The notes under the pieces: model-generated
What the model saw: the letters and a program-made list of their open reading frames with translations, nothing else
The model's database searches: none
Told to the model about the DNA's origin: nothing
In this document: one piece after another, positions 1 through 35,147 of the stretch
Layout: each line of letters starts with the position of its first letter
How positions within the stretch are numbered: the first letter of the stretch is position 1
Program-made: the position numbers and the translations under genes
Source of the DNA: Ignavibacteriaceae bacterium
Lineage (GTDB): Bacteria > Bacteroidota > Ignavibacteria > Ignavibacteriales > Ignavibacteriaceae
Direction of reading: 5' to 3'
NCBI GenBank assembly: GCA_035293265.1
Contig: DATDOL010000107.1
Coordinates: 1 to 35,147 of the forward strand
DNA length: 35,147 nucleotides

Positions 1-1
1 T

Positions 2-577
2 CAGGCAGCAATTTGGTTCGAGCAGGAAGTGAATGAAGAGAACGAAAATAGATTAGTTGATCTATGGTTTGATTTGTTCACAAGCTCCGGAGGAAATGAG
101 TCTGATGCCTGGTTTGCTGTTAATGCCAAAGAGAAAAATGAGATTAAAGATTTCCGGCACAAAATTTCTACAAAAGTTAACGAGTTCATCACCTTGAACA
201 ATCTCAGAAAGCTTGGAACAGACACTGCAGTTCCCGGTGATAGGTTTGAAACTTATTATCATCAAACTAAAAAAATGGTTGAACGGGCAGGACTGGATTA
301 TGTTATTTATGGTCACTTTGGAAATTCACATATGCATTTAAATATGCTTCCCAAAAATGAAGCCGAGTTTGAACTGGGAAAGAAAATTTACAATGAGATC
401 TGCTTGCTGGCCATAAAATCCGACGGTACTTTCTCTGCAGAACACGGTGTTGGCAAAAATAAAACTGAATTGTTATTTGAAATGTATGGTAATGAAAATG
501 TTAAAAAGATGGTTGAGCTCAAAAGGAAACTTGATCCGAATATGATTTTGGGGAGTGGAAATATCTTTAAAGTTTAA
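2..577 (+). CDS. FAD-linked oxidase, C-terminal part (GlcD / D-lactate dehydrogenase family); 5' end lies outside the window
   Basis: The frame stays open from position 2, upstream of the GTG at 29. Motifs IYGHFGNSHMHLN and SAEHGVGK match the FAD-oxidase C-terminal domain signatures (GHxGDGNxH, xGEHGxG). Stop codon at 575-577. Confidence 0.8.
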   Translation, partial: QAAIWFEQEVNEENENRLVDLWFDLFTSSGGNESDAWFAVNAKEKNEIKDFRHKISTKVNEFITLNNLRKLGTDTAVPGDRFETYYHQTKKMVERAGLDYVIYGHFGNSHMHLNMLPKNEAEFELGKKIYNEICLLAIKSDGTFSAEHGVGKNKTELLFEMYGNENVKKMVELKRKLDPNMILGSGNIFKV

Positions 578-973
578 TTATAGGCGTACTTCTGAAATAG
601 CTTTATTAACAAGGTTCAGCAAAGCAGATTTCGTAAACGGTTTTGTAATATAATGAGTACATCCGCTTGCCATAATCATCTTTTCATCTTCACGAAGTGC
701 ATAAGCCGTCACTGCTATGACCGGAATAGTTTTGTAGTCATGCAATTTTTTTATTCTCTTTACCAGTTCAAGTCCGCTTAAGCCTTTTCCTAGATTTATA
801 TCCATTAACACAGCAGAATATTTTTTGCTTCCGAGTTTATTTATGGCTTCCTGGGCATCAGATGCAGCATCAATTTCAAACGAATTTTTTAAAAACATAA
901 TAACCAACTCCCGGCTAATGTCATCATCTTCCACATAAAGAATAGTAGGGATTATGTTTTTTTGCTTAGTCAA
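578..973 (-). CDS. Stand-alone response regulator, receiver (CheY-like) domain only
   Basis: 131 aa with canonical receiver landmarks: YVEDDD, VLMDINL (phospho-acceptor Asp), IAVTA, KPF. No output domain. Its stop codon abuts the stop of the convergent oxidase gene. Confidence 0.85.
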   Translation of the reverse strand: MTKQKNIIPTILYVEDDDISRELVIMFLKNSFEIDAASDAQEAINKLGSKKYSAVLMDINLGKGLSGLELVKRIKKLHDYKTIPVIAVTAYALREDEKMIMASGCTHYITKPFTKSALLNLVNKAISEVRL

Positions 974-1015
974 TTATTTTCTTCCGGGATGAATCGGTTT
1001 AATCCTTAATTTCAA

Positions 1016-2428
1016 TTAATTTTTTTTATACGTGGTACCTTCTTTAGAGTCCTGCAGCATAATTCCCATTTCTCCAAGCTTATTTCTTATCTCATCAGAT
1101 AGTTTATAATTTTTATTTTTCTTTGCATCAGTTCTGATATTAATTAAAAGCTCAACTAATTTTTTTTCAAGAGCACCGTCAACAACTTCTGCTTTTCTTT
1201 CAAAATCACAAATACCAAAAACACCGGATGCGATTTTGTCTAAAAAGCTTTTCAATTTTTCATAAAAAGATTTGTTGAGATTAGAATTCTCTGCAATAAT
1301 CCTGTTTGATTCTTTAACAAAATCAAAAATCACTGCAACAGCCTGTGCTGAATTGAAATCGTTATCCATCACTTCTTTAAATTTGGATTCAAACACCTGA
1401 ATGTCAAATTCCGGTTCGAAACCACCATTGTTATTTTTCTCAAGCTCAGATTTTATTTTATCAACCAGGTTATCCAGCTTTTCCAATCCTTTTTCGCTCG
1501 AAGCAAGCAATTCATTGCTGAAGTCAATAGGACCGCGGTAATATGCCTGGGCCAGAAACAATCTGATTGCTTCTGCTCTGTATTTCTGAAGCACATCTCT
1601 TGCTGTAAAAAAGTTGCCTAAAGATTTAGACATCTTTTCTTTATTGATATTCAAAAATCCAAGATGAATCCAGTATTTAACAAAAGGCTTGTCATTTGCT
1701 GCTTCACTTTGTGCAATTTCATTTTCGTGATGAGGGAATATCAAATCGTTCCCTCCGATGTGAATATCAAAAGTTTCCCCGAGATGCTTGCAGCTCATCG
1801 CCGAGCATTCGATATGCCAGCCGGGCCTTCCTTTTCCCCAAGGGCTTTCCCAATACGGCTCGCCTTCTTTTGCTTTTTTCCAGAGCGAAAAATCAAGCGG
1901 ATTTTTTTTGGATTCATCTACTTCAACTCTTGCACCTGATTCCAATTCATCAATTTTCTTTCCGCTGAGCATTCCATACTTTTTAAATTTTGAAATATCG
2001 AAAAACACATTTCCGTCAATATTATATGCATATCCCTTATCAATCAGGATTTTTATCATGCTGATGATTTCTTTCACATTTTCAGTTGCAAACGGATAAA
2101 CGTCAGCTTCTAAAATTTTTAATGAACATAAATCTTCAAAGAATGCATTGGAATACTTTTTGGCAACTGTGTCGCTGCTGACTTTTTCTTCAATTGATTT
2201 CTTTATGATTTTGTCATCAATGTCGGTAACATTCATCACAAATCTAACTTTATAACCGCTGTACATCAGGTACCGCCTAATCATATCTGCAGTTATGAAA
2301 GTTCTTGCATTCCCGATATGGAAATAATCGTAAACGGTCGGACCGCAGACATAGACCTTTACTTCAGGAGGATTTAATGGTTCAAACACTTCTTCTTTTT
2401 TTGTCAGTGTATTGTAAATCTTAAGCAT
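1016..2428 (-). CDS. cysS: Cysteinyl-tRNA synthetase
   Basis: 470 aa. Class I signatures HIGN (FHIGNARTF) and KMSKS are present. WHIECSAM and the overall layout are typical of CysRS. Confidence 0.95.
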   Translation of the reverse strand: MLKIYNTLTKKEEVFEPLNPPEVKVYVCGPTVYDYFHIGNARTFITADMIRRYLMYSGYKVRFVMNVTDIDDKIIKKSIEEKVSSDTVAKKYSNAFFEDLCSLKILEADVYPFATENVKEIISMIKILIDKGYAYNIDGNVFFDISKFKKYGMLSGKKIDELESGARVEVDESKKNPLDFSLWKKAKEGEPYWESPWGKGRPGWHIECSAMSCKHLGETFDIHIGGNDLIFPHHENEIAQSEAANDKPFVKYWIHLGFLNINKEKMSKSLGNFFTARDVLQKYRAEAIRLFLAQAYYRGPIDFSNELLASSEKGLEKLDNLVDKIKSELEKNNNGGFEPEFDIQVFESKFKEVMDNDFNSAQAVAVIFDFVKESNRIIAENSNLNKSFYEKLKSFLDKIASGVFGICDFERKAEVVDGALEKKLVELLINIRTDAKKNKNYKLSDEIRNKLGEMGIMLQDSKEGTTYKKN

Positions 2429-2490
2429 TGCTCAATCGGGATAGAGTTATAATTTCAATTATCCAAATATAACTATTTGCGGAGTGTTTA

Positions 2491-3477
2491 TTAAAACGAG
2501 GATTTCAAAGCGGTAATTATAGCTGTCATATCCTGCGGTAATTCAGAATTAAAATACACTTTTTCTTTTTTTATTGGATGGATGAATCCAAGTGTTTTAG
2601 CGTGAAGTGCCTGTCTCGGCATTAGTTTCAGTAAATCCTGAACTATAATTTTAATCTTCGGAATATCCGAACCGAATCGAATCTGTCTTCCTCCGTAAGT
2701 TGGATCACCAAATACAGGTTTTCCAATGCTGGAAAGATGAACTCTTATCTGGTGTGTTCTGCCGGTTTTAAGTTTTAATTTAACATAAGTAGTAAATCCG
2801 AATTCTTCAATGACCTCATAAAATGTTAAAGCTGTTTTTCCATCGACCTTGCTTGTGGTGAATTTTTTTCTGTCCTGTTTGCTTCGAACTATGTTCGATG
2901 AAATTTCACCATTAGGTTTGGGAAATTTTCCCCAGCAAATAGCATGATATTCTCTTTCAACCGAATGTTTTGAAAACTGTTCAGAAAGTTTTGAATGTGT
3001 CCATTCATCTTTTGCTACCACGAGTAAACCGCTTGTGTCTTTGTCGAGCCGGTGAACAATACCGGCTCTTCCCGGTTCATTTAGATTGCTTAATTTTTTT
3101 GTATGATGAAGAAGTGCGTTAACCAGTGTACCTGTATAGTTTGCATAAGCGGGATGAGCAACCATCCCTGCAGGTTTGTTAACCACTAGCAGATACTCAT
3201 CTTCATATACAATATCGAGAGGAATTTCTTCAGCTTCAACATTTTCAGGCCGGGGATTTATAGGATGAACTGCTTCTATTACGTCTAATGGTTTAACCTG
3301 GTAATTTGCTTTAACAAGTTTGCCATTAACTTTAACAAGGTGAGATTCAATCAGCTTTTGTACTTTTGAACGGGTTGCGTTTTCAATCGAGTTGGTTAAA
3401 AAGATATCTATGCGTTCTTTCTTTTTACCTTCCGGTATTTCAAATCTATATTTCTTTTCCTTTATCAGGGTTGTCAT
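2491..3477 (-). CDS. rluD: RluA/RluD-family 23S rRNA pseudouridine synthase with N-terminal S4 domain
   Basis: 328 aa. It has an S4-like N-terminus (RIDIFLTN...SKVQKLI), the catalytic motif HRLDKDTSGLLVVAK, and RTHQIRVH. Confidence 0.9.
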   Translation of the reverse strand: MTTLIKEKKYRFEIPEGKKKERIDIFLTNSIENATRSKVQKLIESHLVKVNGKLVKANYQVKPLDVIEAVHPINPRPENVEAEEIPLDIVYEDEYLLVVNKPAGMVAHPAYANYTGTLVNALLHHTKKLSNLNEPGRAGIVHRLDKDTSGLLVVAKDEWTHSKLSEQFSKHSVEREYHAICWGKFPKPNGEISSNIVRSKQDRKKFTTSKVDGKTALTFYEVIEEFGFTTYVKLKLKTGRTHQIRVHLSSIGKPVFGDPTYGGRQIRFGSDIPKIKIIVQDLLKLMPRQALHAKTLGFIHPIKKEKVYFNSELPQDMTAIITALKSSF

Positions 3478-4141
3478 TGTTCACCACATTCCTTTGACCT
3501 GGTTCATATTCTTCATCCTGAGGTACTACACTTGCGTGATCTTCAACTGAAATTGTTTCTCCGGAAGAAATTTTTACTTCTGCAGCTTTGTTATCATCTT
3601 CTGAATTATGTTGTTTGTAAAATAATATCAGGATCAGCACACCAATTGTAACAGATGCATCTGCAATGTTAAAAATGGGCCACCTGTCGTAGCTTCGACC
3701 CAACAAAGAAAAATTGAAAAAGTCGAAATCAAAAAAATCGACAACCTTTCCATAAAACAAAGGTGCGTAATCAAATAACACTCCGTAGAACATTCGATCT
3801 ACGAGGTTGCCAACTGCTCCTCCAAGGATAAGTGCAATTGCGATTCTTAAACTCAAAGTTTTTTTCTTAACCACAAATAAATAAACTATTAACCCGATAC
3901 TTGCTGCCAGGGAAAAAAGTGAGATGAGCAATTTATAATCCGAACCAGGGTTAAACCCGAATGCCATCCCGGGGTTTTCGATATACGTAATTTTGAAAAA
4001 CTCACCGATTACATTGATTGATTCTCCTAAGTACATTCCATCTAAATTTAAATTGAGAAAAGGAATTTTAATTCCGCGGATGTAAAATTTTGAAAACTGA
4101 TCTAACAAAATAATTGAAAGGGTTATATATATAACTTTCAC
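3446..4141 (-). CDS. lspA: Lipoprotein signal peptidase (signal peptidase II), paralog 2, with an acidic C-terminal tail of about 55 aa
   Basis: 231 aa and multi-TM. Both catalytic-Asp motifs are present: GNLVDR and FNIADA. It starts at a GTG that overlaps the upstream lspA TAG stop by 1 nt. Its 3' end overlaps the rluD start by 32 nt. Confidence 0.8.
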   Translation of the reverse strand: MKVIYITLSIILLDQFSKFYIRGIKIPFLNLNLDGMYLGESINVIGEFFKITYIENPGMAFGFNPGSDYKLLISLFSLAASIGLIVYLFVVKKKTLSLRIAIALILGGAVGNLVDRMFYGVLFDYAPLFYGKVVDFFDFDFFNFSLLGRSYDRWPIFNIADASVTIGVLILILFYKQHNSEDDNKAAEVKISSGETISVEDHASVVPQDEEYEPGQRNVVNNDNPDKGKEI

Positions 4142-4722
4142 TAATTTTCCTCCTGGGCACTGAATGAGTCCTCAGCCCCGGATTCTTTTTTCTTTTTTAA
4201 TAGAAAGTAAATGAATGAAAGAGCACCCAGTGTTATCGCTAAATCCGCAATATTAAAGACGTAAATCCCGATTGTATTATCAAGTATAAAAAGATTTGCA
4301 AATCTTATATCTAAAAAGTCAACCACGCTACCTGATAATATGTTTCCATATCCATAAAACCAGCCGTAAAATATTCTATCGATTAGATTACCAAATGCAC
4401 CGCCTATAATCACAGCAACCGGAAGTCTGATTGAAAGATCCTGGTTTTTAATTGTAAAGAGATAAATAACCAAAGAAGTGCTTGCAATGATTGTAAAAAT
4501 TGAAAAGATTAGTTTAATATCGGGGTGAAGGTCTATACCAAAGGCAATGCCCGGGTTTTCAACAAGAGTTATGTGAAAGAAATTATTTAAAACAGGGATG
4601 CTGTCTCCGTGTTTCAATCCGGAATGATGAAAATCAAGCAGAGTAAAAGTAAAACCTTTTACAAATACTTTAGTAAACTGGTCAGTGAAAATAATTAAAG
4701 CGGATACAAGTAATACTTTCAA
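4141..4722 (-). CDS. lspA: Lipoprotein signal peptidase (signal peptidase II), paralog 1
   Basis: 193 aa and multi-TM. Motifs ENPGIAFG, GNLIDR and FNIADL are present. Confidence 0.85.
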   Translation of the reverse strand: MKVLLVSALIIFTDQFTKVFVKGFTFTLLDFHHSGLKHGDSIPVLNNFFHITLVENPGIAFGIDLHPDIKLIFSIFTIIASTSLVIYLFTIKNQDLSIRLPVAVIIGGAFGNLIDRIFYGWFYGYGNILSGSVVDFLDIRFANLFILDNTIGIYVFNIADLAITLGALSFIYFLLKKKKESGAEDSFSAQEEN

Positions 4723-4779
4723 TATTTTTCCGCAATCAATTCATATTATTTAAAACAGGATTTCTGCTGTTGATTCTGT

Positions 4780-5505
4780 TTATTTCTTTTCCTGTCTCTG
4801 TTTGATAGGTAAACAGTGCTGGCTGTGAGGAACTGCTATAAGCCTTTCCTTTGGAATAAGCGGACAAGTCTCACACAAATGCTGTGGTTCTTCAATGCAT
4901 TCCACACAAATTCCGTAGGTTCCGGCTTCAATTCTTTTCAATGCATCTTCAAGATAGCTTAAGAATTTATTTTCTCTCTGTGCATAAAGAAATGTTTTTT
5001 CTCTTTCCATTGCATCTGTTCCCTGCTCTGCCATATGCAAAGAATACGGGGAATTCTCGTTGATGTATTCCCCGGTTGTAGGATCGAGCATTTGCTCTTT
5101 AAGATTTTGAAGCTGTTCAATTATTTCATCGCGTTTTTCAAGAATAATGCTTTTGAATGATTCTAAATCTTTTTTACTGTAACCTTTGATTTTCTTTATA
5201 GCTCTTGCACGATTTTCTGCAGCCGAAAGTTCTTCGGTTACCGGAGATACTTTTTTAGTATGAATTGCCGAAATCTTGCCGGTTACTTTTTTATGCTCAA
5301 CGTGTAATGTTATTGCTTTTTTAGATGGAGCTTTTTTTGCAGCTACTTTTACGGTGATTTTTTTCTTTACGGAAGTTTTGCCGGTTTTTGATTTTTTTAC
5401 AGTTTTTTTCAATATTTTCCTTTTTGATGGATTTTTTTTTTGTTTTTTATGGACAGCAGTTTTTGCTGATTTCTTAGCAGTCTTCTTTTTATTTTTCTTT
5501 GACAT
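4780..5505 (-). CDS. DksA/TraR-family zinc-finger protein with a long Lys-rich (histone-H1-like) N-terminal extension
   Basis: The C-terminal half has a DksA-like coiled coil plus GTYGIC...IPKERLIAVPH. The first ~95 aa are dominated by K, A, S and T. It sits between ileS and lspA, as TraR/DksA genes do in many FCB-group genomes. Confidence 0.75.
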   Translation of the reverse strand: MSKKNKKKTAKKSAKTAVHKKQKKNPSKRKILKKTVKKSKTGKTSVKKKITVKVAAKKAPSKKAITLHVEHKKVTGKISAIHTKKVSPVTEELSAAENRARAIKKIKGYSKKDLESFKSIILEKRDEIIEQLQNLKEQMLDPTTGEYINENSPYSLHMAEQGTDAMEREKTFLYAQRENKFLSYLEDALKRIEAGTYGICVECIEEPQHLCETCPLIPKERLIAVPHSQHCLPIKQRQEKK

Positions 5506-5523
5506 TCTTCTATCTCCTCATAT

Positions 5524-8500
5524 TTACGAACTTATCTTTTCGATTTTAATGGAGCAGTTATACTCTCCGATTTTCAGTTGTTCAATACCATTAAGGTTAT
5601 TATTCAGCTGAACTTTATTTGCTAAAGTTTCACTTGCAATATAATGAGTAAAAATTTTAATCGCATTCACAAGAATCTCATTTCCGTTATAATCAATATT
5701 TATTTTATCAGTCACATCAAAGCCGGCATCTTTCCGCATATTCTGAACCCTGTTTACGAACTCGCGTGCAAGCCCTTCGGCGATAAGATTTTCATTGAGT
5801 TCAGTATCAAGGGCAACTATAATGCCATTATCACTTTCAACAACCCAATCCTTTATTTCTGCACTTACAATCCCGGCATCATTCTTTGTAATAATGAATT
5901 CCTCTCCGTCAACATTGATGATTACATTTTCATTACGTTCAAGTTTGGTAATTTGCTCTTTGTCAAAGTTTCTTATCAGGTTTGCAACAACGTTTACCTT
6001 TTTACCGAATTTTGGTCCCAATACTTTATAATCGGGTTTCGCCGATTTCTTAACAACTTCCGAATCCTCTTCCAGTACAATTAATTCCTTAATATTTACC
6101 TCTTCAAGAATAACATCCTTCATAAGCCGAAGTGCTTCGCGATTGTTCTTATCCGCCACGACCATAATTTTTTTAAGCGGCTGTCTTACTTTTAAATTTG
6201 CTTTTGCTCTCATTGCACGGGTTATAAAAACAACTTGTTGTGCGATATCCATTTTCAATTCAAGATTTTTATCAATCGTCTTAATTTCAGGAAAATTTGA
6301 TAGATGGATTGATTCAAATTTTTCTTTTTTAGTTTCTGCGTTAAGGTGCTGGTAAACCTCTTCTGATATGAATGGAGCAAAGGGTGCAGTCAATTTACAA
6401 ACAGTGATAATACATTCGTATAAAGTCTGATATGCAGCCAACTTGCTTTTGTTCATCTCCGATTTCCAGAAACGACGTCGGCATCTTCTTACATACCAGT
6501 TTGAAAGATGATCAATGGTGAATGATGATACGGCTCTTGCTGCTTTTGTAACATCGTAATCATTCATAAGATTTTCATATTCGGCAACAAGTGAATTCAG
6601 TTTAGATAATATCCACCTGTCAATTTCTTCTCTTTCATTATAAGCTATATCAGAATCACTGTAGTTGAACCTGTCGATGTTTGCATACAAAGCAAAGAAA
6701 GAATATGTATTGAGCAGTGTTCCAAAAAATTTTCTTTGTACTTCAACAAGACCTTCTTCATCAAATAAAGTTGGACGCCACGGTGGACTGTTTGTAACCA
6801 GATACCATCTTGTTGCATCCGCTCCATATTTATCAAAAAGAACAAACGGATCAACCGTATTTCCTTTTGATTTGGACATCTTCATTCCATTCTTATCAAG
6901 GATCAGTTCATTTACTATTACATTTTTGAATGCAACATTGTCGAACAGCATTGTGGCGATTGCATGCAAAGTATAAAACCAGCCTCTTGTCTGATCAATA
7001 CCTTCACAGATAAAATCTGAGGGAAATGCTTTCTTCTCAAACCATTCTTTATTCTCGAACGGGTAATGATATTGCGCAAACGGCATAGAGCCCGAATCGA
7101 ACCAGGCATCAATCAACTCGGGAGTTCGTTTGTAGATTTTTCCGTTACGCTCAAATAATATTTTATCAACATAAGGCTTATGAAGATCAATGTTACCATA
7201 TTCTTCAACAGAAATTCGCTTACCATTTTCTTCAATGAACCCTTTCTTCAATTCCCCGATGCTGCCGATTGCAATTAAATCTCCATCATCACTAACCCAG
7301 ATTGGTAAAGGTGTTGCCCAAAAGCGGTCCCGTGAAAGAGCCCAGTCTTTGTTTTCCTCCAACCAATTTCCAAATCTTCCTGATCCAATTTCAGGCGGCT
7401 GCCAGTTAATTGTTTTATTCAACTGAACCATTTTATCAGCAATTGCTGTGGTTCTGACAAACCAGGATTCTCTTGCATAATAAATTACGGGAACATTTTC
7501 GTGCCGCCAGCTGAATGGATAAGTGTGAATTATAGTTTCTTTTTTATAGAGTTTGCCTTCCTGTTTTAATTTAATGATTATATCTTTATCCGCATCCTTA
7601 ACAAATTGTCCGGCAAAATCTGTCACCTCTTCTGTAAATAATCCTCCTCTAGTTACAGGCTGAACCATAGGCAGATCATATTTTTTTGAAAGATCATAAT
7701 CATCTGCACCAAATGCAGGTGCAATGTGAACAATACCTGAGCCGTCTTTTGTGCTTACAAAATCTGCAAGACATACATAGAAAGCTTTCTTATTCACTTT
7801 TACATAATTGAAAAGCGGTTCATATTCAATTCCTTCAAGACTGGCTCCTTTCATCTCTTCAAGTATTTCGTATTCACCTTTTGAAATTGAAAGAAGATCC
7901 TTTGCAAGGATTATTTTCTTATCATCGGTTTTTATCTTAACGTAAGTAACTTCTGCACCAACAGCCAGGGCTACGTTTGAAATTAATGTCCAGGGGGTAG
8001 TTGTCCATACAAGGAAATGCTCATCCAGGTTTTTAATTTTGAAAAGAACATAGACAGATGGATCTTTGGTTTCTCTGTAACCCAGTGCAAGTTCATGAGA
8101 TGAAAGTACTGTTTCTGATTGCGGATCCTGCGGAACAATTTTATAATCTTTATAGATTAATCCTTTATCGAATAAAGTTTTTAGCGCCCACCAGACCGAT
8201 TCAATATATTCATTTGTAAGTGTTACGTATGCAGCGTTAAGGTCAATCCAGTAACCCATCCGGGTTGTCATCTTTTCCCATAAATCCAGATATGTAAAAA
8301 CCGATTTGCGGCATGCCTCGTTATACTTTTCAACGCCATATTCTGCAACTTCACTCTTATGCTTTATACCCAAACTTTTTTCAACTTCGATTTCGACAGG
8401 AAGACCGTGAGTATCCCAGCCTGCTTTCCTTTCAACACGAAATCCTTTGAGAGTTTTATAACGGCATACAAGATCTTTTAAAGTACGCGACATTACATGA

Positions 8501-8670
8501 TGGATACCGGGCTTTCCATTAGCTGTAGGAGGTCCTTCATAGAAGTTAAAGAGATTGTTTTCATCTCTTGAAGAAATACTTTTTTCAAATATTTTATTCT
8601 CTTCCCAAAATTTCAGAATGCGTTCTTCAATTTGAGGGTAGCCTGATTTTTCAAGATTTTGTTTAAACAT
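5524..8670 (-). CDS. ileS: Isoleucyl-tRNA synthetase
   Basis: 1048 aa. HIGH-type motif (PPTANGKPGIHHV), KMSKS, the editing-domain region and overall similarity all point to IleRS. Confidence 0.97.
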   Translation of the reverse strand: MFKQNLEKSGYPQIEERILKFWEENKIFEKSISSRDENNLFNFYEGPPTANGKPGIHHVMSRTLKDLVCRYKTLKGFRVERKAGWDTHGLPVEIEVEKSLGIKHKSEVAEYGVEKYNEACRKSVFTYLDLWEKMTTRMGYWIDLNAAYVTLTNEYIESVWWALKTLFDKGLIYKDYKIVPQDPQSETVLSSHELALGYRETKDPSVYVLFKIKNLDEHFLVWTTTPWTLISNVALAVGAEVTYVKIKTDDKKIILAKDLLSISKGEYEILEEMKGASLEGIEYEPLFNYVKVNKKAFYVCLADFVSTKDGSGIVHIAPAFGADDYDLSKKYDLPMVQPVTRGGLFTEEVTDFAGQFVKDADKDIIIKLKQEGKLYKKETIIHTYPFSWRHENVPVIYYARESWFVRTTAIADKMVQLNKTINWQPPEIGSGRFGNWLEENKDWALSRDRFWATPLPIWVSDDGDLIAIGSIGELKKGFIEENGKRISVEEYGNIDLHKPYVDKILFERNGKIYKRTPELIDAWFDSGSMPFAQYHYPFENKEWFEKKAFPSDFICEGIDQTRGWFYTLHAIATMLFDNVAFKNVIVNELILDKNGMKMSKSKGNTVDPFVLFDKYGADATRWYLVTNSPPWRPTLFDEEGLVEVQRKFFGTLLNTYSFFALYANIDRFNYSDSDIAYNEREEIDRWILSKLNSLVAEYENLMNDYDVTKAARAVSSFTIDHLSNWYVRRCRRRFWKSEMNKSKLAAYQTLYECIITVCKLTAPFAPFISEEVYQHLNAETKKEKFESIHLSNFPEIKTIDKNLELKMDIAQQVVFITRAMRAKANLKVRQPLKKIMVVADKNNREALRLMKDVILEEVNIKELIVLEEDSEVVKKSAKPDYKVLGPKFGKKVNVVANLIRNFDKEQITKLERNENVIINVDGEEFIITKNDAGIVSAEIKDWVVESDNGIIVALDTELNENLIAEGLAREFVNRVQNMRKDAGFDVTDKINIDYNGNEILVNAIKIFTHYIASETLANKVQLNNNLNGIEQLKIGEYNCSIKIEKISS

Positions 8671-8693
8671 TTTTATTAATTAGTTACTGACTC

Positions 8694-9302
8694 TTAAAGT
8701 TCTTCGTATCTTTTCAGCAGTTCGCGTTCAGTCTGAATAAATTCTTTCAACTCATTTTCAATTCTTTCTTTCTTCAGGATAGTATTTTTCGATTTAATTT
8801 CTGCATCGCTTATTATTTTTTCAGCTTTTAGATTTGCTTCCTTCAAAATTATCTCTGCTTGTTTTTTTAAATCTTCTGCAACAGCTTCAAGAAATTTCAC
8901 TTTTTCTCTTAGCATCAAAACTTCAGTTTCTCCCATAACGGTTTCCTGTATTGCCATTCCAAAAATTCCCATTGCACCCAAAGCGATATTCCGAAGACTG
9001 TAAAGAATAAGATTCTCAGTGAGCAGTTCGTTTGCACCGAAGTAATCACTGAAAAAAATTATAAATACAATGCTGATAAATGTAACAGAGATCAATACAG
9101 CAAAAACCACTTTCCCTCCAAACTGCCAGCCGAGTGTTCTGTTGATATACCAGCCGCAGGCAAAGCAGAGAACAGAAAGCACAAACCAGACTGCAAAATT
9201 CTTTTCACCAAAATTGAACAAATCTGTATTCAGAAAATTTGATGCAAAGACAAGCATTCCTAATAACAACGGGACAGTGTAGCGAGTAATTGTTTTTTTC
9301 AT
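8694..9302 (-). CDS. Hypothetical membrane protein (about 4 TM) with a C-terminal coiled coil
   Basis: 202-aa ORF with hydrophobic segments in the first ~120 aa, then a K/E-rich heptad-like region. It sits only 23 nt upstream of ileS. I do not recognise a family. Confidence 0.5.
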   Translation of the reverse strand: MKKTITRYTVPLLLGMLVFASNFLNTDLFNFGEKNFAVWFVLSVLCFACGWYINRTLGWQFGGKVVFAVLISVTFISIVFIIFFSDYFGANELLTENLILYSLRNIALGAMGIFGMAIQETVMGETEVLMLREKVKFLEAVAEDLKKQAEIILKEANLKAEKIISDAEIKSKNTILKKERIENELKEFIQTERELLKRYEEL

Positions 9303-9304
9303 GA

Positions 9305-10126
9305 TTATATTCTCTTAATTACTTCTTTCATAATTAAAGTCATTTTGGGTTCTGCTGCCACTGCCGTGGCAATAATTTCCTCGACATTTACAGGTTTTAG
9401 TGTATCCGGAAAACATTCATCAGTGATAATACTTACTCCAAGCACTTTCATTCCCATATGATTTGCAACAATATTTTCCGGGATTGTAGACATTCCAACA
9501 ACATCGGCCCCGGTATCTCTTAAAAACCTGTACTCCGCCCGTGTTTCAAGGTTTGGTCCAGGAACAGCAACATAAATACCCTTCTGAATTTTTATTTTAT
9601 TTTGAAGAGCAATTTCCTCAGCCAGTTTAATAAGTTCAAGGCTGTACGGCTCACTCATATCAGGAAACCTTGGTCCGAGTTCATCTTCATTCTTTCCGAT
9701 GAGAGGATTATCACCAAGCAGATTGATATGATCAACAATAATCATAATATCACCACGCCTGAAATCCGGGTTCATTCCACCGCAAGCATTTGACACAAGA
9801 AGATTTTTAACTCCGAGAAATTTCATTACTCTTACCGGGAAAGTAATCTGCTGCATTGTGTAACCTTCATAGTAATGAAATCTTCCCTGCATAGCTACAA
9901 CATTTTTGCCGCCGATCTTTCCGAAAATCAGTTTTCCGTGGTGTGACTCCACTGTAGAAAGAGGAAAATGAGGAAGATTTTCATAATCGATTTCATGATC
10001 AAGTTTAATTTCCTTAACAAGACCACCTAAGCCGGTTCCGAGAATTATACCAACGCCGTATTCTTCAGAGGTAAACTTCCGGACTTCAGCCAAAGTTTCT
10101 TTTATATCAGTAATAAGCCGGCTCAT
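9305..10126 (-). CDS. punA: Purine nucleoside phosphorylase (trimeric PNP / PunA type)
   Basis: 273 aa. Motifs ILGTGLGGL, MQGRFHYYEGY and VGMSTIPE are characteristic of the inosine/guanosine PNP family. Confidence 0.9.
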   Translation of the reverse strand: MSRLITDIKETLAEVRKFTSEEYGVGIILGTGLGGLVKEIKLDHEIDYENLPHFPLSTVESHHGKLIFGKIGGKNVVAMQGRFHYYEGYTMQQITFPVRVMKFLGVKNLLVSNACGGMNPDFRRGDIMIIVDHINLLGDNPLIGKNEDELGPRFPDMSEPYSLELIKLAEEIALQNKIKIQKGIYVAVPGPNLETRAEYRFLRDTGADVVGMSTIPENIVANHMGMKVLGVSIITDECFPDTLKPVNVEEIIATAVAAEPKMTLIMKEVIKRI

Positions 10127-10127
10127 C

Positions 10128-10664
10128 TTATAACAATTTATTCACGATGTCATCGACATCAATGTTAACATCTTCAGACTTCCCAACATTCTTTTTAATT
10201 ACTGCTTCTTCCCCGGCTTCCTTAACTTTTCCTTCCAGGAGATTTGCCTGTGAATTTACAATTGCTCTTAACTTAGATATAATAAGATTTTTTTCTTCCC
10301 TAAGAAACTCGTGTGCCATCTTTAATTCTGCTGCTTTTTTATTTGCACTTTCCACAATCTGTGAGGCTTTTAATTCAGCTTCTTTTAAAATAAGTCCGGA
10401 CTGTATTTTTGCAGACTCTAATGTTCTAGCTGATGAATCCTGTAATTTAACCAGCGTATCCTGCAAATCTTTATCTTTTGATTGGTAATCATTTATCTTT
10501 TGATTAAGAATTTCAATCTCTGATATTAATTTTTCATTTTCGTTAATTAAGGATTGCACTTCATTGGCAAGTAAATCCAAAAAAGCATGAACTTCTTTAA
10601 TATCATACCCCCTCATAGTTTTAGAAAATTCCTGCTTTTTTATATTTTGAGGAGAGAGTTTCAT
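10128..10664 (-). CDS. DivIVA-domain protein
   Basis: The N-terminus LSPQNIKKQEFSKTMRGYDIKEVHAFLD is the DivIVA signature, followed by a long coiled coil. Confidence 0.85.
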   Translation of the reverse strand: MKLSPQNIKKQEFSKTMRGYDIKEVHAFLDLLANEVQSLINENEKLISEIEILNQKINDYQSKDKDLQDTLVKLQDSSARTLESAKIQSGLILKEAELKASQIVESANKKAAELKMAHEFLREEKNLIISKLRAIVNSQANLLEGKVKEAGEEAVIKKNVGKSEDVNIDVDDIVNKLL

Positions 10665-11362
10665 AATTGCCTCCAGTCTTTGGAGTAGTTTCTTTCGCCA
10701 AAAATGGCAGAACCTATCCTGAGAATTGTTGCACCTTCTTCAATGGCAATTTCAAAGTCGCTTGTCATTCCCATTGAAAGCTCAACCAGGTTCATACCTT
10801 GATTATTTAATTTGTCTTTTAAATTACGCAAATCGCTAAAACTTTTCCTAATAATCTTTTGATTATTTGTAAACGGCGCCATTGTCATCAACCCGATCAA
10901 ATCAAGATTTGAGAGTGATTTGCAGAACTTTGCTAATCCGAATATTTCATCCTCTCCGGCAATACCGGATTTTGTTTCTTCAAAAGATGTTTTAACTTCT
11001 ATTAAAATTTTTTGAACTTTACTTAATTTTTTTGCTTGTTTGTTTATTTCTTCAGCAAGACCTGTTGAATCCACAGAATGAATATAAGATGCTGAGTTTA
11101 CAACATATTTAACTTTGTTCTTTTGTAAAGTGCCGATAAAATGCCAGGTAACTTTATCACCAAGCAATTCGTACTTATCGCGTAATTCCTGTGCTTTGTT
11201 TTCACCAAAATCTGTAATTCCAAGTCTGTTCGCCTCGGTTATCTCTTTGATCCCGAAAAACTTGGAAACTGCCACCAGTTTAAGTTTATCCGGTTCCTGA
11301 TTTAATTCAGTGCACTTCTGTAAAATTTTATCTTTAAGCCTGTTCAGATTCTCTGCAATCAT
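10661..11362 (-). CDS. yggS: YggS-family pyridoxal-phosphate homeostasis protein
   Basis: 233 aa. Motifs [13 protein letters not shown] and [14 protein letters not shown] are present. A 4-nt ATGA-type overlap joins it to the downstream DivIVA gene. Confidence 0.9.
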
Positions 11363-11528
11363 AATAAAATTAAGGTTGTGAATGTAGTTTATTTGAGGTC
11401 AAAAATCAATTAAAAATGATATAGACAAACTACATTGAACCTCAACTCTTTTACTTACGCTGATAATTCTTATTTACGCAAATGTGATTTTTAAATTTTG
11501 TAATTTTGAATATGATTTCTGAATAATT

Positions 11529-12518
11529 ATGGAGAATAATATGAGTATTGAATTATTAAACGTTATCAAACTTAAAGCATCAAAACTAAAAAAAACAATT
11601 GTCCTACCCGAATCACACGACGAACGTGTATTAAAAGCCGCATCATTATTATCAGAAGAAAAAACTGTCAACGTCATTATATTAGGTAACGAAGCAAATG
11701 TCATGACGAATGTAAAAAAACTTGGTCTTGAATTTAACGGTGTGAGAATTATTGATCACCTTAAATCGGAGAAGCTTAGCGATTTTACGAACATTTTTTT
11801 CAACATCAGAAAACATAAGAAAATCACGATTGAGCAGGCCAGGAAAGCGATGGAGCGTGATTTGTTTTTTGCTGCAATGATGGTAAAAGAAGGAATGGCT
11901 GATGGAAGTGTTGCCGGCTCATTCGCTTCAACAGCTGATTTAATGCGTGCCGGAATTCAATGCATTGGCATGCCGGAAGGAATTTCAATTGTATCAAGTT
12001 TCTTCCTGATGTTGTTTCCTGATAAATCATACAGTTTCGCCGATTGTGCTATTGTACCAAATCCTGATGCAGTTCAGTTAGCAGATATTGCAATTTCCAC
12101 CGCAGATAATCATCGCAAGTTGACTGGTGAAGAACCTTTTATTGCAATGCTTTCATTCTCAACCAAAGGAAGCGCACAGCATGAACTGGCAGATAAAGTA
12201 ATTGAAGCAACAAAGCTGATCAAAACCAAAAGACCCGATCTCAACGTGGATGGAGAATTGCAATTTGATGCCGCAGTAATTGAATCTATTGGAATTAAAA
12301 AAGCACCCGGAAGCCGGGTCGCGGGAAAAGCTAATGTATTAATTTTCCCCGATCTCAATGCTGGTAACATCGGTTACAAGATCGCACAGCGATGGGGTAA
12401 AGCTGAAGCAGTTGGACCAATGGTACAGGGATTAAAAAAACCATTCTTTGATCTAAGCCGTGGCTGCAGCGTGGATGATATTGTTAATACCACCTCCATT
12501 GCCGCATTGATGAGTTAG
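11529..12518 (+). CDS. pta: Phosphate acetyltransferase
   Basis: 329 aa. Motifs IVLPESHDERVLKAA, ADCAIVPNP and the PTA_PTB-like C-terminus are present. An alternative start ATG lies at 11541. Confidence 0.9.
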   Translation: MENNMSIELLNVIKLKASKLKKTIVLPESHDERVLKAASLLSEEKTVNVIILGNEANVMTNVKKLGLEFNGVRIIDHLKSEKLSDFTNIFFNIRKHKKITIEQARKAMERDLFFAAMMVKEGMADGSVAGSFASTADLMRAGIQCIGMPEGISIVSSFFLMLFPDKSYSFADCAIVPNPDAVQLADIAISTADNHRKLTGEEPFIAMLSFSTKGSAQHELADKVIEATKLIKTKRPDLNVDGELQFDAAVIESIGIKKAPGSRVAGKANVLIFPDLNAGNIGYKIAQRWGKAEAVGPMVQGLKKPFFDLSRGCSVDDIVNTTSIAALMS

Positions 12519-12525
12519 TAAAATT

Positions 12526-12556
12526 TCCCGCTTCCTTTCAGAAGAGGGAGTTTTTA
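12526..12556 (+). terminator. Rho-independent terminator after pta
   Basis: Stem TCCCGCTTC (12526-12534), loop CTTTCA, stem GAAGAGGGA (12541-12549, one mismatch), then G and a TTTTT run. Confidence 0.6.
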
Positions 12557-12602
12557 TATTTTGCTCTGCCTTTCATTTTTCTTAACTTCAACCTAAAATT
12601 TA

Positions 12603-12923
12603 TTGAACTGGATGAATTTAGCTCTGTTATTATTATTTATTTTTTTTCTGAATGTTTCATTCGGATACTGGAGAGGTAACGTCAATAAACTTTCTCTTCA
12701 ATGGTTTTTGGCTATCCATTTACCAGTGCTGTTTATAATTGCGTTCAGGTGGTTTTCAGGGATTGGAATTGAATTGAATTCATTTTTATTTTCTATTACA
12801 GTTTTTTTTACCGGTCAAATCCTGGGTAATAAAATTTTTATATTGCGAAGGAAATCAGGTTCTACACCGCTCACTTCCTGCCTTGTAATGGATCTGTTAA
12901 GAATAAAAAAATCAACTGATTGA
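12603..12923 (+). CDS. Hypothetical small membrane protein (about 3 TM)
   Basis: 106-aa ORF starting at TTG, with an in-frame ATG at 12612. It is strongly hydrophobic. No family recognised. Confidence 0.4.
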   Translation: MNWMNLALLLLFIFFLNVSFGYWRGNVNKLSLQWFLAIHLPVLFIIAFRWFSGIGIELNSFLFSITVFFTGQILGNKIFILRRKSGSTPLTSCLVMDLLRIKKSTD

Positions 12924-12970
12924 ACCTTTGAACAAAACTTTTTGTTATTAAAAATGAAAAAGGAGATATT

Positions 12971-13561
12971 ATGAAATTAAAAGTAAGTGTGATTGTGTTT
13001 ATTTTAACTTCTGTTCTGCTTTTATCTTTTGCAACTGGTTCAACCTATTCCGTTAACAATTCAGGCGGGGAATTGAAAGATAACATCAACGATATAAGTG
13101 TTCTTGATATGAAAAACCAGGCTGTAAATCTTTCTGATTACAACGACAAAGTTTTAATAATTGTAAATGTTGCAAGTGAATGCGGCTATACACCACAGTA
13201 TAAAGGACTGGAAGAAATTTATAAAAAGTTTAACTCCCGGGGATTTGAAGTTCTTGCTTTTCCCTGTAATGATTTTGGAGAACAGGAACCTGGCACTAAC
13301 GAACAGATCCAGCAATTTTGTTCTGCAAATTATGGTGTAACATTCAAACTATTTAATAAGATTAAAGTGCTGGGTGAAAACAAAGAGCCTTTATATGAAC
13401 GGCTGACTAATAACAGCGTAACTGAAAATTCCGATATCAAATGGAATTTTGAAAAATTTCTTATCTCTAAAGATGGAAAGATAGTCGCGCGTTTTAAAAC
13501 TAAAGTCGAGCCAACAAGTAAAGAAGTCGTTGACGCAATTGAACAACAACTAATGCAGTAG
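12971..13561 (+). CDS. gpx: Glutathione peroxidase (Cys type) with N-terminal signal peptide
   Basis: Motifs NVASECGYTPQY, FPCNDFGEQEPG and WNFEKFLI are the three GPx signature blocks. The hydrophobic N-terminus is MKLKVSVIVFILTSVLLLSFA. Confidence 0.9.
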   Translation: MKLKVSVIVFILTSVLLLSFATGSTYSVNNSGGELKDNINDISVLDMKNQAVNLSDYNDKVLIIVNVASECGYTPQYKGLEEIYKKFNSRGFEVLAFPCNDFGEQEPGTNEQIQQFCSANYGVTFKLFNKIKVLGENKEPLYERLTNNSVTENSDIKWNFEKFLISKDGKIVARFKTKVEPTSKEVVDAIEQQLMQ

Positions 13562-13571
13562 TCCTGGTTAT

Positions 13572-14054
13572 TTAATCAGTTTTACCCAACTGTTGTTTAA
13601 TGAAAAGTTTTGAGTGGATGATTTCTTTGTGATCTAATTTAAGCATCCCTCCTATCTGTTTAATCAGCTTATCCTCATATTTATCAAGTTTGTTGTCGCT
13701 GTAAATTATTCTCCACAATTGATCCAACAGTTCAATTTTCTCGTTATGTAATAAGTTTTCGTTTATCACACCGCTGAATTCATATAAGCTTACACTTTCT
13801 TTCAACTCTTCTTTAGAGATCTTAATTAGTTCCTCCACTTTTTCTTTTTCAATCTTAAAGACATTATTAACACTGTTTGTTATACTTTCAAATTCCTCTT
13901 CGGAAATATTTCCATCAGAATTTGCCATTTCAACCATTAACACAGTTGCAGCAATTTGTATTTTACTGGCCTGAATACTTGAATCAGGATTAGTGTTCAT
14001 CGGATTTTTTTCTCTTCCCTGAGTCAGAAGAGATTTTAATTTTTCAAACATCAC
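13572..14054 (-). CDS. TerB-family (tellurite-resistance TerB-like) protein
   Basis: 160 aa. The pattern A..L.VEMANSDGNISEEEFESI ... LWRIIYSDNKLDKYEDKLI resembles tandem TerB helices with acidic metal-binding positions. Confidence 0.65.
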   Translation of the reverse strand: MMFEKLKSLLTQGREKNPMNTNPDSSIQASKIQIAATVLMVEMANSDGNISEEEFESITNSVNNVFKIEKEKVEELIKISKEELKESVSLYEFSGVINENLLHNEKIELLDQLWRIIYSDNKLDKYEDKLIKQIGGMLKLDHKEIIHSKLFIKQQLGKTD

Positions 14055-14111
14055 TTTTCATCCGTAAGTTTTTTAAATCACTTATGAAGATACATTATAA
14101 TATATAGATGA

Positions 14112-15065
14112 CTAAACTGATTTAAGGTTCAATTCCATTCTTAAAAGTTCTCTTTTATACTTGTTATCATACTGATGCGGAACTAATAAGAATCCCAGGC
14201 TGCGATAAAGGTTAACAGCTGCTTCTAATTTGTTATTTGTGTCCAGCACAATCTTCTCAGCATTATTAGAAATAGCAAATCCTATTGACGTCAAACACAG
14301 CTTTTTCCCAATTTGTTTTCCCTGCGCTTTTTCATCAACTGCCATCTTTGCTAATTCAAATGTAATTTCATCAACTTTTAATACAGCACAGGTTCCAACG
14401 ATTTTATTTTCTAGTAAAGCAAAAAATATCTCACCGCCATTTTTGATTATTTCTTTCTCTGGTGATAACAACATTTTCTCGTCAGCAGGTTCAACGGAAA
14501 AATATTTTTGAAGCCATGCAATATTTAATCTTTTAAAATCTTCTTTATATTTTTTATTATAAGGAACAATCTTAACCTCATTCAATTGCTTGGATTTTAC
14601 AGAACTGACAACCCGGTTAAAACATTTTTTTTGGCTTAACGCATTTTCCAGCTTTGTAATAACATCAGCAATGTCATAACCGGTTTCAGAAAGTAAATGT
14701 TCAAGTGAATTTTCCGCTTCAGCCATCAGGGGTTCAATTTCAGTATAAATTTTTTCTCCAACTTCCGTCAATCGAATAAAGGTATTACGTTTATCATTAA
14801 CACTTTTATTGGATCTGACATATCCTGATTTTGAAAGTTGATTGAACAACTGAACAACTGCCGGATGGGATATATGAAGAGTTTCTGCAAGATTTTGGAT
14901 ATTAATATTTCTACCGGTCTTTATTTTTTTGATAGCTATCCATCCTTTTAAATCCAGGTCAAACTTTTGCCAATTAATTACTTCCCAGATTTGAGTGTTT
15001 ATATTCTCACCAACTTTCTTGAAACGATTACCAATGGTAAGTTTTTCGTTATGATTTAATTTCAT
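14112..15065 (-). CDS. MarR-type winged-helix domain fused to a GNAT acetyltransferase domain
   Basis: The N-terminal half has LAETLHISHPAVVQLFNQLSKSGYVRS...DKRNTFIRLTEVG (MarR wHTH). The C-terminal half has the GNAT core (QGKQIGKKL ... AVNLYRSLGF). Confidence 0.8.
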   Translation of the reverse strand: MKLNHNEKLTIGNRFKKVGENINTQIWEVINWQKFDLDLKGWIAIKKIKTGRNINIQNLAETLHISHPAVVQLFNQLSKSGYVRSNKSVNDKRNTFIRLTEVGEKIYTEIEPLMAEAENSLEHLLSETGYDIADVITKLENALSQKKCFNRVVSSVKSKQLNEVKIVPYNKKYKEDFKRLNIAWLQKYFSVEPADEKMLLSPEKEIIKNGGEIFFALLENKIVGTCAVLKVDEITFELAKMAVDEKAQGKQIGKKLCLTSIGFAISNNAEKIVLDTNNKLEAAVNLYRSLGFLLVPHQYDNKYKRELLRMELNLKSV

Positions 15066-15148
15066 ATATAATATGTAATTACTTACGTAATAACTTAATT
15101 ATTACTTAGAAAAATACAAAATAATGAGTATAATATCATTAAATAAAC

Positions 15149-15640
15149 CTATTGATCTTTAAGTGTTGAAAGAAGATCCGGCAAGTTCAGACTTTTTGTA
15201 TAAAGCAGAATGTTACCAACTTCATCGGTTGGCCATTGTTCTGAAGGTCGGTCACAATAAAGTTCAATCCCGTTTCCATCGGGATCTTTCAAGTAAATTG
15301 ATTCGGAAACTCCATGATCAGAAGCACCATCAATGGGATAATTATTTTCCCATAACAGTTTAAAAGCCTTGGCAAGTTCTTCACGATTGGGATACAAAAT
15401 AGCAAAATGATAAAGACCTGTATGTCCCGGCGGTGGTGGAGTTGCATTTTCTCCTGACCAGGTATTTAATCCTATGTGATGATGATACTTTCCGGATGAC
15501 AGGAAAGATGCGGTTTTTCCAAATCGCGCTGTAACGGAAAATCCTAACATTTTGGTGTAGAATTTTTCTGCCCTGTCCAAATTGGAAACCGTTAAATGAA
15601 CATGACCTATTTTTGTATTTGGATGAATTTCGTAACTCAT
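15149..15640 (-). CDS. VOC-family (glyoxalase / extradiol dioxygenase-like) protein
   Basis: 163 aa. HVHLTVSNLDRAEKFYTKMLGF and a second beta-alpha-beta module (HFAILYP...DPDGNGIELY) are present. Confidence 0.8.
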   Translation of the reverse strand: MSYEIHPNTKIGHVHLTVSNLDRAEKFYTKMLGFSVTARFGKTASFLSSGKYHHHIGLNTWSGENATPPPPGHTGLYHFAILYPNREELAKAFKLLWENNYPIDGASDHGVSESIYLKDPDGNGIELYCDRPSEQWPTDEVGNILLYTKSLNLPDLLSTLKDQ

Positions 15641-15677
15641 ATTATATTGAATAATTATTTAGTGTAGATTTATTGAA

Positions 15678-18179
15678 CTAATTAGTTTTTACTTTAACCG
15701 GACTTACTTTCCAGATTTTTTCAGAATATTCTTTAACAGAACGATCGCTTGAAAATTTTCCTATCCTTGCAACATTCAGCAATGACTTTTTTGTCCACTC
15801 ATCAGCATTCAAATACAGTCTGCTTACTTTATCCTGTGTATCGATATATGATTGGTAATCAGCAAACAGGCAGTAATAATCTGAATTAATTAGATTATCG
15901 GTTATAGGTTTGAAGATACCCGGTTCCTTCACATTGAAATAATCTGACAAGATCATATCAAAAACTTTTTTCAGCATTTTGTGGCGGTTATAATATTCCT
16001 TCGGATGATATCCTGCGCTTTTCAGTTTACGGACTTCATCGGCAAGCAGACCAAAAATAAATATATTTTCCTCGCCCACTTCTTCTCTGATCTCGATGTT
16101 CGCCCCATCCATTGTTCCAATCGTGAGAGCACCGTTAAGAGCAAACTTCATATTCCCTGTTCCGGATGCTTCTAACCCTGCCGTTGAGATTTGCTCAGAA
16201 AGATCAGCCGCGGGAATTATTTTTTCAGCAAGCGTTACTGAATAATTTTTTAAAAATACTACTTTCAATTTATCACCAACATCGGGATCGTTATTAACTA
16301 TATCAGCAACTGAGTTGATCAGCTTGATTATCAACTTCGCCATGTAATAAGCCGGTGCAGCCTTGCCGCCGAAAATTATCGTTCGCGGTGCGAACTCCAA
16401 TGCCGGGTTTTCTTTAATTCTGGCATACAGAGTAATTATATGAAGTACATTCAGCAACTGTCTTTTATATTCATGAAACCGCTTCACCTGGACATCGAAA
16501 ATTGAATCGGGGTTTACATTAATATTATTTTCACTTTCAATGTAATCAATTAACAGTTTTTTGTTGAGCCATTTTGCATTTCGCCAGTTTTCAAGGAAGT
16601 TTTTATCTTCTAAATATTTTTCAAGCTCTCTGAGTTTGTTAAGATCTTTTATCCATCCATCGCCGATCCGGTCTGAGATGAGCTTAGATAAAAATGGATT
16701 AGCAGTTTTCAGCCACCGACGTGGTGTAATCCCATTTGTAATGTTAAAGAATTTATTCGGGTATATTTTGTTGAAGTGATGGAATATTTGTAATTTTAAA
16801 ATATCTGTGTGCAAGGCAGCTACTCCGTTAACAGCAAAGCTTCCAACAATTGCAAGGTTTGCCATCCGTACAGTTTTTCCATTCTTCTCACCGATGATTG
16901 ATAGTTCCGATAATACATTTACATCTGTGGAATAATTTTTCTTAACCTCTTCCAGGAATCTTCGGTTTATTTCATATATGATCTGGATATGTCTTGGAAG
17001 CAGTTCTTCAAATATCTGTAACGACCATTCTTCCAATGCTTCAGGCACTACGGTGTGATTTGTATAAGCAAAAGTTTTAGAAGTGATTTCCCACGCCTTA
17101 ACCCAGTGTAATTTTTCATCATCTATTAAAATTCGCATGAGCTCGGGAATTGCGACTACGGGATGTGTGTCATTTAACTGGATAGAATTTTTCTCTGAAA
17201 ATTTGTCGAATGTTTTGTGATTAATTTTATACTTCCTGATTATATCCTGGAGAGTGGCTGATACAAAGAAATATTGCTGCTTCAATCTTAAAAACTTTCC
17301 TTCGAGATAAGAATCGTTCGGATACAAAACTTTTGAGATTGATTCAGAATCAGTTTTTGTTGCAACGGCAGCAACATAATTACCGGCATTAAAATCCTTG
17401 AAGCTAAAATCTTTGCAGGCTTTTGCCTGCCATAAACGTAAATTATTTACTGTATCGGTTTTATATCCGGGTATCGGTACATCGTATGCAAGTGCGAGAA
17501 CGTCTTCAGTATCAATCCACTCATACCTGAAAGAGCCATCTTCATTCTGAACTTTTACGGATTTTCCATAAAACTTAACACGGTACTCAAGCTTTCTTCT
17601 CATTATATCCCATGGATTACCTTCGCTGAGCCAGCTGTCAGCATATTCAACCTGGTAACCGTTTTCTATCGCCTGCTCAAAAATTCCAAATTCATACCTG
17701 ATACCATAACCAAATGCGGGTAACTCAAGCGTGGCCATCGAATCAAGATAACATGAAGCAAGTCTTCCTAATCCTCCATTACCTAAACCCATATCTTTTT
17801 CACAATCTCTAATCTCTTCAAGACTATACCCATCTTCTCTCAGAATTTTATAACATTCTTCGTAGTAGTCCATATTAATTAAAGCATTTCCGAGAAGTCT
17901 GCCCATTAAATATTCTAATGATAAATAATAAACTCTTTTGGTATCCTGCTGGTTATACTGATGTTGAGTACGGAGCCAGCTTCTCACTAGTCTGTCACGA
18001 ATTGCAAGCGATAAAGCAAAGTAAGCATCATCACCAGAAGCAGTAATCCTGTCTCTTACCAGTCTGAATTCGAGATTTTCTGCAAATTGATTTGATAACG
18101 AATAAGATTTTGCTTCTTCTGTGTCCGTAAAAAAAATCGAGTTTTTCTTTTTTGATATACTTACCGAATCTTCTTTCAT
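15678..18179 (-). CDS. glgP: Glycogen / maltodextrin phosphorylase
   Basis: 833 aa. The PLP-site signature EASGTGNMKFALNGALTIGTMDGANIE is present, along with family-GT35 similarity along the whole length. Confidence 0.95.
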   Translation of the reverse strand: MKEDSVSISKKKNSIFFTDTEEAKSYSLSNQFAENLEFRLVRDRITASGDDAYFALSLAIRDRLVRSWLRTQHQYNQQDTKRVYYLSLEYLMGRLLGNALINMDYYEECYKILREDGYSLEEIRDCEKDMGLGNGGLGRLASCYLDSMATLELPAFGYGIRYEFGIFEQAIENGYQVEYADSWLSEGNPWDIMRRKLEYRVKFYGKSVKVQNEDGSFRYEWIDTEDVLALAYDVPIPGYKTDTVNNLRLWQAKACKDFSFKDFNAGNYVAAVATKTDSESISKVLYPNDSYLEGKFLRLKQQYFFVSATLQDIIRKYKINHKTFDKFSEKNSIQLNDTHPVVAIPELMRILIDDEKLHWVKAWEITSKTFAYTNHTVVPEALEEWSLQIFEELLPRHIQIIYEINRRFLEEVKKNYSTDVNVLSELSIIGEKNGKTVRMANLAIVGSFAVNGVAALHTDILKLQIFHHFNKIYPNKFFNITNGITPRRWLKTANPFLSKLISDRIGDGWIKDLNKLRELEKYLEDKNFLENWRNAKWLNKKLLIDYIESENNINVNPDSIFDVQVKRFHEYKRQLLNVLHIITLYARIKENPALEFAPRTIIFGGKAAPAYYMAKLIIKLINSVADIVNNDPDVGDKLKVVFLKNYSVTLAEKIIPAADLSEQISTAGLEASGTGNMKFALNGALTIGTMDGANIEIREEVGEENIFIFGLLADEVRKLKSAGYHPKEYYNRHKMLKKVFDMILSDYFNVKEPGIFKPITDNLINSDYYCLFADYQSYIDTQDKVSRLYLNADEWTKKSLLNVARIGKFSSDRSVKEYSEKIWKVSPVKVKTN

Positions 18180-18330
18180 TTATTTCCGCTAGTTATTTGA
18201 CAAAAATTTGGGAATCAATTTAAGCTTGTGAATAGTTAATACAAAATGATTAGAAAATGAAAAGTCCGATAATCTACCTGCTCATTCCGTATTATTTTTT
18301 TAATTAACCAAGTGCACTGCCCTGAACATT

Positions 18331-18723
18331 CTACTCATCAGTTAATATAGCCGTGGCTTCAATTTCTACCAGGAAATTCGGATCGATTAATGATTTCACT
18401 TCAACCATTGTTGTAGCAGGTTTTATATTCTTAAAGAATTCACCGTGCACCTTTCCAACAGCTTCCCACTGAGAAATATCAGTTACGTAAATTCTTGTGC
18501 GAACCACATCATTAAGTGTTCCACCTGCCTCGTTCAGCGCTCTTTCAATTTTCTGAATAATAAATTTGGTTTGTCCGGGTACATTATTGGGAGAAATTAT
18601 TTTATCCCTGTCAATAGCAGCAGTACCGGAAACCTCAATTATATTTCCAACCCTGACAGCACGGGAATAACCAATCTCATCTTCCCAAACTGCACCGGAT
18701 GAGACCTGAATTTTTTCCTTCAT
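18331..18723 (-). CDS. RidA/YjgF-family protein
   Basis: 130 aa. The pattern VRTRIYVTD...F......PATTMVEV..L......VEIEATA is typical of the YjgF/RidA fold. Confidence 0.85.
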   Translation of the reverse strand: MKEKIQVSSGAVWEDEIGYSRAVRVGNIIEVSGTAAIDRDKIISPNNVPGQTKFIIQKIERALNEAGGTLNDVVRTRIYVTDISQWEAVGKVHGEFFKNIKPATTMVEVKSLIDPNFLVEIEATAILTDE

Positions 18724-19434
18724 TTAGATTTTACCCTCCAGATATTTTTTTCTTTTTGTTTCAGGAAATTTTTCTATGGCATAGCGCAGCATAGTTCTCG
18801 GCATTTTGTTGTATCTTGTCCGAAGAAATTTTTCTTCGACAGTCAAATCTTTTTTACCAACTTCTCTCAGCATCCAACCGACGGCTTTATGAATCAGGTC
18901 GTGCTTGTCATTTAAGAGTATATCTGAAATTTTTAATGCGTCACTAAAACTACCTGATTTAATAAACGGGTAAGTTGCAAGAATTGCTATCCTTCGGTCC
19001 CATAATATATCCGATTTTGCAAATTCGTAAAGCATTTTTTTGTCTTTGTTCAGCAGAAAATGCCCGATAATTTTCGGAGCTGAAAGGTCAACTAAATCCC
19101 AGTTATTAATTCCTTTTCTATTGTCAATATAAAACCCGAATATTTTATACTTCTCAATCTCCTCTCCCTTCTCATACTTCTCAACAAGAATTAGCAGAGC
19201 GATGAGTCTTTCTTCGTGTACTTTTGAATTTAATAAATCTTTAAGTTCATTGAAGTTAAGATTTAAAAATTCCTTTGCTATTTTTCTTTGAACCGGAACA
19301 GTTATCCCTGCAAAAATATCTCCTTCGCCATACTCTCCCTTAGCTGTTTTGAAGAACCAAAGCATGGTTTCAGCATTCTTTTTATTAGAAACTTGTTTAA
19401 TCTTTTCTCTTAATTTATTAATAGACATATTCAA
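18724..19434 (-). CDS. DNA alkylation repair protein (AlkD-like HEAT-repeat family)
   Basis: 236 aa. Motifs FFKTAKGEYGEGDIFAGITVPVQRKIAKEF, WDLVD and GWMLREVGK are present. There is a 0-nt gap to the downstream RidA gene. Confidence 0.85.
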   Translation of the reverse strand: MNMSINKLREKIKQVSNKKNAETMLWFFKTAKGEYGEGDIFAGITVPVQRKIAKEFLNLNFNELKDLLNSKVHEERLIALLILVEKYEKGEEIEKYKIFGFYIDNRKGINNWDLVDLSAPKIIGHFLLNKDKKMLYEFAKSDILWDRRIAILATYPFIKSGSFSDALKISDILLNDKHDLIHKAVGWMLREVGKKDLTVEEKFLRTRYNKMPRTMLRYAIEKFPETKRKKYLEGKI

Positions 19435-19554
19435 TTACTTTTATTCGCAAGTAAAAAAAATAAGCATAAATGAAATAGTAATGATTTTCTCAACTAACTT
19501 TTGAATGACGAGAGAAAATATTTTAATACTCTGGCGGAAATCAAATATTTATTA

Positions 19555-21066
19555 TTAAGAAGTGATTTTTTCCAGCAGTGAAATTAAATCTTTTTTAGCA
19601 AAAGGTTTTACTAAAAATTCATCTGCGCCGGCTCTATAAAATTGCTGAATCTTATCCCGCATAAATTCACTTGATATTATCAGCAAAGGAATTTTTACAG
19701 CATTATCAGTCTTAAGTCTTTTACAAAGGTCAATCCCCTTATCCCAATAATTCTTTGTGATATCCATTATAATAACTCTAAAGTTATCCTCACCAACAAC
19801 TTTAGAATCAAATCCTCTGTAATTATATACTTTTATCTGATAGCTGCCTTTAAGAAAGGCCTTTAATAATTCGAAAGACTCTCCTGTATCATCAAGCATT
19901 AATATTTTAGCAGCACCATTTGCTTCAACAGTATATTTTTCTTTAATCAAAACACTCTTTTTAGACAGCGGCAATGTAAAAGTAAAAGTTGTTCCGACAC
20001 TCTTTATGCTGTCAACAAGCAATGATCCACCCATTTTTTCGATATATCTTTTAGCTAAAGCCAATCCCAAACCATTGCCTTCAAAATTTCTTCCAACATC
20101 CAGATTTTCCTGGCTGAATGGACGATAAAGATGATCAAGGTATTCGGTTGAAATCCCGATCCCTGTATCCTTAACTTTACAAACAGCGAGGTCTCTCTCC
20201 TTTAGCAACCCGACTTCAACATCTATAAAACCCTGCTGGGTAAACTTGACTGCATTATCCAATAAATTATTAATCACATTTTCGGTGCACTGTAAATCTA
20301 TTTCAACAAGCATACTATCAGCTTCAAAACTTGTTTTAAAGTCCAATTTTTTTTCTGCTGCAATTTTTTTATACGGTGCGACGCAATGATTAAATACATT
20401 TATCAGATCATAGCTTTCAATATTTAACTGGTAATTACCGGCTTCAATCTGGGCAAACTCAAGCATTTGGGTAATACTTTTAAACAACCTTTCGCTGCCT
20501 GAATAAAGATTGTCAAGGTAAACTTTTTCTTCATTGCTGATTCTATCTTTCAGATTTTCCTTAATAATAGTTGCGTATCCGAGAATAATATTAAGCGGAG
20601 TTCGCAGTTCATGTGACAGCACATTCAGAAATGTACTTTTTAATCTTTCGGCTTCTTTACTGGCATCACGGGATTTCTGAATTTCATTTTCTGCAAGTAT
20701 CATTTCTGTATGATCTTCATGCAGAAGTACAGCGTAATTTTTGTTTTGATACATTAACGGGAAAATGCTCGTTCTAAGCAACGGTACTGCGGCTTCTCGA
20801 TTAACAAGAAGACTATCACTGTAATTGTTTATCGAAGCATAGGTTTTATTTTCCAGAGTATCCGTGATTGATTGTATAATTCCATTTCGTCGCAACTCTG
20901 GATCTTTAAAAATAACATATTCCTGGAGTTCTGTCATTGAATAGCCCCACTGAACAATAAATTCGTTATTGATGTAAACTATATAACCTTTTTCATCAAT
21001 GATTTGAACAGGGAACCGCAGTGAGTCGTAAAGCAGTTTAAAATATTTATCAATAGTATCTGACAT
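19555..21066 (-). CDS. Hybrid sensor histidine kinase (PAS, HisKA, HATPase_c, receiver)
   Basis: H-box LSHELRTPLN, N-box NLLDNAVKF, G-boxes DTGIGIS and GNGLGLALAKRY. The C-terminal receiver has LMLDD, IIMDI and KPF. Confidence 0.9.
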   Translation of the reverse strand: MSDTIDKYFKLLYDSLRFPVQIIDEKGYIVYINNEFIVQWGYSMTELQEYVIFKDPELRRNGIIQSITDTLENKTYASINNYSDSLLVNREAAVPLLRTSIFPLMYQNKNYAVLLHEDHTEMILAENEIQKSRDASKEAERLKSTFLNVLSHELRTPLNIILGYATIIKENLKDRISNEEKVYLDNLYSGSERLFKSITQMLEFAQIEAGNYQLNIESYDLINVFNHCVAPYKKIAAEKKLDFKTSFEADSMLVEIDLQCTENVINNLLDNAVKFTQQGFIDVEVGLLKERDLAVCKVKDTGIGISTEYLDHLYRPFSQENLDVGRNFEGNGLGLALAKRYIEKMGGSLLVDSIKSVGTTFTFTLPLSKKSVLIKEKYTVEANGAAKILMLDDTGESFELLKAFLKGSYQIKVYNYRGFDSKVVGEDNFRVIIMDITKNYWDKGIDLCKRLKTDNAVKIPLLIISSEFMRDKIQQFYRAGADEFLVKPFAKKDLISLLEKITS

Positions 21067-21068
21067 TT

Positions 21069-22385
21069 CTAATTCACAGGTAATGAAAATTGAATCGATG
21101 TTCCGTTATTACTTTTCAATAATACAATCTCACCGTTATGACGATCGATAATGCTCTTACAAAGAAACAGACCATAACCACCTTTATGCAAACCAAATGT
21201 ATCAAATGAACCGGCATTAATATGTTTGGGTAAACCAGGACCGTCATCCGACATAATTACACAAATTTTATTGTCTTTTTCAAATGACTTTATAAACATC
21301 GTCACGTCTTTTTTTGCCTCTGCAGAATTTGTAATAAGAAGAACTATCAAATGCTGAATTTGTTCTGAATCATAATCGCACAGCGGTAATGCATTTAATT
21401 CTGTTTTAAAGATAATCGAGCTGTATTTTTTCATAGGAGAAAGATATTTAATGACAGATTGAATTGTTCTATTTAAATCCCCGCTGTCTTTGTTAAGATT
21501 CATAATGGAAGTTTCCAACAGCACCTGCGCATATTTCTGTATGCTGCGGATGCTATCGACAGCAACTTTAGACTTTAGCTTGAGACGGTCAAAAATCAGT
21601 GATTCGGGTGCATCTGTTGTGTCATCAAATTCTAACTGAGTTTTTTCAATCATCCTTAATAAACTTTCTGTTTCAAGAAGTGCAAGATGTACAAGTCCTT
21701 GTAATGATTTTCCAATCTCTGCATCAATGCTGGATTTTAATGTTTTTCTTTCTGCTTCTATCAACTGGGCATTGGCTTCCTGCAAAGCATTATAAGCGGC
21801 TATCTGTCCATCATAAAGTTGTGCATTACGAATTGCTGAAGCTGCCTGCCCGGCTAAAATTTCAAAAGTACCTGTTATTTCCCTGACTTTAACTTTTTGA
21901 AGATGTTTGCTATCGACGTAAATAACACCGATCTTTTTTTCATTGGTTATCAGCGGTGAGCAAAGAATTGTTTGCAGATCTAACTGAAGAATACTTTTTG
22001 TAGGATCGTTGGCTGAATCACTTTGTGCGCCTTCAATAAAAATTGATTGCCCGTTTAAGAAAACGTCTTCTACAACAGTGTTGCTTACTAGAAAAGAACT
22101 TTCCGATAAGGAATGATTCTTAGAATCCATTCCAATTTTATATTCGAGGGTTCCGAGAGAATTTTGAAGAACAATAAATCCGCGTTCTGAGTTTGTAAGT
22201 CTTATGGCATTCTTCAGCACAAGTTCAAGTACATCTTCCAATATTAATGAGCGATTTATTGTATTAACAATATTTAGAATCGCTTCAAGATTTTTTACTC
22301 TTTCGGATGATTCATCTTCTGTGAGAATGTTTTTAATTCCATCATCAATATTCTTTTTAAATTCCGAGAACTTCACCACATTCAC
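21069..22385 (-). CDS. GAF-domain sensor kinase-like protein with HATPase_c (non-canonical dimerisation/His region)
   Basis: The N-terminal GAF-like region reads SERGFIVLQN...IGVIYVDS. The C-terminal ATPase boxes are ITNSAEA, DDGPGLP and GGYGLFLCKSII. I see no clear HExxxP H-box. It lies 2 nt upstream of the hybrid kinase gene. Confidence 0.75.
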   Translation of the reverse strand: MNVVKFSEFKKNIDDGIKNILTEDESSERVKNLEAILNIVNTINRSLILEDVLELVLKNAIRLTNSERGFIVLQNSLGTLEYKIGMDSKNHSLSESSFLVSNTVVEDVFLNGQSIFIEGAQSDSANDPTKSILQLDLQTILCSPLITNEKKIGVIYVDSKHLQKVKVREITGTFEILAGQAASAIRNAQLYDGQIAAYNALQEANAQLIEAERKTLKSSIDAEIGKSLQGLVHLALLETESLLRMIEKTQLEFDDTTDAPESLIFDRLKLKSKVAVDSIRSIQKYAQVLLETSIMNLNKDSGDLNRTIQSVIKYLSPMKKYSSIIFKTELNALPLCDYDSEQIQHLIVLLITNSAEAKKDVTMFIKSFEKDNKICVIMSDDGPGLPKHINAGSFDTFGLHKGGYGLFLCKSIIDRHNGEIVLLKSNNGTSIQFSLPVN

Positions 22386-22434
22386 CTGTCATAAGTAATT
22401 TTCTTTTAACTTCTGTCACAGAATTAGCAGGCAA

Positions 22435-25400
22435 TTAATCTTTTAATAGTTTTAAAGAGATAAACCATTCCCAATCATTCATTTTATTTGACCAGGCTTT
22501 AGCAATTCCTGCTGAGAGTGTTGACTCTAAATTATACCAGTGCTTTAATTTTAAATCCATCTGCGCACCAACATCAATCCAGTAATCTCCCAAATCAGAA
22601 CGTGTTAATAATCCTTGTGAATAAACCGAAAAATCAACATGATTAAGCAGCTGATTTGCGAGCTCAATGTTGCTAAATCTAATTGGTGGAAAAGCGTTTT
22701 CAAACAATATTTTTGCAAATTTCTTAGTCATCATGCTATAGATTGGAATCCCAGGAAATCTGAAAACTTTTCTAAACTGCTTAATTTCGTCATTATCAAT
22801 TCCTCTGTTTCCAAAACCACCAAAATAAAACCTTGCCTGGACCAATTGTTCATTATCCCAGAGATAACCACCCGCAAATTTTACGTGTAAAACGTTATGA
22901 TGTGCAATCCAGGTTGAAAAATCACTGAATTCCGCATAAGTATTTACTGCTGTTTCAAGAGAGTCAAAATTTGTACCGTATAACGTTAATGTATAGTCGA
23001 AATTTGTTCCAAACTCATAATCTGAACTTCCAATGCTTCTACGCAAATTTTTTGAATTTAGATTGGTTGCTAAAACAGAAAAATCCGGCTGAGAAACTCT
23101 AACTAAGTTATCGTTAACAAACTCAACACCTCTATAAACAGTAAGCGTTGATGATTGCTTAATCTTAAGTGGATTATCATACTTCCAGAAATGAGTGTGT
23201 CCAAGTTTATAACTTTCGCCCAGCATACCTCTTTTTCTATTATTAAATAAATCAAAGAATTCAGGTCCATTGTAGCTGACTTCTAAAAATAAAAACTGTT
23301 TAAAATCATACTTAAATTTTAAATGAAACAGCGGATAATCTGGTGTTTCTTTGAGAGGTGAGACACCCACTTCTATATTAAAATCATGAATTAATAACGG
23401 ATCACCGATACGTGTGAAAAATCCAAACACAACCTGGTTTTGAAATCCGCTGACTACCGGCACAAATGAATGAATGTTCAGGTTTGATAAAGCATTGTAT
23501 TCTTTTTCTTTGGTGTAGCCGAATGGATCGCTGGTTTCATAAGAATCAGGCAGCACCCATTTCATAACTTCCGGGTATTTATTAAGAATTTCCTGACCCA
23601 TATAATTTATTGCCGGTAAATAATCTGCCGGCTGGTTTAACAGCATAACCGGAATAAATCCATCAGTTGTATACTCAAAAGCCAGTAATGAATCACGAGA
23701 AATCTCTATTGGTTTAACAAGACCTGTGAGACAATGTGAAATTGCTTTAACGCTCGAACTTTCAAAACTGTATCTATAAATATTTGATACGCCATTTGTA
23801 AACGCGTTCCAGTAAAGGAATTTTCCATCTTCACTCCAGGATGGATTTTCAGGACTTCCGCTGCTTGTTAATGTGCTGAATTCAAAATTTCCACCAGACA
23901 ATAATTTTTTTATATTCGTTAATATTATTGACTGAAGTCCATTAGATCGATGAAACACAGCAGAAAGTTTATCCCCGGTTTGATTCACAGCCAGATTGAA
24001 AATATCATCGCCAGCTTCAAAGGAAGCGATTTGACTAACCTTGTTGTAAGGATAAGGCATAACAACCAAAGTTTTTATTCCCCCGTTAACTTCTACTCCC
24101 CAGAGGTCACGTGTTCCGGGTGAAATACTTAAATCTCCTACCCTGTAATTTTCAAATAATAATTTTTTCTCGCCGGATTGTGTATCTAGTACCCAGATAT
24201 CCCTAAACAATTGATTATTATTTGTTGTAAAGAAAAATAATCCCGTACCTGGATCGAAAGCAGTTGATGCAACCTGGATCATACTCGGTGTTGGTAATGA
24301 TTCAATATCTTTTCTTTCTTCGGACCTGAGATCAAGTTTTTGTATTGAAGCAAGCTGATGCGATTTATGGTAACCGAAAAAAATATTTTGTGTCAGAGCG
24401 TCAAAGTGAGGCTGTGTTACCCATCCAAAGGCTTGATTACCAATTCTTCTTAGCTGAGTTGTTTCAGATTTATTTAATACTTCGAGGTTTATTGATTGAA
24501 ATTCTTTTTCATGAAGTATAAAGTCTTCCCAGGCTTCATCAAAGTCCTTATTAAATACAGTTTCAAATTTATTTTTAAATCCCGGATAAGAATCGTCTGG
24601 TTCAACCTTTATCCACTTAATCAGATTTTCATAACCATATACTATGCTGAGATAACATACAAACCTTGCTCCATAAATATAAGCGAGTGTTTCAAGCAGT
24701 ATTGAATTATGACTTCCAATTGTTTCTATTTCCAGTTGAGAGGAGAAATTTTTCTTTTCAAGCATGAGTGTCCTGAAGTACATTTCATCAAAACTTCCCA
24801 ACAGTCTTCCATAACCACCGCTAAACCAGGTTTCAATAAATACTGCAAAAGATTCTTGATACCATCTTGGAGTATATCTTTTAAAATTAGTTAACAAACT
24901 ATAAACAATTGTTGTCGGCTGAATTTTCTCAGGAGGAACTTTCCCAAAAATTTTACGCAGAAATGCTTCCACTCCGGTAGAATGATCGTTCACAACAATA
25001 TGTACAAGTTCATGACTTAGTAGCCATTGAATTCTGTCATTATAAGGAACAATTTCGTAACCTGGTTCAAGAGGCTCTATTTCTAAACGAATAAAGTTCT
25101 GAGGAACAGTTGTTATGCTGCCAAAGCCAAAATCGTTTACATCATAAGTATTGATAATAATTTTTTCTTTCGGTTTATAATCAAACAAATTCATAAGAGG
25201 TTTTAAAGCATTCTCAGCGTCGCTCAAAATCTTATTAATCAGGTATGCATGATTTTCTCTGTAAACTATTTTAAAATGTTCACTTTCACGTTCATACCAA
25301 TCGGAATCTGTTCGTTCAAAAAAGTGAATTCTAATTTCCTCTTTGCTGGCAGAATTTAACAATTCAACTGCAACTTTTTCAGAAATATTTTTTAAATAGA

Positions 25401-26064
25401 TTTCTACGTTTCCCTGGTCATTATAAACCAGTATATCTTCAATTAATCCTTTTGGCTTCAGATCAGCAAATTCTTTTGATATTACATTCGAATTCATTAT
25501 TCTAAGAATAAAAATACCTCCGCCGGTATTTGCAAGACGAATGTTGATTTGTTCCTTTGTTTTTAAATACAAATATGTATCGTTTTCCAATTCACCAATT
25601 TTTATCTGCATGACTGAATTCACCCCGGGAATTTCATCAGCGAGAGATATTTTATTAGGACTTAAGATAATTATTGCTCTATGATATGCAAGACTAAAAA
25701 GTTCAACAGCTTCATTCATCGACACAAAAATCAATTTATCCATTAAATGGGAAGATCTTTTTAACTGATGAGAAATGAATTGGTTTGTTTCTTTTGAATA
25801 AATAGTTGCAAATGGATTCCTTGAAGTAAAGGACAAAATATTATCGGGAAAATCAATTTCAATTTTTTCTGAATTGTCGGATACTGTTGATACAAGTTTA
25901 AGTGCGTCTGCAATTTTTTCAACAGCTATGTAAATTGTTCCGTTAAAATTATAAGCTAGTATTTGAAATGAATTGTTTTTTATTGTGAATGTTACGCTGG
26001 AAATTGTTTGTGCAGTTAAAAATGCATTCAAGAGAGTGAGGAATAGGAGTGTGTTTTTTAGCAT
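22435..26064 (-). CDS. Large secreted protein: signal peptide, peptidase-MA-like HExxH domain, PD40/TolB-like beta-propeller repeats, putative C-terminal beta-barrel
   Basis: 1209 aa. Signal peptide MLKNTLLFLTLLNAFLTAQ. It has SEHFKIVY, then HELVH (25000-25014), then a downstream WYQESFAVFIETW (gluzincin-like third ligand). PD40-like repeats include SPENPSWSEDGKFLYW...SNIYRY. The C-terminal ~350 aa has an alternating beta-strand pattern with FYFGGFGNRG. Confidence 0.7.
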   Translation of the reverse strand: MLKNTLLFLTLLNAFLTAQTISSVTFTIKNNSFQILAYNFNGTIYIAVEKIADALKLVSTVSDNSEKIEIDFPDNILSFTSRNPFATIYSKETNQFISHQLKRSSHLMDKLIFVSMNEAVELFSLAYHRAIIILSPNKISLADEIPGVNSVMQIKIGELENDTYLYLKTKEQINIRLANTGGGIFILRIMNSNVISKEFADLKPKGLIEDILVYNDQGNVEIYLKNISEKVAVELLNSASKEEIRIHFFERTDSDWYERESEHFKIVYRENHAYLINKILSDAENALKPLMNLFDYKPKEKIIINTYDVNDFGFGSITTVPQNFIRLEIEPLEPGYEIVPYNDRIQWLLSHELVHIVVNDHSTGVEAFLRKIFGKVPPEKIQPTTIVYSLLTNFKRYTPRWYQESFAVFIETWFSGGYGRLLGSFDEMYFRTLMLEKKNFSSQLEIETIGSHNSILLETLAYIYGARFVCYLSIVYGYENLIKWIKVEPDDSYPGFKNKFETVFNKDFDEAWEDFILHEKEFQSINLEVLNKSETTQLRRIGNQAFGWVTQPHFDALTQNIFFGYHKSHQLASIQKLDLRSEERKDIESLPTPSMIQVASTAFDPGTGLFFFTTNNNQLFRDIWVLDTQSGEKKLLFENYRVGDLSISPGTRDLWGVEVNGGIKTLVVMPYPYNKVSQIASFEAGDDIFNLAVNQTGDKLSAVFHRSNGLQSIILTNIKKLLSGGNFEFSTLTSSGSPENPSWSEDGKFLYWNAFTNGVSNIYRYSFESSSVKAISHCLTGLVKPIEISRDSLLAFEYTTDGFIPVMLLNQPADYLPAINYMGQEILNKYPEVMKWVLPDSYETSDPFGYTKEKEYNALSNLNIHSFVPVVSGFQNQVVFGFFTRIGDPLLIHDFNIEVGVSPLKETPDYPLFHLKFKYDFKQFLFLEVSYNGPEFFDLFNNRKRGMLGESYKLGHTHFWKYDNPLKIKQSSTLTVYRGVEFVNDNLVRVSQPDFSVLATNLNSKNLRRSIGSSDYEFGTNFDYTLTLYGTNFDSLETAVNTYAEFSDFSTWIAHHNVLHVKFAGGYLWDNEQLVQARFYFGGFGNRGIDNDEIKQFRKVFRFPGIPIYSMMTKKFAKILFENAFPPIRFSNIELANQLLNHVDFSVYSQGLLTRSDLGDYWIDVGAQMDLKLKHWYNLESTLSAGIAKAWSNKMNDWEWFISLKLLKD

Positions 26065-26159
26065 TTATAAATGAGTAAAACAATAATATCGATTTTAGGT
26101 TTAGTTTTTATTTCTCATTTAAAAGTAAACAAAATTAAAATATCATGTTTAATCGATAT

Positions 26160-26192
26160 AAAAAAAGCCTTCAAATTAAATTTGAAGGCTTT
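26160..26192 (-). terminator. Rho-independent terminator downstream of the repeat-peptide gene
   Basis: Arms 26164-26177 (AAAGCCTTCAAATT) and 26179-26192 (AATTTGAAGGCTTT) are perfectly complementary. Read on the minus strand, the hairpin is followed by a U-run (complement of the A-run 26160-26166). Confidence 0.75.
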
Positions 26193-26231
26193 TAAAGTAG
26201 GCAATCTGGAGAACTAATTTATACCACTTTA

Positions 26232-26717
26232 TTACCGAACCCAACCATAAAGGCTGCCAAGTTCATCAAGCTGTGTCGATGATCTTACCCAACCATATAA
26301 GCTGCCAAGCTCATCAAGCTGTGTTGACGATCTTACCCAACCATAAAGGCTGCCAAGTTCCTCAAGCTGTGTCGATGATCTTACCCAACCATAACGGCTG
26401 CCAAGTTCCTCAAGCTGTGTTGATGATCTTACCCAACCATATAGGCTGCCAAGTTCCTCAAGCTGAGAAGATGCTCTCACCCAACCATAACGACTACCAA
26501 GTTCCTCTAACTGCGTATTGGAACGCTGATCGAGAACTCTGATGTCAGAATGATTTTCCTCAAGAATTGAGGTATTGTTGTGGGATTCAGTAACAGCAGT
26601 TATATTATCCTCTGAAATTCGATATCGGATTGCCTGATCTACATTGTCGGCAATCTGGGCGATTCCAGAAAAGAATAGTCCCCCACAAATAACCAGGGAT
26701 AATATAAGAAAACGCAT
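26232..26717 (-). CDS. Secreted tandem-repeat peptide precursor: signal peptide, ~60-aa unique region, then six 16-aa units SSTQL[E/D]ELGS[L/R]YGWVR
   Basis: The ORF track starts at GTG 26726, but the ATG at 26717 gives MRFLILSLVICGGLFFSGIAQ, a typical signal peptide. Six in-frame 48-nt repeats fill 26235-26522, and the stop follows the last Arg directly. A sigma-54 promoter lies upstream and a terminator downstream, both on this strand. No known family recognised. Confidence 0.75.
   Translation of the reverse strand: MRFLILSLVICGGLFFSGIAQIADNVDQAIRYRISEDNITAVTESHNNTSILEENHSDIRVLDQRSNTQLEELGSRYGWVRASSQLEELGSLYGWVRSSTQLEELGSRYGWVRSSTQLEELGSLYGWVRSSTQLDELGSLYGWVRSSTQLDELGSLYGWVR
26235..26522 (-). 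repeat. Six contiguous 48-bp tandem repeats (coding, in frame)
   Basis: Unit boundaries are 26235, 26283, 26331, 26379, 26427 and 26475. Units are near-identical with scattered substitutions that are mostly synonymous. There are no spacers between units. Confidence 0.95.
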
Positions 26718-26777
26718 AGCGCCCACTCACTTTAATTGATAATGACACACTTGAACTGCGATTACAACTCACCCGAA

Positions 26778-26795
26778 AACTGTGTGCACACAGTT
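26778..26795. promoter_or_regulatory. 18-bp perfect palindrome AACTGTGTGCACACAGTT in the predicted 5' leader of the repeat-peptide gene
   Basis: The sequence equals its own reverse complement. It lies between the sigma-54 promoter (26817-26831) and the start codon (26717). It is comparatively GC-rich for this intergenic region. Confidence 0.5.
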
Positions 26796-26816
26796 CAGTT
26801 TAAGCAGATAAAAAAC

Positions 26817-26831
26817 CCAATGTTTGTGCCA
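26817..26831 (-). promoter_or_regulatory. Sigma-54 (-24/-12) promoter candidate: TGGCAC-AAACA-TTGG
   Basis: The minus-strand sequence TGGCACAAACATTGG matches the TGGCAC-N5-TTGC consensus with correct spacing and one mismatch (final C to G). It sits ~100 nt upstream of the repeat-peptide ATG and next to a sigma-54 activator gene. Confidence 0.65.
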
Positions 26832-27038
26832 TTAGAAAAGAGATAATCAATTGAAATTTTAATCTATTTAGATGATATGTAAGGAAATAATTACCAAAAT
26901 TCTCACGTAATTATTCTAATTTGTAAAAAATAGTTACAGTTTTTTGAAATTACACTAACTATTTCATCAATAACTTAAGTGCGAAAATTTACAAAAAATG
27001 AGGGAATTTGAAATCAATTATTCGAAAAACGAAACAAG

Positions 27039-28424
27039 CTACTTCTGTTTTTCCAACAAAGTATCAAGTTTAGGTCGTGAAATGCCAAGCAATTTTGCTG
27101 TTCGTGTTTTATTTCCCTGCAGCTTTTCCAGAACTTTTTCGGCATAAAATTTCTCTAGTTTCCTCAGGTTTGTCGAGCCATAGTTCACTTCAAATTTTAC
27201 CATATGCCTGTTCTCTTCAAATTGATTTTCATCATGAATAGCTTTGATAGAAACTGATTTAATCAGATTTGAAAAATCATCAAGTGTCAATCTTCCATTA
27301 TCTGAAAGTAAAACAGCACGCTCAATCGCATTTCTTAATTCTCTAACATTTCCCGGCCACGGATATCCTAAAAGAAAATGTTTAATGTCTTTATCAACCT
27401 TCCTGATTGTTCTATTAAACTGCTTATTGAATTCTGTAATAAAATGATTAGCCAGAATGATCACGTCTTCACCACGTTCTCTCAACGGAGGTACGTCAAT
27501 AGTAACAACATTAAGTCTATGGTAAAGATCTCTTCGAAACAAATTTTCTTCCACCATTTGTTCAATATTCCTATTTGTTGCTGAAATTATTCTTGCATTG
27601 ATAGGAATATCCACCACTCCACCTAATCTTTTAATCACTTTTTTTTCAATTGCGCGCAACAGTTTTGTTTGAATATTAGGACTAAGATCACCAATTTCAT
27701 CCAGAAACAGGGTGCCTCTGTCTGCTAATTCAAACAAACCGATTTTTCTGTTCCTTGCACTAGTAAAAGCCCCGGCTTCATAGCCGAATAATTCCGATTC
27801 CAGCAAACTTTCGGGAATAGCTGTGCACACAATATCTATAAATGGAAATTGACCTGTTCTCCCATTGTTATGTATTGCTCGTGCAAAAAGTCCTTTGCCG
27901 GTGCCGGTTTCCCCAAGTAATAACACACTTGCGCCGCTTTTTTCCGAAACCTTTTTTGCAAGATCCACTACACGAACAAATTTATCCGATTCACCTATTA
28001 TGGATTTGAGACCACGTCGATTTATCCCAAATGCACCTATTCGATCGGTTTCGGTAATGTAAGATTTGTTTGAAATAACCTCGGCAAGAAATGAAGTGAA
28101 TTTGAGTATTTCGTATGGAAATATAAAAATATCATGAAATCCTTTTTTAAGAAGAGAAGTAACCTGGAGCGAGTCTCCGTTCCGCATTACAATCAAAAAT
28201 ATATTTGAATTTTCTCTCCTAGTTGCCAGAGCTTTCTTAAGAAATAATGATTCCTGTGATTCGATGTGCAGAACAATAATCTCATTATCAAAAACTTCAA
28301 AATTCTCTTCGAAGCTTACAGAGATAGGCATCCCTTTGAGTTCCAATTGCTTAAGGGCAGATGATACTGAAACTGTATCCTGTGAATCGCTAAATACTTT
28401 TATTTTAATCTGGGAATCGGACAT
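27039..28424 (-). CDS. Sigma-54-dependent transcriptional activator (bEBP, NtrC family) with degenerate N-terminal receiver-like domain
   Basis: AAA+ core: Walker A GETGTGKG, ESELFGYEAGAFTSA (GAFTGA loop, 27756-27773), Walker B LFLDEIGDL, and WPGNVRELRN. The C-terminal Fis-type HTH is TRTAKLLGISRPKL. The preferred start is ATG 28424 (MSDSQIK), 4 nt after the kinase stop. The ORF track begins at 28451. Confidence 0.9.
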   Translation of the reverse strand: MSDSQIKIKVFSDSQDTVSVSSALKQLELKGMPISVSFEENFEVFDNEIIVLHIESQESLFLKKALATRRENSNIFLIVMRNGDSLQVTSLLKKGFHDIFIFPYEILKFTSFLAEVISNKSYITETDRIGAFGINRRGLKSIIGESDKFVRVVDLAKKVSEKSGASVLLLGETGTGKGLFARAIHNNGRTGQFPFIDIVCTAIPESLLESELFGYEAGAFTSARNRKIGLFELADRGTLFLDEIGDLSPNIQTKLLRAIEKKVIKRLGGVVDIPINARIISATNRNIEQMVEENLFRRDLYHRLNVVTIDVPPLRERGEDVIILANHFITEFNKQFNRTIRKVDKDIKHFLLGYPWPGNVRELRNAIERAVLLSDNGRLTLDDFSNLIKSVSIKAIHDENQFEENRHMVKFEVNYGSTNLRKLEKFYAEKVLEKLQGNKTRTAKLLGISRPKLDTLLEKQK

Positions 28425-28428
28425 ATAT

Positions 28429-31400
28429 TTAAACCGAACTGTAAGCCTCAATTTTTTCTAAGGCTAACTTAACATCCTTCTGATTTATATATGAGTTCCT
28501 TAACTGCGGAGATTGAATATTTTCTGCAATAAAATTTATCAATTCCTTTGCATAGATAAAAAAACCTTTAGCTCTGTTAAAATTTCCTCTTTCTATATAG
28601 ATATCAGATTGCATCAATAAAACCTTCCAGGTCAATTCTGTAATGCTCTCATCCTTTATTAATTCATACGCTCTTTCCAGGTATTCAATCGGTGGCGAAA
28701 GTCTTTCAGACTCATAAACCGATGCAATTTTTGCCAGAAAATATTCCCTTTGTGATTCTAATATACTGTTTTGATTAATTATTTCAATAAATACTTTGTC
28801 ATTTATTTCGTTTAACGCTTGCTCATAATTCTTTTGATCAATTAAAACTTTGATAATTGTAAAATTTACTTCGGTATACTTATTTCTTTCGTCCATCTCA
28901 ACAAAAGCGTCTCTGATTGATCTTAATCCACTCACCTCAGGAAATTTATTGTCCAGAATTTTATATAAGGCATCGATATACTTCAAGGAATATTTATGCT
29001 TTGGCAGTAAATTTTTTTCTTCGATTAATTTTCTAAATCGATCTAAGATATCTCTCATTCTATTCATACTACCAATCAGGTTATAGAAATTGCCGTAAAG
29101 GTAAAGCACTTCAGCAAGTTCTTCATCATTCTCATTCGCTTCAAAGATTTGCATCGCTTGCTGCAGGGAATTAAAAACATGCTGATACTCGCATCCTATC
29201 ATGTATACCTCAGCAAGATTGTACAAAACCAGACCCTGATTTATTTGATTACCAAGGCTTAAAAATATTTTAATTGCATTTTTGTAGTTCTCTACCGCTC
29301 TATCAAATTTCTGGTGATTATAATAATAGATTCCTGTATTTAGGAGTATCAATCCTTCCTGTTCAAGGTTTCCAATAGATTCGTTTATATCCGATGCCCT
29401 GTTCCAATGTTCTTCTGCTTTTGAATGGATTCCTAAAATATTGAATATGTTTCCTACATTGACTTCAACTCCTGCAACGCGCCGTGGCAATCCTGCCTGT
29501 TTATAATTTTCAATGGCGAACATAAACTCTGTAAGAGCAGAATGAAGATCATTATTCTTATATATATAGCACATCCCAAGCAGGTTGTGACAGCGGCCTC
29601 TGAGTTCAAACGATAATTTTTTATCCTTTAAAAGTGATTTACTTATTCTCGAAGCTTCGTCATATATTTTTTGTTCAAATTCAGCATAAGCCATCTCTAC
29701 AAATATTTTATGTTTCAGGGTTACGTCGACTTTCCGTTTCAGCAATTCATTCAGCATTTTTTTAGCTTCATCAAATTTACCAACGTTAAAAAGTGAACTG
29801 CTTTTCAAAATTTGAATTTCAGTCTGAACCTTATCATCAAGATTTATTCCCTCTAAAGAATTTATAACCTCTAATGCTGATTGATAATCACTCATTTTAT
29901 AATATACATCGCAAAGTTTTATTTTAACATCGGTTTTCTTTATACCCCTGAGTGGTAATCCGGCTAAATGTTCCAATATTTTTTTCATATAAGAATATGC
30001 TGAATGTTTTTCAACATCTTCAATTTCTATGCACATCGTTTCATAACACAAATCATATTTTCCTGCAAGCTCATAATGTCTGGCTAATTCACTTCTATTA
30101 AAATATTGCAGATTTTTTTTGATTCTTTCCGCAAGCACCAGGTGAAGCCCGGTCTTATTTTTAACAGAACTGTATATATGCTTCTTAAATCCATCTGAGG
30201 TTATCAATAACGAGCTGCCTGATGTAAAATGCTGCAGAACATTATAAACCTGAAGTTTGAAAACTATATCAGAAATTTTTTGAAATGGGATGTCAAGTAG
30301 TGCTACAAGTGTGTTCATCTCAATGACAACATCCAAAGCCGAAATAATTTGAACAACTTTTAATTCTGTTTTCGAAAAATTCTTTAATCTATAATCATAA
30401 AGCACTTCATGAGAACTTTTTAATACCCGTATCGCTTCTTCATTTTTATTTATTTCCACTCCGGATGGAAGATGCCTGACGATCCCAAGTAATATTAAAT
30501 CCTTAATAAACGATACTATGCTGCCAGGCAATAAATCAGCGTATTTGACTATGAGATTAATCAATTCTTCCCGGGGAAAGGACGCTGAGTAACTTTGCTT
30601 TATGAATTCTGTGACCTGCACATCGGTAAACGAACTGAGTAAGACATCTCTTACATTATTAATTTCTGTTGATTTGTAACGGTTGTCAGCTGTTTCGGCG
30701 AGAATTATTTTTATGCTGTTTACCTGAAAAATTGGAATGATCGAACTAAGTATTTCAGAGGATAAATCATCAAGCAGGTTGAAGTCATCAATTAATAAAA
30801 TAAACTTAGTCTTTTTAGCAATTAAAGAAATTACCTCCGGCAGCCGAAGTACAAAGCTGGAATCGGATTCATCAGTCAAAGAATTAATTTTTGTAAGTTC
30901 TTCTGTTGAAAGAAAATCATAAACCGATTTTGAAAAAACAATTTCTTTCAAAAGGTATTTAATTAATTTTATCCCGGACTTTCCTTTTTGATTACTGACC
31001 ATAACAGAACCGGGATAAATTTCGTGTACCCTATTCAGTATTGCTGTCTTTCCAGCTCCATCAAATCCTTTTAAAGTAAAAGCCTCACTGCTTGTTTTAT
31101 CATTTATGTAAACAAATAAAATGTTGAGAACATCCGTTCGATCTGAAAATACTTTTGCGGGCAGGAAATCTTTTGTAATCGAGTCATCGACTTCAATTTC
31201 CAAATCACTTAAAACCTGTAATGCGTTTTGAAATCTATCTTCAGGGTTTTTAGCAAGAAGCTTTTTAACAACCTCAATTAGTTCATTTGAATATTTTATA
31301 GTTAGAGGAAAGTCAAATTCATTTTCTAACTTCGATTTATAGATTGCAAGTTCATCCGATGAATTAAAAGGAAACCTGTCATAAATAATCCTGTAAAGCA

Positions 31401-31995
31401 TCATCCCGAGAGAATAAAGATCAACCCTGTGATCATGTTCTTCCTTCTTCAGCAGTTCGGGAGCGATATACTGTGCAGTACCTTTGACATCATTTTTAAG
31501 CTCTTCACTTCCAAGCTGTGCAAATCCAAGATCAATTAATTTAATGACCGGGTTTCCACCGGGGTTTGCGACCAGAATATTTTCGGGTTTCAGATCATAG
31601 TAGATGTAATTTGATTGATGAAGATAATACAAGACTGAGCATATTTGATTTAGTATTATTTTTAATGATAATTCATTCCTTATAAAAACGGATTGAAGCA
31701 GCTCGCTTGATGGAAAATATTCAAGTGTGATGAATGGAACCCCGGATTCAACAGCATCGTTCTCGCTTTTTTCCAGAATTGTTCCAATCTCAAGAGCGCG
31801 AATGATATTCGGATGATCTAGTTTTTTTAAAGTGAAATACTCTCTCCTGAAATATTCTCTTTCAACATCATTTGCCCCGGATGATAAAACTTTTATGGCA
31901 ATTTCAGCATCCATAAACTCAGCGTCTTTACATATGTAAACAGCACTGCGGCCTTGTCCGATTTTTTTAATTATCTCATATCGTTTATTAATCAT
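28429..31995 (-). CDS. Hanks-type Ser/Thr protein kinase fused to a P-loop NTPase (STAND/AAA_16-like) and a long TPR-like helical-repeat C-terminus
   Basis: Kinase motifs: IGQGRSAVY, IAIKVL, YYDLKPENILV (31594-31602 encodes YYD), IDLGFA and YIAPE. Walker A GFDGAGKT lies at 31045-31068, followed by Walker B LLIDDFNLLD. The C-terminal ~550 aa contains repeated TPR-like helical pairs. Its ATG overlaps the OppC-like TGA (ATGA). Confidence 0.85.
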   Translation of the reverse strand: MINKRYEIIKKIGQGRSAVYICKDAEFMDAEIAIKVLSSGANDVEREYFRREYFTLKKLDHPNIIRALEIGTILEKSENDAVESGVPFITLEYFPSSELLQSVFIRNELSLKIILNQICSVLYYLHQSNYIYYDLKPENILVANPGGNPVIKLIDLGFAQLGSEELKNDVKGTAQYIAPELLKKEEHDHRVDLYSLGMMLYRIIYDRFPFNSSDELAIYKSKLENEFDFPLTIKYSNELIEVVKKLLAKNPEDRFQNALQVLSDLEIEVDDSITKDFLPAKVFSDRTDVLNILFVYINDKTSSEAFTLKGFDGAGKTAILNRVHEIYPGSVMVSNQKGKSGIKLIKYLLKEIVFSKSVYDFLSTEELTKINSLTDESDSSFVLRLPEVISLIAKKTKFILLIDDFNLLDDLSSEILSSIIPIFQVNSIKIILAETADNRYKSTEINNVRDVLLSSFTDVQVTEFIKQSYSASFPREELINLIVKYADLLPGSIVSFIKDLILLGIVRHLPSGVEINKNEEAIRVLKSSHEVLYDYRLKNFSKTELKVVQIISALDVVIEMNTLVALLDIPFQKISDIVFKLQVYNVLQHFTSGSSLLITSDGFKKHIYSSVKNKTGLHLVLAERIKKNLQYFNRSELARHYELAGKYDLCYETMCIEIEDVEKHSAYSYMKKILEHLAGLPLRGIKKTDVKIKLCDVYYKMSDYQSALEVINSLEGINLDDKVQTEIQILKSSSLFNVGKFDEAKKMLNELLKRKVDVTLKHKIFVEMAYAEFEQKIYDEASRISKSLLKDKKLSFELRGRCHNLLGMCYIYKNNDLHSALTEFMFAIENYKQAGLPRRVAGVEVNVGNIFNILGIHSKAEEHWNRASDINESIGNLEQEGLILLNTGIYYYNHQKFDRAVENYKNAIKIFLSLGNQINQGLVLYNLAEVYMIGCEYQHVFNSLQQAMQIFEANENDEELAEVLYLYGNFYNLIGSMNRMRDILDRFRKLIEEKNLLPKHKYSLKYIDALYKILDNKFPEVSGLRSIRDAFVEMDERNKYTEVNFTIIKVLIDQKNYEQALNEINDKVFIEIINQNSILESQREYFLAKIASVYESERLSPPIEYLERAYELIKDESITELTWKVLLMQSDIYIERGNFNRAKGFFIYAKELINFIAENIQSPQLRNSYINQKDVKLALEKIEAYSSV

Positions 31996-33281
31996 ATATC
32001 AAGACGCGGATTAAAAAATTTGTTTAATCTTCTTCCAAAATAATTTGCGGAAAAAAGTGTAACGACCAGACAGCCGCCCGGAAATATGATCATCCACCAG
32101 GCTTTTGTGATGTATTCCTGTCCTGACTGTATCATTGCCCCCCATGAAGGATAACTGTCTCCGGTACCTAAACCAAGATAGCTCAGAGCAGATTCTGCAA
32201 GAATAACATTGCTGAATTGAAAAATTAAATTTACAATTACGGGGGCGATGATAACGGGCAATATTTCCCTGAACAAAATTTTATTCGATTTTATTCCGAG
32301 AAGTTTTGAGGTTTGTATATAGTCTTTTTGCTTGAGGGAATTTACTTCTCCTCTTACTATCTTAAATAAACTCATCCATCCTGATATTCCCAGTACAATA
32401 ACTACAGCAAATAATGAACTTGAAAACAATGCAAGAATTAAAACAACCAGGTAAATAACTGGAAATGCCAAAAGTAATTCTGCAAACCTGTTAAGAACCA
32501 TATCAATTAAGCCTCCTTTATAACCTGCAATAAATCCCAGTGTAATACCAAGCAGAAACGAAATAAAGACCGCACCGATTCCAACTAACAAGGATATCCT
32601 TAATCCATAAACTAATCTTGTAAATGTATCTCTGCCGAATTCATCAGTACCGAGAAGAAATGTTTTGGTTGTTACCAAGGGTTCTCTATTATCTTTAATC
32701 AATTTATCGTCCGGAATTTCTTTCATAATATTTTTTTGATGATATAATATTTTATCAGATGTTATAGCACCTATACTGTCGGCGTAAATAATACTTTCAT
32801 TAAATACCTCCCTAAGAATTTTTCTTTTATAAAGCAGGAATTTATTTAAAGAGTTACCCTCAGAACTATCTTCAATTTTCAAATGCAGAACTTTAACTTT
32901 GCTTAATGGAGAAAGGTGTTTGGTTACGCTTAAATTTTTCTGAAAATCCGGGTTCCCTCTTGTAATTATTTGCGCCATTAAAAATGTTATAAGCAGAATT
33001 ATGATAACACCGGATGAAAAATTTAGATTATACTTTAAAATTTTTATCCGCCGGTGATAAACAATCATAATTAATGGAACAAGAATAAAAATTATTAAGG
33101 AAAGCAATGAATCAATAAGTTTAAAATCCAGCAGAGTTAAAGCACCATCGAAATCATTGAACAACAAAGAAAAGTATTTAAACCATAAAACTGCCAGTTC
33201 AGTCAACCTCGTAAATTGCAGTAAAATAATTAGCAGCCAAATTGCTGAAGTGAACTGCCATATTTTTAATTTAAATTTCAT
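31992..33281 (-). CDS. ABC transporter permease, OppC/DppC type, with an N-terminal extension
   Basis: LGTDEFGRDTFTRLVYGLRISL and the BPD-transporter EAA-like loop (ESALSYLGLG) are present. At 429 aa it is clearly longer than a canonical OppC, with extra hydrophobic segments at the N-terminus. Confidence 0.85.
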   Translation of the reverse strand: MKFKLKIWQFTSAIWLLIILLQFTRLTELAVLWFKYFSLLFNDFDGALTLLDFKLIDSLLSLIIFILVPLIMIVYHRRIKILKYNLNFSSGVIIILLITFLMAQIITRGNPDFQKNLSVTKHLSPLSKVKVLHLKIEDSSEGNSLNKFLLYKRKILREVFNESIIYADSIGAITSDKILYHQKNIMKEIPDDKLIKDNREPLVTTKTFLLGTDEFGRDTFTRLVYGLRISLLVGIGAVFISFLLGITLGFIAGYKGGLIDMVLNRFAELLLAFPVIYLVVLILALFSSSLFAVVIVLGISGWMSLFKIVRGEVNSLKQKDYIQTSKLLGIKSNKILFREILPVIIAPVIVNLIFQFSNVILAESALSYLGLGTGDSYPSWGAMIQSGQEYITKAWWMIIFPGGCLVVTLFSANYFGRRLNKFFNPRLDI

Positions 33282-34264
33282 ATCACATTTCCCCGAAGCA
33301 GTCTTTTATCAATTTTTAGTTTAAGAAGATCGGCAATAAAATTAGTGAGTATCATTAAAAGTCCGGCAGCAAAAGTACAGCCGATTATAAGAGGATAATC
33401 CCTGGTTAAAATTGAATCAATTGTCAGTCTTCCCATTCCCGGCAAGCTAAAAATAACTTCAGTAATAAGCGTTCCGCCTAAAAGTATTCCTAATTCAATT
33501 CCGGCAACAGAAATAAACGGACCAATTGCATTTGGAATTACATGCTTCCTAAGAATTGTGTTTTCATTTAATCCATTTGCTCTCAGCTGCACAATAAAAG
33601 TTTGGTGATAAATATCTTCCAGGTTATCCCTCAGATACCGATAAAATAAGGCGATTCCGGCTATCGATAAAGTTATCAACGGAAGAATAAGATGGTGAAT
33701 TTTATCAAGAAGTTTTTCAAAATAATTTAATGAATCATAATCGAGTGAAGTAAAACCAGAAGTTGGAAACAAATCTACCTGGACAGCAAGCAGATAAATC
33801 AGCAGAACACCAATTACAAACGCAGGTGTGCTGTAAAAAATCAGCGAGAGGTTGGAAATTAAATTATCGGTATTTTTATTTTGTTTTTGAATAGTGTAAA
33901 CAGCTAAATAATAACTCACGATAATCTGAACAAGGAAACTGATTGCGGCAATCACAAGCGTGAAGGAAAGAAATTCCCACACAACCGAAGTCACCGGCAT
34001 CCGGTAATTGTAAGATATGCCTAAATCTCCTTTAATTAAGTTAGCGACAAAGCTTAAGTACTGCTCGGGAAGCGGATCATTCAGTTTGAAGTCCTCGGCA
34101 ACTTTTTGTGCTATTTCTGGACTGAGTTCTGGTGAAATAAATTTCTGTGCCGGGTTTCCAGGAGAGATCCTTATTAAAATGAACAGCAGACTAATCAGCA
34201 AAAACAGTGTTATTAAAGAAGAGATTAATCTTTTAATAACTGCTTTACTGAATTTATTATTCAT
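33278..34264 (-). CDS. ABC transporter permease, OppB/DppB type
   Basis: 328 aa. The N-terminus is KRLISSLITLFLLISLLFILIRISPGNP. Also present are DPLPEQYLSFV..L.GDLGISY and the EAA-loop region. A 4-nt overlap joins it to the OppC-like gene. Confidence 0.9.
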   Translation of the reverse strand: MNNKFSKAVIKRLISSLITLFLLISLLFILIRISPGNPAQKFISPELSPEIAQKVAEDFKLNDPLPEQYLSFVANLIKGDLGISYNYRMPVTSVVWEFLSFTLVIAAISFLVQIIVSYYLAVYTIQKQNKNTDNLISNLSLIFYSTPAFVIGVLLIYLLAVQVDLFPTSGFTSLDYDSLNYFEKLLDKIHHLILPLITLSIAGIALFYRYLRDNLEDIYHQTFIVQLRANGLNENTILRKHVIPNAIGPFISVAGIELGILLGGTLITEVIFSLPGMGRLTIDSILTRDYPLIIGCTFAAGLLMILTNFIADLLKLKIDKRLLRGNVI

Positions 34265-34270
34265 AAATTT

Positions 34271-35147
34271 TTAATCGCTGATTTTCCATTCCCAGCAATG
34301 TGTGATTGAACCTAGTGGAGTTATGTGTATGTTTTTAATTCTTTTATTATATACTGTAATATTAGGGATCCAGTATAAAAAAGTTACCGGTTGATCATTA
34401 TGAATTATTTCCTGGAATTTAAAGTACAAATCTTTTTTTCTTTTGTCGGATATTTTTTGTTCCAATTCATTAATTATATCGTCCGCTTGTTTATTCTGAT
34501 AACTAACAAAATTCAACGGGGTCATTTCCAGGTCCGAATACCAGTAAGACTTAAGCTCAACAGGAATAGGGATATACCAGGCTGCCATCCAGGCATCCAT
34601 TTTCTTTTCATACAGGTGATCTATAAATGAACCCATTTCAAGATTAACAATTTTCATTTCTATGCCAATAGAAGCAAGATTATTTTTTATGATAGTTGAA
34701 GCATAATTTCTAAGCGGATTGCCGGACGGAAAATATAATGTAAATCTAAACTCTGTATTATTTTTATCTAAAATTCCATTATTATTGGTATCCTTCCAGT
34801 CTTCTGCTGCAAGAAGTTTTTTTGCCGTTTCGGTATTATACTGATATGCTTTTATTTCCGGGTTAAAATATCTTTTAAAAATTTTTGAAACGGGGCTAAC
34901 TGCTATCTCACCGTAATTCAGCAAATACTCTTCAAGAATTTCCTGATTGTTAATTGCATGCGAAAGTGCAATTCTGACATTTTTATTTCCGAAAAGTTTG
35001 TGCAGTATGATTTTATTTTCTTTAGTGAATAATTCCGGATCAATATTATTCCAACCGATATAATCATACTCTCTTCCCACAACTGAAACAATATTAAGCG
35101 ATTGGTTCTTTCTCATATCCTCAATGTCCTCGGTTTTAACAAGTTCC
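34271..35147 (-). CDS. ABC transporter substrate-binding protein, family 5 (peptide/nickel, OppA/DppA-like); N-terminal part lies outside the window
   Basis: The frame stays open to the window edge, upstream of Met 35116. VRIALSHAINNQEILEE, YQYNTETAKKLLAAEDWKD.NNNGILDK and the FTLYF pattern match SBP_bac_5. Confidence 0.85.
   Translation of the reverse strand, partial: ELVKTEDIEDMRKNQSLNIVSVVGREYDYIGWNNIDPELFTKENKIILHKLFGNKNVRIALSHAINNQEILEEYLLNYGEIAVSPVSKIFKRYFNPEIKAYQYNTETAKKLLAAEDWKDTNNNGILDKNNTEFRFTLYFPSGNPLRNYASTIIKNNLASIGIEMKIVNLEMGSFIDHLYEKKMDAWMAAWYIPIPVELKSYWYSDLEMTPLNFVSYQNKQADDIINELEQKISDKRKKDLYFKFQEIIHNDQPVTFLYWIPNITVYNKRIKNIHITPLGSITHCWEWKISD

Follow-up and report, generated by a model that had tools for sequence, protein, structure and literature searches.

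Our analysis of this stretch of DNA (35,147 nucleotides, hereafter the window) suggests a so far undescribed system of peptide signalling in a bacterium with a double membrane. In its gene cluster, a cytoplasmic Ser/Thr kinase appears to change its TPR sensor domain whenever the peptide encoded nearby changes, and this co-diversification, read from comparative sequence, supports binding of the peptide by the TPR domain. We consider it probable, if only just, that the cluster is an import-and-sense, self-reinforcing signalling module with RRNPP-like logic and non-homologous parts. A sequence-only reading had proposed a quorum-sensing-like circuit of peptide production, processing, import and sensing at this locus, and our results bear it out in part. 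The features are listed in Table 1.

Table 1. Features of the module in the window, all on the minus strand
Feature	Position	Strand	Basis
Opp/Dpp-type periplasmic peptide-binding protein, C-terminal part	34271..35147	-	SBP_bac_5 2.2e-27, profile positions 177-352 only
OppB-like ABC permease	33278..34264	-	BPD_transp_1 1e-35; six hydrophobic segments
OppC-like ABC permease with ~200-aa N-terminal extension	31992..33281	-	BPD_transp_1 on residues 245-426
Cytoplasmic STAND-type Ser/Thr kinase, 1188 aa	28429..31995	-	Pkinase 6.2e-44; AAA_16 (NOD) 32.5 bits, just under the cut-off of 32.6; TPR_12
Putative peptide-specificity region of the kinase TPR domain, ~aa 800-1080	28756..29598	-	divergence islands in different-tail pairs
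bEBP with pseudo-receiver N-domain	27039..28451	-	Sigma54_activat 2.3e-62, AAA_lid_14, HTH_8
Palindrome TGTAA-N7-TTACA	26922-26938	-	single match in window against 0.07 expected
Imperfect palindrome GTAAT-N-ATTAC	about 26884-26894	-	candidate activator-binding site
Sigma-54 -24/-12 promoter, TGGCACaaacaTTGG	26817..26831	-	sole exact TGGCAC-N5-TTGS match in window
Precursor, 161 aa from ATG	26232..26717	-	signal peptide, conserved pro-region NVDQAIRYRI, six 16-aa units
Six-unit array, S-x-x-Q-L-[ED]-E-L-G + S-[RL]-Y-G-W-V-R	26235..26522	-	TRF
Intrinsic terminator after precursor gene	26163..26193	-	14-bp stem, then T run
Exported 1209-aa protein	22435..26064	-	N-terminal beta domains, HExxH zincin-like domain, TolB-like beta-propeller, C-terminal beta-barrel
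Cytoplasmic GAF-HATPase sensor kinase	21069..22385	-	GAF_2, HATPase_c
Cytoplasmic hybrid histidine kinase, PAS-HisKA-HATPase-REC	19555..21066	-	domain matches

The six parts of the earlier reading were each found on one strand, as a single chromosomal unit running from position 19555 to the window end and flanked by housekeeping genes. The proposed extent of 12.7 kb from position 22435 did not hold: the module covers at least 15.6 kb, and the two sensor kinases, though both present as claimed, lie below that start. No hydrophobic segment was found in the GAF-HATPase kinase, which was present in 36 of 41 related loci; the hybrid histidine kinase was present in 33 of 40. Relatives of the Ser/Thr kinase occurred in 162 species-level genomes, and 80 loci, every one from Ignavibacteriales, were retained for comparison, with the loci long enough to judge as the denominator for each gene. 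The recurrent order in Ignavibacteriales was the ATPases, then binding protein, OppB-like permease (permB), OppC-like permease (permC), kinase, bEBP, precursor, large protein, (TPR protein), GAF kinase and hybrid kinase. This order was maintained although precursor identity was merely 38-68%, so the co-conservation check suggested earlier came out positively (bEBP in 70/73 loci, permB in 73/75, permC in 75/77, ATPase in 62/64).

A secreted precursor with six peptide copies had been read from the DNA, and both the signal peptide and the 6 x 16 aa were found; the precursor ends exactly behind the last unit, and TRF gave a period of 48 with 5.6 copies and 89% matches. It has no family in Pfam or NCBIfam. 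Its 81 homologues were all from Ignavibacteria or metagenomes, and across Ignavibacteria the precursors carried 6 to 21 peptide copies. The last seven residues of the unit (the tail) read SRYGWVR twice and SLYGWVR four times in this array. Tails were almost invariant within a genome, and 49 forms were seen in 57 genomes; with a tail that differs in nearly every species, the signal would be species-specific. Codon differences within arrays were 4468 synonymous against 1113 non-synonymous (about 4:1), and this excess, together with the almost fixed tail positions, indicates selection on the peptide. DNA homogenisation as the cause of copy likeness was ruled out by the same two observations.

The tail SRYGWAK also ends a separate, unrelated lipoprotein family at the extreme C-terminus, and many genes of that family carry the same sigma-54 promoter. 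Because this tail is common to both, the product is probably the C-terminal 7-mer and not the 16-mer that had been taken as the released peptide. The C-terminal position of the motif in the tandem protein and in the lipoproteins would also suit an envelope sorting or anchoring tag, the tandem protein then being a structural or surface repeat protein that yields no free peptides, and bacteria commonly have dedicated sorting signals at the C-terminus whose processing enzymes are their neighbours. However, there would be no reason for so many internal repeats of such a tag, lipoprotein-type loci such as L059 are without the HExxH protein, and the tail co-varies with a cytoplasmic TPR domain; we regard this explanation as very improbable. 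It is quite improbable, too, that the product is a secreted bioactive peptide (bacteriocin-like or for interference), with the importer serving immunity or recycling and the kinase and bEBP auto-induction. The tail does diversify rapidly, the permeases are distantly similar to Sap-type peptide transporters, and some eukaryotic antimicrobial peptides typically come from multi-copy precursors whose spacers are anionic and whose cores are aromatic or basic. A 7-mer, however, is very short for a bacteriocin, the net charge of the 16-mer reads as negative, the module holds no conserved immunity, exporter or modification gene, and the partner in co-diversification is a sensor domain in the cytoplasm, an indication of self-recognition.

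The sigma-54 promoter claimed ahead of the precursor was aligned and conserved among orthologues, along with its upstream sites. Of the 60 regions upstream of precursors, 40 had the element. Strict matches numbered 53 across the 1.52 Mb of loci, and 36 of these lay upstream of a precursor; by this count the motif appears nearly specific to precursor genes. In the orthologues, two palindromes stand about 107 and 63 bp upstream of the -24 element with fixed spacing, and those at 26884..26938 are likely candidate binding sites of the adjacent bEBP. The true start of this activator is probably the ATG at 28424, rather than the TTG at 28451. The sigma-54 contact loop GAFT[NSDQG]A was present in 70/70 bEBP orthologues, and its N-domain gave no Pfam Response_reg match at E <= 0.01. 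In the NCBIfam AtoC match, residue 51 of the protein aligns with profile position 44, an offset that places H62 at AtoC position 55; this acceptor position is Q, K, H or N, with D in 0/70 orthologues, which agrees with the earlier view that the receiver lacks its phospho-Asp. S21, S68, G104, P112 and E114 are invariant in the N-domains of these orthologues. In lineages L061 and L064, the kinase and precursor are kept while the bEBP and the sigma-54 promoter are absent, which counts against the proposed module.

The kinase consists of a Hanks kinase domain (~aa 1-275), a P-loop NOD (~276-640) and a TPR sensor (~641-1188). No transmembrane segment was apparent in a hydrophobic-segment scan; three hydrophobic 19-mers within the NOD (415-433, 488-506, 547-569) are read as core beta-strands. 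K35, D134, K136, N139, DLG, APE, the Walker A motif GxxGxGK and D403 of Walker B do not vary, and the HRD motif is YYD. We compared the divergence of the TPR domain with that of the kinase and NOD in 16 independent close genome pairs, 12 with different tails and 4 with the same tail. The ratio was 1.19-4.96 in 12/12 different-tail pairs versus 0.90-1.17 in 4/4 same-tail pairs (Spearman rho 0.55, p = 0.026, 16 pairs). In same-tail pairs no stretch of the TPR domain was more conserved than residues 801-960 (0.07-0.12 divergence), and in different-tail pairs the region of ~aa 800-1080 had a mean divergence of 0.29-0.54, up to 0.88. For example, DNA identity in the pair L033/L036 was 94-100% across 23.5 kb outside two islands, one in the TPR region and the other in the repeat array and the adjoining remnant of the large-protein gene, with ~3 kb of 97-100% identical DNA between them. 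Sharply bounded TPR islands were also seen in four further different-tail pairs and in 0/2 same-tail pairs. The pair L001/L035 counts against this pattern, with a large TPR change alongside merely a Ser-to-Ala change of the tail, and a partial Mantel test over all genomes was weak and also flagged the bEBP AAA+ domain. The earlier expectation that the repeat would co-vary with both the TPR and the binding protein thus held for the former only: no co-divergence with the tail was found for the binding protein, whose gene is absent from 15/69 related loci.

That these genes form an anti-phage STAND kinase defence, or are functionally unrelated neighbours kept by synteny, is scarcely credible. PADLOC did match the kinase domain to the kinase models mad6 and PD-T4-6 and the bEBP to RtcR-like models. 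However, nothing beyond the generic kinase and AAA+ domains was matched, the locus is chromosomal, between housekeeping genes and vertically conserved, and the presence of two separate divergence islands, in the TPR region and at the repeat array, speaks for a link in function.

A peptide-binding protein with permeases had been predicted, and all three genes were identified. The binding-protein gene is cut by the window end; its top NCBIfam match is Opp4A, its orthologues in related loci are 552-567 aa at full length, and beyond it those loci carry two divergent ABC ATPase genes. The OppC-like permease has three additional hydrophobic segments within residues 13-110, and its gene overlaps each neighbour by 4 nt. 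The HExxH motif, beta-propeller and barrel were likewise confirmed in one exported protein: HELVH was invariant in 28 sequences, and the AF2 model (pLDDT 79.4) has a C-terminal barrel of ~16-18 strands and a propeller matching TolB at 7e-9. The homologues, more than 426, are all unnamed or 'TolB family'. In a low-confidence model of the HExxH domain by itself, the top-50 PDB matches were all M1 gluzincins; a third zinc ligand was not identified, and neither Pfam nor PDB gave a sequence match for a peptidase assignment. The invariant motif and these weak fold matches make the protein a tentative candidate peptidase, and the whole a candidate processing or export factor. It follows the tandem precursor in 34/42 loci as scored (37 after corrections), and it is conserved with no co-variation with the tail, which fits recognition of the conserved spacer.

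In the circuit that we favour, the precursor is, on comparative sequence evidence, transcribed from the sigma-54 promoter, with the upstream palindromes as the bEBP's likely sites. Its product, with a predicted Sec signal peptide and six units identical in function (up to 21 elsewhere), would be cut behind the conserved spacer and again behind the terminal Arg/Lys to give the heptapeptide S-[RL]-Y-G-W-V-R. The adjoining HExxH/propeller/barrel protein may be the cutter, and perhaps also moves the peptide across the outer membrane. The peptide would re-enter through the Opp-type ABC importer and be bound by the TPR sensor of the STAND kinase, as co-diversification suggests; binding would open the NOD and activate the kinase. 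The kinase would then phosphorylate the bEBP on its Asp-less pseudo-receiver, where the invariant residues S68 and S21 are candidate sites, and relief of AAA+ domain inhibition would yield more precursor. The peptide may, in fact, stay inside the periplasm. An autocrine loop, with periplasmic cutting and re-import by the same cell, could report envelope proteolysis or secretion state or act as a bistable switch. Sec is the precursor's only export signal, translational coupling joins importer, kinase and activator in a single operon, and the positive-feedback architecture suits a switch. However, an internal reporter has no obvious need of species-specific tails and a co-diversifying receptor, and the C-terminal barrel of the large protein could serve export; we hold the autocrine loop unlikely.

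The logic of the locus matches the RRNPP(A) systems of Firmicutes (Rap-Phr, NprR-NprX, PlcR-PapR, PrgX, Rgg, AimR): the gene for a Sec-exported propeptide lies close to that for the receptor, only a short stretch from the C-terminus makes up the active peptide (probably so here; cf. PapR7 and the Phr penta-/hexapeptides), an Opp-type importer serves a cytoplasmic TPR receptor, and diversification of the receptor goes with that of the peptide. Propeptides with multiple copies have been described for Rap, NprR, AimR and PlcR (PMC9765709, PMC5199041), and a large RRNPP survey covered Firmicutes genomes only (PMC10075063). However, the host here belongs to the double-membrane Ignavibacteria lineage, the receptor is a STAND Ser/Thr kinase instead of an HTH regulator or Rap phosphatase, output would pass through a sigma-54 activator, copy number goes up to 21 and the importer is encoded within the module. 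The TPR domain of the kinase resembled Rap no more closely than it did generic TPR proteins. In STAND proteins the inducer is bound by a repeat sensor domain (PMC4381067), and M. tuberculosis PknK and E. coli MalT share with this kinase the arrangement of effector domain, NOD (Walker A and B conserved here) and TPR-like sensor; no close sequence relationship to them was found beyond these common domains. In contrast to PknK and MalT, the ligand here would be a genome-encoded peptide instead of a metabolite, and the target the bEBP pseudo-receiver.

As in fungal repeat pheromone precursors such as yeast alpha-factor and in Kex2-processed repeat proteins, the secreted product here holds many tandem copies of a short peptide, with conserved spacers ending in basic residues. 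Within a gene of this kind the copies are the same, and between species they diverge (PMC7329392); the parallel is already noted in PMC5199041. The alpha-factor type differs in being eukaryotic, processed by Golgi Kex2 and sensed by a surface GPCR, and is not homologous. In density signalling of double-membrane bacteria, too, the pathway from an extracellular signal can end in transcription driven by a bEBP, as with Vibrio LuxO and with SasS/SasR for the Myxococcus A-signal, a set of peptides and amino acids from proteolysis. LuxO and SasR, however, are genuine response regulators with a phospho-Asp and take their input from histidine kinases, whereas the acceptor Asp is absent throughout the orthologues of this bEBP and its partner would be a Ser/Thr kinase.

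The module lies on the minus strand, which carries every large ORF from 19555 to the end of the window, and its features are listed in the table together with the frequency at which each neighbour occurs near the kinase in related loci. The remaining genes of the window are housekeeping genes (CysRS, RluD-like, LspA, IleRS, PNP, Pta and glycogen phosphorylase). All six parts named in the sequence-only reading are real and were found in the window, though the range it assigned to them (22435-35147) leaves both histidine kinases outside. The first five genes, from the binding protein to the activator, overlap or nearly abut and were therefore read as one operon. No hydrophobic segments were found in the activator or in either histidine kinase. 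The extra N-terminal region of the OppC-like permease contains three additional hydrophobic segments, and this region gave a weak partial Mantel signal against the tail, the last seven residues of each precursor repeat unit (r = 0.12). The longest ORF of the activator begins at a TTG (28451), while the alignment of its orthologues begins only at an ATG (28424) four bases past the kinase stop codon.

Features of the module in the window and occurrence of each neighbour near the kinase, counted among related loci long enough to judge
Feature	Position	Strand	Remarks	Near kinase in related loci
Family-5 solute-binding protein	34271-35147	-	only profile positions 177-352 matched; gene cut by window end	54/69
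OppB-like permease (permB)	33278-34264	-	BPD_transp_1	73/75
OppC-like permease (permC)	31992-33281	-	BPD_transp_1; extra N-terminal region of ~200 aa	75/77
Kinase, 1188 aa	28429-31995	-	Hanks kinase, P-loop NOD, TPR array	
Sigma-54 activator (bEBP)	27039-28451	-	Sigma54_activat, AAA_lid_14, HTH_8	70/73
Precursor	26232-26717	-	no family match (Pfam, even at E <= 10; NCBIfam)	
Large protein, 1209 aa	22435-26064	-	HExxH, propeller, barrel	34/42 (37 once rearranged loci are allowed for)
GAF-HATPase kinase	21069-22385	-	GAF_2, HATPase_c	36/41
Hybrid kinase	19555-21066	-	PAS-HisKA-HATPase-REC	33/40
ABC ATPases				62/64

When the kinase alignment was used to scan one genome per species, kinase relatives were detected in 162 genomes, and 80 loci were kept, all from Ignavibacteriales (L numbers below denote related loci). 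The precursor was present in essentially all loci that extend far enough, in almost every case 1.7 kb downstream of the kinase. Its 81 homologues, none of them annotated, came without exception from Ignavibacteria or metagenomes. The gene order was identical around three divergent precursor homologues (39-54% identical), where two ABC ATPase genes, divergent, lie upstream of the binding protein. The comparison thus indicates that the module behaves as one unit, and the co-conservation that the sequence-only reading called for was borne out by gene order and neighbour counts across the Ignavibacteriales loci. The reading as a mobile element was rejected because the module is flanked by housekeeping genes, which in related loci encode Nfu, Ogt, a tRNA-editing protein and AlaRS. 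Matches in the defence-system library were limited to the generic kinase and AAA+ domains. At a number of loci (L011, L023, L024, L028, L032, L037, L038, L048, L061, L064, L082, L084 and L086) permeases and ATPases are kept, while the binding-protein gene that in other loci separates the first permease gene from the ATPase genes is absent; there the importer must rely on a binding protein whose gene lies elsewhere, or function in some other way.

The precursor begins with a signal peptide, which is followed by a conserved pro-region and by six units of 16 aa each, the last ending exactly where the protein does; TRF gave a 48-nt period with 5.6 copies for the array. Across genomes the unit reads S-x-S-Q-L-[ED]-E-L-G, followed by the tail [SGAT]-[RK]-[YFW]-x-[WFYL]-x-[RK]. 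Codon differences within arrays were 4468 synonymous versus 1113 non-synonymous, the latter concentrated at positions 2, 3, 6 and 7 of the spacer that precedes the tail, and almost no changes occurred at Q4, L8, G9 and the seven tail positions. The synonymous excess and the near-fixed tail argue for purifying selection on the peptide rather than simple DNA homogenisation. Between genomes, 49 tail forms were found in 57 genomes. A MAG of Ignavibacterium album (L071) has the module with GRFGWTK as its tail. The comparison points to the tail as the selected element of the peptide, so that the functional product would be the C-terminal heptapeptide and the spacer a processing signal. The 16-mer proposed earlier is probably too long, since the tail is near-invariant within arrays and the same tail also ends a lipoprotein family (see below). 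The array in the window (26235-26522) carries two tails, SRYGWVR in units 1 and 3 and SLYGWVR in units 2, 4, 5 and 6, which by analogy may represent an intermediate state as proposed for Phr duplications. Precursors carry 2 to 21 copies, and 12-21 in long-read assemblies (for example, the array at L070:15226-16443). Many short-read contigs end within the repeat array (L014, L020, L043, L081, L082 and others), and short-read copy numbers, possibly including the six of the window, may be underestimates. The reading as a multi-core RiPP cluster was rejected because none of the conserved module genes encodes a modifying enzyme such as a radical SAM, YcaO, LanM/KC or ATP-grasp protein. Lanthionine-synthetase NCBIfam models did give matches, all confined to the kinase domain.

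Upstream of the precursor, TGGCACaaacaTTGG is the sole exact sigma-54-type match in the window. The element in the window (TGGCAC-N5-TTGG) was accepted as a sigma-54 promoter, for which -24 GG and -12 GC elements at canonical spacing are expected, with the limit that its own -12 reads GG; in orthologues this position is occupied by TTGC, TTGT or TTGG. The -24/-12 element aligns among orthologues and was found in 40 of 60 precursor upstream regions, and 36 of the 53 strict promoter matches in 1.52 Mb of related loci lie upstream of a tandem precursor. Further upstream is a TGTAA-N7-TTACA palindrome, a motif that occurs once in the window (0.07 expected); in orthologues it lies ~107 bp, and a GTAAT-N-ATTAC element ~63 bp, upstream of the -24/-12 element. 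A 14-pair terminator follows the precursor gene on its 3' side. Taken across genomes, the promoter and the palindromes indicate that the precursor is probably sigma-54-dependent with conserved upstream sites. At L061:10001-14261 and L064:10001-14180 the activator is absent and the precursor comes directly after the kinase gene, with neither the sigma-54 promoter nor the palindrome found upstream of it; the kinase in these two lineages must act through another output.

The activator has the AAA+ sigma-54 interaction domain (Pfam Sigma54_activat, 2.3e-62), the GAFTGA-type loop (GAFT[NSDQG]A in 70/70 orthologues) and the C-terminal HTH (HTH_8, 3.2e-6) that define a bEBP. Its N-domain is receiver-like, with S21, S68, G104, P112 and E114 invariant, and gave no match to Pfam Response_reg at E <= 0.01. 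The acceptor position is Q in 51 of the 70 orthologues, K in 10, H or N in the rest and D in none, and Phe occupies the place of the beta5 Lys. With the alignment offset of the AtoC match in NCBIfam, H62 corresponds to position 55 of AtoC, whose phosphorylation site is D55. The comparison indicates that the activator is not phosphorylatable on Asp, and assignment to the NtrC-type response regulators, with their acceptor Asp and conserved Lys, was rejected.

All catalytic residues are retained in the kinase, with YYD as its HRD motif, and Walker A and Walker B are likewise intact. The NOD scored 32.5 bits against AAA_16, at a cut-off of 32.6, with G310, G313, G315, K316 and D403 invariant, and is flanked by the kinase domain on its N-terminal side and by TPR_12 on its C-terminal side, the arrangement of a STAND NTPase. 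Like PknK, the kinase is a STAND-class protein. It adjoins the Opp-type transporter genes and has no apparent transmembrane segment; three hydrophobic 19-mers within the NOD were taken for beta-strands of its core and not for membrane helices. At L085, two paralogous STAND kinases lie 6 kb apart (10001-13585 and 19879-23472), one of them without an adjoining transporter or activator.

Partial Mantel tests over all genomes gave weak and partly non-specific signals (binding protein 0.14, TPR 0.17-0.18, bEBP AAA+ 0.19) and were replaced by an analysis of close genome pairs, taken as decisive, in which the divergence of the TPR domain (aa 641-1188) was divided by that of kinase plus NOD (aa 1-640). 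The ratio was 0.90-1.17 where the tails were the same and 1.19-4.96 where they differed. Of the 16 independent pairs, the 12 with different tails all had ratios above those of the four with the same tail, with a narrow margin at the boundary (1.19 vs 1.17); Spearman's rho was 0.55 (p = 0.026), and by hand calculation complete separation would arise by chance once in 1820. Within the TPR hot spot (~aa 800-1080), aa 801-960 are the best-conserved TPR stretch in same-tail pairs (0.07-0.12) and among the most changed in different-tail pairs. In the pair L033/L036, DNA identity is 94-100% over 23.5 kb except for two islands. One is the TPR region, at 66-82%; the other, at 72-74%, takes in the repeat array and what remains of the large-protein gene beside it. 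The ~3 kb between the islands, comprising the AAA+ and C-terminal parts of the activator, the promoter and a lipoprotein gene, is 97-100% identical. The lipoprotein, a neighbouring 410-aa TPR protein and the binding protein stay unchanged in this pair, at 98.9%, 97.6% and 96%, respectively. A bounded TPR island was present in four further different-tail pairs and in neither of two same-tail pairs. At the level of sequence, this pattern is the signature of a co-evolving receptor-ligand pair, and the comparison indicates that tail and kinase TPR domain co-diversify. Co-variation with the peptide, which the sequence-only reading had proposed to check for both TPR and binding protein, thus held for the TPR domain but not for the binding protein, which showed no co-divergence. 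The circuit interpretation of that reading stands in part: co-conservation agrees with it, and the TPR-tail co-diversification, a signal not visible from the one sequence, strengthens it, whereas the binding protein does not co-vary and the product is probably shorter than the 16-mer.

In the mechanism we propose, the precursor would be cut at putative cleavage sites by a putative protease, and the peptide would pass the outer membrane and later be imported by the ABC transporter. Inside the cell it may open the kinase NOD, by analogy with the inducer-driven opening of other STAND proteins (PMC4381067). The kinase would then phosphorylate the pseudo-receiver of the activator on Ser/Thr, giving positive feedback on the precursor.

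The logic is that of the RRNPP systems, in which multi-copy propeptides also occur (PMC9765709, PMC5199041). Two further RRNPP traits, a small exported propeptide gene near the receptor gene and receptor-peptide co-evolution, are both present here. In RRNPP systems Opp imports the mature peptide, which is then bound by a cytoplasmic receptor; the corresponding observations here are the adjoining Opp-type genes and a kinase with no apparent transmembrane segment. However, RRNPP receptors are one-component HTH regulators or Rap phosphatases, whereas here a Hanks Ser/Thr kinase is followed by a NOD; RRNPP hosts are Firmicutes, and the present host is not. Homology of the receptor to RRNPP proteins was rejected: in a PDB sequence search with the kinase NOD-TPR, RapJ (E = 0.004) ranked below generic TPR proteins such as Pins (1.4e-7), and none of the RRNPP-specific families of Pfam or NCBIfam was matched by the kinase. 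The likeness of the precursor to fungal repeat pheromones is one of analogy only. A large RRNPP survey covered Firmicutes genomes only (PMC10075063), and our literature searches found no description of the present system. Peptide signalling by import and cytoplasmic sensing is already known; what would be new is the different set of parts and the unexpected phylum. Cytoplasmic-receptor peptide signalling is regarded as a trait of Gram-positive Firmicutes, small molecules being thought the signals of choice in double-membrane bacteria, and the Ignavibacteria, abundant in sediments, soils and bioreactors, have been little studied. We suggest, tentatively and with somewhat more doubt than confidence, that import-and-sense signalling by a peptide pheromone could be seen here for the first time outside the Firmicutes, in a double-membrane phylum and with non-homologous components: the cytoplasmic receptor would be a STAND Ser/Thr kinase, the output a sigma-54 activator lacking the Asp, and the precursor one with 6 to 21 peptide copies, species-specific peptides co-evolving with the TPR pocket. 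If so, the import-and-sense design arose independently in such a phylum, a STAND kinase can serve as a peptide receptor, and Ser/Thr phosphorylation can drive a sigma-54 activator without a phospho-Asp. The at least 49 natural peptide/TPR pairs would be a ready resource for the evolution of receptor specificity and a possible source of orthogonal signalling parts, and the module a testable handle on the social behaviour of Ignavibacteria.

The large protein has more than 426 homologues, all unnamed; HELVH is invariant in 28 sequences. Its AF2 model (pLDDT 79.4) comprises beta domains at the N-terminus, a helical domain with the HExxH, a propeller matching TolB and a C-terminal barrel of ~16-18 long strands; the list from the fold search with the whole model was filled by propeller matches, which leave the barrel unclassified. 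The HExxH domain gave no Pfam match even at E <= 10 and none in NCBIfam, and PDB sequence and profile searches with it and with the whole protein gave a weak propeller match and noise only. With a model of this domain alone, the top 50 PDB matches were all M1-family zinc peptidases (TM only 0.4-0.5), which is only suggestive of an M1-like fold because the confidence of the model is low (pLDDT 55.8); neither a third zinc ligand nor a GxMEN motif was identified in the domain. The domains of the large protein evolve slowly and do not track the tail, which fits, and does not prove, recognition of the conserved spacer. Besides the long form (~1210 aa, with the N-terminal beta domains), a short form of ~965-990 aa lacks the N-terminal 250 aa and is regularly followed by a 410-aa TPR gene (examples of the two forms are L002:10460-14764, L003:10623-15014 and L024:15876-20198). 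At L005 (6628-12408) and L006, a divergent precursor with three degenerate units lies beside a 564-aa homologue that aligns to ~aa 255-750 of the large protein, a stretch covering the peptidase domain and the greater part of the propeller; a TPR protein of 1019 aa is encoded nearby, and kinase, transporter and activator are absent.

The tail also forms the extreme C-terminus, as PHF-SRYGWAK, of an unrelated lipoprotein family of ~185 aa (29 clusters, Ignavibacteria only). The sigma-54 promoter was found at 8 of 12 lipoprotein genes, and the full palindrome geometry at one. These lipoproteins (lipobox GCS, PHFSRYGWAK end) appear as a second precursor type at L059:15265-22149, L072:15137 and 16308, L033:15325-15885 and L085:13928-15864. 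The ~410-aa cytoplasmic TPR protein that follows each of them is a generic TPR_12 protein without an HTH, with no specific similarity to the kinase TPR domain (E = 0.6) or, above generic TPR scores, to Rap. The layout of these cassettes, three or four of which stand in a row at L059, is similar to that of Rap-Phr cassettes.

Follow-up and report, generated by a model that had tools for sequence, protein, structure and literature searches.

A tandem-repeat gene between a sensor cluster and a large exported protein

Within the window (i.e., the entire 35,147-nt stretch of Ignavibacteriaceae DNA that was analyzed), a short minus-strand gene encoding a putative peptide precursor (hereafter PRE) is preceded by importer, kinase and activator genes, and followed by the gene of a large exported protein (hereafter BIG) and by two histidine kinase genes (Table 1).

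Table 1. Features of the PRE locus, with positions in the window and the basis of each assignment
Feature	Position	Strand	Details and basis
Opp/Dpp-type ABC importer genes	31992..35147	-	Permease 31992-33281; permease 33278-34264; family-5 solute-binding protein from 34271, cut by window end; Pfam BPD_transp_1 (x2), SBP_bac_5
Ser/Thr protein kinase with AAA_16 NTPase and TPR repeats	28429..31995	-	1188 aa; Pfam
Sigma-54 enhancer-binding protein (activator)	27039..28451	-	Probable ATG 28424; Pfam Sigma54_activat, AAA_lid_14, HTH_8
UAS1 palindrome TGTAA-N7-TTACA	26922..26938	-	Candidate activator site; half-sites invariant in 15 aligned species
UAS2 palindrome GGTAATTATTTCC	26883..26895	-	Candidate activator site; consensus GGTAAT-N-ATTACC, conserved in 15 aligned species
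Sigma-54-type -24/-12 element TGGCACAAACATTGG	26817..26831	-	TGGCAC-N5-TTGG; 114 nt upstream of ATG
Hairpin CTGTGTGCACACAG	26780..26793	-	5' end of leader RNA; conserved in alignment of 15 upstream regions
PRE, precursor gene	26232..26717	-	161 aa + stop; ORF list, translation, homologue starts
Signal peptide MRFLILSLVICGGLFFSGIA	26658..26717	-	Hydrophobic residues 1-19; probable cleavage before Gln21
Leader motif NVDQAIRYRI	26616..26645	-	Family consensus NVExAxR[YF]R[VI]
Six 48-nt units, spacer + core each	26235..26522	-	26522-26475, 26474-26427, 26426-26379, 26378-26331, 26330-26283, 26282-26235; contiguous, in frame; coordinates, codons, TRF
Intrinsic terminator, stem AAAAGCCTTCAAAT/ATTTGAAGGCTTTT	26163..26193	-	14 bp, then T-run
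BIG, exported protein	22435..26064	-	1209 aa; AF2, Foldseek, HExxH conservation, synteny
GAF histidine-kinase-like protein and PAS/HisKA/HATPase/receiver hybrid kinase	19555..22385	-	21069-22385 and 19555-21066, respectively; Pfam, synteny

Since homologues of PRE begin with MR(F/I/L), its start was taken to be the ATG at 26717 and not the GTG at 26726, with which the underlying minus-strand ORF (26232..26726) opens. PRE and all its relatives start with a signal-peptide-like hydrophobic segment, which in PRE is the only one. A20 and Q21 are conserved to at least 90% across the PRE family alignment, and the small-x-small rule makes cleavage before Gln21 probable. Within the subsequent leader, A29, R31 and R33 are invariant and V26 is almost so in two PRE family alignments.

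The remainder of interest is the repeat itself, which TRF scored as by far the strongest of the window (48-nt period, 5.6 copies, 89% matches, score of 412). The unit peptides (i.e., SNTQLEELGSRYGWVR, ASSQLEELGSLYGWVR, SSTQLEELGSRYGWVR, SSTQLEELGSLYGWVR and, twice, SSTQLDELGSLYGWVR) each consist of a 9-aa spacer (S-x-[ST]-Q-L-[ED]-E-L-G, net charge of -2) followed by a 7-aa core (S-[R/L]-Y-G-W-V-R, net charge of +2 or +1). Arg closes all six units and also precedes the first one (DQR, followed by the S of unit 1), while the TAA stop codon comes directly after the last Arg. A preceding sequence-only reading had described a signal-peptide-type ORF ending in six contiguous, in-frame and Arg-bounded 48-nt units, and this is indeed what the locus contains. 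Its remark that the copies use different synonymous codons also stands (Leu CTA/CTT/TTA/CTT, Val GTG/GTA/GTT, Arg AGA/CGG), except that the alternating L/R site is residue 11 of the unit and not residue 12. AF2 modeling of PRE from a 16-sequence alignment yielded short helices only and no confident fold (pLDDT of 50, pTM of 0.15), which speaks weakly against a structural repeat protein.

PRE matched no family in Pfam or NCBIfam, and a description of the PRE family was not found in the literature. Matches of PRE to the PADLOC BrxB model and to a PHROG were dismissed as repeat-summed noise, as no single stretch passed on its own. Homologue searches returned 81 close homologues, and 137 representatives among 1.84 billion proteins. 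All 79 genome loci retrieved belonged to Ignavibacteriales or to Ignavibacteriota metagenome-assembled genomes, some of which are labeled "Bacteroidetes bacterium".

The repeat units are under selection at the peptide level

PRE orthologues were present in more than 125 species-level Ignavibacteriales genomes, with 2 to 20 units that are each exactly 16 aa long. R or K precedes unit 1 in 60 of 63 orthologues and is the last residue in 53 of 55, so that both the unit length and the basic boundaries highlighted by the sequence-only reading are kept among relatives; the outcome by which that reading would have been refuted (repeats of variable length with non-conserved Arg boundaries) did not occur in these orthologues. 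Copy number varied with assembly type: among related genomes, short-read assemblies carried 2–6 copies and were often broken inside PRE, versus 9–20 copies in long-read assemblies, and the six units at the studied locus could thus be an underestimate. Because short-read assemblies routinely break or collapse the gene, PRE is probably also under-represented in current annotations.

The six units studied here differ at 2–15 of their 48 nt, mostly synonymously (Nei-Gojobori pS of 0.455 and pN of 0.084). Across 76 loci, the between-unit medians were 0.25 for pS (reaching up to 0.7), 0.026 for pN and ca. 0.11 (0.115) for pN/pS, with the latter ratio staying below 0.5 in 71 of the 76; an extreme case is locus L064, whose 15 units display a pS of 0.35 and a pN of 0.003. 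With most differences between the units of a gene being synonymous, selection acts on the unit peptide sequence, and the earlier claim to this effect is borne out well beyond the studied locus. Inside one protein the per-position mismatch between units is at most 12%, and differences between species gather at positions 2, 13 and 15; judged from these alignments, the unit cores are concerted and species-specific. The Leu-11 core variant is dominant at the studied locus and fixed in every copy of three others (L127, L136 and L138).

These data leave next to no credence for the repeat being a recent replication-slippage or assembly artefact within a gene of no particular function. While slippage can create tandem 48-nt repeats and short-read assemblies do mishandle the locus, such an origin is refuted by the largely synonymous differences between the copies, by the low pN/pS, and by the occurrence of the 16-aa period throughout the above genomes, long-read and closed assemblies included. 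The conservation of the promoter and terminator of the gene (see below) likewise argues against it.

PRE has its own conserved promoter, candidate activator sites and terminator

The sigma-54-type element upstream of PRE is the sole perfect match to the TGGCAC-N5-TTGG pattern in the window (26831..26817), and the UAS1 palindrome also occurs only once; a search of the window for other targets of the activator returned neither a second perfect sigma-54 element nor a second UAS1 palindrome. The sigma-54 element was present in 60 of the 63 loci with an activator gene versus 1 of the 14 loci without (counts taken over related loci that are phylogenetically not independent). It is mostly located 50–129 nt upstream of the assigned start, with three elements at -239, -287 and -389, where the start is uncertain. 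The UAS2 copy at the studied locus has one mismatch to the consensus, and the hairpin at the 5' end of the leader RNA carries CTCC/GGAG in place of CTGC/GCAG in locus L033.

At the other end of the gene, a hairpin with T-run was found within 150 nt of the PRE stop codon in 70 of 71 loci. An Rfam scan of positions 25900–27200 resulted solely in a sub-threshold Phe_leader match on this terminator. The co-occurrence of promoter and activator gene and the near-constant terminator together support the proposition that PRE is insulated as a transcription unit of its own.

The neighborhood encodes a predicted peptide importer and a putative cytoplasmic sensor circuit

The solute-binding protein of the importer has the oligopeptide-binding protein Opp4A as its best NCBIfam match. 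The kinase gene shares 4 nt with the permease gene before it and is followed within a few nt by the gene of the activator. The gene order (solute-binding protein, permease, permease, kinase, activator, PRE, BIG) is kept across ca. 60 species with differing flanks, and in ca. 60 species two ABC ATPase genes are found in divergent orientation upstream of the importer genes. This Ignavibacteriales-only synteny may partly reflect shared ancestry. Moreover, one clade has the kinase and lacks both the activator and the sigma-54 element, the Melioribacteraceae locus L042 has the activator and lacks the kinase, and distant PRE-BIG pairs are accompanied by neither importer nor kinase.

No convincing transmembrane segment was identified in the kinase, which was therefore read as cytoplasmic. 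Such segments are also absent from the activator and from the two histidine kinases, whose position downstream of BIG is conserved in Ignavibacteriales. The N-terminus of the activator aligns to receiver domains, with the equivalents of NtrC D54, T82 and K104 being absent in 61 orthologues. Because this receiver-like domain has no phospho-acceptor Asp, the activator would need an input other than Asp phosphorylation.

Partial Mantel tests of the consensus unit against its neighbors, run over kinship-dependent loci, ranked the kinase TPR region on top at 46 loci (partial r of 0.27–0.32, p-value of 0.001); this signal was gone once the set was narrowed to the 29 loci that also have the binding protein and the activator. 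The BIG propeller scored weakly positive with either set of loci, and the solute-binding protein gave no signal. A comparison with the PADLOC anti-phage defense models matched only the generic kinase and AAA+ activator domains of the system. Furthermore, a scan of all ORFs of 100 aa or more in the window and the conserved neighborhood revealed no tailoring-enzyme family, be it a heterocyclase, a macrocyclase, a radical-SAM enzyme or another. For the suggested modification at the YGW motif of the core, the window offers no enzyme among these ORFs.

Distant relatives divide the unit into spacer and core

More distant relatives of PRE, including those of cable bacteria (Ca. Electrothrix), retain the NVExAxR[YF]R leader and the recurring xxQLxELG element. 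Their cores are heterogeneous (5–20 aa), with many different cores per precursor, some of which with Cys pairs. Certain cores were found in more than one distant protein, i.e., GYLWNN (in six proteins), PRW[RK]WW and CPYCNRGNVF, and uncharged cores such as GYLWNN and GFVWND are frequent in the family. Because the distant relatives keep xxQLxELG while changing their cores, the unit is read here as having two parts, with SSTQLEELG as an acidic spacer and S[R/L]YGWVR as the core behind it. The multi-core precursor logic proposed from the studied locus thereby gains support, since distant members repeat xxQLxELG around different cores, some of which recur across proteins.

The notion of a released 16-mer fared less well. 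Its period is kept throughout the orthologues, but the division into spacer and core makes a 7-mer product possible. Indeed, insertions directly after ELG are tolerated (P0010, P0026 and L067) and the distant members show no Arg boundaries, so the released product may be a 7-mer rather than a 16-mer. A trypsin-like cut after Arg-11, yielding a YGWVR pentamer, was downgraded given the prevalence of Leu-11 noted above.

The composition of the cores raises the alternative that the peptides of the PRE polyprotein are antimicrobial or toxic, in which case the acidic spacers would neutralize cationic Arg/Trp-type cores until their release by BIG, and the importer, kinase and activator genes would serve autoinduction or immunity-related sensing rather than pure signaling. 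The opposite net charges of spacer (-2) and core (+2) would suit such a function, and the core pattern R-[YF]-x-[WF]-x-[RK] and the distant PRWRWW/PRWKWW cores are reminiscent of short Arg/Trp hexapeptides with antimicrobial activity. A high dose would result from the up to 20 copies, the mixture of cores in distant precursors has the look of a toxin or bioactive-peptide arsenal, and apidaecin and Ib-AMP are eukaryotic multi-copy antimicrobial precursors to which PRE can be likened. Nevertheless, the SLYGWVR core that dominates at the studied locus has a charge of only +1, many cores of the family are uncharged, and peptides of 6–7 residues are usually weak antimicrobials. In addition, the cluster shows no conserved gene for immunity or export, and the close operon association with an importer of peptides and a sensor in the cytoplasm better suits self-sensing. 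On balance, we consider an antimicrobial or toxic function unlikely, though worth keeping in view.

BIG is a conserved partner of PRE

BIG lies immediately downstream of PRE nearly always. The two genes are adjacent in ca. 70 Ignavibacteriales loci, as well as in three divergent loci (one of them in Ca. Electrothrix communis) in which BIG is 35–46% identical and retains HELxH. Conversely, with BIG as bait, a PRE-like ORF was found just upstream in 60 of the 61 evaluable metagenome loci.

BIG homologues measure ca. 1000–1200 aa, and the AF2 model of BIG (pLDDT of 79.6, pTM of 0.76) comprises N-terminal beta domains, a helical domain with an HELVH motif, a TolB-like beta-propeller and a long-stranded, all-beta C-terminal domain. 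Foldseek searches with the whole model retrieved TolB (E-value of 1e-9), with matches confined to the propeller and including TolB-colicin peptide complexes. The HELVH (HExxH) motif is invariant in 32 BIG homologues, with conserved Glu residues 49–56 residues downstream. Searches of the HExxH domain (Pfam up to an E-value of 10, NCBIfam, phmmer against the PDB, and a 32-homologue profile against the PDB) found no peptidase relative, and BIG matched none of the PADLOC models. For the secreted metallopeptidase announced next to PRE by the sequence-only reading, the label goes back to an invariant HExxH in a helical domain that has no family match. From its secondary structure, the C-terminal domain is probably an outer-membrane barrel. 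Since no peptidase relative was found and Foldseek matched the propeller only, the peptidase and the barrel are both treated as putative. With these qualifications, BIG is likely the processing enzyme or the export partner of PRE.

The presence of a propeller also allows for a function of uncut PRE, as a disordered multivalent protein whose repeated motifs bind the BIG propeller or another envelope partner. Possible roles would then be that of a component of the cell surface or matrix, of an adhesin or fiber subunit that leaves the cell via BIG, or of a protein that regulates BIG or mimics its substrate. As would be expected of a docking motif, the repeated xxQLxELG is the most conserved element of the superfamily; TolB-type propellers bind disordered peptides, in line with the TolB-colicin complexes among the BIG matches; and copy number is free to vary between 2 and 20. 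Abundant structural subunits such as type IV pilins are likewise typically encoded by single-gene transcription units that are under sigma-54 control and end in a strong terminator. However, the segments between the motifs are held identical within a protein by strong purifying selection, the same cores recur across proteins, and in the aforementioned 53 of 55 orthologues the protein ends exactly at the last core residue. Moreover, the AF2 model of PRE shows no repeat fold or beta-arcade, the high charge density speaks against amyloid-like assembly, and such a role would leave the association with a peptide importer without explanation. A role for uncut PRE thus appears quite improbable.

A putative self-signaling loop

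The Opp-type importer upstream and the conserved pairing of PRE with BIG are the strongest functional clues at the locus, and both had escaped the sequence-only reading. Combined with the anatomy of the gene, the selection to which its peptide is subject, the preserved regulatory elements (promoter, palindromes and terminator) and the other gene partnerships, they lead us to propose that PRE is a precursor with multiple copies of a secreted peptide and that this peptide acts back on the PRE promoter, a reading to which we assign a probability of roughly 45%. For the steps in between (i.e., how and by which protease PRE is cleaved, how the peptide is taken up and sensed, and how the kinase connects to the activator) we infer the following course from the sequences.

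PRE would be exported by Sec as a polyprotein consisting of signal peptide, leader and six spacer-core modules. After export, BIG would dock on the repeated spacer, probably via its TolB-like propeller, upon which its HExxH domain would cut the array into many copies of one short peptide (7-mer or 16-mer). The C-terminal beta domain probably fixes BIG in the outer membrane and may offer the peptides a way out. In Ignavibacteriales, the adjacent Opp-type ABC importer would then probably take the peptide back in, and inside the cell the TPR domain of the kinase would serve as its sensor. The kinase, in turn, is proposed to act on the pseudo-receiver of the sigma-54 activator, which would bind the two palindromes upstream of PRE and fire the sigma-54 promoter, thereby closing an autoinduction loop of the quorum-sensing type.

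Several points count against this loop. In a diderm host, a re-imported peptide must cross the outer membrane twice, the circuit of importer, kinase and activator is not universal among PRE loci, the HExxH domain of BIG matched no peptidase family, and the covariation of the unit with its candidate receptors was not robust to the choice of loci.

Diderm bacteria are thought to use mainly small-molecule autoinducers, and the combination of re-imported peptides with TPR sensors in the cytoplasm counts as characteristic of Gram-positive Bacillota and their phages. Ignavibacteriota are abundant in sediments, wastewater and hot springs with hardly any genetics available, and to our knowledge no peptide-based self-signaling is known in this phylum. 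The association of the PRE family with BIG, an importer and a sensor circuit suggests such a system, making the PRE locus a concrete candidate for a peptide-import signaling loop in Ignavibacteriota. If true, no RRNPP-like circuit of autoinduction by peptide import would have been described before from outside Bacillota, and this one would be built from non-homologous parts and operate in a diderm host. The more encompassing view that PRE-BIG is an unrecognized cross-phylum short-peptide system, in which a Sec-exported cassette precursor of constant spacers and exchangeable cores would be cut up by a dedicated HExxH/propeller/barrel enzyme of the outer membrane, and onto which Ignavibacteriales have built an import-based quorum-sensing loop (Opp, kinase and pseudo-receiver activator), is offered tentatively as a possibility falling short of even odds. 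PRE-BIG constitutes an unannotated two-gene module that reaches cable bacteria and whose cores are diverse and sometimes Cys- or Trp/Arg-rich. As such, it may offer bioactive peptides of ribosomal origin from a new source, as well as a new protease family with a defined substrate.

Comparison with known systems

PRE differs from curli-type functional amyloids in that its AF2 model contains no beta-arcade or beta-solenoid and its units are highly charged; a probable outer-membrane partner does exist, but carries a protease-like domain. Often, the PRE spacer closes with ELGG or ELGS just ahead of the core, recalling the ELxxIxGG motif of double-glycine leaders processed by C39-peptidase ABC exporters. 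Nevertheless, the register of conserved residues differs, the motif in PRE is internal and repeated, and PRE has a Sec signal without a C39 exporter in its cluster.

With cyanobactin PatE-type precursors, PRE shares a leader, repeated recognition elements flanking short cores that are identical or hypervariable, and a protease-like gene alongside. In contrast to cyanobactins, PRE carries a Sec signal peptide, so its maturation would be periplasmic or extracellular and not cytoplasmic. No tailoring enzyme was found among the ORFs of at least 100 aa in its cluster and conserved neighborhood, and its partner is a predicted HExxH/propeller/barrel protein instead of the subtilisin-like PatA/PatG.

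In overall layout (i.e., signal peptide, pro-region, and tandem spacer and peptide copies), PRE corresponds to yeast alpha-factor (MFalpha1), fungal KEX2 repeat proteins, and neuropeptide and apidaecin precursors. The likeness extends to a basic residue at each boundary, an end on the last peptide residue, and the arrangement of acidic spacers and basic peptides. It is an analogy without homology, however, as PRE is bacterial, has monobasic instead of dibasic boundaries, and is accompanied by no kexin/subtilisin homologue.

Finally, the RRNPP(A) systems of Bacillota (Rap-Phr, NprR-NprX, PlcR-PapR and AimR-AimP) resemble the proposed loop in having a Sec-type exported propeptide that is processed outside the cytoplasm. 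At the PRE locus, an Opp-type importer is encoded beside the putative sensor, this cytoplasmic protein contains TPR repeats, and PRE is located one gene downstream of the kinase in ca. 60 species, much as RRNPP(A) propeptides are encoded next to their receptor. Several putative copies of the mature peptide are present per propeptide, and the peptide varies between species; Phr propeptides, too, carry tandemly duplicated pheromones (PMC11343458). The proposed PRE system departs from these systems in belonging to diderm Ignavibacteriota and not Bacillota, and in its putative sensor, a 1188-aa Ser/Thr kinase with an NTPase domain and generic TPR repeats that match no RRNPP family in Pfam or NCBIfam. 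Its output would run via a sigma-54 activator with a pseudo-receiver, and its precursor combines up to 20 copies and a long conserved spacer with a dedicated, protease-like partner predicted to reside in the outer membrane.

The precursor gene and its repeat array

The minus-strand ORF encoding a predicted exported multi-unit peptide precursor (PRE) was confirmed in the ORF list of the window, and since homologs begin with MR(F/I/L), its start was placed at the likely ATG at 26717, which would yield a protein of 161 aa. As the sequence-only reading had claimed, this signal-peptide ORF ends in six contiguous 48-nt units that each close with Arg, with a further Arg ahead of unit 1 and the TAA stop codon directly after the last Arg. 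Tandem Repeats Finder (TRF) recovered the 48-nt period from the window (5.6 copies, score 412), all other repeats being far weaker. The copies differ from each other at 2–15 of 48 nt, mainly synonymously (pS 0.455 vs. pN 0.084). The codon examples given in the earlier reading were right, but its L/R position corresponds to residue 11 rather than 12. An ORF on the plus strand mirrors the repeat, and is a by-product of it rather than a gene, with selection acting on the minus-strand frame.

Features of the window and of two distant loci (L006 and L089)
Feature	Position	Strand	Remark
PRE ORF	26232..26726	–	
Repeat units of PRE	26522–26235	–	final 96 codons
Plus-strand ORF	26273–26542	+	89 aa (MILPNH..CQVPQAV units)
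Sigma-54-type element TGGCAC-N5-TTGG	26831–26817		unique in window
Palindrome TGTAA-N7-TTACA	26938–26922		conserved in 15-species alignment; no other copy in window
Palindrome GGTAAT-N-ATTACC	26895–26883		conserved in 15-species alignment
Hairpin CTGTGTGCACACAG	26780–26793	–	conserved; predicted 5′ end of PRE transcript
BIG	22435–26064	–	downstream of PRE; 1209 aa; signal peptide
Activator gene	27039–28451	–	N-terminal domain of ~140 aa
Histidine kinase-like genes	19555–22385	–	GAF/HATPase protein and PAS-HisKA-HATPase-receiver hybrid kinase; cytoplasmic
Adjacent gene pair	3446–4141, 4141–4722	–	each matches signal peptidase II (Peptidase_A8); apparently lspA duplicated in tandem
TPR-CHAT gene, L006	6628–9687	–	lipoprotein-type signal (..LSC)
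TPR-CHAT gene, L089	6673–9846	–	lipoprotein-type signal (..FSC)

Among 5.8 billion proteins, 81 relatives of PRE were found; none carries an annotation, and every one stems from an Ignavibacteria-type source. When one genome of each GTDB species was scanned for the pattern, 125 loci were confirmed, 79 of which (Ignavibacteriales or Ignavibacteriota metagenome-assembled genomes) were retained. The unit period was strictly 16 aa across loci, and in orthologs R/K occupied the residue ahead of unit 1 in 60 of 63 cases and the C-terminal residue in 53 of 55. Units are almost identical within one protein (mismatch ≤12% per position), while differences between species cluster at positions 2, 13, and 15; Q4, E7, L8, and G9 never vary, and conservation is strong at S1, R11, Y12, W/F14, and R/K16. 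Between units of one gene, median pS was 0.25 and median pN 0.026 (median pN/pS 0.115), and the ratio stayed below 0.5 in 71 of 76 loci. These ratios, the synonymous differences, and the strict period refute an artefact or slippage origin of the repeat; recent slippage is excluded and selection acts on the peptide sequence of every copy, as had been proposed.

Copy number ranged from 2 to 20, with 9–20 units in long-read assemblies vs. 2–6 in short-read contigs, and the latter frequently stop inside or beside PRE (many loci, e.g., L019, L023, L050, L074, L077, L078, L092, L098, and L114). Public assemblies thus systematically cut PRE short or collapse it, and because of this discrepancy between read types the six copies in the window may be an undercount. 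Separately, near a ten-unit PRE copy with its own sigma-54-type element (L065, 10001–10738) neither importer nor kinase nor BIG was detected, and L024 likewise carried a copy in a different gene context; both could be second copies or misassemblies.

Each unit reads as a spacer plus a core

Only 137 matches came from a full HMM search across 1.84 billion representatives. Distant members retain the signal peptide, a leader motif of the form NVEKAxR[FY]R, and repeated copies of [SA]xQ[LV]x[ED]LG, whereas the segments after each ELG vary in sequence and length within a single protein (e.g., GSMTLPAQVR, NGIAPMVR, VSISGDAR, and RVLSTK in P0329 of Ca. Electrothrix communis). Some cores are shared between different proteins, i.e., GYLWNN (six proteins), PRWRWW, PRWKWW, and CPYCNRGNVF. 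In close relatives, insertions fall exactly after ELG (ELG-DETDG-RYGWVR in P0010; also P0026 and L067). Since distant cores vary and recur after ELG, and insertions respect the same boundary, the 16-mer is best read as an acidic spacer SSTQLEELG (net –2) followed by a core S[R/L]YGWVR (net +2 or +1). The logic of a multi-core precursor in the earlier reading was thereby supported, and its anatomy refined to spacer plus core. Arg-11 is not essential, since the Leu-11 form that dominates in the window is fixed in all copies of L127, L136, and L138. The conserved R/K preceding unit 1 favours a putative cut at R/K|S, and the superfamily pattern favours a putative extra cut after ELG; the released product would be either the 7-mer or the 16-mer.

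We regard PRE as a precursor of released peptides (probability roughly 0.7). The layout of acidic spacer and cationic core, together with the PRWRWW-type cores, would also suit an antimicrobial polyprotein, but this is unlikely given that the cluster lacks conserved immunity and export genes, that some cores carry a charge of +1 or none, and that the system is linked to an importer.

BIG is the constant partner of PRE

The AF2 model of BIG, the large exported protein encoded downstream of PRE (pLDDT 79.6, pTM 0.76), comprised four regions: N-terminal beta domains; a helical domain with an HELVH motif that is invariant in 32 homologs; a beta-propeller matching TolB (Foldseek, E 1e-9); and a C-terminal domain of ~17 long beta strands, taken for a probable outer-membrane barrel. 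The HExxH domain matched no peptidase family or PDB sequence. PRE and BIG were neighbours across independent settings, namely essentially all Ignavibacteriales loci reaching far enough and also the divergent L006, L089, L088 (Ca. Electrothrix communis CP130629), and L090. The homologs of L088, L089, and L090 are full length (35–46% identity, HELxH kept), and L006 has a 564-aa BIG-like ORF (50% identical) that spans the HExxH domain and a portion of the propeller but nothing further. When JGI metagenomes were searched with BIG, 61 loci had sufficient sequence upstream to judge, and in 60 of them a PRE-like ORF directly preceded BIG (the single exception being L125). The system centres on this two-gene module.

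The simplest reading is that BIG would dock on the spacer and cut the array, and its role as the processing enzyme of PRE is slightly favoured. On a rival view, PRE stays uncut and acts as a multivalent ligand or a structural protein, which the conserved motif and BIG's TolB-like propeller would support; this is improbable, because the segments between the motifs are under strong selection, the C-termini end exactly, and no fold of PRE is confidently predicted (AF2 pLDDT 50, pTM 0.15).

Promoter region and the upstream operon

The sigma-54-type element was found in 60 of 63 loci with an activator gene (a sigma-54 enhancer-binding protein) vs. 1 of 14 without, counted over phylogenetically non-independent loci, and in most of those 60 it precedes the start assigned to PRE by 50–129 nt. 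The 5′ hairpin, with CTCC/GGAG in L033 vs. CTGC/GCAG elsewhere, is followed by the conserved blocks GGGTGAG and GTGTGTCAT; it had no Rfam match and may act as a leader that stabilises the mRNA or regulates it. Because of the conserved promoter elements upstream and a strong terminator after PRE in 70 of 71 loci, PRE is predicted to be a monocistronic, activator-dependent unit.

Upstream of PRE, genes for a family-5 solute-binding protein (top NCBIfam match the oligopeptide binder Opp4A), two permeases, a 1188-aa kinase (Ser/Thr kinase, AAA_16, and TPR domains), and the activator follow in this order. The permease and kinase genes share 4 nt, the activator gene lies within a few nt, and in relatives a divergent pair of ABC ATPase genes lies upstream. 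About 60 species keep this order, with differing outer flanks. No transmembrane segments were predicted in the kinase, the activator, or the two histidine kinases downstream of BIG. The N-terminal domain of the activator is receiver-like in length, and the equivalents of NtrC D54/T82/K104 are missing in all 61 orthologs examined. It is therefore a pseudo-receiver, unable to take up phosphate on Asp in the normal way, making Ser/Thr-kinase input plausible. One clade (L026, L043, L046, L047, L048, L051, L055, L060, and L004/L069) has importer-kinase-PRE-BIG, with neither activator nor sigma-54 element and with a shorter BIG (~975 aa, N-terminal 250 aa missing), and the Melioribacteraceae locus L042 has importer-activator-PRE-BIG without the kinase, which indicates that the sensing module is modular. 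Both histidine kinase-like genes lie directly downstream of BIG throughout Ignavibacteriales, and no cognate response regulator was present in the cluster.

Taken together, Sec would export PRE, BIG would cleave it, and the peptide would be taken back into the cell, where the kinase would sense it and, by way of the activator, act back on the promoter of PRE. A test for co-evolution of the peptide with its candidate receptors gave no robust signal. Such an import-based autoinduction loop is proposed tentatively for Ignavibacteriales, at somewhat less than even odds.

Distant loci have different surroundings

Distant PRE-BIG pairs occur without importer and kinase. In L006, L089, L093, L094, and L110, lineages without importer, kinase, and activator, a TPR-CHAT gene (caspase-like protease, ~1020–1060 aa) adjoins the pair or lies within about 6 kb (L093, L094, and L110 being tblastn matches only, with N-termini read in L006 and L089 alone). 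TPR proteins thus recur as partners of PRE-BIG with a different output. A ~40-nt element (ATGTGACyTTTTGGrGAAAACTnnCGACTCTAT) lies upstream of PRE twice in L006 (~9830–9990) and once in L089 (~9900–9950), and probably serves the type-B precursors as a promoter or operator of another, non-sigma-54 kind. In L088 (3509644–3530171) and L090, the neighbours of the cable-bacterium PRE-BIG pair are toxin-antitoxin genes (PIN, VapB, PhdYeFM, and HigB), Fic genes, a giant NB-ARC/TPR gene, and a fragment of an ISL3-type transposase; these surroundings look like an accessory or mobile island.

Comparison with known systems

A literature search found no paper describing the PRE family, which constitutes an undescribed, conserved system. 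The PRE system would work in the manner of RRNPP-type signalling in which propeptides are duplicated in tandem (PMC11343458), but its receptor is no RRNPP homolog and its phylum differs. PRE also resembles multi-core RiPP precursors, although no tailoring enzymes accompany it, and eukaryotic polyprotein precursors in layout. PRE uses Sec and is partnered by BIG, a protein of unrecognised type. Because of its receptor, its phylum, the missing tailoring enzymes, the Sec route, and the type of BIG, the PRE system stands outside the RRNPP, multi-core RiPP, and eukaryotic polyprotein classes.

Follow-up and report, generated by a model that had tools for sequence, protein, structure and literature searches.

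The locus considered here lies in a stretch of 35,147 nucleotides from an Ignavibacteriaceae bacterium (contig DATDOL010000107.1, hereafter the window), where a short motif resembling a sigma-54 promoter separates the gene of a sigma-54 activator (bEBP) from that of a secreted repeat-peptide precursor. The question is whether this motif is a working promoter dedicated to the precursor gene, as had been proposed from the letters of the window alone, or a resemblance of another origin. Comparison with related loci makes it very probable that the motif is a true sigma-54 promoter, served by two activator-binding sites further upstream, which switches on the secreted repeat-peptide gene in Ignavibacteria. 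The promoter itself is of an ordinary kind, but it forms the hub of a widely conserved gene cluster that resembles peptide-signalling systems and is so far undescribed; a search of the literature on Ignavibacteria together with sigma-54, rpoN or peptide signalling returned nothing relevant. With core promoter, two candidate enhancer sites, activator and target all defined at the level of single bases, the locus offers a precise experimental handle on an uncharacterised cluster present in dozens of uncultured Ignavibacteria.

The core element in the window

On the minus strand, the core element TGGCACAAACATTGG runs from 26831 to 26817 and reads TGGCAC-AAACA-TTGG, exactly as the sequence-only reading had described it, including a single departure from the consensus at -12 (GC to GG). 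TGGCAC occupies 26826-26831 and contains the GG doublet of the -25/-24 region (26829-26830), TTG lies at 26818-26820 with the -14/-13 TG at 26818-26819, and the -12 base, at 26817, is G instead of the consensus C. The spacing is GG-N10-GG, with the fixed ten bases separating the -24 GG from the -13/-12 doublet. The element begins 114 nt 5' of the conserved precursor ATG (26717), and on its upstream side 208 nt separate it from the bEBP stop codon (27039-27041), in agreement with the earlier estimates of about 100 and 210 nt. Standard -24/-12 geometry, counting 12 nt 3' of the -12 position, places the predicted transcription start at about 26805 (26803-26807, minus strand), close to the 26806 derived before.

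Judged from the window alone, the exact match is only marginally beyond chance. The hexamer TGGCAC occurs three times in the window (8.1 expected) and only TGGCACAAACATTGG has a TTG partner, which bears out the earlier remark that no other copy has a plausible -12 element. The pattern TGGCAC-N5-TTGS is found once against 0.08 expected, with at least one match in 6 of 100 shuffled sequences, and with one mismatch allowed the three matches in the window against 2.35 expected are at chance level. The window match being marginal by itself, the case for the motif is carried by its conservation in related loci. Two other candidates in the window were set aside. The better consensus match TGGCATTATAGTTGC (5813-5827, minus strand), with canonical GG/GC, was treated as a chance or intragenic site because it sits inside an isoleucyl-tRNA-synthetase-like ORF, and an overlapping GG-N10-GC arrangement, GGTTTTTTATCTGC (26804-26817), was rejected as a real promoter since the closest relatives, L006 and L008, read TTGAC... 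there and no longer have its GG.

Conservation of the motif in related loci

The comparison set consisted of 82 related Ignavibacteria loci, and the metagenome scan for such loci was run with a 7-sequence alignment. Conservation of the motif upstream of orthologous repeat genes had been named as a check, and it holds: TGG[CT]A[CT]-N5-T[TG]GN, located 54-136 nt 5' of the precursor ATG, is present in all 52 loci with a bEBP gene directly upstream. Throughout these loci TGG and the G at -13 are invariant, -14 is T everywhere except in L071 (G), and the -24/-12 spacing is identical in every orthologue, with no length variation. The conserved positions (TGG at -26/-24 and TG at -14/-13) are those contacted by sigma-54, and from clade to clade the -12 base changes, as does the 5-nt spacer (AAACA, AAGCA, TTTCA, TTACA, ATATA, TAACC and others). 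Such conservation is found at considerable sequence divergence, the intergenic sequence around the motif being less than 60% identical in 32 of the 52 loci and bEBP identity falling to 45-50% in loci far from near-identical copies. It is also specific in position: of the matches to TGGCAY-N5-TTGN on both strands of the 602 kb of related DNA, 53 fall at precursor promoters and 5 elsewhere.

Regarding the -12 base, the 50 non-redundant loci carry G (30), T (9), C (6) or A (5). This position is thus free in the repeat-peptide promoter family, and the G "deviation" in the window is tolerated; the family amounts to a natural mutagenesis series in which the -12 base is dispensable and TGG and TG are fixed. 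Among the sigma-54 promoters experimentally shown to be bound in Salmonella, pspA and pspG have TTGT and STM0649.S has TTGA (PMC3844500). Since verified sigma-54 promoters devoid of the -12 C exist, G 26817 is a deviation and does not exclude the motif, although TTGG itself was found in none of the experimentally verified sigma-54 promoter examples compared.

Upstream palindromes

Two palindromes, here regarded as candidate activator sites, are found on the minus strand upstream of the core element. The proximal one, UAS1 GTAATTATTTC (26884-26894), has one mismatch in the window to the family consensus GTAA-N3-TTAC and is centred at about -83; the distal one, UAS2 TGTAACTATTTTTTACA (26922-26938), has the form GTAA-N7-TTAC and is centred at about -125 from the predicted start, so that both fall about 80-150 bp upstream, where activator sites are to be sought. 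UAS2 emerged from an unbiased 6-mer count, with TTTACA in 29 of 32 diverged intergenic regions. Each palindrome is present in all 50 non-redundant sigma-54-type loci, UAS1 beginning 61-65 nt 5' of the T of TGGCAY, and the two are 41-43 bp apart, centre to centre, in 48 of these 50 loci, as against about 2 of 50 for shuffled sequences. The distances from the palindromes to the -24 element are constant within a few bp in nearly all loci, and the promoter-ATG distance varies by about 80 nt; a palindrome spacing that stays rigid despite this variation argues for a module acting at the DNA level. Palindromes at rigid upstream distances are what would be expected of a bEBP-dependent promoter, and UAS1 and UAS2 are accordingly placed, by their sequence and arrangement, as putative binding sites of the adjacent bEBP. 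With about 57 bp between UAS1 and the -24 element, the proximal site is nearer than the 100-150 bp usually given for bEBP sites (PMC7057263), which, like the UAS1 mismatch in the window, speaks against the promoter reading.

The adjacent activator and its likely control

The bEBP gene (27039-28451, minus strand, with the likely true start at ATG 28424) encodes a receiver-like N-terminus, an AAA+ sigma-54 interaction domain and a C-terminal HTH_8. Its Pfam matches are Sigma54_activat (2.3e-62), AAA_lid_14 and HTH_8, and its best solved relatives are the Aquifex NtrC-family regulators 4l4u and 1ny5; the promoter therefore does lie next to a sigma-54 activator gene, as the sequence-only reading held, and this gene is directly upstream in 52 loci. 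The GAFTGA-type loop reads GAFTSA in the window and GAFT[S/D/N]A in all orthologues, with F and T kept, the two residues described as essential (PMC7057263); the departure from GAFTGA is a point against the model. With a full AAA+ domain, the lid and HTH_8, the activator looks functional from its sequence.

The N-terminal domain of the bEBP aligns with the receiver of the Aquifex NtrC-family proteins, but the phospho-acceptor Asp is absent: where it would follow the hydrophobic beta-3 strand, the present bEBP has H and the orthologues have Q, K, R, L or F. In this N-terminus Pfam Response_reg gives no match, and all NCBIfam equivalog models stay below their cut-offs. With the phospho-acceptor Asp missing from the receiver, the most likely controller of bEBP activity is the product of the gene next upstream, a Ser/Thr kinase-NTPase-TPR protein, and not a histidine kinase. 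The gene of this protein (28429-31995, minus strand; Ser/Thr protein kinase, AAA_16 NTPase and TPR repeats by Pfam) adjoins the bEBP gene, overlapping it or lying at most 5 nt away, and the order kinase-bEBP is conserved in related loci. In its hydropathy profile no segment is convincing as a transmembrane helix. With regard to sigma-54 itself, no rpoN gene was found in the 35-kb window and no RpoN-box peptide in the sequences of the related loci; rpoN would be expected in the source genome from the general co-occurrence of sigma-54 and bEBPs across genomes (PMC3162934).

Promoter exchange in loci without the activator

In 11 loci the kinase gene is directly upstream of the precursor and the bEBP gene is absent. 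The -24/-12 motif is found in none of them (0/11) and both palindromes are missing; instead they carry a near-consensus TTGACA-N17-TATATT/TATAAT scoring 11 of 12. When a neighbour-joining tree of the downstream protein was used to look for repeated independent losses of the bEBP, these loci fell into one clade; the change of promoter is accordingly taken as one evolutionary event and supplies no series of independent tests. It is a clean case in which a sigma-54-type promoter was exchanged for a sigma-70-type one along with the loss of the activator gene, and Ignavibacteria evidently use canonical TTGACA/TATAAT promoters, as in this clade. In the sigma-54-type loci, the best sigma-70 scores are at background only, mostly 9 of 12, and are not conserved in position. 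The FCB-type element TAnnTTTG is absent from the intergenic region of the window and appears at inconsistent positions in 4 of 50 loci. The alternative that the sequence-only reading had itself named as refuting, a start from an FCB-type or sigma-70 element, thus finds no conserved -35/-10 to rest on. Together with the motif in every bEBP-adjacent locus and the palindromes in every non-redundant one, the appearance of a sigma-70-type promoter where the bEBP is gone upholds the proposal of a sigma-54 promoter dedicated to the repeat-peptide gene.

The transcription unit and its proposed activation

From the predicted start, a 5' leader of about 88 nt (26718-26805, minus strand) would precede the precursor gene. 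It comprises the hairpin AACTGTGTGCACACAGTT (26778-26795), a conserved GTGTCAT (26742-26748) and a Shine-Dalgarno-like GAGTGGG (26722-26728). In the leader alignment the hairpin shows compensatory changes at 3 pairs, and pairing between GTGTCAT and the Shine-Dalgarno region is possible in 98% of cells, with no double changes. The RNAalifold consensus of the leader is weak (-1.9 kcal/mol). Rfam gives no match on the leader, the only sub-threshold hit being Phe_leader on the terminator (26 bits vs a cut-off of 55). A mini-ORF of four codons (ATG TCA AAC TAC TAG) in the leader of the main clade was dropped as a candidate, as it is not conserved in the clade of the window.

The precursor (26232-26717, minus strand) has 161 aa from the conserved ATG and consists of a signal peptide, a conserved N(V)EEAxRYR pro-region and six units QL(E/D)ELGS(L/R)YGWVRSST encoded by a 48-nt tandem DNA repeat. 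It matches no Pfam or NCBIfam family. Among its 81 homologues, those with a source name are labelled Ignavibacteria, and the alignment displays conserved spacers and variable cores. Downstream, an intrinsic terminator, AAAAGCCTTCAAATT-TAA-TTTGAAGGCTTTT followed by a T-run (26156-26193, minus strand), contains a hairpin of 14 pairs at 26163-26193, where a terminator ending the unit had been placed at 26160-26192. A hairpin plus U-run with a dG of -8 kcal/mol or lower follows the precursor in 41 of 42 non-redundant loci. This conservation supports the monocistronic transcript that the sequence-only reading had predicted.

The motif is thus highly likely to be the core -24/-12 element of a functional sigma-54-dependent promoter driving a monocistronic precursor transcript. 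In the proposed mechanism, RNA polymerase-sigma-54 would sit on TGGCAC(-24)...TTG(-14/-13) in a complex that remains closed. The adjacent bEBP would dock through its C-terminal HTH on the two palindromes, about 83 and 125 bp upstream and four helical turns apart, oligomerise, contact the closed complex across a short loop rich in A/T tracts, and open it by ATP hydrolysis. The transcript would then start near 26805, run through the leader and the 161-codon gene, and end at the hairpin and U-run (26156-26193). Strict on/off control would follow from the promoter class, and the off state could be leakier owing to the non-consensus -12 base.

Competing explanations

That the motif is a functionless chance match to a short consensus in A+T-rich intergenic DNA is compatible with the shuffling results in the window, where the exact pattern arises now and then and the one-mismatch pattern is no more frequent than expected. 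The comparative data already refute it, since the motif is kept in every bEBP-adjacent locus, including those with strongly diverged flanks, and is concentrated at precursor promoters over the 602 kb, and its probability is close to nil. A quite improbable alternative takes the TGGCAY...TTG block as an operator, bound by another protein or by the bEBP acting as a conventional regulator, with transcription starting from a weak sigma-70-type promoter nearby. The intergenic region does offer weak sigma-70-like matches of 9 of 12 (e.g., CTTACA-16-TAAAAT at 26883-26856), canonical sigma-70 promoters serve the bEBP-less clade of Ignavibacteria, and the -12 C is missing from the block. Scores of 9 of 12 are, however, the background of A+T-rich DNA and their positions are not conserved; the block is non-palindromic, its conserved and variable positions match the sigma-54 pattern, and it co-occurs strictly with a protein whose sole known output is sigma-54 activation. 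It is also very improbable that the promoter, though of the sigma-54 class, answers to a different bEBP encoded elsewhere and that the adjacent one regulates other targets. bEBPs can work from afar, genomes often have many of them, and the palindromes are putative sites of the adjacent bEBP; yet where the adjacent bEBP gene has been lost, the -24/-12 motif and both palindromes are gone as well, and no second promoter-plus-palindrome module is found in the 602 kb of flanking DNA.

A milder alternative, unlikely but less so, keeps the sigma-54 promoter and gives up strict monocistrony: read-through of the hairpin would link expression of the precursor with that of the downstream genes for the 1209-aa HExxH protein and two histidine kinases. 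All these genes are co-directional, only about 100 nt separate the terminator from the next ATG, and neither a sigma-54 motif nor a strong sigma-70 consensus was noted in the window for the downstream gene. Intrinsic terminators, moreover, are seldom fully efficient. Against this stands the strong 14-pair hairpin with its U-run, the conservation of which points to selection for termination, or at least for a far higher level of precursor mRNA than of downstream mRNA.

The surrounding gene cluster and a possible signalling loop

Beyond the promoter, activator and kinase, the cluster comprises genes of an Opp/Dpp-type peptide ABC importer (31992-35147, minus strand; by Pfam, SBP_bac_5, cut by the end of the window, and two permeases). 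They are co-directional with the kinase and bEBP genes, and the order is the same in L085 and L086, which also have two ABC ATPase genes. On the other side, 3' of the terminator, lies the gene of the secreted 1209-aa protein (22435-26064, minus strand), which has HELVH (HExxH) at residue 351 and PD40/TolB-like beta-propeller repeats. Pfam recognizes PD40 only, with a faint Tricorn_2nd match in an orthologue; the HExxH region has no Pfam or NCBIfam family, and no solved relative of the protein was found by sequence. All aligned orthologues share HELVH without change, an Acidobacteriota homologue among them, and the protein is a candidate processing protease. A scan of the genome collection with this protein gave 4 loci only; the two Ignavibacteriaceae contigs among them end just upstream of its gene, probably because assemblies break at the repeat gene, and they added nothing on the promoter. 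Further conserved members by Pfam and synteny are a GAF histidine kinase and a hybrid histidine kinase/receiver (19555-22385, minus strand), with no transmembrane segments by hydropathy.

The conserved combination of Opp-type importer, Ser/Thr kinase-TPR protein, pseudo-receiver bEBP, precursor and HExxH protein suggests a possible peptide autoinduction loop. In such a loop, the Sec-exported precursor, in which a short peptide that ends in R or K and varies by lineage (SRYGWVR, SRYIFVR, DFIFLK and others) is present in 2-8 copies, would be cleaved at the conserved QLEELG spacers by the secreted HExxH/beta-propeller protein. The peptides would be re-imported by the co-encoded Opp-type transporter and sensed by the TPR module of the STAND-type Ser/Thr kinase, which would activate the pseudo-receiver bEBP, so that the sigma-54 promoter fires and positive feedback results. 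In one sub-lineage the bEBP would have been removed and the precursor rewired to a constitutive-looking sigma-70 promoter with an attenuator-like leader. It is conceivable, if on balance doubtful, that the promoter is the output node of a self-contained, so far undescribed peptide autoinduction (quorum-sensing-like) circuit conserved across Ignavibacteria, the rewiring of this sub-lineage included. If so, import-and-sense communication, mainly known so far from Firmicutes, would reach a diderm lineage of the FCB group with a kinase-bEBP-sigma-54 output.

Comparison with known systems

The closest parallel in architecture is glnAp2 with NtrC in enterobacteria, where activator sites lie at about -108 and -140. 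In both promoters a -24 TGGCAC stands at a fixed distance from a -12 element, two palindromic sites lie upstream on one helix face, and the activator is an NtrC-family AAA+ protein with a Fis-type HTH; activator-dependent transcription is expected in both. Here, in contrast, the sites are closer (about -83 and -125), with half-sites GTAA/TTAC at two spacings, N3 and N7; the activator is without the receiver Asp; G occupies -12, a position left free in the family; and the target is a secreted repeat peptide and no nitrogen-assimilation gene. The pspA and pspG promoters, activated by PspF, resemble the present one as verified sigma-54 promoters with a TTGT -12 element, in which C is not obligatory (PMC3844500). 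They differ in that PspF lacks a regulatory domain and PspA controls it in trans, and looping there is IHF-assisted (PMC7057263).

In the LuxO-sigma-54-qrr pathway of Vibrio quorum sensing, as proposed here, small dedicated transcripts come from sigma-54 promoters that an NtrC-family bEBP ties to cell-cell signalling. LuxO receives its signal through a phosphorelay as a genuine phospho-Asp response regulator and acts on sRNA targets, whereas the present bEBP has a degenerate receiver, an upstream Ser/Thr kinase partner and a target encoding a putative signal precursor. The bEBP matches the LuxO model at 3.4e-69, far below its cut-off, and the hybrid kinase matches LuxQ at 1.8e-63, likewise below cut-off. 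In Myxococcus xanthus, eukaryote-like kinases are coupled to sigma-54 enhancer-binding proteins that escape conventional phospho-Asp control, and the pairing of a Ser/Thr kinase with an NtrC-like activator outside such control is similar here. Myxococcus belongs to another phylum and its system uses FHA input domains; the present kinase forms one protein with a STAND-type NTPase and TPR repeats, and its gene accompanies those of an Opp-type importer.

Regarding the putative signal, import-and-sense systems of Firmicutes combine Opp with RNPP-type TPR receptors, and the alpha-factor of yeast is made from a multi-copy pheromone precursor. Shared with these systems, as predicted here from the genes, would be export of the precursor by Sec, its processing outside the cell, uptake through an oligopeptide permease and sensing by a cytoplasmic TPR-containing protein; the precursor also has several copies of a short peptide between conserved spacers, with cores that differ among lineages. 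Unlike in RNPP systems, the host, of the FCB group, is a diderm, nothing homologous to the RNPP receptors is seen, and the output is a kinase, a bEBP and sigma-54 in place of a TPR-HTH protein.

A probable dedicated sigma-54 promoter upstream of the precursor gene

The gene for the repeat-peptide precursor (161 aa, window 26232-26717, minus strand) very probably has its own sigma-54 promoter, served by the adjacent gene for a sigma-54 activator (bEBP), as judged from sequence comparison across related loci. The element in question, TGGCAC-N5-TTGG, runs from 26831 to 26817 on the minus strand, within ...ctaaTGGCACAAACATTGGgttttttatctgc..., with GG at 26829-26830, TTG at 26818-26820 and, at the -12 base (26817), G where the consensus has C; the sequence-only reading had this motif, its position and its single deviation right. 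From the motif start to the conserved precursor ATG (26717) downstream there are 114 nt, and the bEBP stop codon lies 208 nt upstream, in agreement with the ~100 and ~210 nt first given; the GTG at 26726 chosen by the ORF finder is not the conserved start. TGGCAC is found three times in the window, against 8.1 expected, and just one of these, the motif itself, has a TTG partner, as had been claimed. The exact pattern occurs once against 0.08 expected and is also matched in 6 of 100 shuffles, such that the window motif taken alone is only weakly significant. A canonical GG-N10-GC site closer to the consensus than the motif, TGGCATTATAGTTGC, is found at 5813-5827 (minus strand); since it is located inside an isoleucyl-tRNA-synthetase-like ORF (5524-8670), it probably represents either a chance match or an intragenic site.

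Related loci were collected by a metagenome scan with the precursor alignment (80 loci), together with two long ENA contigs, and for each of them the 400 nt that precede the precursor ATG were compared. The pattern TGG[CT]A[CT]-N5-T[TG]GN is present in all 52 loci with a bEBP gene as upstream neighbor, 54-136 nt and mostly 100-120 nt before the ATG, and the motif is thus conserved upstream of orthologous repeat genes, which the sequence-only reading had proposed to check. TGG and the TG at -14/-13 are kept in all 52, except that -14 is G in locus L071, while the 5-nt spacer has a clade-dependent sequence. In 602 kb of Ignavibacteria DNA, both strands considered, TGGCAY-N5-TTGN has 53 matches at precursor promoters versus 5 at other places. 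Promoters of other classes find little place here: a sigma-70 consensus is seen in none of the 52 bEBP-adjacent loci, where the sigma-70 score stays at background (mostly 9/12), and the FCB-type -7 element, named earlier as a refuting alternative, is absent from the intergenic region of the window and is not conserved in its relatives.

GG at -24 and TGC at -12 are described as the essential elements of sigma-54 promoters (PMC3844500). A base other than C at -12 is nevertheless compatible with function, since well-known promoters with T or A at this place are among the experimentally bound Salmonella sites, with TTGT at pspA and pspG and TTGA at STM0649.S (PMC3844500). The -12 base varies freely among the Ignavibacteria loci (G in 30, T in 9, C in 6 and A in 5 of the 50 non-redundant sequences), which fits such tolerance, and more distant members have a fully canonical element, namely TGGCACTTACATTGC (L055) and TGGCATGCCTTTGGC (L071). 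As mutants of the -12 region indicate, the silent state can become less tight when the -12 sequence departs from the consensus; if this holds here, the strict on/off control first proposed may be looser than at a canonical promoter.

Two observations concern other genes. In one locus, L085, TGGCATAAGGATTGT (14301-14315, plus strand) is located 84 nt upstream of the GAF histidine kinase gene, without palindromes, and could be a second sigma-54 promoter, although no counterpart was seen in the other loci. Three precursor-like genes (L037, L044, L074) are preceded by no sigma-54 module and by no strong sigma-70 consensus, and the available flank contains no kinase or bEBP gene. They may be diverged members of the family in a different genomic setting.

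Upstream palindromes and the activator

An unbiased 6-mer count was made on 32 intergenic regions less than 60% identical. The top G/C-containing 6-mers are ATGGCA and TGGCAT (shuffled maximum, 11), and TTTACA, present in 29 of the 32, led to a distal palindrome, UAS2. This palindrome, GTAA-N7-TTAC (window 26922-26938, minus strand, TGTAACTATTTTTTACA), is found in 50/50 loci versus about 2/50 in shuffles, 41-43 bp upstream of the proximal palindrome, UAS1, center to center. When loci are anchored on the motif, UAS1 (GTAA-N3-TTAC) begins 61-65 nt 5' of the T of TGGCAY in 50/50 non-redundant loci; in the window (26884-26894, minus strand) it reads GTAATTATTTC, with one mismatch. The palindrome centers lie at about -83 and -125 from the predicted start, four helical turns apart. 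In nearly all loci the spacing between palindromes and -24 element is constant to within only a few bp, in contrast to the promoter-to-ATG distance, which spans a range of about 80 nt; palindromes and -24/-12 element therefore behave as one DNA-level module. A bEBP-dependent promoter would be expected to have this layout (PMC7057263), and the palindromes would be the binding sites of the bEBP.

The neighboring sigma-54 activator had been recognized correctly: the bEBP gene (27039-28451, minus strand) encodes 470 aa with Sigma54_activat (2.3e-62), AAA_lid_14 and HTH_8 domains. Its best solved relatives are the Aquifex NtrC-family regulators 4l4u (1.7e-73) and 1ny5, with an alignment that reaches the receiver domain. 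All scores against NCBIfam equivalog models are far below the cut-offs, and the protein is therefore regarded as a generic NtrC-family member. The sigma-54 contact loop is GAFTSA in the window and GAFT[S/D/N]A in 34 orthologues, versus GAFTGA, and thus keeps the F and T described as essential (PMC7057263). The phospho-acceptor Asp is absent in all 34 orthologues, its position being H in the window and Q, K, R, L or F elsewhere, which makes the N-terminal domain a pseudo-receiver. Together with a kinase gene that overlaps the bEBP gene or is separated from it by 5 nt or less, this suggests that the bEBP is under the control of the Ser/Thr kinase rather than of a histidine kinase.

Loci without the activator gene

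In eleven loci the bEBP gene is missing, and the kinase gene is the immediate upstream neighbor of the precursor. The -24/-12 motif and the palindromes are found in none of them (0/11), and upstream of the ATG, at a distance of about 145-158 nt, all 11 display TTGACA-N17-TATATT or TTGACT-N17-TATAAT (score 11/12). In a neighbor-joining tree of the downstream protein they form a single clade nested among bEBP-containing loci, and hence represent one evolutionary event, not many. With the bEBP gene, the core motif and the palindrome pair have gone as well, and a different promoter class has come in their place, which is what a functional linkage would predict. The clade also shows that Ignavibacteria with these loci use canonical -35/-10 promoters. 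The sigma-54 promoter type itself is very well known; what makes the system interesting is that nature has taken this promoter apart so cleanly, and that the cluster under its control is uncharacterized.

Members of the bEBP-less clade (L021, L024, L027, L060, L075) have a longer leader downstream of the sigma-70-type promoter, with a hairpin and U-run, e.g., CCTGCTAGGCCTTTAGCAGGGTTAGTTTTTT, at about -65 to -30, just before the precursor ATG. This leader looks like an attenuator, and regulation may therefore have shifted to the RNA level. The clade also keeps a conserved ACAA-N3-TTAC (GTGACAATTATTACAAA; L021, L027, L060 and L075), with about 24 nt between it and the -35 hexamer downstream; it resembles a degenerate UAS1 and may be an enhancer relic or the site of another regulator.

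Leader and transcript end

The leader (26718-26805, minus strand, ~88 nt) is conserved across the leaders of loci L006-L084 and has no match in Rfam. Its 5' hairpin has three covarying pairs, and a conserved GTGTCAT (26742-26748) can pair with the Shine-Dalgarno-like GAGTGG (26722-26728), with 98% of cells paired and no double changes; main-clade leaders also carry the palindrome ACTACTAGTAGT. The leader may perhaps have some role in post-transcriptional control, through translation or mRNA stability.

At the other end, a terminator-like hairpin of 14 pairs (26163-26193, minus strand; feature 26156-26193) is followed by a T-run, and a hairpin and U-run come after the precursor gene in 41 of 42 non-redundant loci. 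A short precursor message with a termination site of its own is thereby supported, in line with the monocistronic unit of the sequence-only reading. The stem is strikingly conserved in sequence (AAGCCTTCAA...TTGAAGGCTT), also between clades with a coding-region identity of only ~50%, which exceeds the need of terminator structure alone.

The precursor and its gene cluster

The precursor consists of a signal peptide and six units QL(E/D)ELGS(L/R)YGWVRSST, which correspond to a tandem repeat of 48 nt in the gene; two units contain SRYGWVR and four SLYGWVR. Its 81 homologues, of which the few with a source name are labelled Ignavibacteria or Ignavibacteriaceae, have in common the signal peptide, a N(V)EEAxRYR pro-region and S-x-S-QLEELG spacers. 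With the window included, each precursor has 2-8 repeat units, and the cores are lineage-specific and R/K-terminated, e.g., RYGWVR, RYIFVR, RWGWIK, RYGFIK, and DFIFLK. Many contigs stop within or beside the precursor gene, which suggests that the repeat breaks assemblies.

On the minus strand, an Opp/Dpp-type peptide importer (SBP_bac_5 and two permeases) is followed by the Ser/Thr kinase (1188 aa, fused to an AAA_16 NTPase and TPR repeats), the bEBP, the motif-bearing intergenic region, the precursor, the terminator, a 1209-aa protein, a GAF histidine kinase and a hybrid histidine kinase, and this gene order is kept throughout the related loci. The 1209-aa protein (22435-26064, minus strand) has a signal peptide and, at residue 351, a HELVH that is invariant in all orthologues, including an Acidobacteriota homologue; beyond PD40 and faint Tricorn matches no family is recognizable, and no solved relative was found by sequence. 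No convincing transmembrane segments are found in the kinase, the bEBP or either histidine kinase. The importer, the cytoplasmic TPR kinase, the activator and the exported multi-copy precursor would fit an import-and-sense autoinduction loop, for which no literature was found; fitting features are the co-transcribed importer, the dedicated activator, the conserved spacers and the lineage-variable cores.

The nearest relatives of the 1209-aa protein gene in genome collections are Ignavibacteriaceae MAGs; a 30%-identical homologue is present in a Vicinamibacterales (Acidobacteriota) MAG (L003), and several lineages lack the first ~250 residues. The window has a G+C content of ~35%; no rpoN was found in it, and the rest consists of housekeeping genes. 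Two adjacent tandem signal peptidase II paralogues (Peptidase_A8, lspA-like) are located at 3446-4141 and 4141-4722 (minus strand).

Follow-up and report, generated by a model that had tools for sequence, protein, structure and literature searches.

Among described systems, those that most resemble the locus reported here are the RRNPP systems of Firmicutes (Rap/Phr, NprR/NprX, PlcR/PapR, PrgX and AimR), in which the gene for a secreted pro-peptide adjoins the receptor gene, the active peptide comes from the C-terminal end, an Opp-type ABC importer takes it up again, and a cytoplasmic TPR receptor binds species- or strain-specific peptides with autoinduction. Our locus shares the adjacent precursor gene and the species-specific peptides, and for it we propose a C-terminal active peptide, Opp-type re-import, a TPR receptor and autoinduction. 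However, the receptor candidate is a 1,188-aa Ser/Thr kinase with STAND NTPase and TPR regions instead of an HTH regulator or phosphatase, and its sequence is not specifically related to RRNPP receptors (RapJ, E = 0.003). Output would run through a sigma-54 activator, the precursor carries 2–21 tandem copies, the importer genes lie in the same operon and the host, from the FCB group, is Gram-negative. RRNPP systems outside Firmicutes were not found in the literature searched.

The individual parts also have known counterparts. Opp/Dpp (PepT-family) importers, including SapABCDF, are likewise composed of an SBP_bac_5 solute-binding protein (SBP), two BPD_transp_1 permeases and two ABC_tran ATPases (one with an oligo_HPY tail), but here the ATPase genes are divergent and upstream of the SBP gene rather than after the permeases, and the slot after oppC holds a kinase and a sigma-54 enhancer-binding protein (bEBP). 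OppC has an extra, conserved N-terminal segment of ~200 aa, and 11 of 67 species have no SBP gene at the locus, so that their importer must use an SBP encoded elsewhere. M. tuberculosis PknK is a STAND signalling ATPase bearing a kinase. With PknK and MalT, the kinase shares an effector domain, a Walker A/B P-loop NTPase and a C-terminal helical-repeat sensor, although its AAA_16 match is marginal (32.5 bits, cut-off 32.6). In MalT, a small ligand at the sensor triggers multimerisation (PMC4381067), whereas here the proposed ligand is a peptide that the genome encodes and the cell imports, and the partner is a sigma-54 activator. The bEBP has the layout of the NtrC family (NtrC1, AtoC and LuxO), with a receiver-like N-domain, an AAA+ sigma-54 domain and HTH_8, but its receiver has no equivalents of the phospho-acceptor Asp or of the Thr and Lys. 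In Myxococcus, a Hanks-type kinase reportedly controls a bEBP; unlike the Ser/Thr-kinase-linked FHA-bEBPs of Myxococcus xanthus, the bEBP here has no FHA domain. Lastly, yeast alpha-factor, fungal ustiloxin/phomopsin and insect apidaecin precursors combine a signal peptide with tandem short peptides, a conserved spacer and basic unit boundaries. The precursor described below (PRE) shares these features but is bacterial, with no Kex2 system; tailoring enzymes (radical SAM, P450 and DUF3328) are absent from the cluster, and the candidate processing enzyme is instead an outer-membrane HExxH/propeller protein (BIG).

The operon and its importer

We analysed a 35,147-nt stretch of an Ignavibacteriaceae genome (contig DATDOL010000107.1; hereafter the window). 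All genes of the operon lie on its minus strand, at the coordinates given by an earlier sequence-only reading (Table 1), and the tight junctions described there are exact: TAA, 6 nt and ATG between SBP and OppB, ATGA overlaps for OppB/OppC and OppC/kinase (31992–31995), and TAA, 4 nt and ATG between kinase and bEBP. Junctions are still tight in ~60 other Ignavibacteria species. OppC and the kinase overlap by 1–11 nt in 51 of 60 species and kinase and bEBP lie −20 to +14 nt apart in 58 of 60, so the tightness is not peculiar to this genome by chance.

Table 1 Features of the locus, in the order of transcription
Feature	Positions	Strand	Evidence
SBP_bac_5 (OppA/DppA-type) solute-binding protein gene, 3' part	34271..35147	-	Pfam SBP_bac_5, E 2e-27
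OppB-like permease, 328 aa	33278..34264	-	Pfam BPD_transp_1 + BPD_transp_1_N
OppC-like permease, 429 aa	31992..33281	-	Pfam BPD_transp_1, residues 245-426
Ser/Thr kinase (Hanks-type) + STAND-like P-loop NTPase + long TPR region, 1188 aa	28429..31995	-	
bEBP, 461 aa, N-terminal pseudo-receiver	27039..28424	-	
UAS 1, palindrome GTAA-N7-TTAC	26923..26937	-	
UAS 2, GTAA-N8-TTAC (consensus GGTAAT..ATTACC)	26879..26894	-	Conserved block, 52-locus promoter alignment
Sigma-54 (-24/-12) promoter, TGGCACaaacaTTGG	26817..26831	-	
Perfect 18-nt palindrome (hairpin), PRE 5' leader	26778..26795	-	
PRE, secreted tandem-repeat peptide precursor, 161 aa	26232..26717	-	Translation
Intrinsic terminator 3' of PRE, 14-bp stem + T-run	26163..26193	-	
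BIG, secreted protein, 1209 aa	22435..26064	-	
GAF-domain histidine-kinase-like protein, conserved neighbour	21069..22385	-	Pfam GAF_2, HATPase_c
Hybrid histidine kinase, C-terminal receiver, conserved neighbour	19555..21066	-	Pfam HisKA, HATPase_c, Response_reg

The SBP gene is cut by the window end, with its frame open up to the edge and its 5' part outside. The full gene (553 aa) was obtained from contig L090, which is 99.3% identical to window positions 26591–35147 over 8,558 nt and reaches 3,086 nt further. Past the edge, L090 completes the SBP gene and, 84 nt further on, bears two divergent ABC_tran genes, one of them with a faint oligo_HPY match; a divergent ATPase pair adjoins the SBP gene in 64 of the 65 species with contigs long enough to show it. 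The sequence-only reading had noted that no ATPase genes stood in their expected place and suggested extending the contig in search of oppD/F. No ATPase gene indeed follows the permeases, but oppD/F-like genes do lie directly upstream of the SBP gene and are transcribed divergently from it. The apparent lack of ATPase genes is a window-edge effect, and the idea that the kinase fills the OppD/F place of an ATPase-less transporter is not supported, since these genes adjoin the SBP gene just outside the window. With them, the importer is most likely complete.

Nearly all of the 80 species-level genomes from Ignavibacteria share one gene order: two divergent ATPase genes, then, all in the other direction, SBP–OppB–OppC–kinase–bEBP, PRE–BIG, and the genes for the GAF-domain and hybrid histidine kinases. 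This order is preserved down to 34% kinase identity, and gene order, overlaps, promoter and precursor are found together in ~70 species. The GAF-domain neighbour is present in 37 of 40 species and the hybrid kinase in 35 of 40. That kinase and bEBP are tied to the opp operon, as had been proposed, is borne out across genomes, with OppC immediately preceding the kinase in 73 of 74 species and the bEBP immediately following it in 67 of 69. The pair is present in orthologous opp operons and fixed there, so the juxtaposition is not accidental; the data support kinase and bEBP as a conserved, translationally coupled extension of the SBP–OppB–OppC operon. Two species (L055 and L056) have no bEBP gene and retain the kinase, which must therefore have at least one further partner.

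More than 100 orthologs of the kinase (1,181–1,192 aa) were found, in Ignavibacteria only. It matches Pfam Pkinase (E = 6e-44) and TPR_12 and has no membrane segment. AxK, YYDLKPEN, DLG, APE and Walker A/B motifs are kept in 69 orthologs, and by these motifs its catalytic and nucleotide-binding sites are intact. The TPR region bears only a generic likeness to peptide-binding TPR proteins. In the bEBP (Sigma54_activat, E = 2e-62; AAA_lid_14; HTH_8), the GAFTxA loop is conserved among orthologs and the N-terminus aligns with the NtrC1/AtoC receiver; equivalents of Asp54, Thr82 and Lys104 are absent in 69 orthologs, so the protein cannot act as a classical two-component receiver. For the OppC-like protein, NCBIfam models of the Opp4C/OppC/DppC/SapC type match from about residue 205.

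The sigma-54 promoter, PRE and BIG

The sequence-only account of the locus ended at 28424 and overlooked the adjacent downstream sigma-54 promoter with its upstream activator sites (UAS), PRE and BIG. The sigma-54 motif has a single match in the window (chance expectation 0.08). Across 2.93 million strand-bases of related loci, TGGCA[CT]N5TTG occurs 68 times, 52 of these ≤300 nt upstream of PRE, and most of the remaining loci carry the −12 variant TTGA; in the two species without a bEBP gene, TTGACA-N17-TATATT takes its place. GTAA-N7-TTAC sits 105–109 nt 5' of the promoter TGGCA in ~52 of 60 promoters. In the promoter alignment, the leader hairpin of PRE recurs in other species at the same place with a different sequence.

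PRE is an undescribed protein: it belongs to no Pfam or NCBIfam family, and its homologs, all from Ignavibacteria, are all annotated as hypothetical proteins. It consists of a signal peptide, a leader with AIRYRI and six 16-aa units (26235–26522; TRF period 48, 5.6 copies), and orthologs with differing unit numbers occur in at least 40 species. Each unit reads SxSQL(D/E)ELG followed by a heptapeptide, here SRYGWVR or SLYGWVR, and the C-terminus of PRE always coincides with the end of a unit. Among 52 species, S1, Q4, L8 and G9 are invariant, while the heptapeptide takes 44 forms and is uniform within one genome. Adjacent units within a genome differ by 753 synonymous versus 170 non-synonymous codon differences, and at Q4, L8 and G9 by 179 versus 1. 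Positions 11 and 16 are each R/K in 46 of 52 species, and positions 12 and 14 are aromatic. Most heptapeptides are rich in Arg/Lys and Trp/Tyr/Phe, a composition that would fit an antimicrobial peptide too.

A second precursor type is a lipoprotein of ~185 aa with the tail ...HFS(R/I)Y(G/N/T)(W/F)x(K/R/T), preceded at short distance by a sigma-54 motif in most such loci. The C-terminal motif was found in 53 of 5,163 ORFs, 52 of which were PRE or the lipoprotein precursor, and within a genome the lipoprotein tail and the PRE heptapeptide vary together (SIYGWCR/SIYGWTR, SRYGFIT/SRYGFAT and SRYTWAK/SMYSWAK). We compared heptapeptide distance with protein regions by exploratory partial Mantel tests, in which correlations were small and which shared ancestry inflates: distance tracked the kinase TPR region (r = 0.20, p = 0.001), the SBP (r = 0.20, p = 0.007), the bEBP AAA+ domain (r = 0.17, p = 0.013) and the OppC core (r = 0.13, p = 0.036). 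In these tests it did not track the kinase domain, NTPase, ATPases, OppB or histidine kinases. The covariation with the TPR region, a weak signal, is the sole direct support for peptide sensing by that part of the kinase.

BIG comprises N-terminal beta domains, a helical HExxH (gluzincin-like) domain, a TolB-like beta-propeller (match to TolB, E = 2e-9) and a C-terminal beta-barrel, with a pLDDT of 80 for the AF2 model. The HExxH and downstream glutamates are invariant in 33 orthologs, and the domain modelled alone (pLDDT 66) gave almost exclusively M1/M61 metallopeptidase matches, all weak (TM ~0.3). BIG is a putative outer-membrane metallopeptidase. On contigs reaching far enough, it is missing from the four loci that have a single-copy lipoprotein precursor and no PRE.

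A candidate peptide circuit and its alternatives

We propose, at about even confidence, that the module, most of which falls inside the window, is a self-inducing peptide-signalling circuit (a peptide autoinduction loop). The bEBP would bind both palindromic sites and activate the sigma-54 promoter of PRE. PRE would be exported through its Sec signal peptide and cleaved into many copies of a short peptide with a species-specific C-terminal heptapeptide, here S(R/L)YGWVR, and with the invariant SxSQL(D/E)ELG as spacer or processing site and outer-membrane-anchored BIG as the likely processing or trimming enzyme. Going by family membership, the SBP would bind this peptide and OppB/OppC import it, powered by the two divergent ATPases. 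By analogy with MalT-type STAND proteins and RRNPP receptors, the imported peptide may then bind the TPR sensor region and switch the kinase on, which in turn would phosphorylate the aspartate-less pseudo-receiver of the co-translated bEBP and so close a positive feedback loop. Against this circuit stand the two neighbouring conserved histidine kinases, for which it has no place, the species without an SBP gene at the locus and the two that keep the kinase without the bEBP.

The basic residues at unit positions 11 and 16 and the aromatic ones at 12 and 14 could also belong to an antimicrobial polyprotein, with PRE as the multi-copy precursor of short cationic aromatic peptides against competitors and with import-based self-protection. 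The positive charge of the core would be offset by the anionic SQLEELG spacer, and an Opp/Sap-like importer would clear the producer's periplasm and could report the peptide level to kinase and bEBP (autoinduction). Eukaryotes have antimicrobial precursors of several tandem copies set apart by acidic spacers (apidaecin and Ib-AMP, for instance), toxin/immunity systems typically diversify by species, and the SapC model is among those that match the OppC-like protein. We nevertheless consider this unlikely: cores in several species have little or no positive charge (SEYGYSK, GEGIFLK, SRYGWAT and SRYAFAH), 6–7 residues at +2 would make a weak membrane-active agent, the cluster holds no dedicated exporter or immunity gene, and the whole class carries the module as a fixed chromosomal trait rather than a variable accessory island. 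It is similarly improbable that PRE and the lipoprotein reside at the cell surface or in the periplasm and carry the S-R-Y-G-W-x-K/R tail as a tag for sorting, anchoring or degradation, with BIG as its reader; on this view, kinase and bEBP would gauge the state of nutrients or of the cell wall from ordinary Opp-imported peptides and adjust the make-up of the envelope. The motif does form the very C-terminal end of a folded lipoprotein, besides occurring in PRE, the TolB-like propeller and barrel of BIG are typical for envelope machinery, and I. album requires external peptides and amino acids (PMC3362086). However, beyond its signal peptide and leader PRE is the tag alone, in up to 21 copies and without a cargo domain; a sorting tag is expected to be constant, whereas this tail is highly variable and co-varies between precursor types; and the lipoprotein-only loci lack BIG, which therefore cannot be a general tag reader.

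On a version drawn from the sequence-only reading, SBP and permeases would act as a sensor, or pair stoichiometrically with the kinase where ATPases are expected, which would make them a transceptor without transport. Conserved OppC–kinase translational coupling and the OppC N-terminal extension are in keeping with this, but the ATPase genes beside the SBP gene, also in the window's own population, and a kinase that has no membrane segment and bears its own large TPR sensor region make it very unlikely. An ordinary nutritional opp operon that lies beside unrelated regulators by chance is hardly credible: the I. album genome paper mentions the oligopeptide transporter solely regarding amino-acid needs (PMC3362086), but the conserved synteny of order, overlaps, promoter and precursor contradicts this reading.

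No publication on a circuit of the kind we prefer, the autoinduction loop, was found in the literature searched. The sigma-54/UAS promoter, PRE and BIG are what gives the coupling of the operon its meaning, and a circuit of peptide signalling, if true, would be new for Ignavibacteria.

Gene order and completeness of the transporter operon

Five minus-strand genes at the end of the window (see the table) form a compact operon, and the junctions are as the sequence-only reading had described them: the genes for the solute-binding protein (SBP) and the OppB-like permease are 6 nt apart, OppB/OppC and OppC/kinase meet in ATGA overlaps and the kinase stop lies 4 nt from the ATG of the sigma-54 enhancer-binding protein (bEBP). 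Read from the sequence, the operon genes are translationally coupled, and a scan of the window found no intrinsic terminators of note in the operon interior and sigma-70-like matches there at chance level only.

Features of the window and of related loci
Feature	Coordinates	Strand	Remarks
Signal peptidase II (LspA) gene	3446-4141	-	Peptidase_A8
Signal peptidase II (LspA) gene	4141-4722	-	Peptidase_A8
Second match to TGGCA[CT]N5TTG	~5827	-	3' part of IleRS gene
GAF-kinase	21069-22385	-	HATPase_c
BIG	22435-26064	-	1209-aa secreted HExxH protein
PRE	26232-26717	-	161 aa, secreted; predicted peptide precursor
PRE repeat units	26235-26522		Six units
PRE-leader hairpin	26778-26795	-	Just downstream of promoter
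Sigma-54 promoter motif	26817-26831		TGGCAC-N5-TTGG
Second palindrome	26879-26894		GGTAAT..ATTACC
Upstream palindrome	26923-26937		GTAA-N7-TTAC
bEBP, sigma-54 activator	27039-28424	-	461 aa (Pfam)
Kinase	28429-31995	-	1188 aa; Hanks domain, marginal AAA_16 P-loop, TPR (Pfam)
OppC-like permease	31992-33281	-	429 aa; Pfam BPD_transp_1; additional N-terminal region at residues 1-200
OppB-like permease	33278-34264	-	Pfam BPD_transp_1
SBP_bac_5 solute-binding protein	34271-35147	-	Truncated by window end; Pfam E 2e-27
PRE directly after kinase gene	L055:13558-14261		bEBP gene lost
PRE directly after kinase gene	L056:13564-14180		bEBP gene lost
Rearranged locus	L071:247-6032		PRE and shorter BIG between two ABC ATPase genes
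Lipoprotein locus	L032:15325-15885		
Lipoprotein locus	L064:15137-16874		
Lipoprotein locus	L073:10316-10900		
Lipoprotein locus	L054:15265-20849		Four copies

We mapped the window proteins by blastp onto 80 loci from a one-genome-per-species scan; each count below is over the contigs long enough to include the neighbour in question. More than 100 orthologs of the kinase were found, all in Ignavibacteria and near-constant in length (1181-1192 aa). At the mapped loci the kinase is preceded directly by OppC (73/74), with OppB (70/70) and SBP (56/67), and followed directly by the bEBP (67/69), with a precursor gene of the kinds described below (45/47, plus one rearranged locus), the HExxH protein BIG (36/43) and two histidine-kinase-like neighbours, a GAF-kinase (37/40) and a hybrid kinase (35/40). 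The OppC/kinase overlap is present in 51 of 60 species and the kinase-bEBP distance falls between -20 and +14 nt in 58 of 60. Because the OppC-kinase-bEBP order and its tight junctions are kept across species, an accidental juxtaposition of the kinase-bEBP pair with an opp operon is excluded. At the rearranged locus (L071), PRE does not lie downstream of the bEBP.

Exact-protein look-up with OppC returned only short contigs that likewise end within the SBP gene; the same look-up with P0001, a 99%-identical kinase homolog, identified a contig (L090) that matches window positions 26591-35147 at 99.3% identity over 8558 nt and reaches 3086 nt further. Past the window end, this contig carries the remaining 785 nt of the SBP gene (553 aa at full length). 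An intergenic region of 84 nt separates SBP from two divergently transcribed ABC_tran genes, one with a faint oligo_HPY match, and a YbaK-type deacylase gene is also present. Relatives whose kinases are 87%, 47% and 43% identical share this ATPase arrangement. The lack of an ABC ATPase implied by the sequence-only reading therefore holds for the position after oppC, which the kinase and bEBP occupy, but not for the locus: extending the contig, as that reading had proposed, places a divergent ATPase pair next to SBP, and 64 of 65 species have the pair. With two ATPase genes adjacent to SBP the transporter is most probably complete and its gene order alone is unusual. Like Opp/Dpp (PepT) importers it comprises a family-5 SBP, two BPD_transp_1 permeases and two ABC ATPases, but the canonical A-B-C-D-F order is not kept, since the ATPases are divergent and upstream and the kinase and bEBP follow oppC. 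The earlier observation is thus partly confirmed, and its interpretation, a coupling of peptide uptake to the kinase and the sigma-54 pathway, partly supported; the main interest lies in an element just beyond the genes it covered.

Eleven of 67 species lack an SBP gene at this locus (L014, L026, L028, L031, L035, L037, L041, L051, L055, L056 and L072), where ATPase and OppB are just 46-234 nt apart, so any SBP serving that transporter must be encoded elsewhere. NCBIfam OppC, DppC and Opp4C models match the OppC-like permease from about residue 205, and the NikC, CntC and Opp2C models score about equally; family-5 SBPs also bind other ligands, including nickel and opines. The additional N-terminal region of the permease (~200 aa) apparently combines a soluble stretch of ~100 aa with three hydrophobic segments. 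Its sequence is very divergent (mean p-distance 0.66) and the length of the protein is kept (420-430 aa).

A predicted precursor gene and its promoter

The sole match in the window to TGGCAC-N5-TTG(C/G) lies in the 312-nt gap that follows the bEBP gene, against a chance expectation of 0.08. The related loci, 2.93 million strand-bases in all, contain 68 matches to TGGCA[CT]N5TTG, 52 of them within 300 nt upstream of the precursor gene. At its last base the -12 element differs between species (C/G/T/A), with A (TTGA) in most remaining loci; a strict pattern ending in TTG[C/G/T] missed 18 loci, most of which carry TTGA or near variants. A palindrome, GTAA-N7-TTAC, lies 105-109 nt upstream of TGGCA in ~52 of 60 promoters, and a second, GGTAAT..ATTACC, ~63 nt upstream. 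Two loci that have lost the bEBP gene (L055 and L056) carry a sigma-70-like TTGACA-N17-TATATT in place of the sigma-54 motif. Together these features are strong sequence evidence for a bEBP/sigma-54-dependent promoter upstream of PRE, for which the adjacent bEBP is the probable activator, given its adjacency and its loss together with the sigma-54 motif. In L055 and L056 the upstream palindrome persists as a remnant. The second window match to the looser pattern has no upstream palindrome and was taken as chance.

Just downstream of the promoter, the PRE leader contains a hairpin that recurs at the same position in other loci, its stem kept and its sequence differing between species. Behind it, GTGTGTCAT and GTGGGnGCTATG blocks are conserved. 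The hairpin may serve at the 5' end to stabilise the mRNA or in regulation; it had no Rfam match, and Rfam and tRNA scans of the whole window were empty.

PRE is located 1.7 kb downstream of the kinase gene, with an intrinsic terminator (14-bp stem) behind it. The predicted multi-copy precursor has a signal peptide, a leader with a conserved (V/A)xRYR and six tandem 16-residue units (TRF period 48), each S-x-S-Q-L-(D/E)-E-L-G followed by a variable heptapeptide such as SRYGWVR, SRYIFVR, SRYSFVK, GRWGWTK or SRYAFAH, with which the precursor ends. S1, Q4, L8 and G9 are invariant in 52 species, among which the heptapeptide has diversified into 44 forms. Orthologs have 2-21 units, the high counts (12-21 units, in other species) coming from long-read assemblies. 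Short-read contigs from the window's own population (L001, L090) end within the repeat, so six units may undercount the true copy number.

Units of one genome are near-identical as protein and differ in DNA: adjacent units show 753 synonymous versus 170 non-synonymous codon differences, and 179 versus 1 at Q4, L8 and G9, which argues that each copy is maintained by selection on the peptide, beyond recent duplication. The C-terminus of PRE is always the last residue of a unit. Insertions, where present, separate ELG from the heptapeptide (ELGEDLDGRFGWSR is one case), which marks the heptapeptide as a distinct functional part.

PRE belongs to no Pfam or NCBIfam family. All 90 of its word-index homologs are hypothetical proteins from Ignavibacteria, and an exhaustive search of 1.84 billion representatives returned ~70 small relatives, one of them divergent with ELGPFGWNQN units; two long proteins from that search (P0334, P0366) were rejected as unrelated repeat proteins. 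A divergent 299-aa PRE relative from the representative set (P0335) has the same leader (VEKAVRYR) and heterogeneous units such as LKELGPFGWNQN and LNELGGFHWEQS, so some lineages may encode several different peptides per precursor.

Some species have a second precursor type, a lipoprotein of ~185 aa ending in ...HFS(R/I)Y(G/N/T)(W/F)x(K/R/T), with the sigma-54 motif upstream in some species and directly upstream in most such loci. Where one genome has both types, the lipoprotein tail co-varies with the PRE heptapeptide: SIYGWCR with SIYGWTR (L052), SRYGFIT with SRYGFAT (L049) and SRYTWAK with SMYSWAK (L032). A regular expression for the C-terminal motif matches 53 of the 5163 ORFs in the 80 loci, and 52 of these 53 are one of the two precursor types. 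This near-confinement points to the heptapeptide as a shared, recognised element.

The lipoprotein family is unannotated, with a GCSD lipobox and a conserved tail, PHFSRYGWAK. Some genomes have several tandem copies; at the four-copy locus (L054) some copies, not all four, have the sigma-54 motif upstream. In L073 a 404-aa TPR protein follows the lipoprotein gene.

The kinase, the activator and a candidate peptidase

The kinase domain (Pkinase, Pfam E 6e-44) has invariant K35, D134, N139, D155 and APE, and its catalytic motifs and Walker A/B are kept in 69 orthologs. The AAA_16 match is marginal (32.5 bits against a cut-off of 32.6), with GxxGxGK(T/S) and hhhhDD conserved, and TPR_12 and other TPR models match residues 694-1065; PDB searches returned TPR proteins as well. 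Judged by its domains, an effector with a putative P-loop NTPase and a TPR sensor, the kinase resembles STAND proteins (PknK/MalT-like), in which ligand binding by the repeat sensor leads to assembly (MalT: PMC4381067).

The bEBP combines Sigma54_activat (Pfam E 2e-62) with HTH_8, and its GAFT-x-A loop is kept in 68 orthologs. Residues 1-135 can be placed in register with the NtrC1, AtoC and LuxO receivers and lack equivalents of the Asp, Thr and Lys in 69/69 orthologs, in an alignment with an NtrC reference sequence. Since such a receiver would be unable to take a histidine-kinase phosphoryl group, and the bEBP shares an mRNA with a Ser/Thr kinase, it is a natural candidate for the kinase's substrate, with conserved serines near positions 12, 21-22 and 59 as candidate phospho-sites.

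Downstream of BIG, HisKA is not detectable in the GAF-kinase, which is always followed by the hybrid HisKA-HATPase-receiver kinase. Elsewhere in the window, the stop of one of the tandem signal peptidase II genes abuts the start of the other.

Sequence searches with BIG (Pfam, NCBIfam, PDB) found one PD40 repeat and no Pfam peptidase model. H333, E334, H337, E386 and E393 (mature numbering), within HExxH and RWxQEAxAVFxETW, are invariant in 33 orthologs. An AlphaFold2 model (pLDDT 80, pTM 0.73) predicts N-terminal beta domains, then a helical HExxH domain and a beta-propeller, and at the C-terminus a barrel built of long antiparallel strands. Foldseek with the full-length model is dominated by the propeller, which matches TolB (E 2e-9). 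The HExxH domain modelled alone is of low confidence (pLDDT 66), and its ~45 top Foldseek matches, weak at E 4e-4 to 0.1 and TM ~0.3, are nearly all M1/M61 gluzincins, including IRAP, ERAP1, tricorn factor F3, APN and LTA4H. BIG is absent from the four sufficiently long loci wholly without PRE (L054, L073, L074 and L080). We infer that BIG is a candidate outer-membrane-anchored peptidase that would process or trim the PRE polyprotein.

In an exploratory Mantel comparison over 40 species, heptapeptide Hamming distance was set against per-domain p-distance, with the mean distance of conserved domains as the phylogeny proxy. Partial correlations peaked at r 0.20, for both the kinase TPR region (p 0.001) and SBP (p 0.007); r was 0.17 for the bEBP AAA+ domain (p 0.013) and 0.13 for the OppC core (p 0.036), both likewise at p < 0.05. 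For the kinase and NTPase domains, the ATPase pair, OppB, the bEBP N-domain and both histidine kinases, r stayed near or below zero. The effects are small and inflated by shared ancestry, and we counted the ranking alone, which weakly supports SBP and the TPR region as the peptide-contacting parts.

A proposed peptide circuit and its significance

In the circuit that we propose, bEBP and sigma-54 would transcribe PRE, whose product would leave through Sec and then be cleaved to peptides, BIG being the candidate enzyme. The SBP/OppBC/ATPase system would import the peptide, which would bind the TPR sensor of the STAND kinase, and the kinase would then phosphorylate the pseudo-receiver of the bEBP, raising PRE transcription further. 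We infer all biochemical steps of this loop, which gives no role to the GAF-kinase, the hybrid kinase or the N-terminal region of OppC, and does not account for the 11 loci without SBP or for the kinase in the two species without the bEBP. Operon linkage and the weak covariation of the heptapeptide with SBP and the TPR region lend re-import and TPR binding indirect support.

Several other readings compete with this circuit. The sensor without ATPases put forward in the sequence-only reading is improbable, given the divergent ATPase pair beside SBP. A plain nutritional transporter, very improbable here, would accord with the I. album genome paper, in which an oligopeptide transporter is named in a nutritional context only (PMC3362086). 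The conserved neighbours in the cluster, besides the transporter itself, are the kinase, bEBP, BIG, two histidine kinases and housekeeping genes. PRE might, less probably than in the circuit above, encode a string of short antimicrobial peptides (Arg/Trp-type) with Sap-like import, a reading that the Arg- and Trp-containing heptapeptides and their variation between species would fit. PRE and the lipoprotein might equally be envelope proteins carrying a C-terminal tag, as the common tail of the two types would allow; the tail sequence is also present in every internal PRE unit, under selection in each copy. Two further candidates were rejected: an anti-phage defence system, for which PADLOC gave generic kinase-domain and AAA+ core matches only at a locus that is fixed and syntenic across the class, and a multi-core RiPP, whose repeated core peptides are present but in a cluster without tailoring enzyme genes.

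In its logic the proposed import-and-sense circuit would resemble RRNPP systems, with a putative secreted pro-peptide beside its candidate receptor, predicted Opp import, a putative cytoplasmic TPR receptor and autoinduction. The kinase, however, is not homologous to Rap, NprR, PlcR, PrgX or AimR, the HTH and phosphatase modules are absent, and output, precursor and host are all unlike. A search of its C-terminal 900 residues against PDB found only generic TPR similarity, with RapJ (E 0.003) ranked below Pins/LGN, and we therefore rejected RRNPP membership. The multi-copy design of PRE resembles yeast alpha-factor and other eukaryotic polyprotein precursors; among bacterial signalling-peptide precursors, none built of many tandem copies is known to us. 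To our knowledge, import-based peptide signalling with cytoplasmic TPR receptors occurs only in Gram-positive Firmicutes and their phages and plasmids, and the literature searched held nothing that contradicts this. Searches on Ignavibacteria peptide signalling, RRNPP outside Gram-positives, tandem precursors and kinase-bEBP links returned no description of the locus or its three unannotated families. The parts come from known families (PepT-type importers, Hanks and STAND kinases, NtrC-type activators), and what we rate as new is a predicted import-based peptide signalling system with a new part set in a new phylum.

It is possible, if somewhat short of probable, that the locus is the first import-and-sense peptide communication system outside Firmicutes: a pheromone polyprotein of up to 21 copies, similar in build to the precursors of yeast alpha-factor or neuropeptides, cut by an outer-membrane metallopeptidase, whose species-specific heptapeptide is re-imported by a dedicated Opp system and acts through a STAND Ser/Thr kinase and an aspartate-less receiver on sigma-54, the 44 variants in 52 species forming an orthogonal signal-receptor library. 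Independent of function, the ATPase claim is corrected and three unannotated families (PRE, the tailed lipoprotein and BIG) are documented with a clear regulatory context. The model is directly testable, as Ignavibacterium album is cultivated and has the cluster (L062, L076, L089). If it is true, the class-wide 1188-aa kinase would have both a candidate ligand and a candidate substrate, specificity studies could draw on dozens of natural peptide-receptor pairs, a Hanks-type/STAND kinase would be tied to sigma-54 control through a receiver that lost its aspartate, and peptide quorum sensing would reach the FCB group.

Follow-up and report, generated by a model that had tools for sequence, protein, structure and literature searches.

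STAND-class Ser/Thr kinases, among them PknK of Mycobacterium tuberculosis, have been named as members of the MalT subfamily of STAND proteins (PMC4381067). The RRNPP(A) receptors of Bacillota (Rap, NprR, PlcR, PrgX, and AimR) are cytoplasmic TPR proteins that work with a secreted propeptide and Opp-type re-import (PMC9765709). Here, we analyzed a 35,147-nucleotide stretch of DNA from an Ignavibacteriaceae bacterium (the window), in which one gene recalls both systems (Table 1). We think it somewhat probable that its product, a soluble PknK-like STAND-class Ser/Thr kinase, is a cytoplasmic receptor kinase for a re-imported peptide signal. Moreover, since the gene is consistently flanked by a peptide importer on one side and by the gene of a secreted, multi-copy peptide on the other, we infer that a peptide self-signaling circuit, as yet undescribed, operates in this Gram-negative lineage with the protein as its probable internal receptor.

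Table 1. Features of the STAND kinase gene and its neighbors in the window
Feature	Position (nt)	Strand	Basis or remark
Kinase-NOD-TPR gene	28429..31995	-	1,188 aa, whole gene
Hanks-type Ser/Thr kinase domain, aa 1-262	31210..31995	-	Pkinase E 6e-44; invariant residues
Catalytic loop YYDLKPEN, aa 132-139	31579..31602	-	Tyr in place of HRD Arg
DLG, Mg-binding DFG equivalent, aa 155-157	31525..31533	-	Conservation counts
STAND nucleotide-binding oligomerization domain (NOD) with arm, aa 263-650	30046..31209	-	AF2 model, VIA, Foldseek
Walker A GFDGAGKT, aa 310-317	31045..31068	-	G310, G315, and K316 invariant
Walker B hhhhDD, aa 399-404	30784..30801	-	D403 invariant
TPR sensor superhelix, aa 651-1188	28432..30045	-	29 helices, about 14 repeats, AF2
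TPR core, aa 801-920, putative peptide-specificity region	29236..29595	-	Co-variation with peptide
OppC-like permease, predicted to be translationally coupled to the kinase gene	31992..33281	-	Pfam BPD_transp_1
OppB-like permease	33278..34264	-	Pfam, synteny
Family-5 peptide-binding protein, 5' end cut by window edge	34271..35146	-	Pfam SBP_bac_5
σ54-dependent activator (bEBP)	27039..28451	-	Sigma54_activat E 2e-62; likely true start ATG 28424
σ54 -24/-12 promoter element TGGCAC-N5-TTGG, upstream of precursor gene	26817..26831	-	Sequence
Secreted precursor, six 16-aa repeats, presumed ligand source	26232..26726	-	Sequence
GAF-HATPase_c protein	21069..22385	-	Most constant kinase-family neighbor besides importer

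The 1,188-aa reading frame lies on the minus strand, and the plus-strand frame across the same interval is full of stops. The first 4 nt of the gene overlap the stop of the upstream permease gene, and its last 23 nt overlap the start of the annotated σ54-activator ORF. Pfam recognized Pkinase at residues 6 to 260 (PF00069, 150.8 bits against a cut-off of 31.7), AAA_16 at 302 to 420 (32.5 bits, just under the cut-off of 32.6), and several TPR families at 694 to 1065. The first-pass annotation had read a kinase, a STAND NTPase, and a TPR sensor from the letters, and every motif it quoted is present: GQGRSAV (13 to 19), IAIK with K35, YYDLKPEN (132 to 139), DLG (155 to 157), APE (178 to 180), GFDGAGKT (310 to 317), and LLIDD (400 to 404). 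These motifs are not a product of chance, because K35, E52, Y132, Y133, D134, K136, N139, D155, G157, APE, D192, R254, G310, G315, K316, and D403 are invariant in 20 full-length orthologues of 42 to 87% identity. Predicted structures uphold the layout as well, with a NOD-type NTPase resembling MalT and PH0952 in the middle and a TPR superhelix, the repeat sensor, at the C terminus. Finally, neither a signal peptide nor a membrane helix was found in the protein, whose kinase domain begins at residue 1. Hydrophobic windows are few, peak at a Kyte-Doolittle-19 value of 1.94 (aa 488), and all fall within the confidently modeled globular NOD, in keeping with the earlier view that there is no transmembrane segment.

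The kinase domain is, by its sequence, an intact non-RD Hanks kinase: the β3 Lys K35, the αC Glu E52, D134 and N139 of the catalytic loop, D155 of the DFG equivalent, and A178-P179-E180 are invariant in the 20 orthologues. Sequence matches in the PDB were to CDPKs and PknB, and NCBIfam kinase matches were to generic kinase models. The replacement of HRD by YYD, first noticed in this one protein, is real and family-wide. YYD occurs in 81 of 84 full-length loci, distant members carry Y[YFHGTSNL]D or HFD, and an Arg at the HRD position was seen in no family member examined, so that none of these is an RD kinase. The second departure pointed out at first, DLG for DFG, is present in the 1,188-aa protein but is not a family trait: among close relatives the motif reads DLG at 63 loci, DFG at 11, and DMG at 3, and DFG is universal in the more distant members. 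Non-RD status alone does not exclude activation-loop phosphorylation, because the non-RD plant kinase EFR requires it (PMC8463890).

The middle region is a MalT-type NOD, as judged from its AF2 model (pLDDT 87), in which the fold order is NBD-HD-WHD-arm. VIA matched the model to MalT (8bob, Z 19.1, 343 residues aligned) and PH0952 (6mfv, Z 18.5), followed by Apaf-1 (Z 14.8) and plant and animal NLRs, and Foldseek likewise returned 6mfv (E 1e-9). Sequence similarity to MalT or PH0952 was undetectable by profile searches. For AAA_16, PF13191 is precomputed for many orthologues. In PH0952, the WHD histidine H382 and a GxP motif contact ADP (PMC6468293); here, H618 is the sole invariant His of the NOD, and P490-G491 is invariant too. 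The ATPase cycle may be atypical, because about a quarter of the members have lost the second acidic residue of Walker B (D in 53 loci; A, G, N, or S in 17).

The C-terminal repeats, put at about 550 aa in the first-pass annotation, were modeled with high confidence (pLDDT 92.6) as a superhelix of about 540 aa. The best VIA match of the sensor was RapI (Z 23.1, 348 of 359 residues aligned), and four other RRNPP receptors, as well as MalT domain III, rank among the top 16 matches. Other scores were about 21.9 for Pins/LGN, 20.5 for OGT, 19.9 for RapH, 18.9 for MalT domain III, and 18.6 for NprR-NprX, and Foldseek returned OGT, LGN, and other TPRs. The likeness to Rap is suggestive only, because TPR superhelices score high against many unrelated TPRs and Pins/LGN nearly ties RapI. 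A sequence-level match of the sensor to RRNPP receptors was not found. Within the sensor, the TPR core has six invariant residues (N846, G848, N849, N871, G875, and G888).

The STAND kinase family appears from sequence to be of fixed architecture, about 1,190 aa in length, and restricted to Ignavibacteriales-type genomes. A search with residues 265 to 1188 gave 172 clusters at 50% identity (E<1e-30). The full-length matches listed, about 1,170 to 1,250 aa long, all have roughly 265 to 430 residues N-terminal to the match, and no effector other than a kinase was found among them. The kinase was found in 98 of the 201 genomes sampled from the order, where the gene is usually single-copy and belongs to a conserved regulatory cluster on the chromosome. 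In about 80 species, synteny holds for the importer, the kinase, the bEBP, the precursor, a 1,210-aa protein, a GAF kinase, and a hybrid kinase, and relatives at 21 to 30% identity retain the importer, the kinase, and the GAF-HATPase. The overlap of permease and kinase genes is -4 nt in 47 loci, which points to translational coupling of the kinase gene to the Opp-like importer gene almost always. The gap from kinase to bEBP is at most 26 nt in nearly all loci. Related loci in which the peptide-binding protein gene is full length carry two ABC ATPase genes divergently upstream.

Which neighbor the kinase would act on is less simple than first supposed. The N-terminal domain of the bEBP had been named as the prime candidate substrate. 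It stands as one candidate, since the bEBP adjoins the kinase in nearly all close relatives, but its primacy does not, since among 18 diverged loci the bEBP flanks the kinase in only 10 and is absent beside it in 8, whereas the GAF-HATPase accompanies the kinase in all 18 and in most close loci. The N-domain is receiver-like but lacks the Asp, and its invariant residues are S12, D16, S59, G95, P103, and E105. Receiver homology is statistically unsupported, as matches were weak (CheY2, E 0.29) and hhalign of the domain was negative. The promoter element is found more widely: TGGCAY-N5-TTG occurs in 46 of 57 orthologous intergenic regions, 44 times at 52 to 130 nt from the gene start and twice farther away. 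We note that the precursor, which bears a Sec-type signal peptide, has a secreted HExxH protein as its partner.

A peptide motif recurs near the kinase. SR[YF]G[WF]x[RK] is found in a secreted precursor, which takes the form of a tandem 16-mer or carries the motif in a lipoprotein tail, and in diverged loci a secreted neighbor ends in HFSR[YF]GFx[RK], the same motif as in the repeat peptide. Moreover, one genome has two paralogous STAND kinases and two different secreted tails. Every repeat of the precursor begins with an invariant S-x-S, and it is the aromatic C-terminal half that co-varies.

The TPR sensor varies with the peptide. By partial Mantel tests, which are liberal for related sequences, divergence of the variable part of the peptide correlated with that of TPR residues 831 to 990 (r 0.30 to 0.38, p 0.001) and with that of the peptide-binding protein (0.15 to 0.39); the kinase domain and NOD were at about 0, the permeases tracked the variable residues weakly, and the GAF-HATPase showed no positive correlation (r -0.10 to -0.25). 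The partial correlation peaked at aa 811 to 900 in a sliding window. We then compared 24 independent sister pairs for the divergence of aa 801 to 920 relative to aa 1 to 650, and it was 0.41 for pairs that share a peptide (n=6) and 1.15 for pairs with different peptides (n=18; Mann-Whitney p 1e-4, Spearman rho 0.65), p-values that are optimistic because the 801-to-920 interval was picked post hoc from the sliding-window result. Between sisters with identical peptides, no part of the protein is more conserved than this interval; where the peptides differ, the interval is replaced, and in three sister pairs the replacement is block-wise with sharp borders. The effect was small in a nearest-neighbor test, and small peptide changes (Y/F, I/L, and A/G) come without changes in the TPR core. 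A cytoplasmic, imported ligand, as proposed in the first-pass annotation, is thus better founded than before, given the importer coupling, the secreted precursor nearby, and the co-variation of TPR and peptide.

How the receptor might work can be proposed from the STAND activation model (PMC6468293, PMC4381067). The precursor would be exported and cut into peptides, and a peptide would be re-imported by the SBP5/OppBC-like transporter to bind the concave face of the TPR sensor. Binding would free the NOD from autoinhibition by sensor and arm, as in MalT and PH0952, and permit ADP-to-ATP exchange and multimerization. Multimers would gather the N-terminal kinase domains, which would be switched on by induced proximity; a phosphorylated activation loop is probably dispensable, because the kinase lacks the HRD arginine. 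The active kinase would then phosphorylate a downstream regulator, here most likely the adjacent σ54 activator at its receiver-like domain, which lacks the Asp and has two invariant serines, Ser12 and Ser59, near the former acidic pocket. The GAF-HATPase may be an alternative or additional target. Finally, the σ54 promoter of the precursor gene, and possibly other targets, would be turned on to give positive feedback.

Other explanations begin from the same genes. The protein might sense the state of transport, as MalT does with MalK: the TPR and NOD would not bind the peptide but would be kept inactive by the ABC importer at rest, acting through either its ATPases or the extended OppC-like permease, and would be freed during transport, such that the kinase reports flux instead of ligand identity. 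The nearest structural relative of the NOD is indeed MalT, which is regulated by inhibitory proteins (PMC10427625), the importer is the most constant neighbor, and its permease gene appears coupled to the kinase gene in most loci. We consider transport sensing unlikely, however, as it does not explain why TPR residues 801 to 920 follow the variable residues of the peptide while the permeases do so weakly, or why a differing peptide comes with block-wise exchange of the TPR; moreover, the importer is split from the kinase or inverted in several diverged loci (L090, L091, L096, and L102). Alternatively, the peptide might be received elsewhere, by the GAF domain of the GAF-HATPase or by a TPR-like protein of about 420 aa in diverged loci, and the STAND kinase might integrate another cytoplasmic cue or serve as an adaptor, its TPR engaging a protein partner. 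TPR domains often bind proteins and not free peptides, and the GAF-HATPase is the constant companion noted above. That protein does not diverge in step with the peptide, however, and the 420-aa protein is missing from the cluster in the window, and we judge a receptor elsewhere to be quite unlikely.

Two further readings change the role of the kinase itself. It might modify the peptide, phosphorylating Ser/Thr of the precursor or the imported peptide in the manner of the kinase domains of class III/IV lanthipeptide synthetases, with the TPR for substrate recognition. Such recognition would likewise yield co-variation, the S-x-S that opens every repeat is conserved, and LanL/LanKC models matched the kinase domain weakly (29 to 57 bits). 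Those matches, however, cover only the kinase domain and, at 56.8 and 29.1 bits, fall far short of the respective cut-offs of 650 and 575, the protein is without a lyase or cyclase domain, and the S-x-S is invariant while co-variation lies in the other, aromatic half of the repeat. Furthermore, a NOD switch would be unexpected in a biosynthetic enzyme, and the precursor goes with a Sec-type signal and a secreted partner, and thus a modifying enzyme seems very unlikely. Finally, the protein might be an anti-phage or conflict STAND of the Avs/NLR kind, in which the TPR recognizes an invader protein and the kinase is the effector. Bacterial STAND NTPases with repeat sensors are common defense proteins, and the PADLOC kinase models mad6 and PD-T4-6 match. 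We regard defense as extremely improbable, because the PADLOC matches (mad6, PD-T4-6, and MkoA) are confined to the generic kinase domain (aa 3 to 275), with none over the full length; NCBIfam MAD6 gives 87.8 where the cut-off is 460; and the gene is usually single-copy and syntenic in a regulatory cluster instead of in variable islands, with an importer, a σ54 activator, and sensor kinases as partners.

We therefore return to the peptide receptor kinase and to what it shares with known systems. The family has, by its models, a PknK-like architecture of Hanks kinase, MalT-type NOD, and sensor. Like PknK, the protein is soluble and cytoplasmic, with an N-terminal Hanks kinase, an AAA_16/MalT-type NOD, and a C-terminal helical-repeat sensor, a likeness of architecture. 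Unlike PknK, the Ignavibacteriales family is non-RD and of a fixed length, and its gene is surrounded by a cluster of peptide importer, precursor, and σ54 genes that is not reported for PknK. MalT (8bob, 1hz4) and PH0952 (6mfv) provide the best NOD matches, and MalT domain III resembles the sensor (PMC6468293, PMC10427625). The protein would also resemble MalT as the regulator of an ABC-import regulon that senses an imported or import-derived ligand, but the effector is an N-terminal kinase and not a C-terminal LuxR-type DNA-binding domain, and the ligand is presumed to be a peptide and not maltotriose. AfsR, the Streptomyces SARP-NOD-TPR regulator (PMC10936776), also joins NOD to TPR, and NCBIfam gave a weak match to its TPR region (aa 740 to 982, E 5e-7, 28 bits against a cut-off of 1430); AfsR, however, has a SARP DNA-binding effector and is the substrate of a kinase, not a kinase. 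With Apaf-1, NLRs, and plant resistosomes, the protein shares the NBD-HD-WHD fold (Z 12 to 15) and, as proposed, activation of an N-terminal effector by ligand-induced oligomerization and proximity. It differs from them in that the sensor is TPR instead of WD40 or LRR, the effector is a kinase, and the context is regulatory and not one of cell death or immunity.

The RRNPP(A) receptors offer a parallel to the circuit, which here is predicted from genes. RapI is the top match of the sensor, the top 16 also contain RapH, NprR-NprX, phi105 Rap, and pLS20 Rap, and receptor and peptide diversify together in both. In contrast to those receptors, the protein has neither an HTH nor a Rap-type N-terminal effector but a kinase and a NOD interposed, the host is a diderm bacterium of the FCB group, and the place of a single short propeptide is taken by a tandem multi-copy polyprotein or a lipoprotein tail. 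We think it nearly as likely as not that the Ignavibacteriales have an RRNPP-like circuit of export, processing, re-import, and internal sensing for peptide communication, in which the receptor combines a NOD switch with a non-RD Ser/Thr kinase that signals to a σ54 activator, and in which the TPR core is exchanged together with the peptide as a pherotype-like cassette. If so, the protein would be a bacterial "NLR-kinase" pheromone receptor in place of a simple TPR transcription factor.

The kinase protein is encoded by one 1188-aa open reading frame that fills its interval on the minus strand, and a plus-strand reading was rejected as its frame is full of stops. The first-pass annotation had described a Hanks kinase followed by a P-loop NTPase and a TPR sensor in the manner of STAND proteins. 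Every motif that it named, from the Gly-loop and the VAIK-type Lys through a catalytic Asp/Asn loop with YYD instead of HRD, DLG instead of DFG, and APE to Walker A and Walker B, was found in the translation and is listed in the table. The Pfam search that it had proposed placed Pkinase at aa 6-260 (E 6e-44) and several TPR families between aa 694 and 1065, and AAA_16 at aa 302-420 scored 32.5 bits against a cut-off of 32.6. The protein had also been described as lacking a transmembrane segment, and indeed no signal peptide or membrane segment was seen in its 1188 residues; the kinase domain starts at residue 1, and hydrophobic windows are few and all fall within the confidently modelled nucleotide-binding oligomerisation domain (NOD). 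PDB sequence matches of the protein are kinase domains only (CDPKs, PknB). Readings as an anti-phage defence system or a lanthipeptide synthetase were dropped because only the kinase domain matched, with scores below cut-offs.

Positions of features in the window, in the kinase protein (aa) and in compared loci (L) and genomes (G)
Feature	Position	Strand	Remark
SBP5 gene		-	order 1; cut by window end
OppB-like permease		-	order 2
OppC-like permease		-	order 3
Kinase protein	28429..31995	-	order 4
Walker B codons	30784-30801	-	
σ54 activator (bEBP)		-	order 5
bEBP N-domain	28005-28424	-	start probably MSDSQ...
Gap with σ54 promoter		-	order 6
Secreted precursor		-	order 7; six 16-aa repeats
Secreted HExxH/PD40 protein		-	order 8; 1209 aa
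GAF-HATPase	21069-22385	-	order 9
Hybrid histidine kinase		-	order 10
Gly-loop	aa 13-19		GQGRSAV
VAIK-type Lys	K35		IAIK
Catalytic loop	aa 132-139		YYDLKPEN
DLG	aa 155-157		
APE	aa 178-180		
Walker A	aa 310-317		GFDGAGKT
Walker B	aa 400-404		LLIDD
Replaced TPR block, L054/L066	aa ~681-1188		
Replaced TPR block, L048/L079	aa 801-1080		
Replaced TPR block, L034/L051	aa 681-1080		
ABC ATPase genes	L002:4494-6013	-	divergent from SBP gene
ABC ATPase genes	L003:4420-5993	-	divergent from SBP gene
~190-aa lipoprotein gene	L084:10934-11512		
~190-aa lipoprotein gene	L085:11976-12530		
~190-aa lipoprotein gene	L086:15298-15858		
~190-aa lipoprotein genes			also G081 region (L087/L088), L089-L106
Decayed kinase copy	G050:C5:372368-374947		
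Decayed kinase copy	G140:C6:483834-486576		
Decayed kinase copy	G178:C16:638559-640553		
Two intact kinase copies	G081:C2:24187-36761		~10 kb apart

The NTPase and sensor assignments were borne out by AlphaFold models. Residues 268-665, modelled with 60 homologues (pLDDT 87, pTM 0.80), are predicted to form a Rossmann-like nucleotide-binding domain, a helical domain, a winged-helix region and extra helices. VIA-align ranked the MalT NOD first (8bob; Z 19.1, 343 residues aligned) and the TPR-sensor STAND protein PH0952 second (6mfv; Z 18.5), followed by Apaf-1 (14.8), NRC2, NLRPs and Cdc6/ORC, and Foldseek concurred (6mfv at E 1.4e-9). Because MalT, PH0952 and Apaf-1 lead the fold matches, we conclude that the modelled middle region is a STAND NOD of the MalT clade. 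A profile search with the NOD against PDB found no solved STAND protein by sequence and gave only insignificant P-loop matches to ABC ATPases, and thus the assignment rests on fold comparison and the borderline AAA_16 match. At the second acidic position of Walker B, 53 orthologues have D and 17 have A, G, N or S, a hint that in some members the NOD hydrolyses ATP slowly or can do without hydrolysis. The sensor model (residues 640-1188; pLDDT 92.6) is a superhelix of 29 helices, for which Foldseek returned OGT, LGN/Pins and other TPR superhelices. An exhaustive VIA search gave RapI (Z 23.1; 348/359 residues aligned; model 84-438, aa 723-1077), Pins (21.9), LGN (21.8), RapH (19.9), MalT domain III (18.9), NprR-NprX (18.6), phi105 Rap with peptide (18.4) and pLS20 Rap (18.1). 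High scores are generic to helical repeats, and the Rap-like Z scores of the model therefore show a TPR geometry like that of peptide receptors and do not imply homology.

The kinase domain is non-RD, as had been claimed. At the HRD position, 81 of 84 full-length loci have YYD and one has YFD, and in members with 21-35% identity the triplet is Y[YFHGTSNL]D or HFD. Arg never occurs at that position in the members compared, so the non-RD state is ancient and defines the family. The same cannot be said of DLG; DFG is the ancestral form, and DLG occurs only in the window's family. Active kinases with Tyr at the His position of HRD are known, PKA (YRD) among them, and the usual role of the HRD Arg is to clamp a phosphorylated residue of the activation loop. 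Only 26 residues make up the short activation segment from DLG to APE, and a 20-sequence alignment shows no conserved Ser/Thr in it besides the universal GT (T173). Such a segment would fit a kinase not gated by loop phosphorylation, although the plant non-RD kinase EFR warns against assuming this from the non-RD state (PMC8463890). Phosphatases of the PP2C type are encoded in the MAG (62% complete) too, as are at least two further Hanks kinases, two of which end at contig ends before the catalytic loop, and thus a toolkit for reversible Ser/Thr phospho-signalling is present.

A word-indexed search with the kinase protein gave 760 relatives. Of the best 120, nearly all have 1181-1200 aa and align over their full length with identities of 42-99%, three being partial or shorter, and all named members are Ignavibacteria MAGs. 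In the 20-sequence alignment the catalytic Lys, Glu, Asp and Asn, the DxG Asp and APE are invariant, as are Y132-Y133-D134, the Walker A Gly and Lys and the first Walker B Asp. An exhaustive search with aa 265-1188 alone gave 172 clusters (50% identity) at E<1e-30; among the matches listed, full-length ones are ~1170-1250 aa with ~265-430 residues N-terminal to the match, and no other effector was found on the NOD-TPR module. The gene occurs in 98 of 201 sampled genomes of the order (66/92 in family f1, 30/92 in f3 and 1/14 in f4), about half having no copy, and is therefore a lineage-specific accessory gene rather than a core one. It is usually single-copy in this sample. A few copies are decayed, with 6-16 in-frame stops, and one genome, G081, carries two intact copies, each with its own GAF-HATPase and lipoprotein genes.

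The cluster around the kinase gene is conserved. The same gene order is found in three long contigs with kinase identities of 42-47% and in ~80 species-level loci; in 47 loci the permease stop reaches 4 nt into the kinase start, and the gap from the kinase gene to that of the σ54 activator (bEBP) is 26 nt or less in nearly all. In the three long contigs two ABC ATPase genes lie divergently upstream of the gene for SBP, the peptide-binding protein of the Opp-like importer, an arrangement seen in most loci. Their counterparts here would sit past the 35147 end, which accounts for the lack of an ATPase gene in the operon of the window. With an SBP query, no family-5 binding-protein gene was found in the interval from the divergent ABC ATPase genes to the first permease gene in about 17 of 80 loci (L001 (=L008), L020, L021, L025, L029, L033, L034, L036, L040, L041, L048, L051, L060, L063, L067, L079 and L080), and in L001 the first permease gene is also split into two ORFs. 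In such loci the SBP may be encoded elsewhere, or the importer may be degenerating.

The presumed source of the ligand is the secreted repeat precursor. Each repeat unit consists of two halves, of which S-x-S-Q-L-[DE]-E-L-G is conserved and x-[RK]-[YF]-[GAIV]-[WF]-x-[RK] is variable. A first, stricter σ54-promoter pattern matched upstream of the gene in 3 of 57 loci, and the relaxed pattern TGGCAY-N5-TTG in 46, in 44 of which it lies 52-130 nt from the gene start. Importer, kinase and GAF-HATPase are kept in all 18 sampled loci with a kinase at 21-30% identity, and likewise in L084, L086 and both G081 copies; the contig of L085 stops short of the GAF-HATPase position. In diverged loci two other genes replace or accompany the tandem precursor and the 1210-aa protein. 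One encodes a ~190-aa lipoprotein with the C-terminus HFSR[YF]GFx[RK], the same motif as in the variable half of the repeat peptide, and the other, usually following it, a ~420-aa TPR-like protein without signal peptide. L094 and L101 carry both repeat-precursor and ~420-aa-type genes, with the lipoprotein too in L094. Two paralogous kinases occur in one genome together with two distinct tails, ...SRFGFVR and ...SIYGFGI. The set that stays constant thus comprises the importer, the GAF-HATPase, the STAND kinase and a secreted protein that bears SR[YF]G[FW]. The σ54 activator adjoins the kinase in only 10 of 18 diverged loci and therefore falls outside that set, as a frequent but not universal output, and since the GAF-HATPase is present in all 18, it may be the more ancient partner or substrate.

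Co-evolution of the TPR sensor and the peptide is likely, judging from 60 loci with both a full-length kinase and a peptide unit. In partial Mantel tests, which are liberal, controlled for kinase domain, bEBP or permease 1, divergence of the peptide's variable half correlated with that of TPR 831-990 (partial r 0.30-0.38, p 0.001) and of the SBP (0.15-0.39), the latter as expected of a peptide-binding protein; values were about 0 for the kinase domain and for the NOD (-0.06 to 0.07) and -0.10 to -0.25 for the GAF-HATPase. The NOD evolves as fast as TPR 831-990 (mean p-distance 0.59 for each), and thus rate differences do not explain the contrast. The correlation peaked at aa 811-900 in sliding windows. 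In 24 phylogenetically independent sister pairs, the ratio of divergence in aa 801-920, a region chosen post hoc, to that in aa 1-650 was 0.41 when the variable half was identical (n=6) versus 1.15 when it differed (n=18; Mann-Whitney p 1e-4, Spearman rho 0.65). Window-by-window plots of same-peptide pairs show 801-920 as the most conserved part of the whole protein, diverging, for example, 0.05-0.15 where the NOD diverges 0.4-0.68. Moreover, three different-peptide sister pairs have sharp-bordered replaced TPR blocks in otherwise near-identical proteins, these blocks being 40-75% diverged and the kinase and NOD parts only 5-25%, which suggests recombinational cassette exchange of the sensor, much like pherotype switching. 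Against co-evolution, conservative peptide changes occur without counterpart in the TPR, and a nearest-neighbour test of peptide similarity gave almost no difference between domains (1.63 for TPR 831-990 and 1.72-1.80 for the rest of the kinase protein and the bEBP). The W/F position of the peptide has changed independently only ~10 times, too few for site-level association over 1188 columns.

The output may run through the bEBP, the GAF-HATPase or both. The bEBP N-domain has a receiver-like pattern, but its acidic pocket is gone. S-D stands in place of the acidic pair DD of β1 and F-P in place of the K-P of β5, and where receivers carry the phospho-acceptor Asp in β3 this family has Q, K, H or N. 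A PDB profile search gave only a weak receiver match (CheY2 at E 0.29), an hhalign comparison with the receiver domains of the nearby hybrid kinase returned a probability of 0.1%, and a pseudo-receiver is an unproven reading of the domain. Its invariant residues are S12, D16, S59, N74, G95, P103 and E105 (MSDSQ numbering), and Ser12 and Ser59 flank the phospho-acceptor position. Phosphorylation of these candidate sites by the STAND kinase as a substitute for phospho-Asp would be attractive. A candidate partner to be taken just as seriously is the GAF-HATPase_c protein, in which no HisKA domain is recognisable.

Domain identities, synteny and co-variation are shown by the analysis, and we infer each binding, oligomerisation and phosphotransfer step on the paradigm of MalT and PH0952 (PMC4381067, PMC6468293). 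At rest the NOD would hold ADP and be autoinhibited by the arm and sensor. Imported peptide would enter the TPR groove, ADP would be swapped for ATP, and the protein would multimerise. Proximity might then activate the non-RD kinase domains to phosphorylate the bEBP and/or the GAF-HATPase, and the precursor gene would be transcribed in a σ54-dependent manner. Such a circuit would tie Ser/Thr phosphorylation to σ54 enhancer-binding proteins without a phospho-Asp site. The same- and different-peptide sister pairs and the block-wise TPR replacements are natural material for specificity-swap experiments.

The architecture is not new, because STAND-class kinases such as PknK are already known: PknK has been named as one (PMC4381067), and its family is included in an atlas of the bacterial kinome (bioRxiv 10.1101/2025.01.12.632604). 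What is new is a large, undescribed, strictly non-RD kinase family, the circuit of importer and secreted peptide in which it is invariably embedded, and sequence evidence that the sensor diversifies with a genetically encoded peptide. We found no published work on this Ignavibacteria STAND-kinase/peptide system, and there is a substantial chance that it represents a class of receptor new to bacterial peptide signalling. For Bacillota and their mobile elements, peptide-pheromone receptors in the cytoplasm are textbook knowledge, and Gram-negative bacteria are thought to depend on small-molecule autoinducers. If the kinase protein binds re-imported peptide, intracellular peptide sensing would reach a distant diderm phylum, by a new receptor design in which ligand-gated NOD oligomerisation acts on a kinase. 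To our knowledge, the inducers of STAND kinases such as PknK are unknown, and peptide binding, if true, would make the system a tractable model for them, with an identifiable and genetically encoded ligand.
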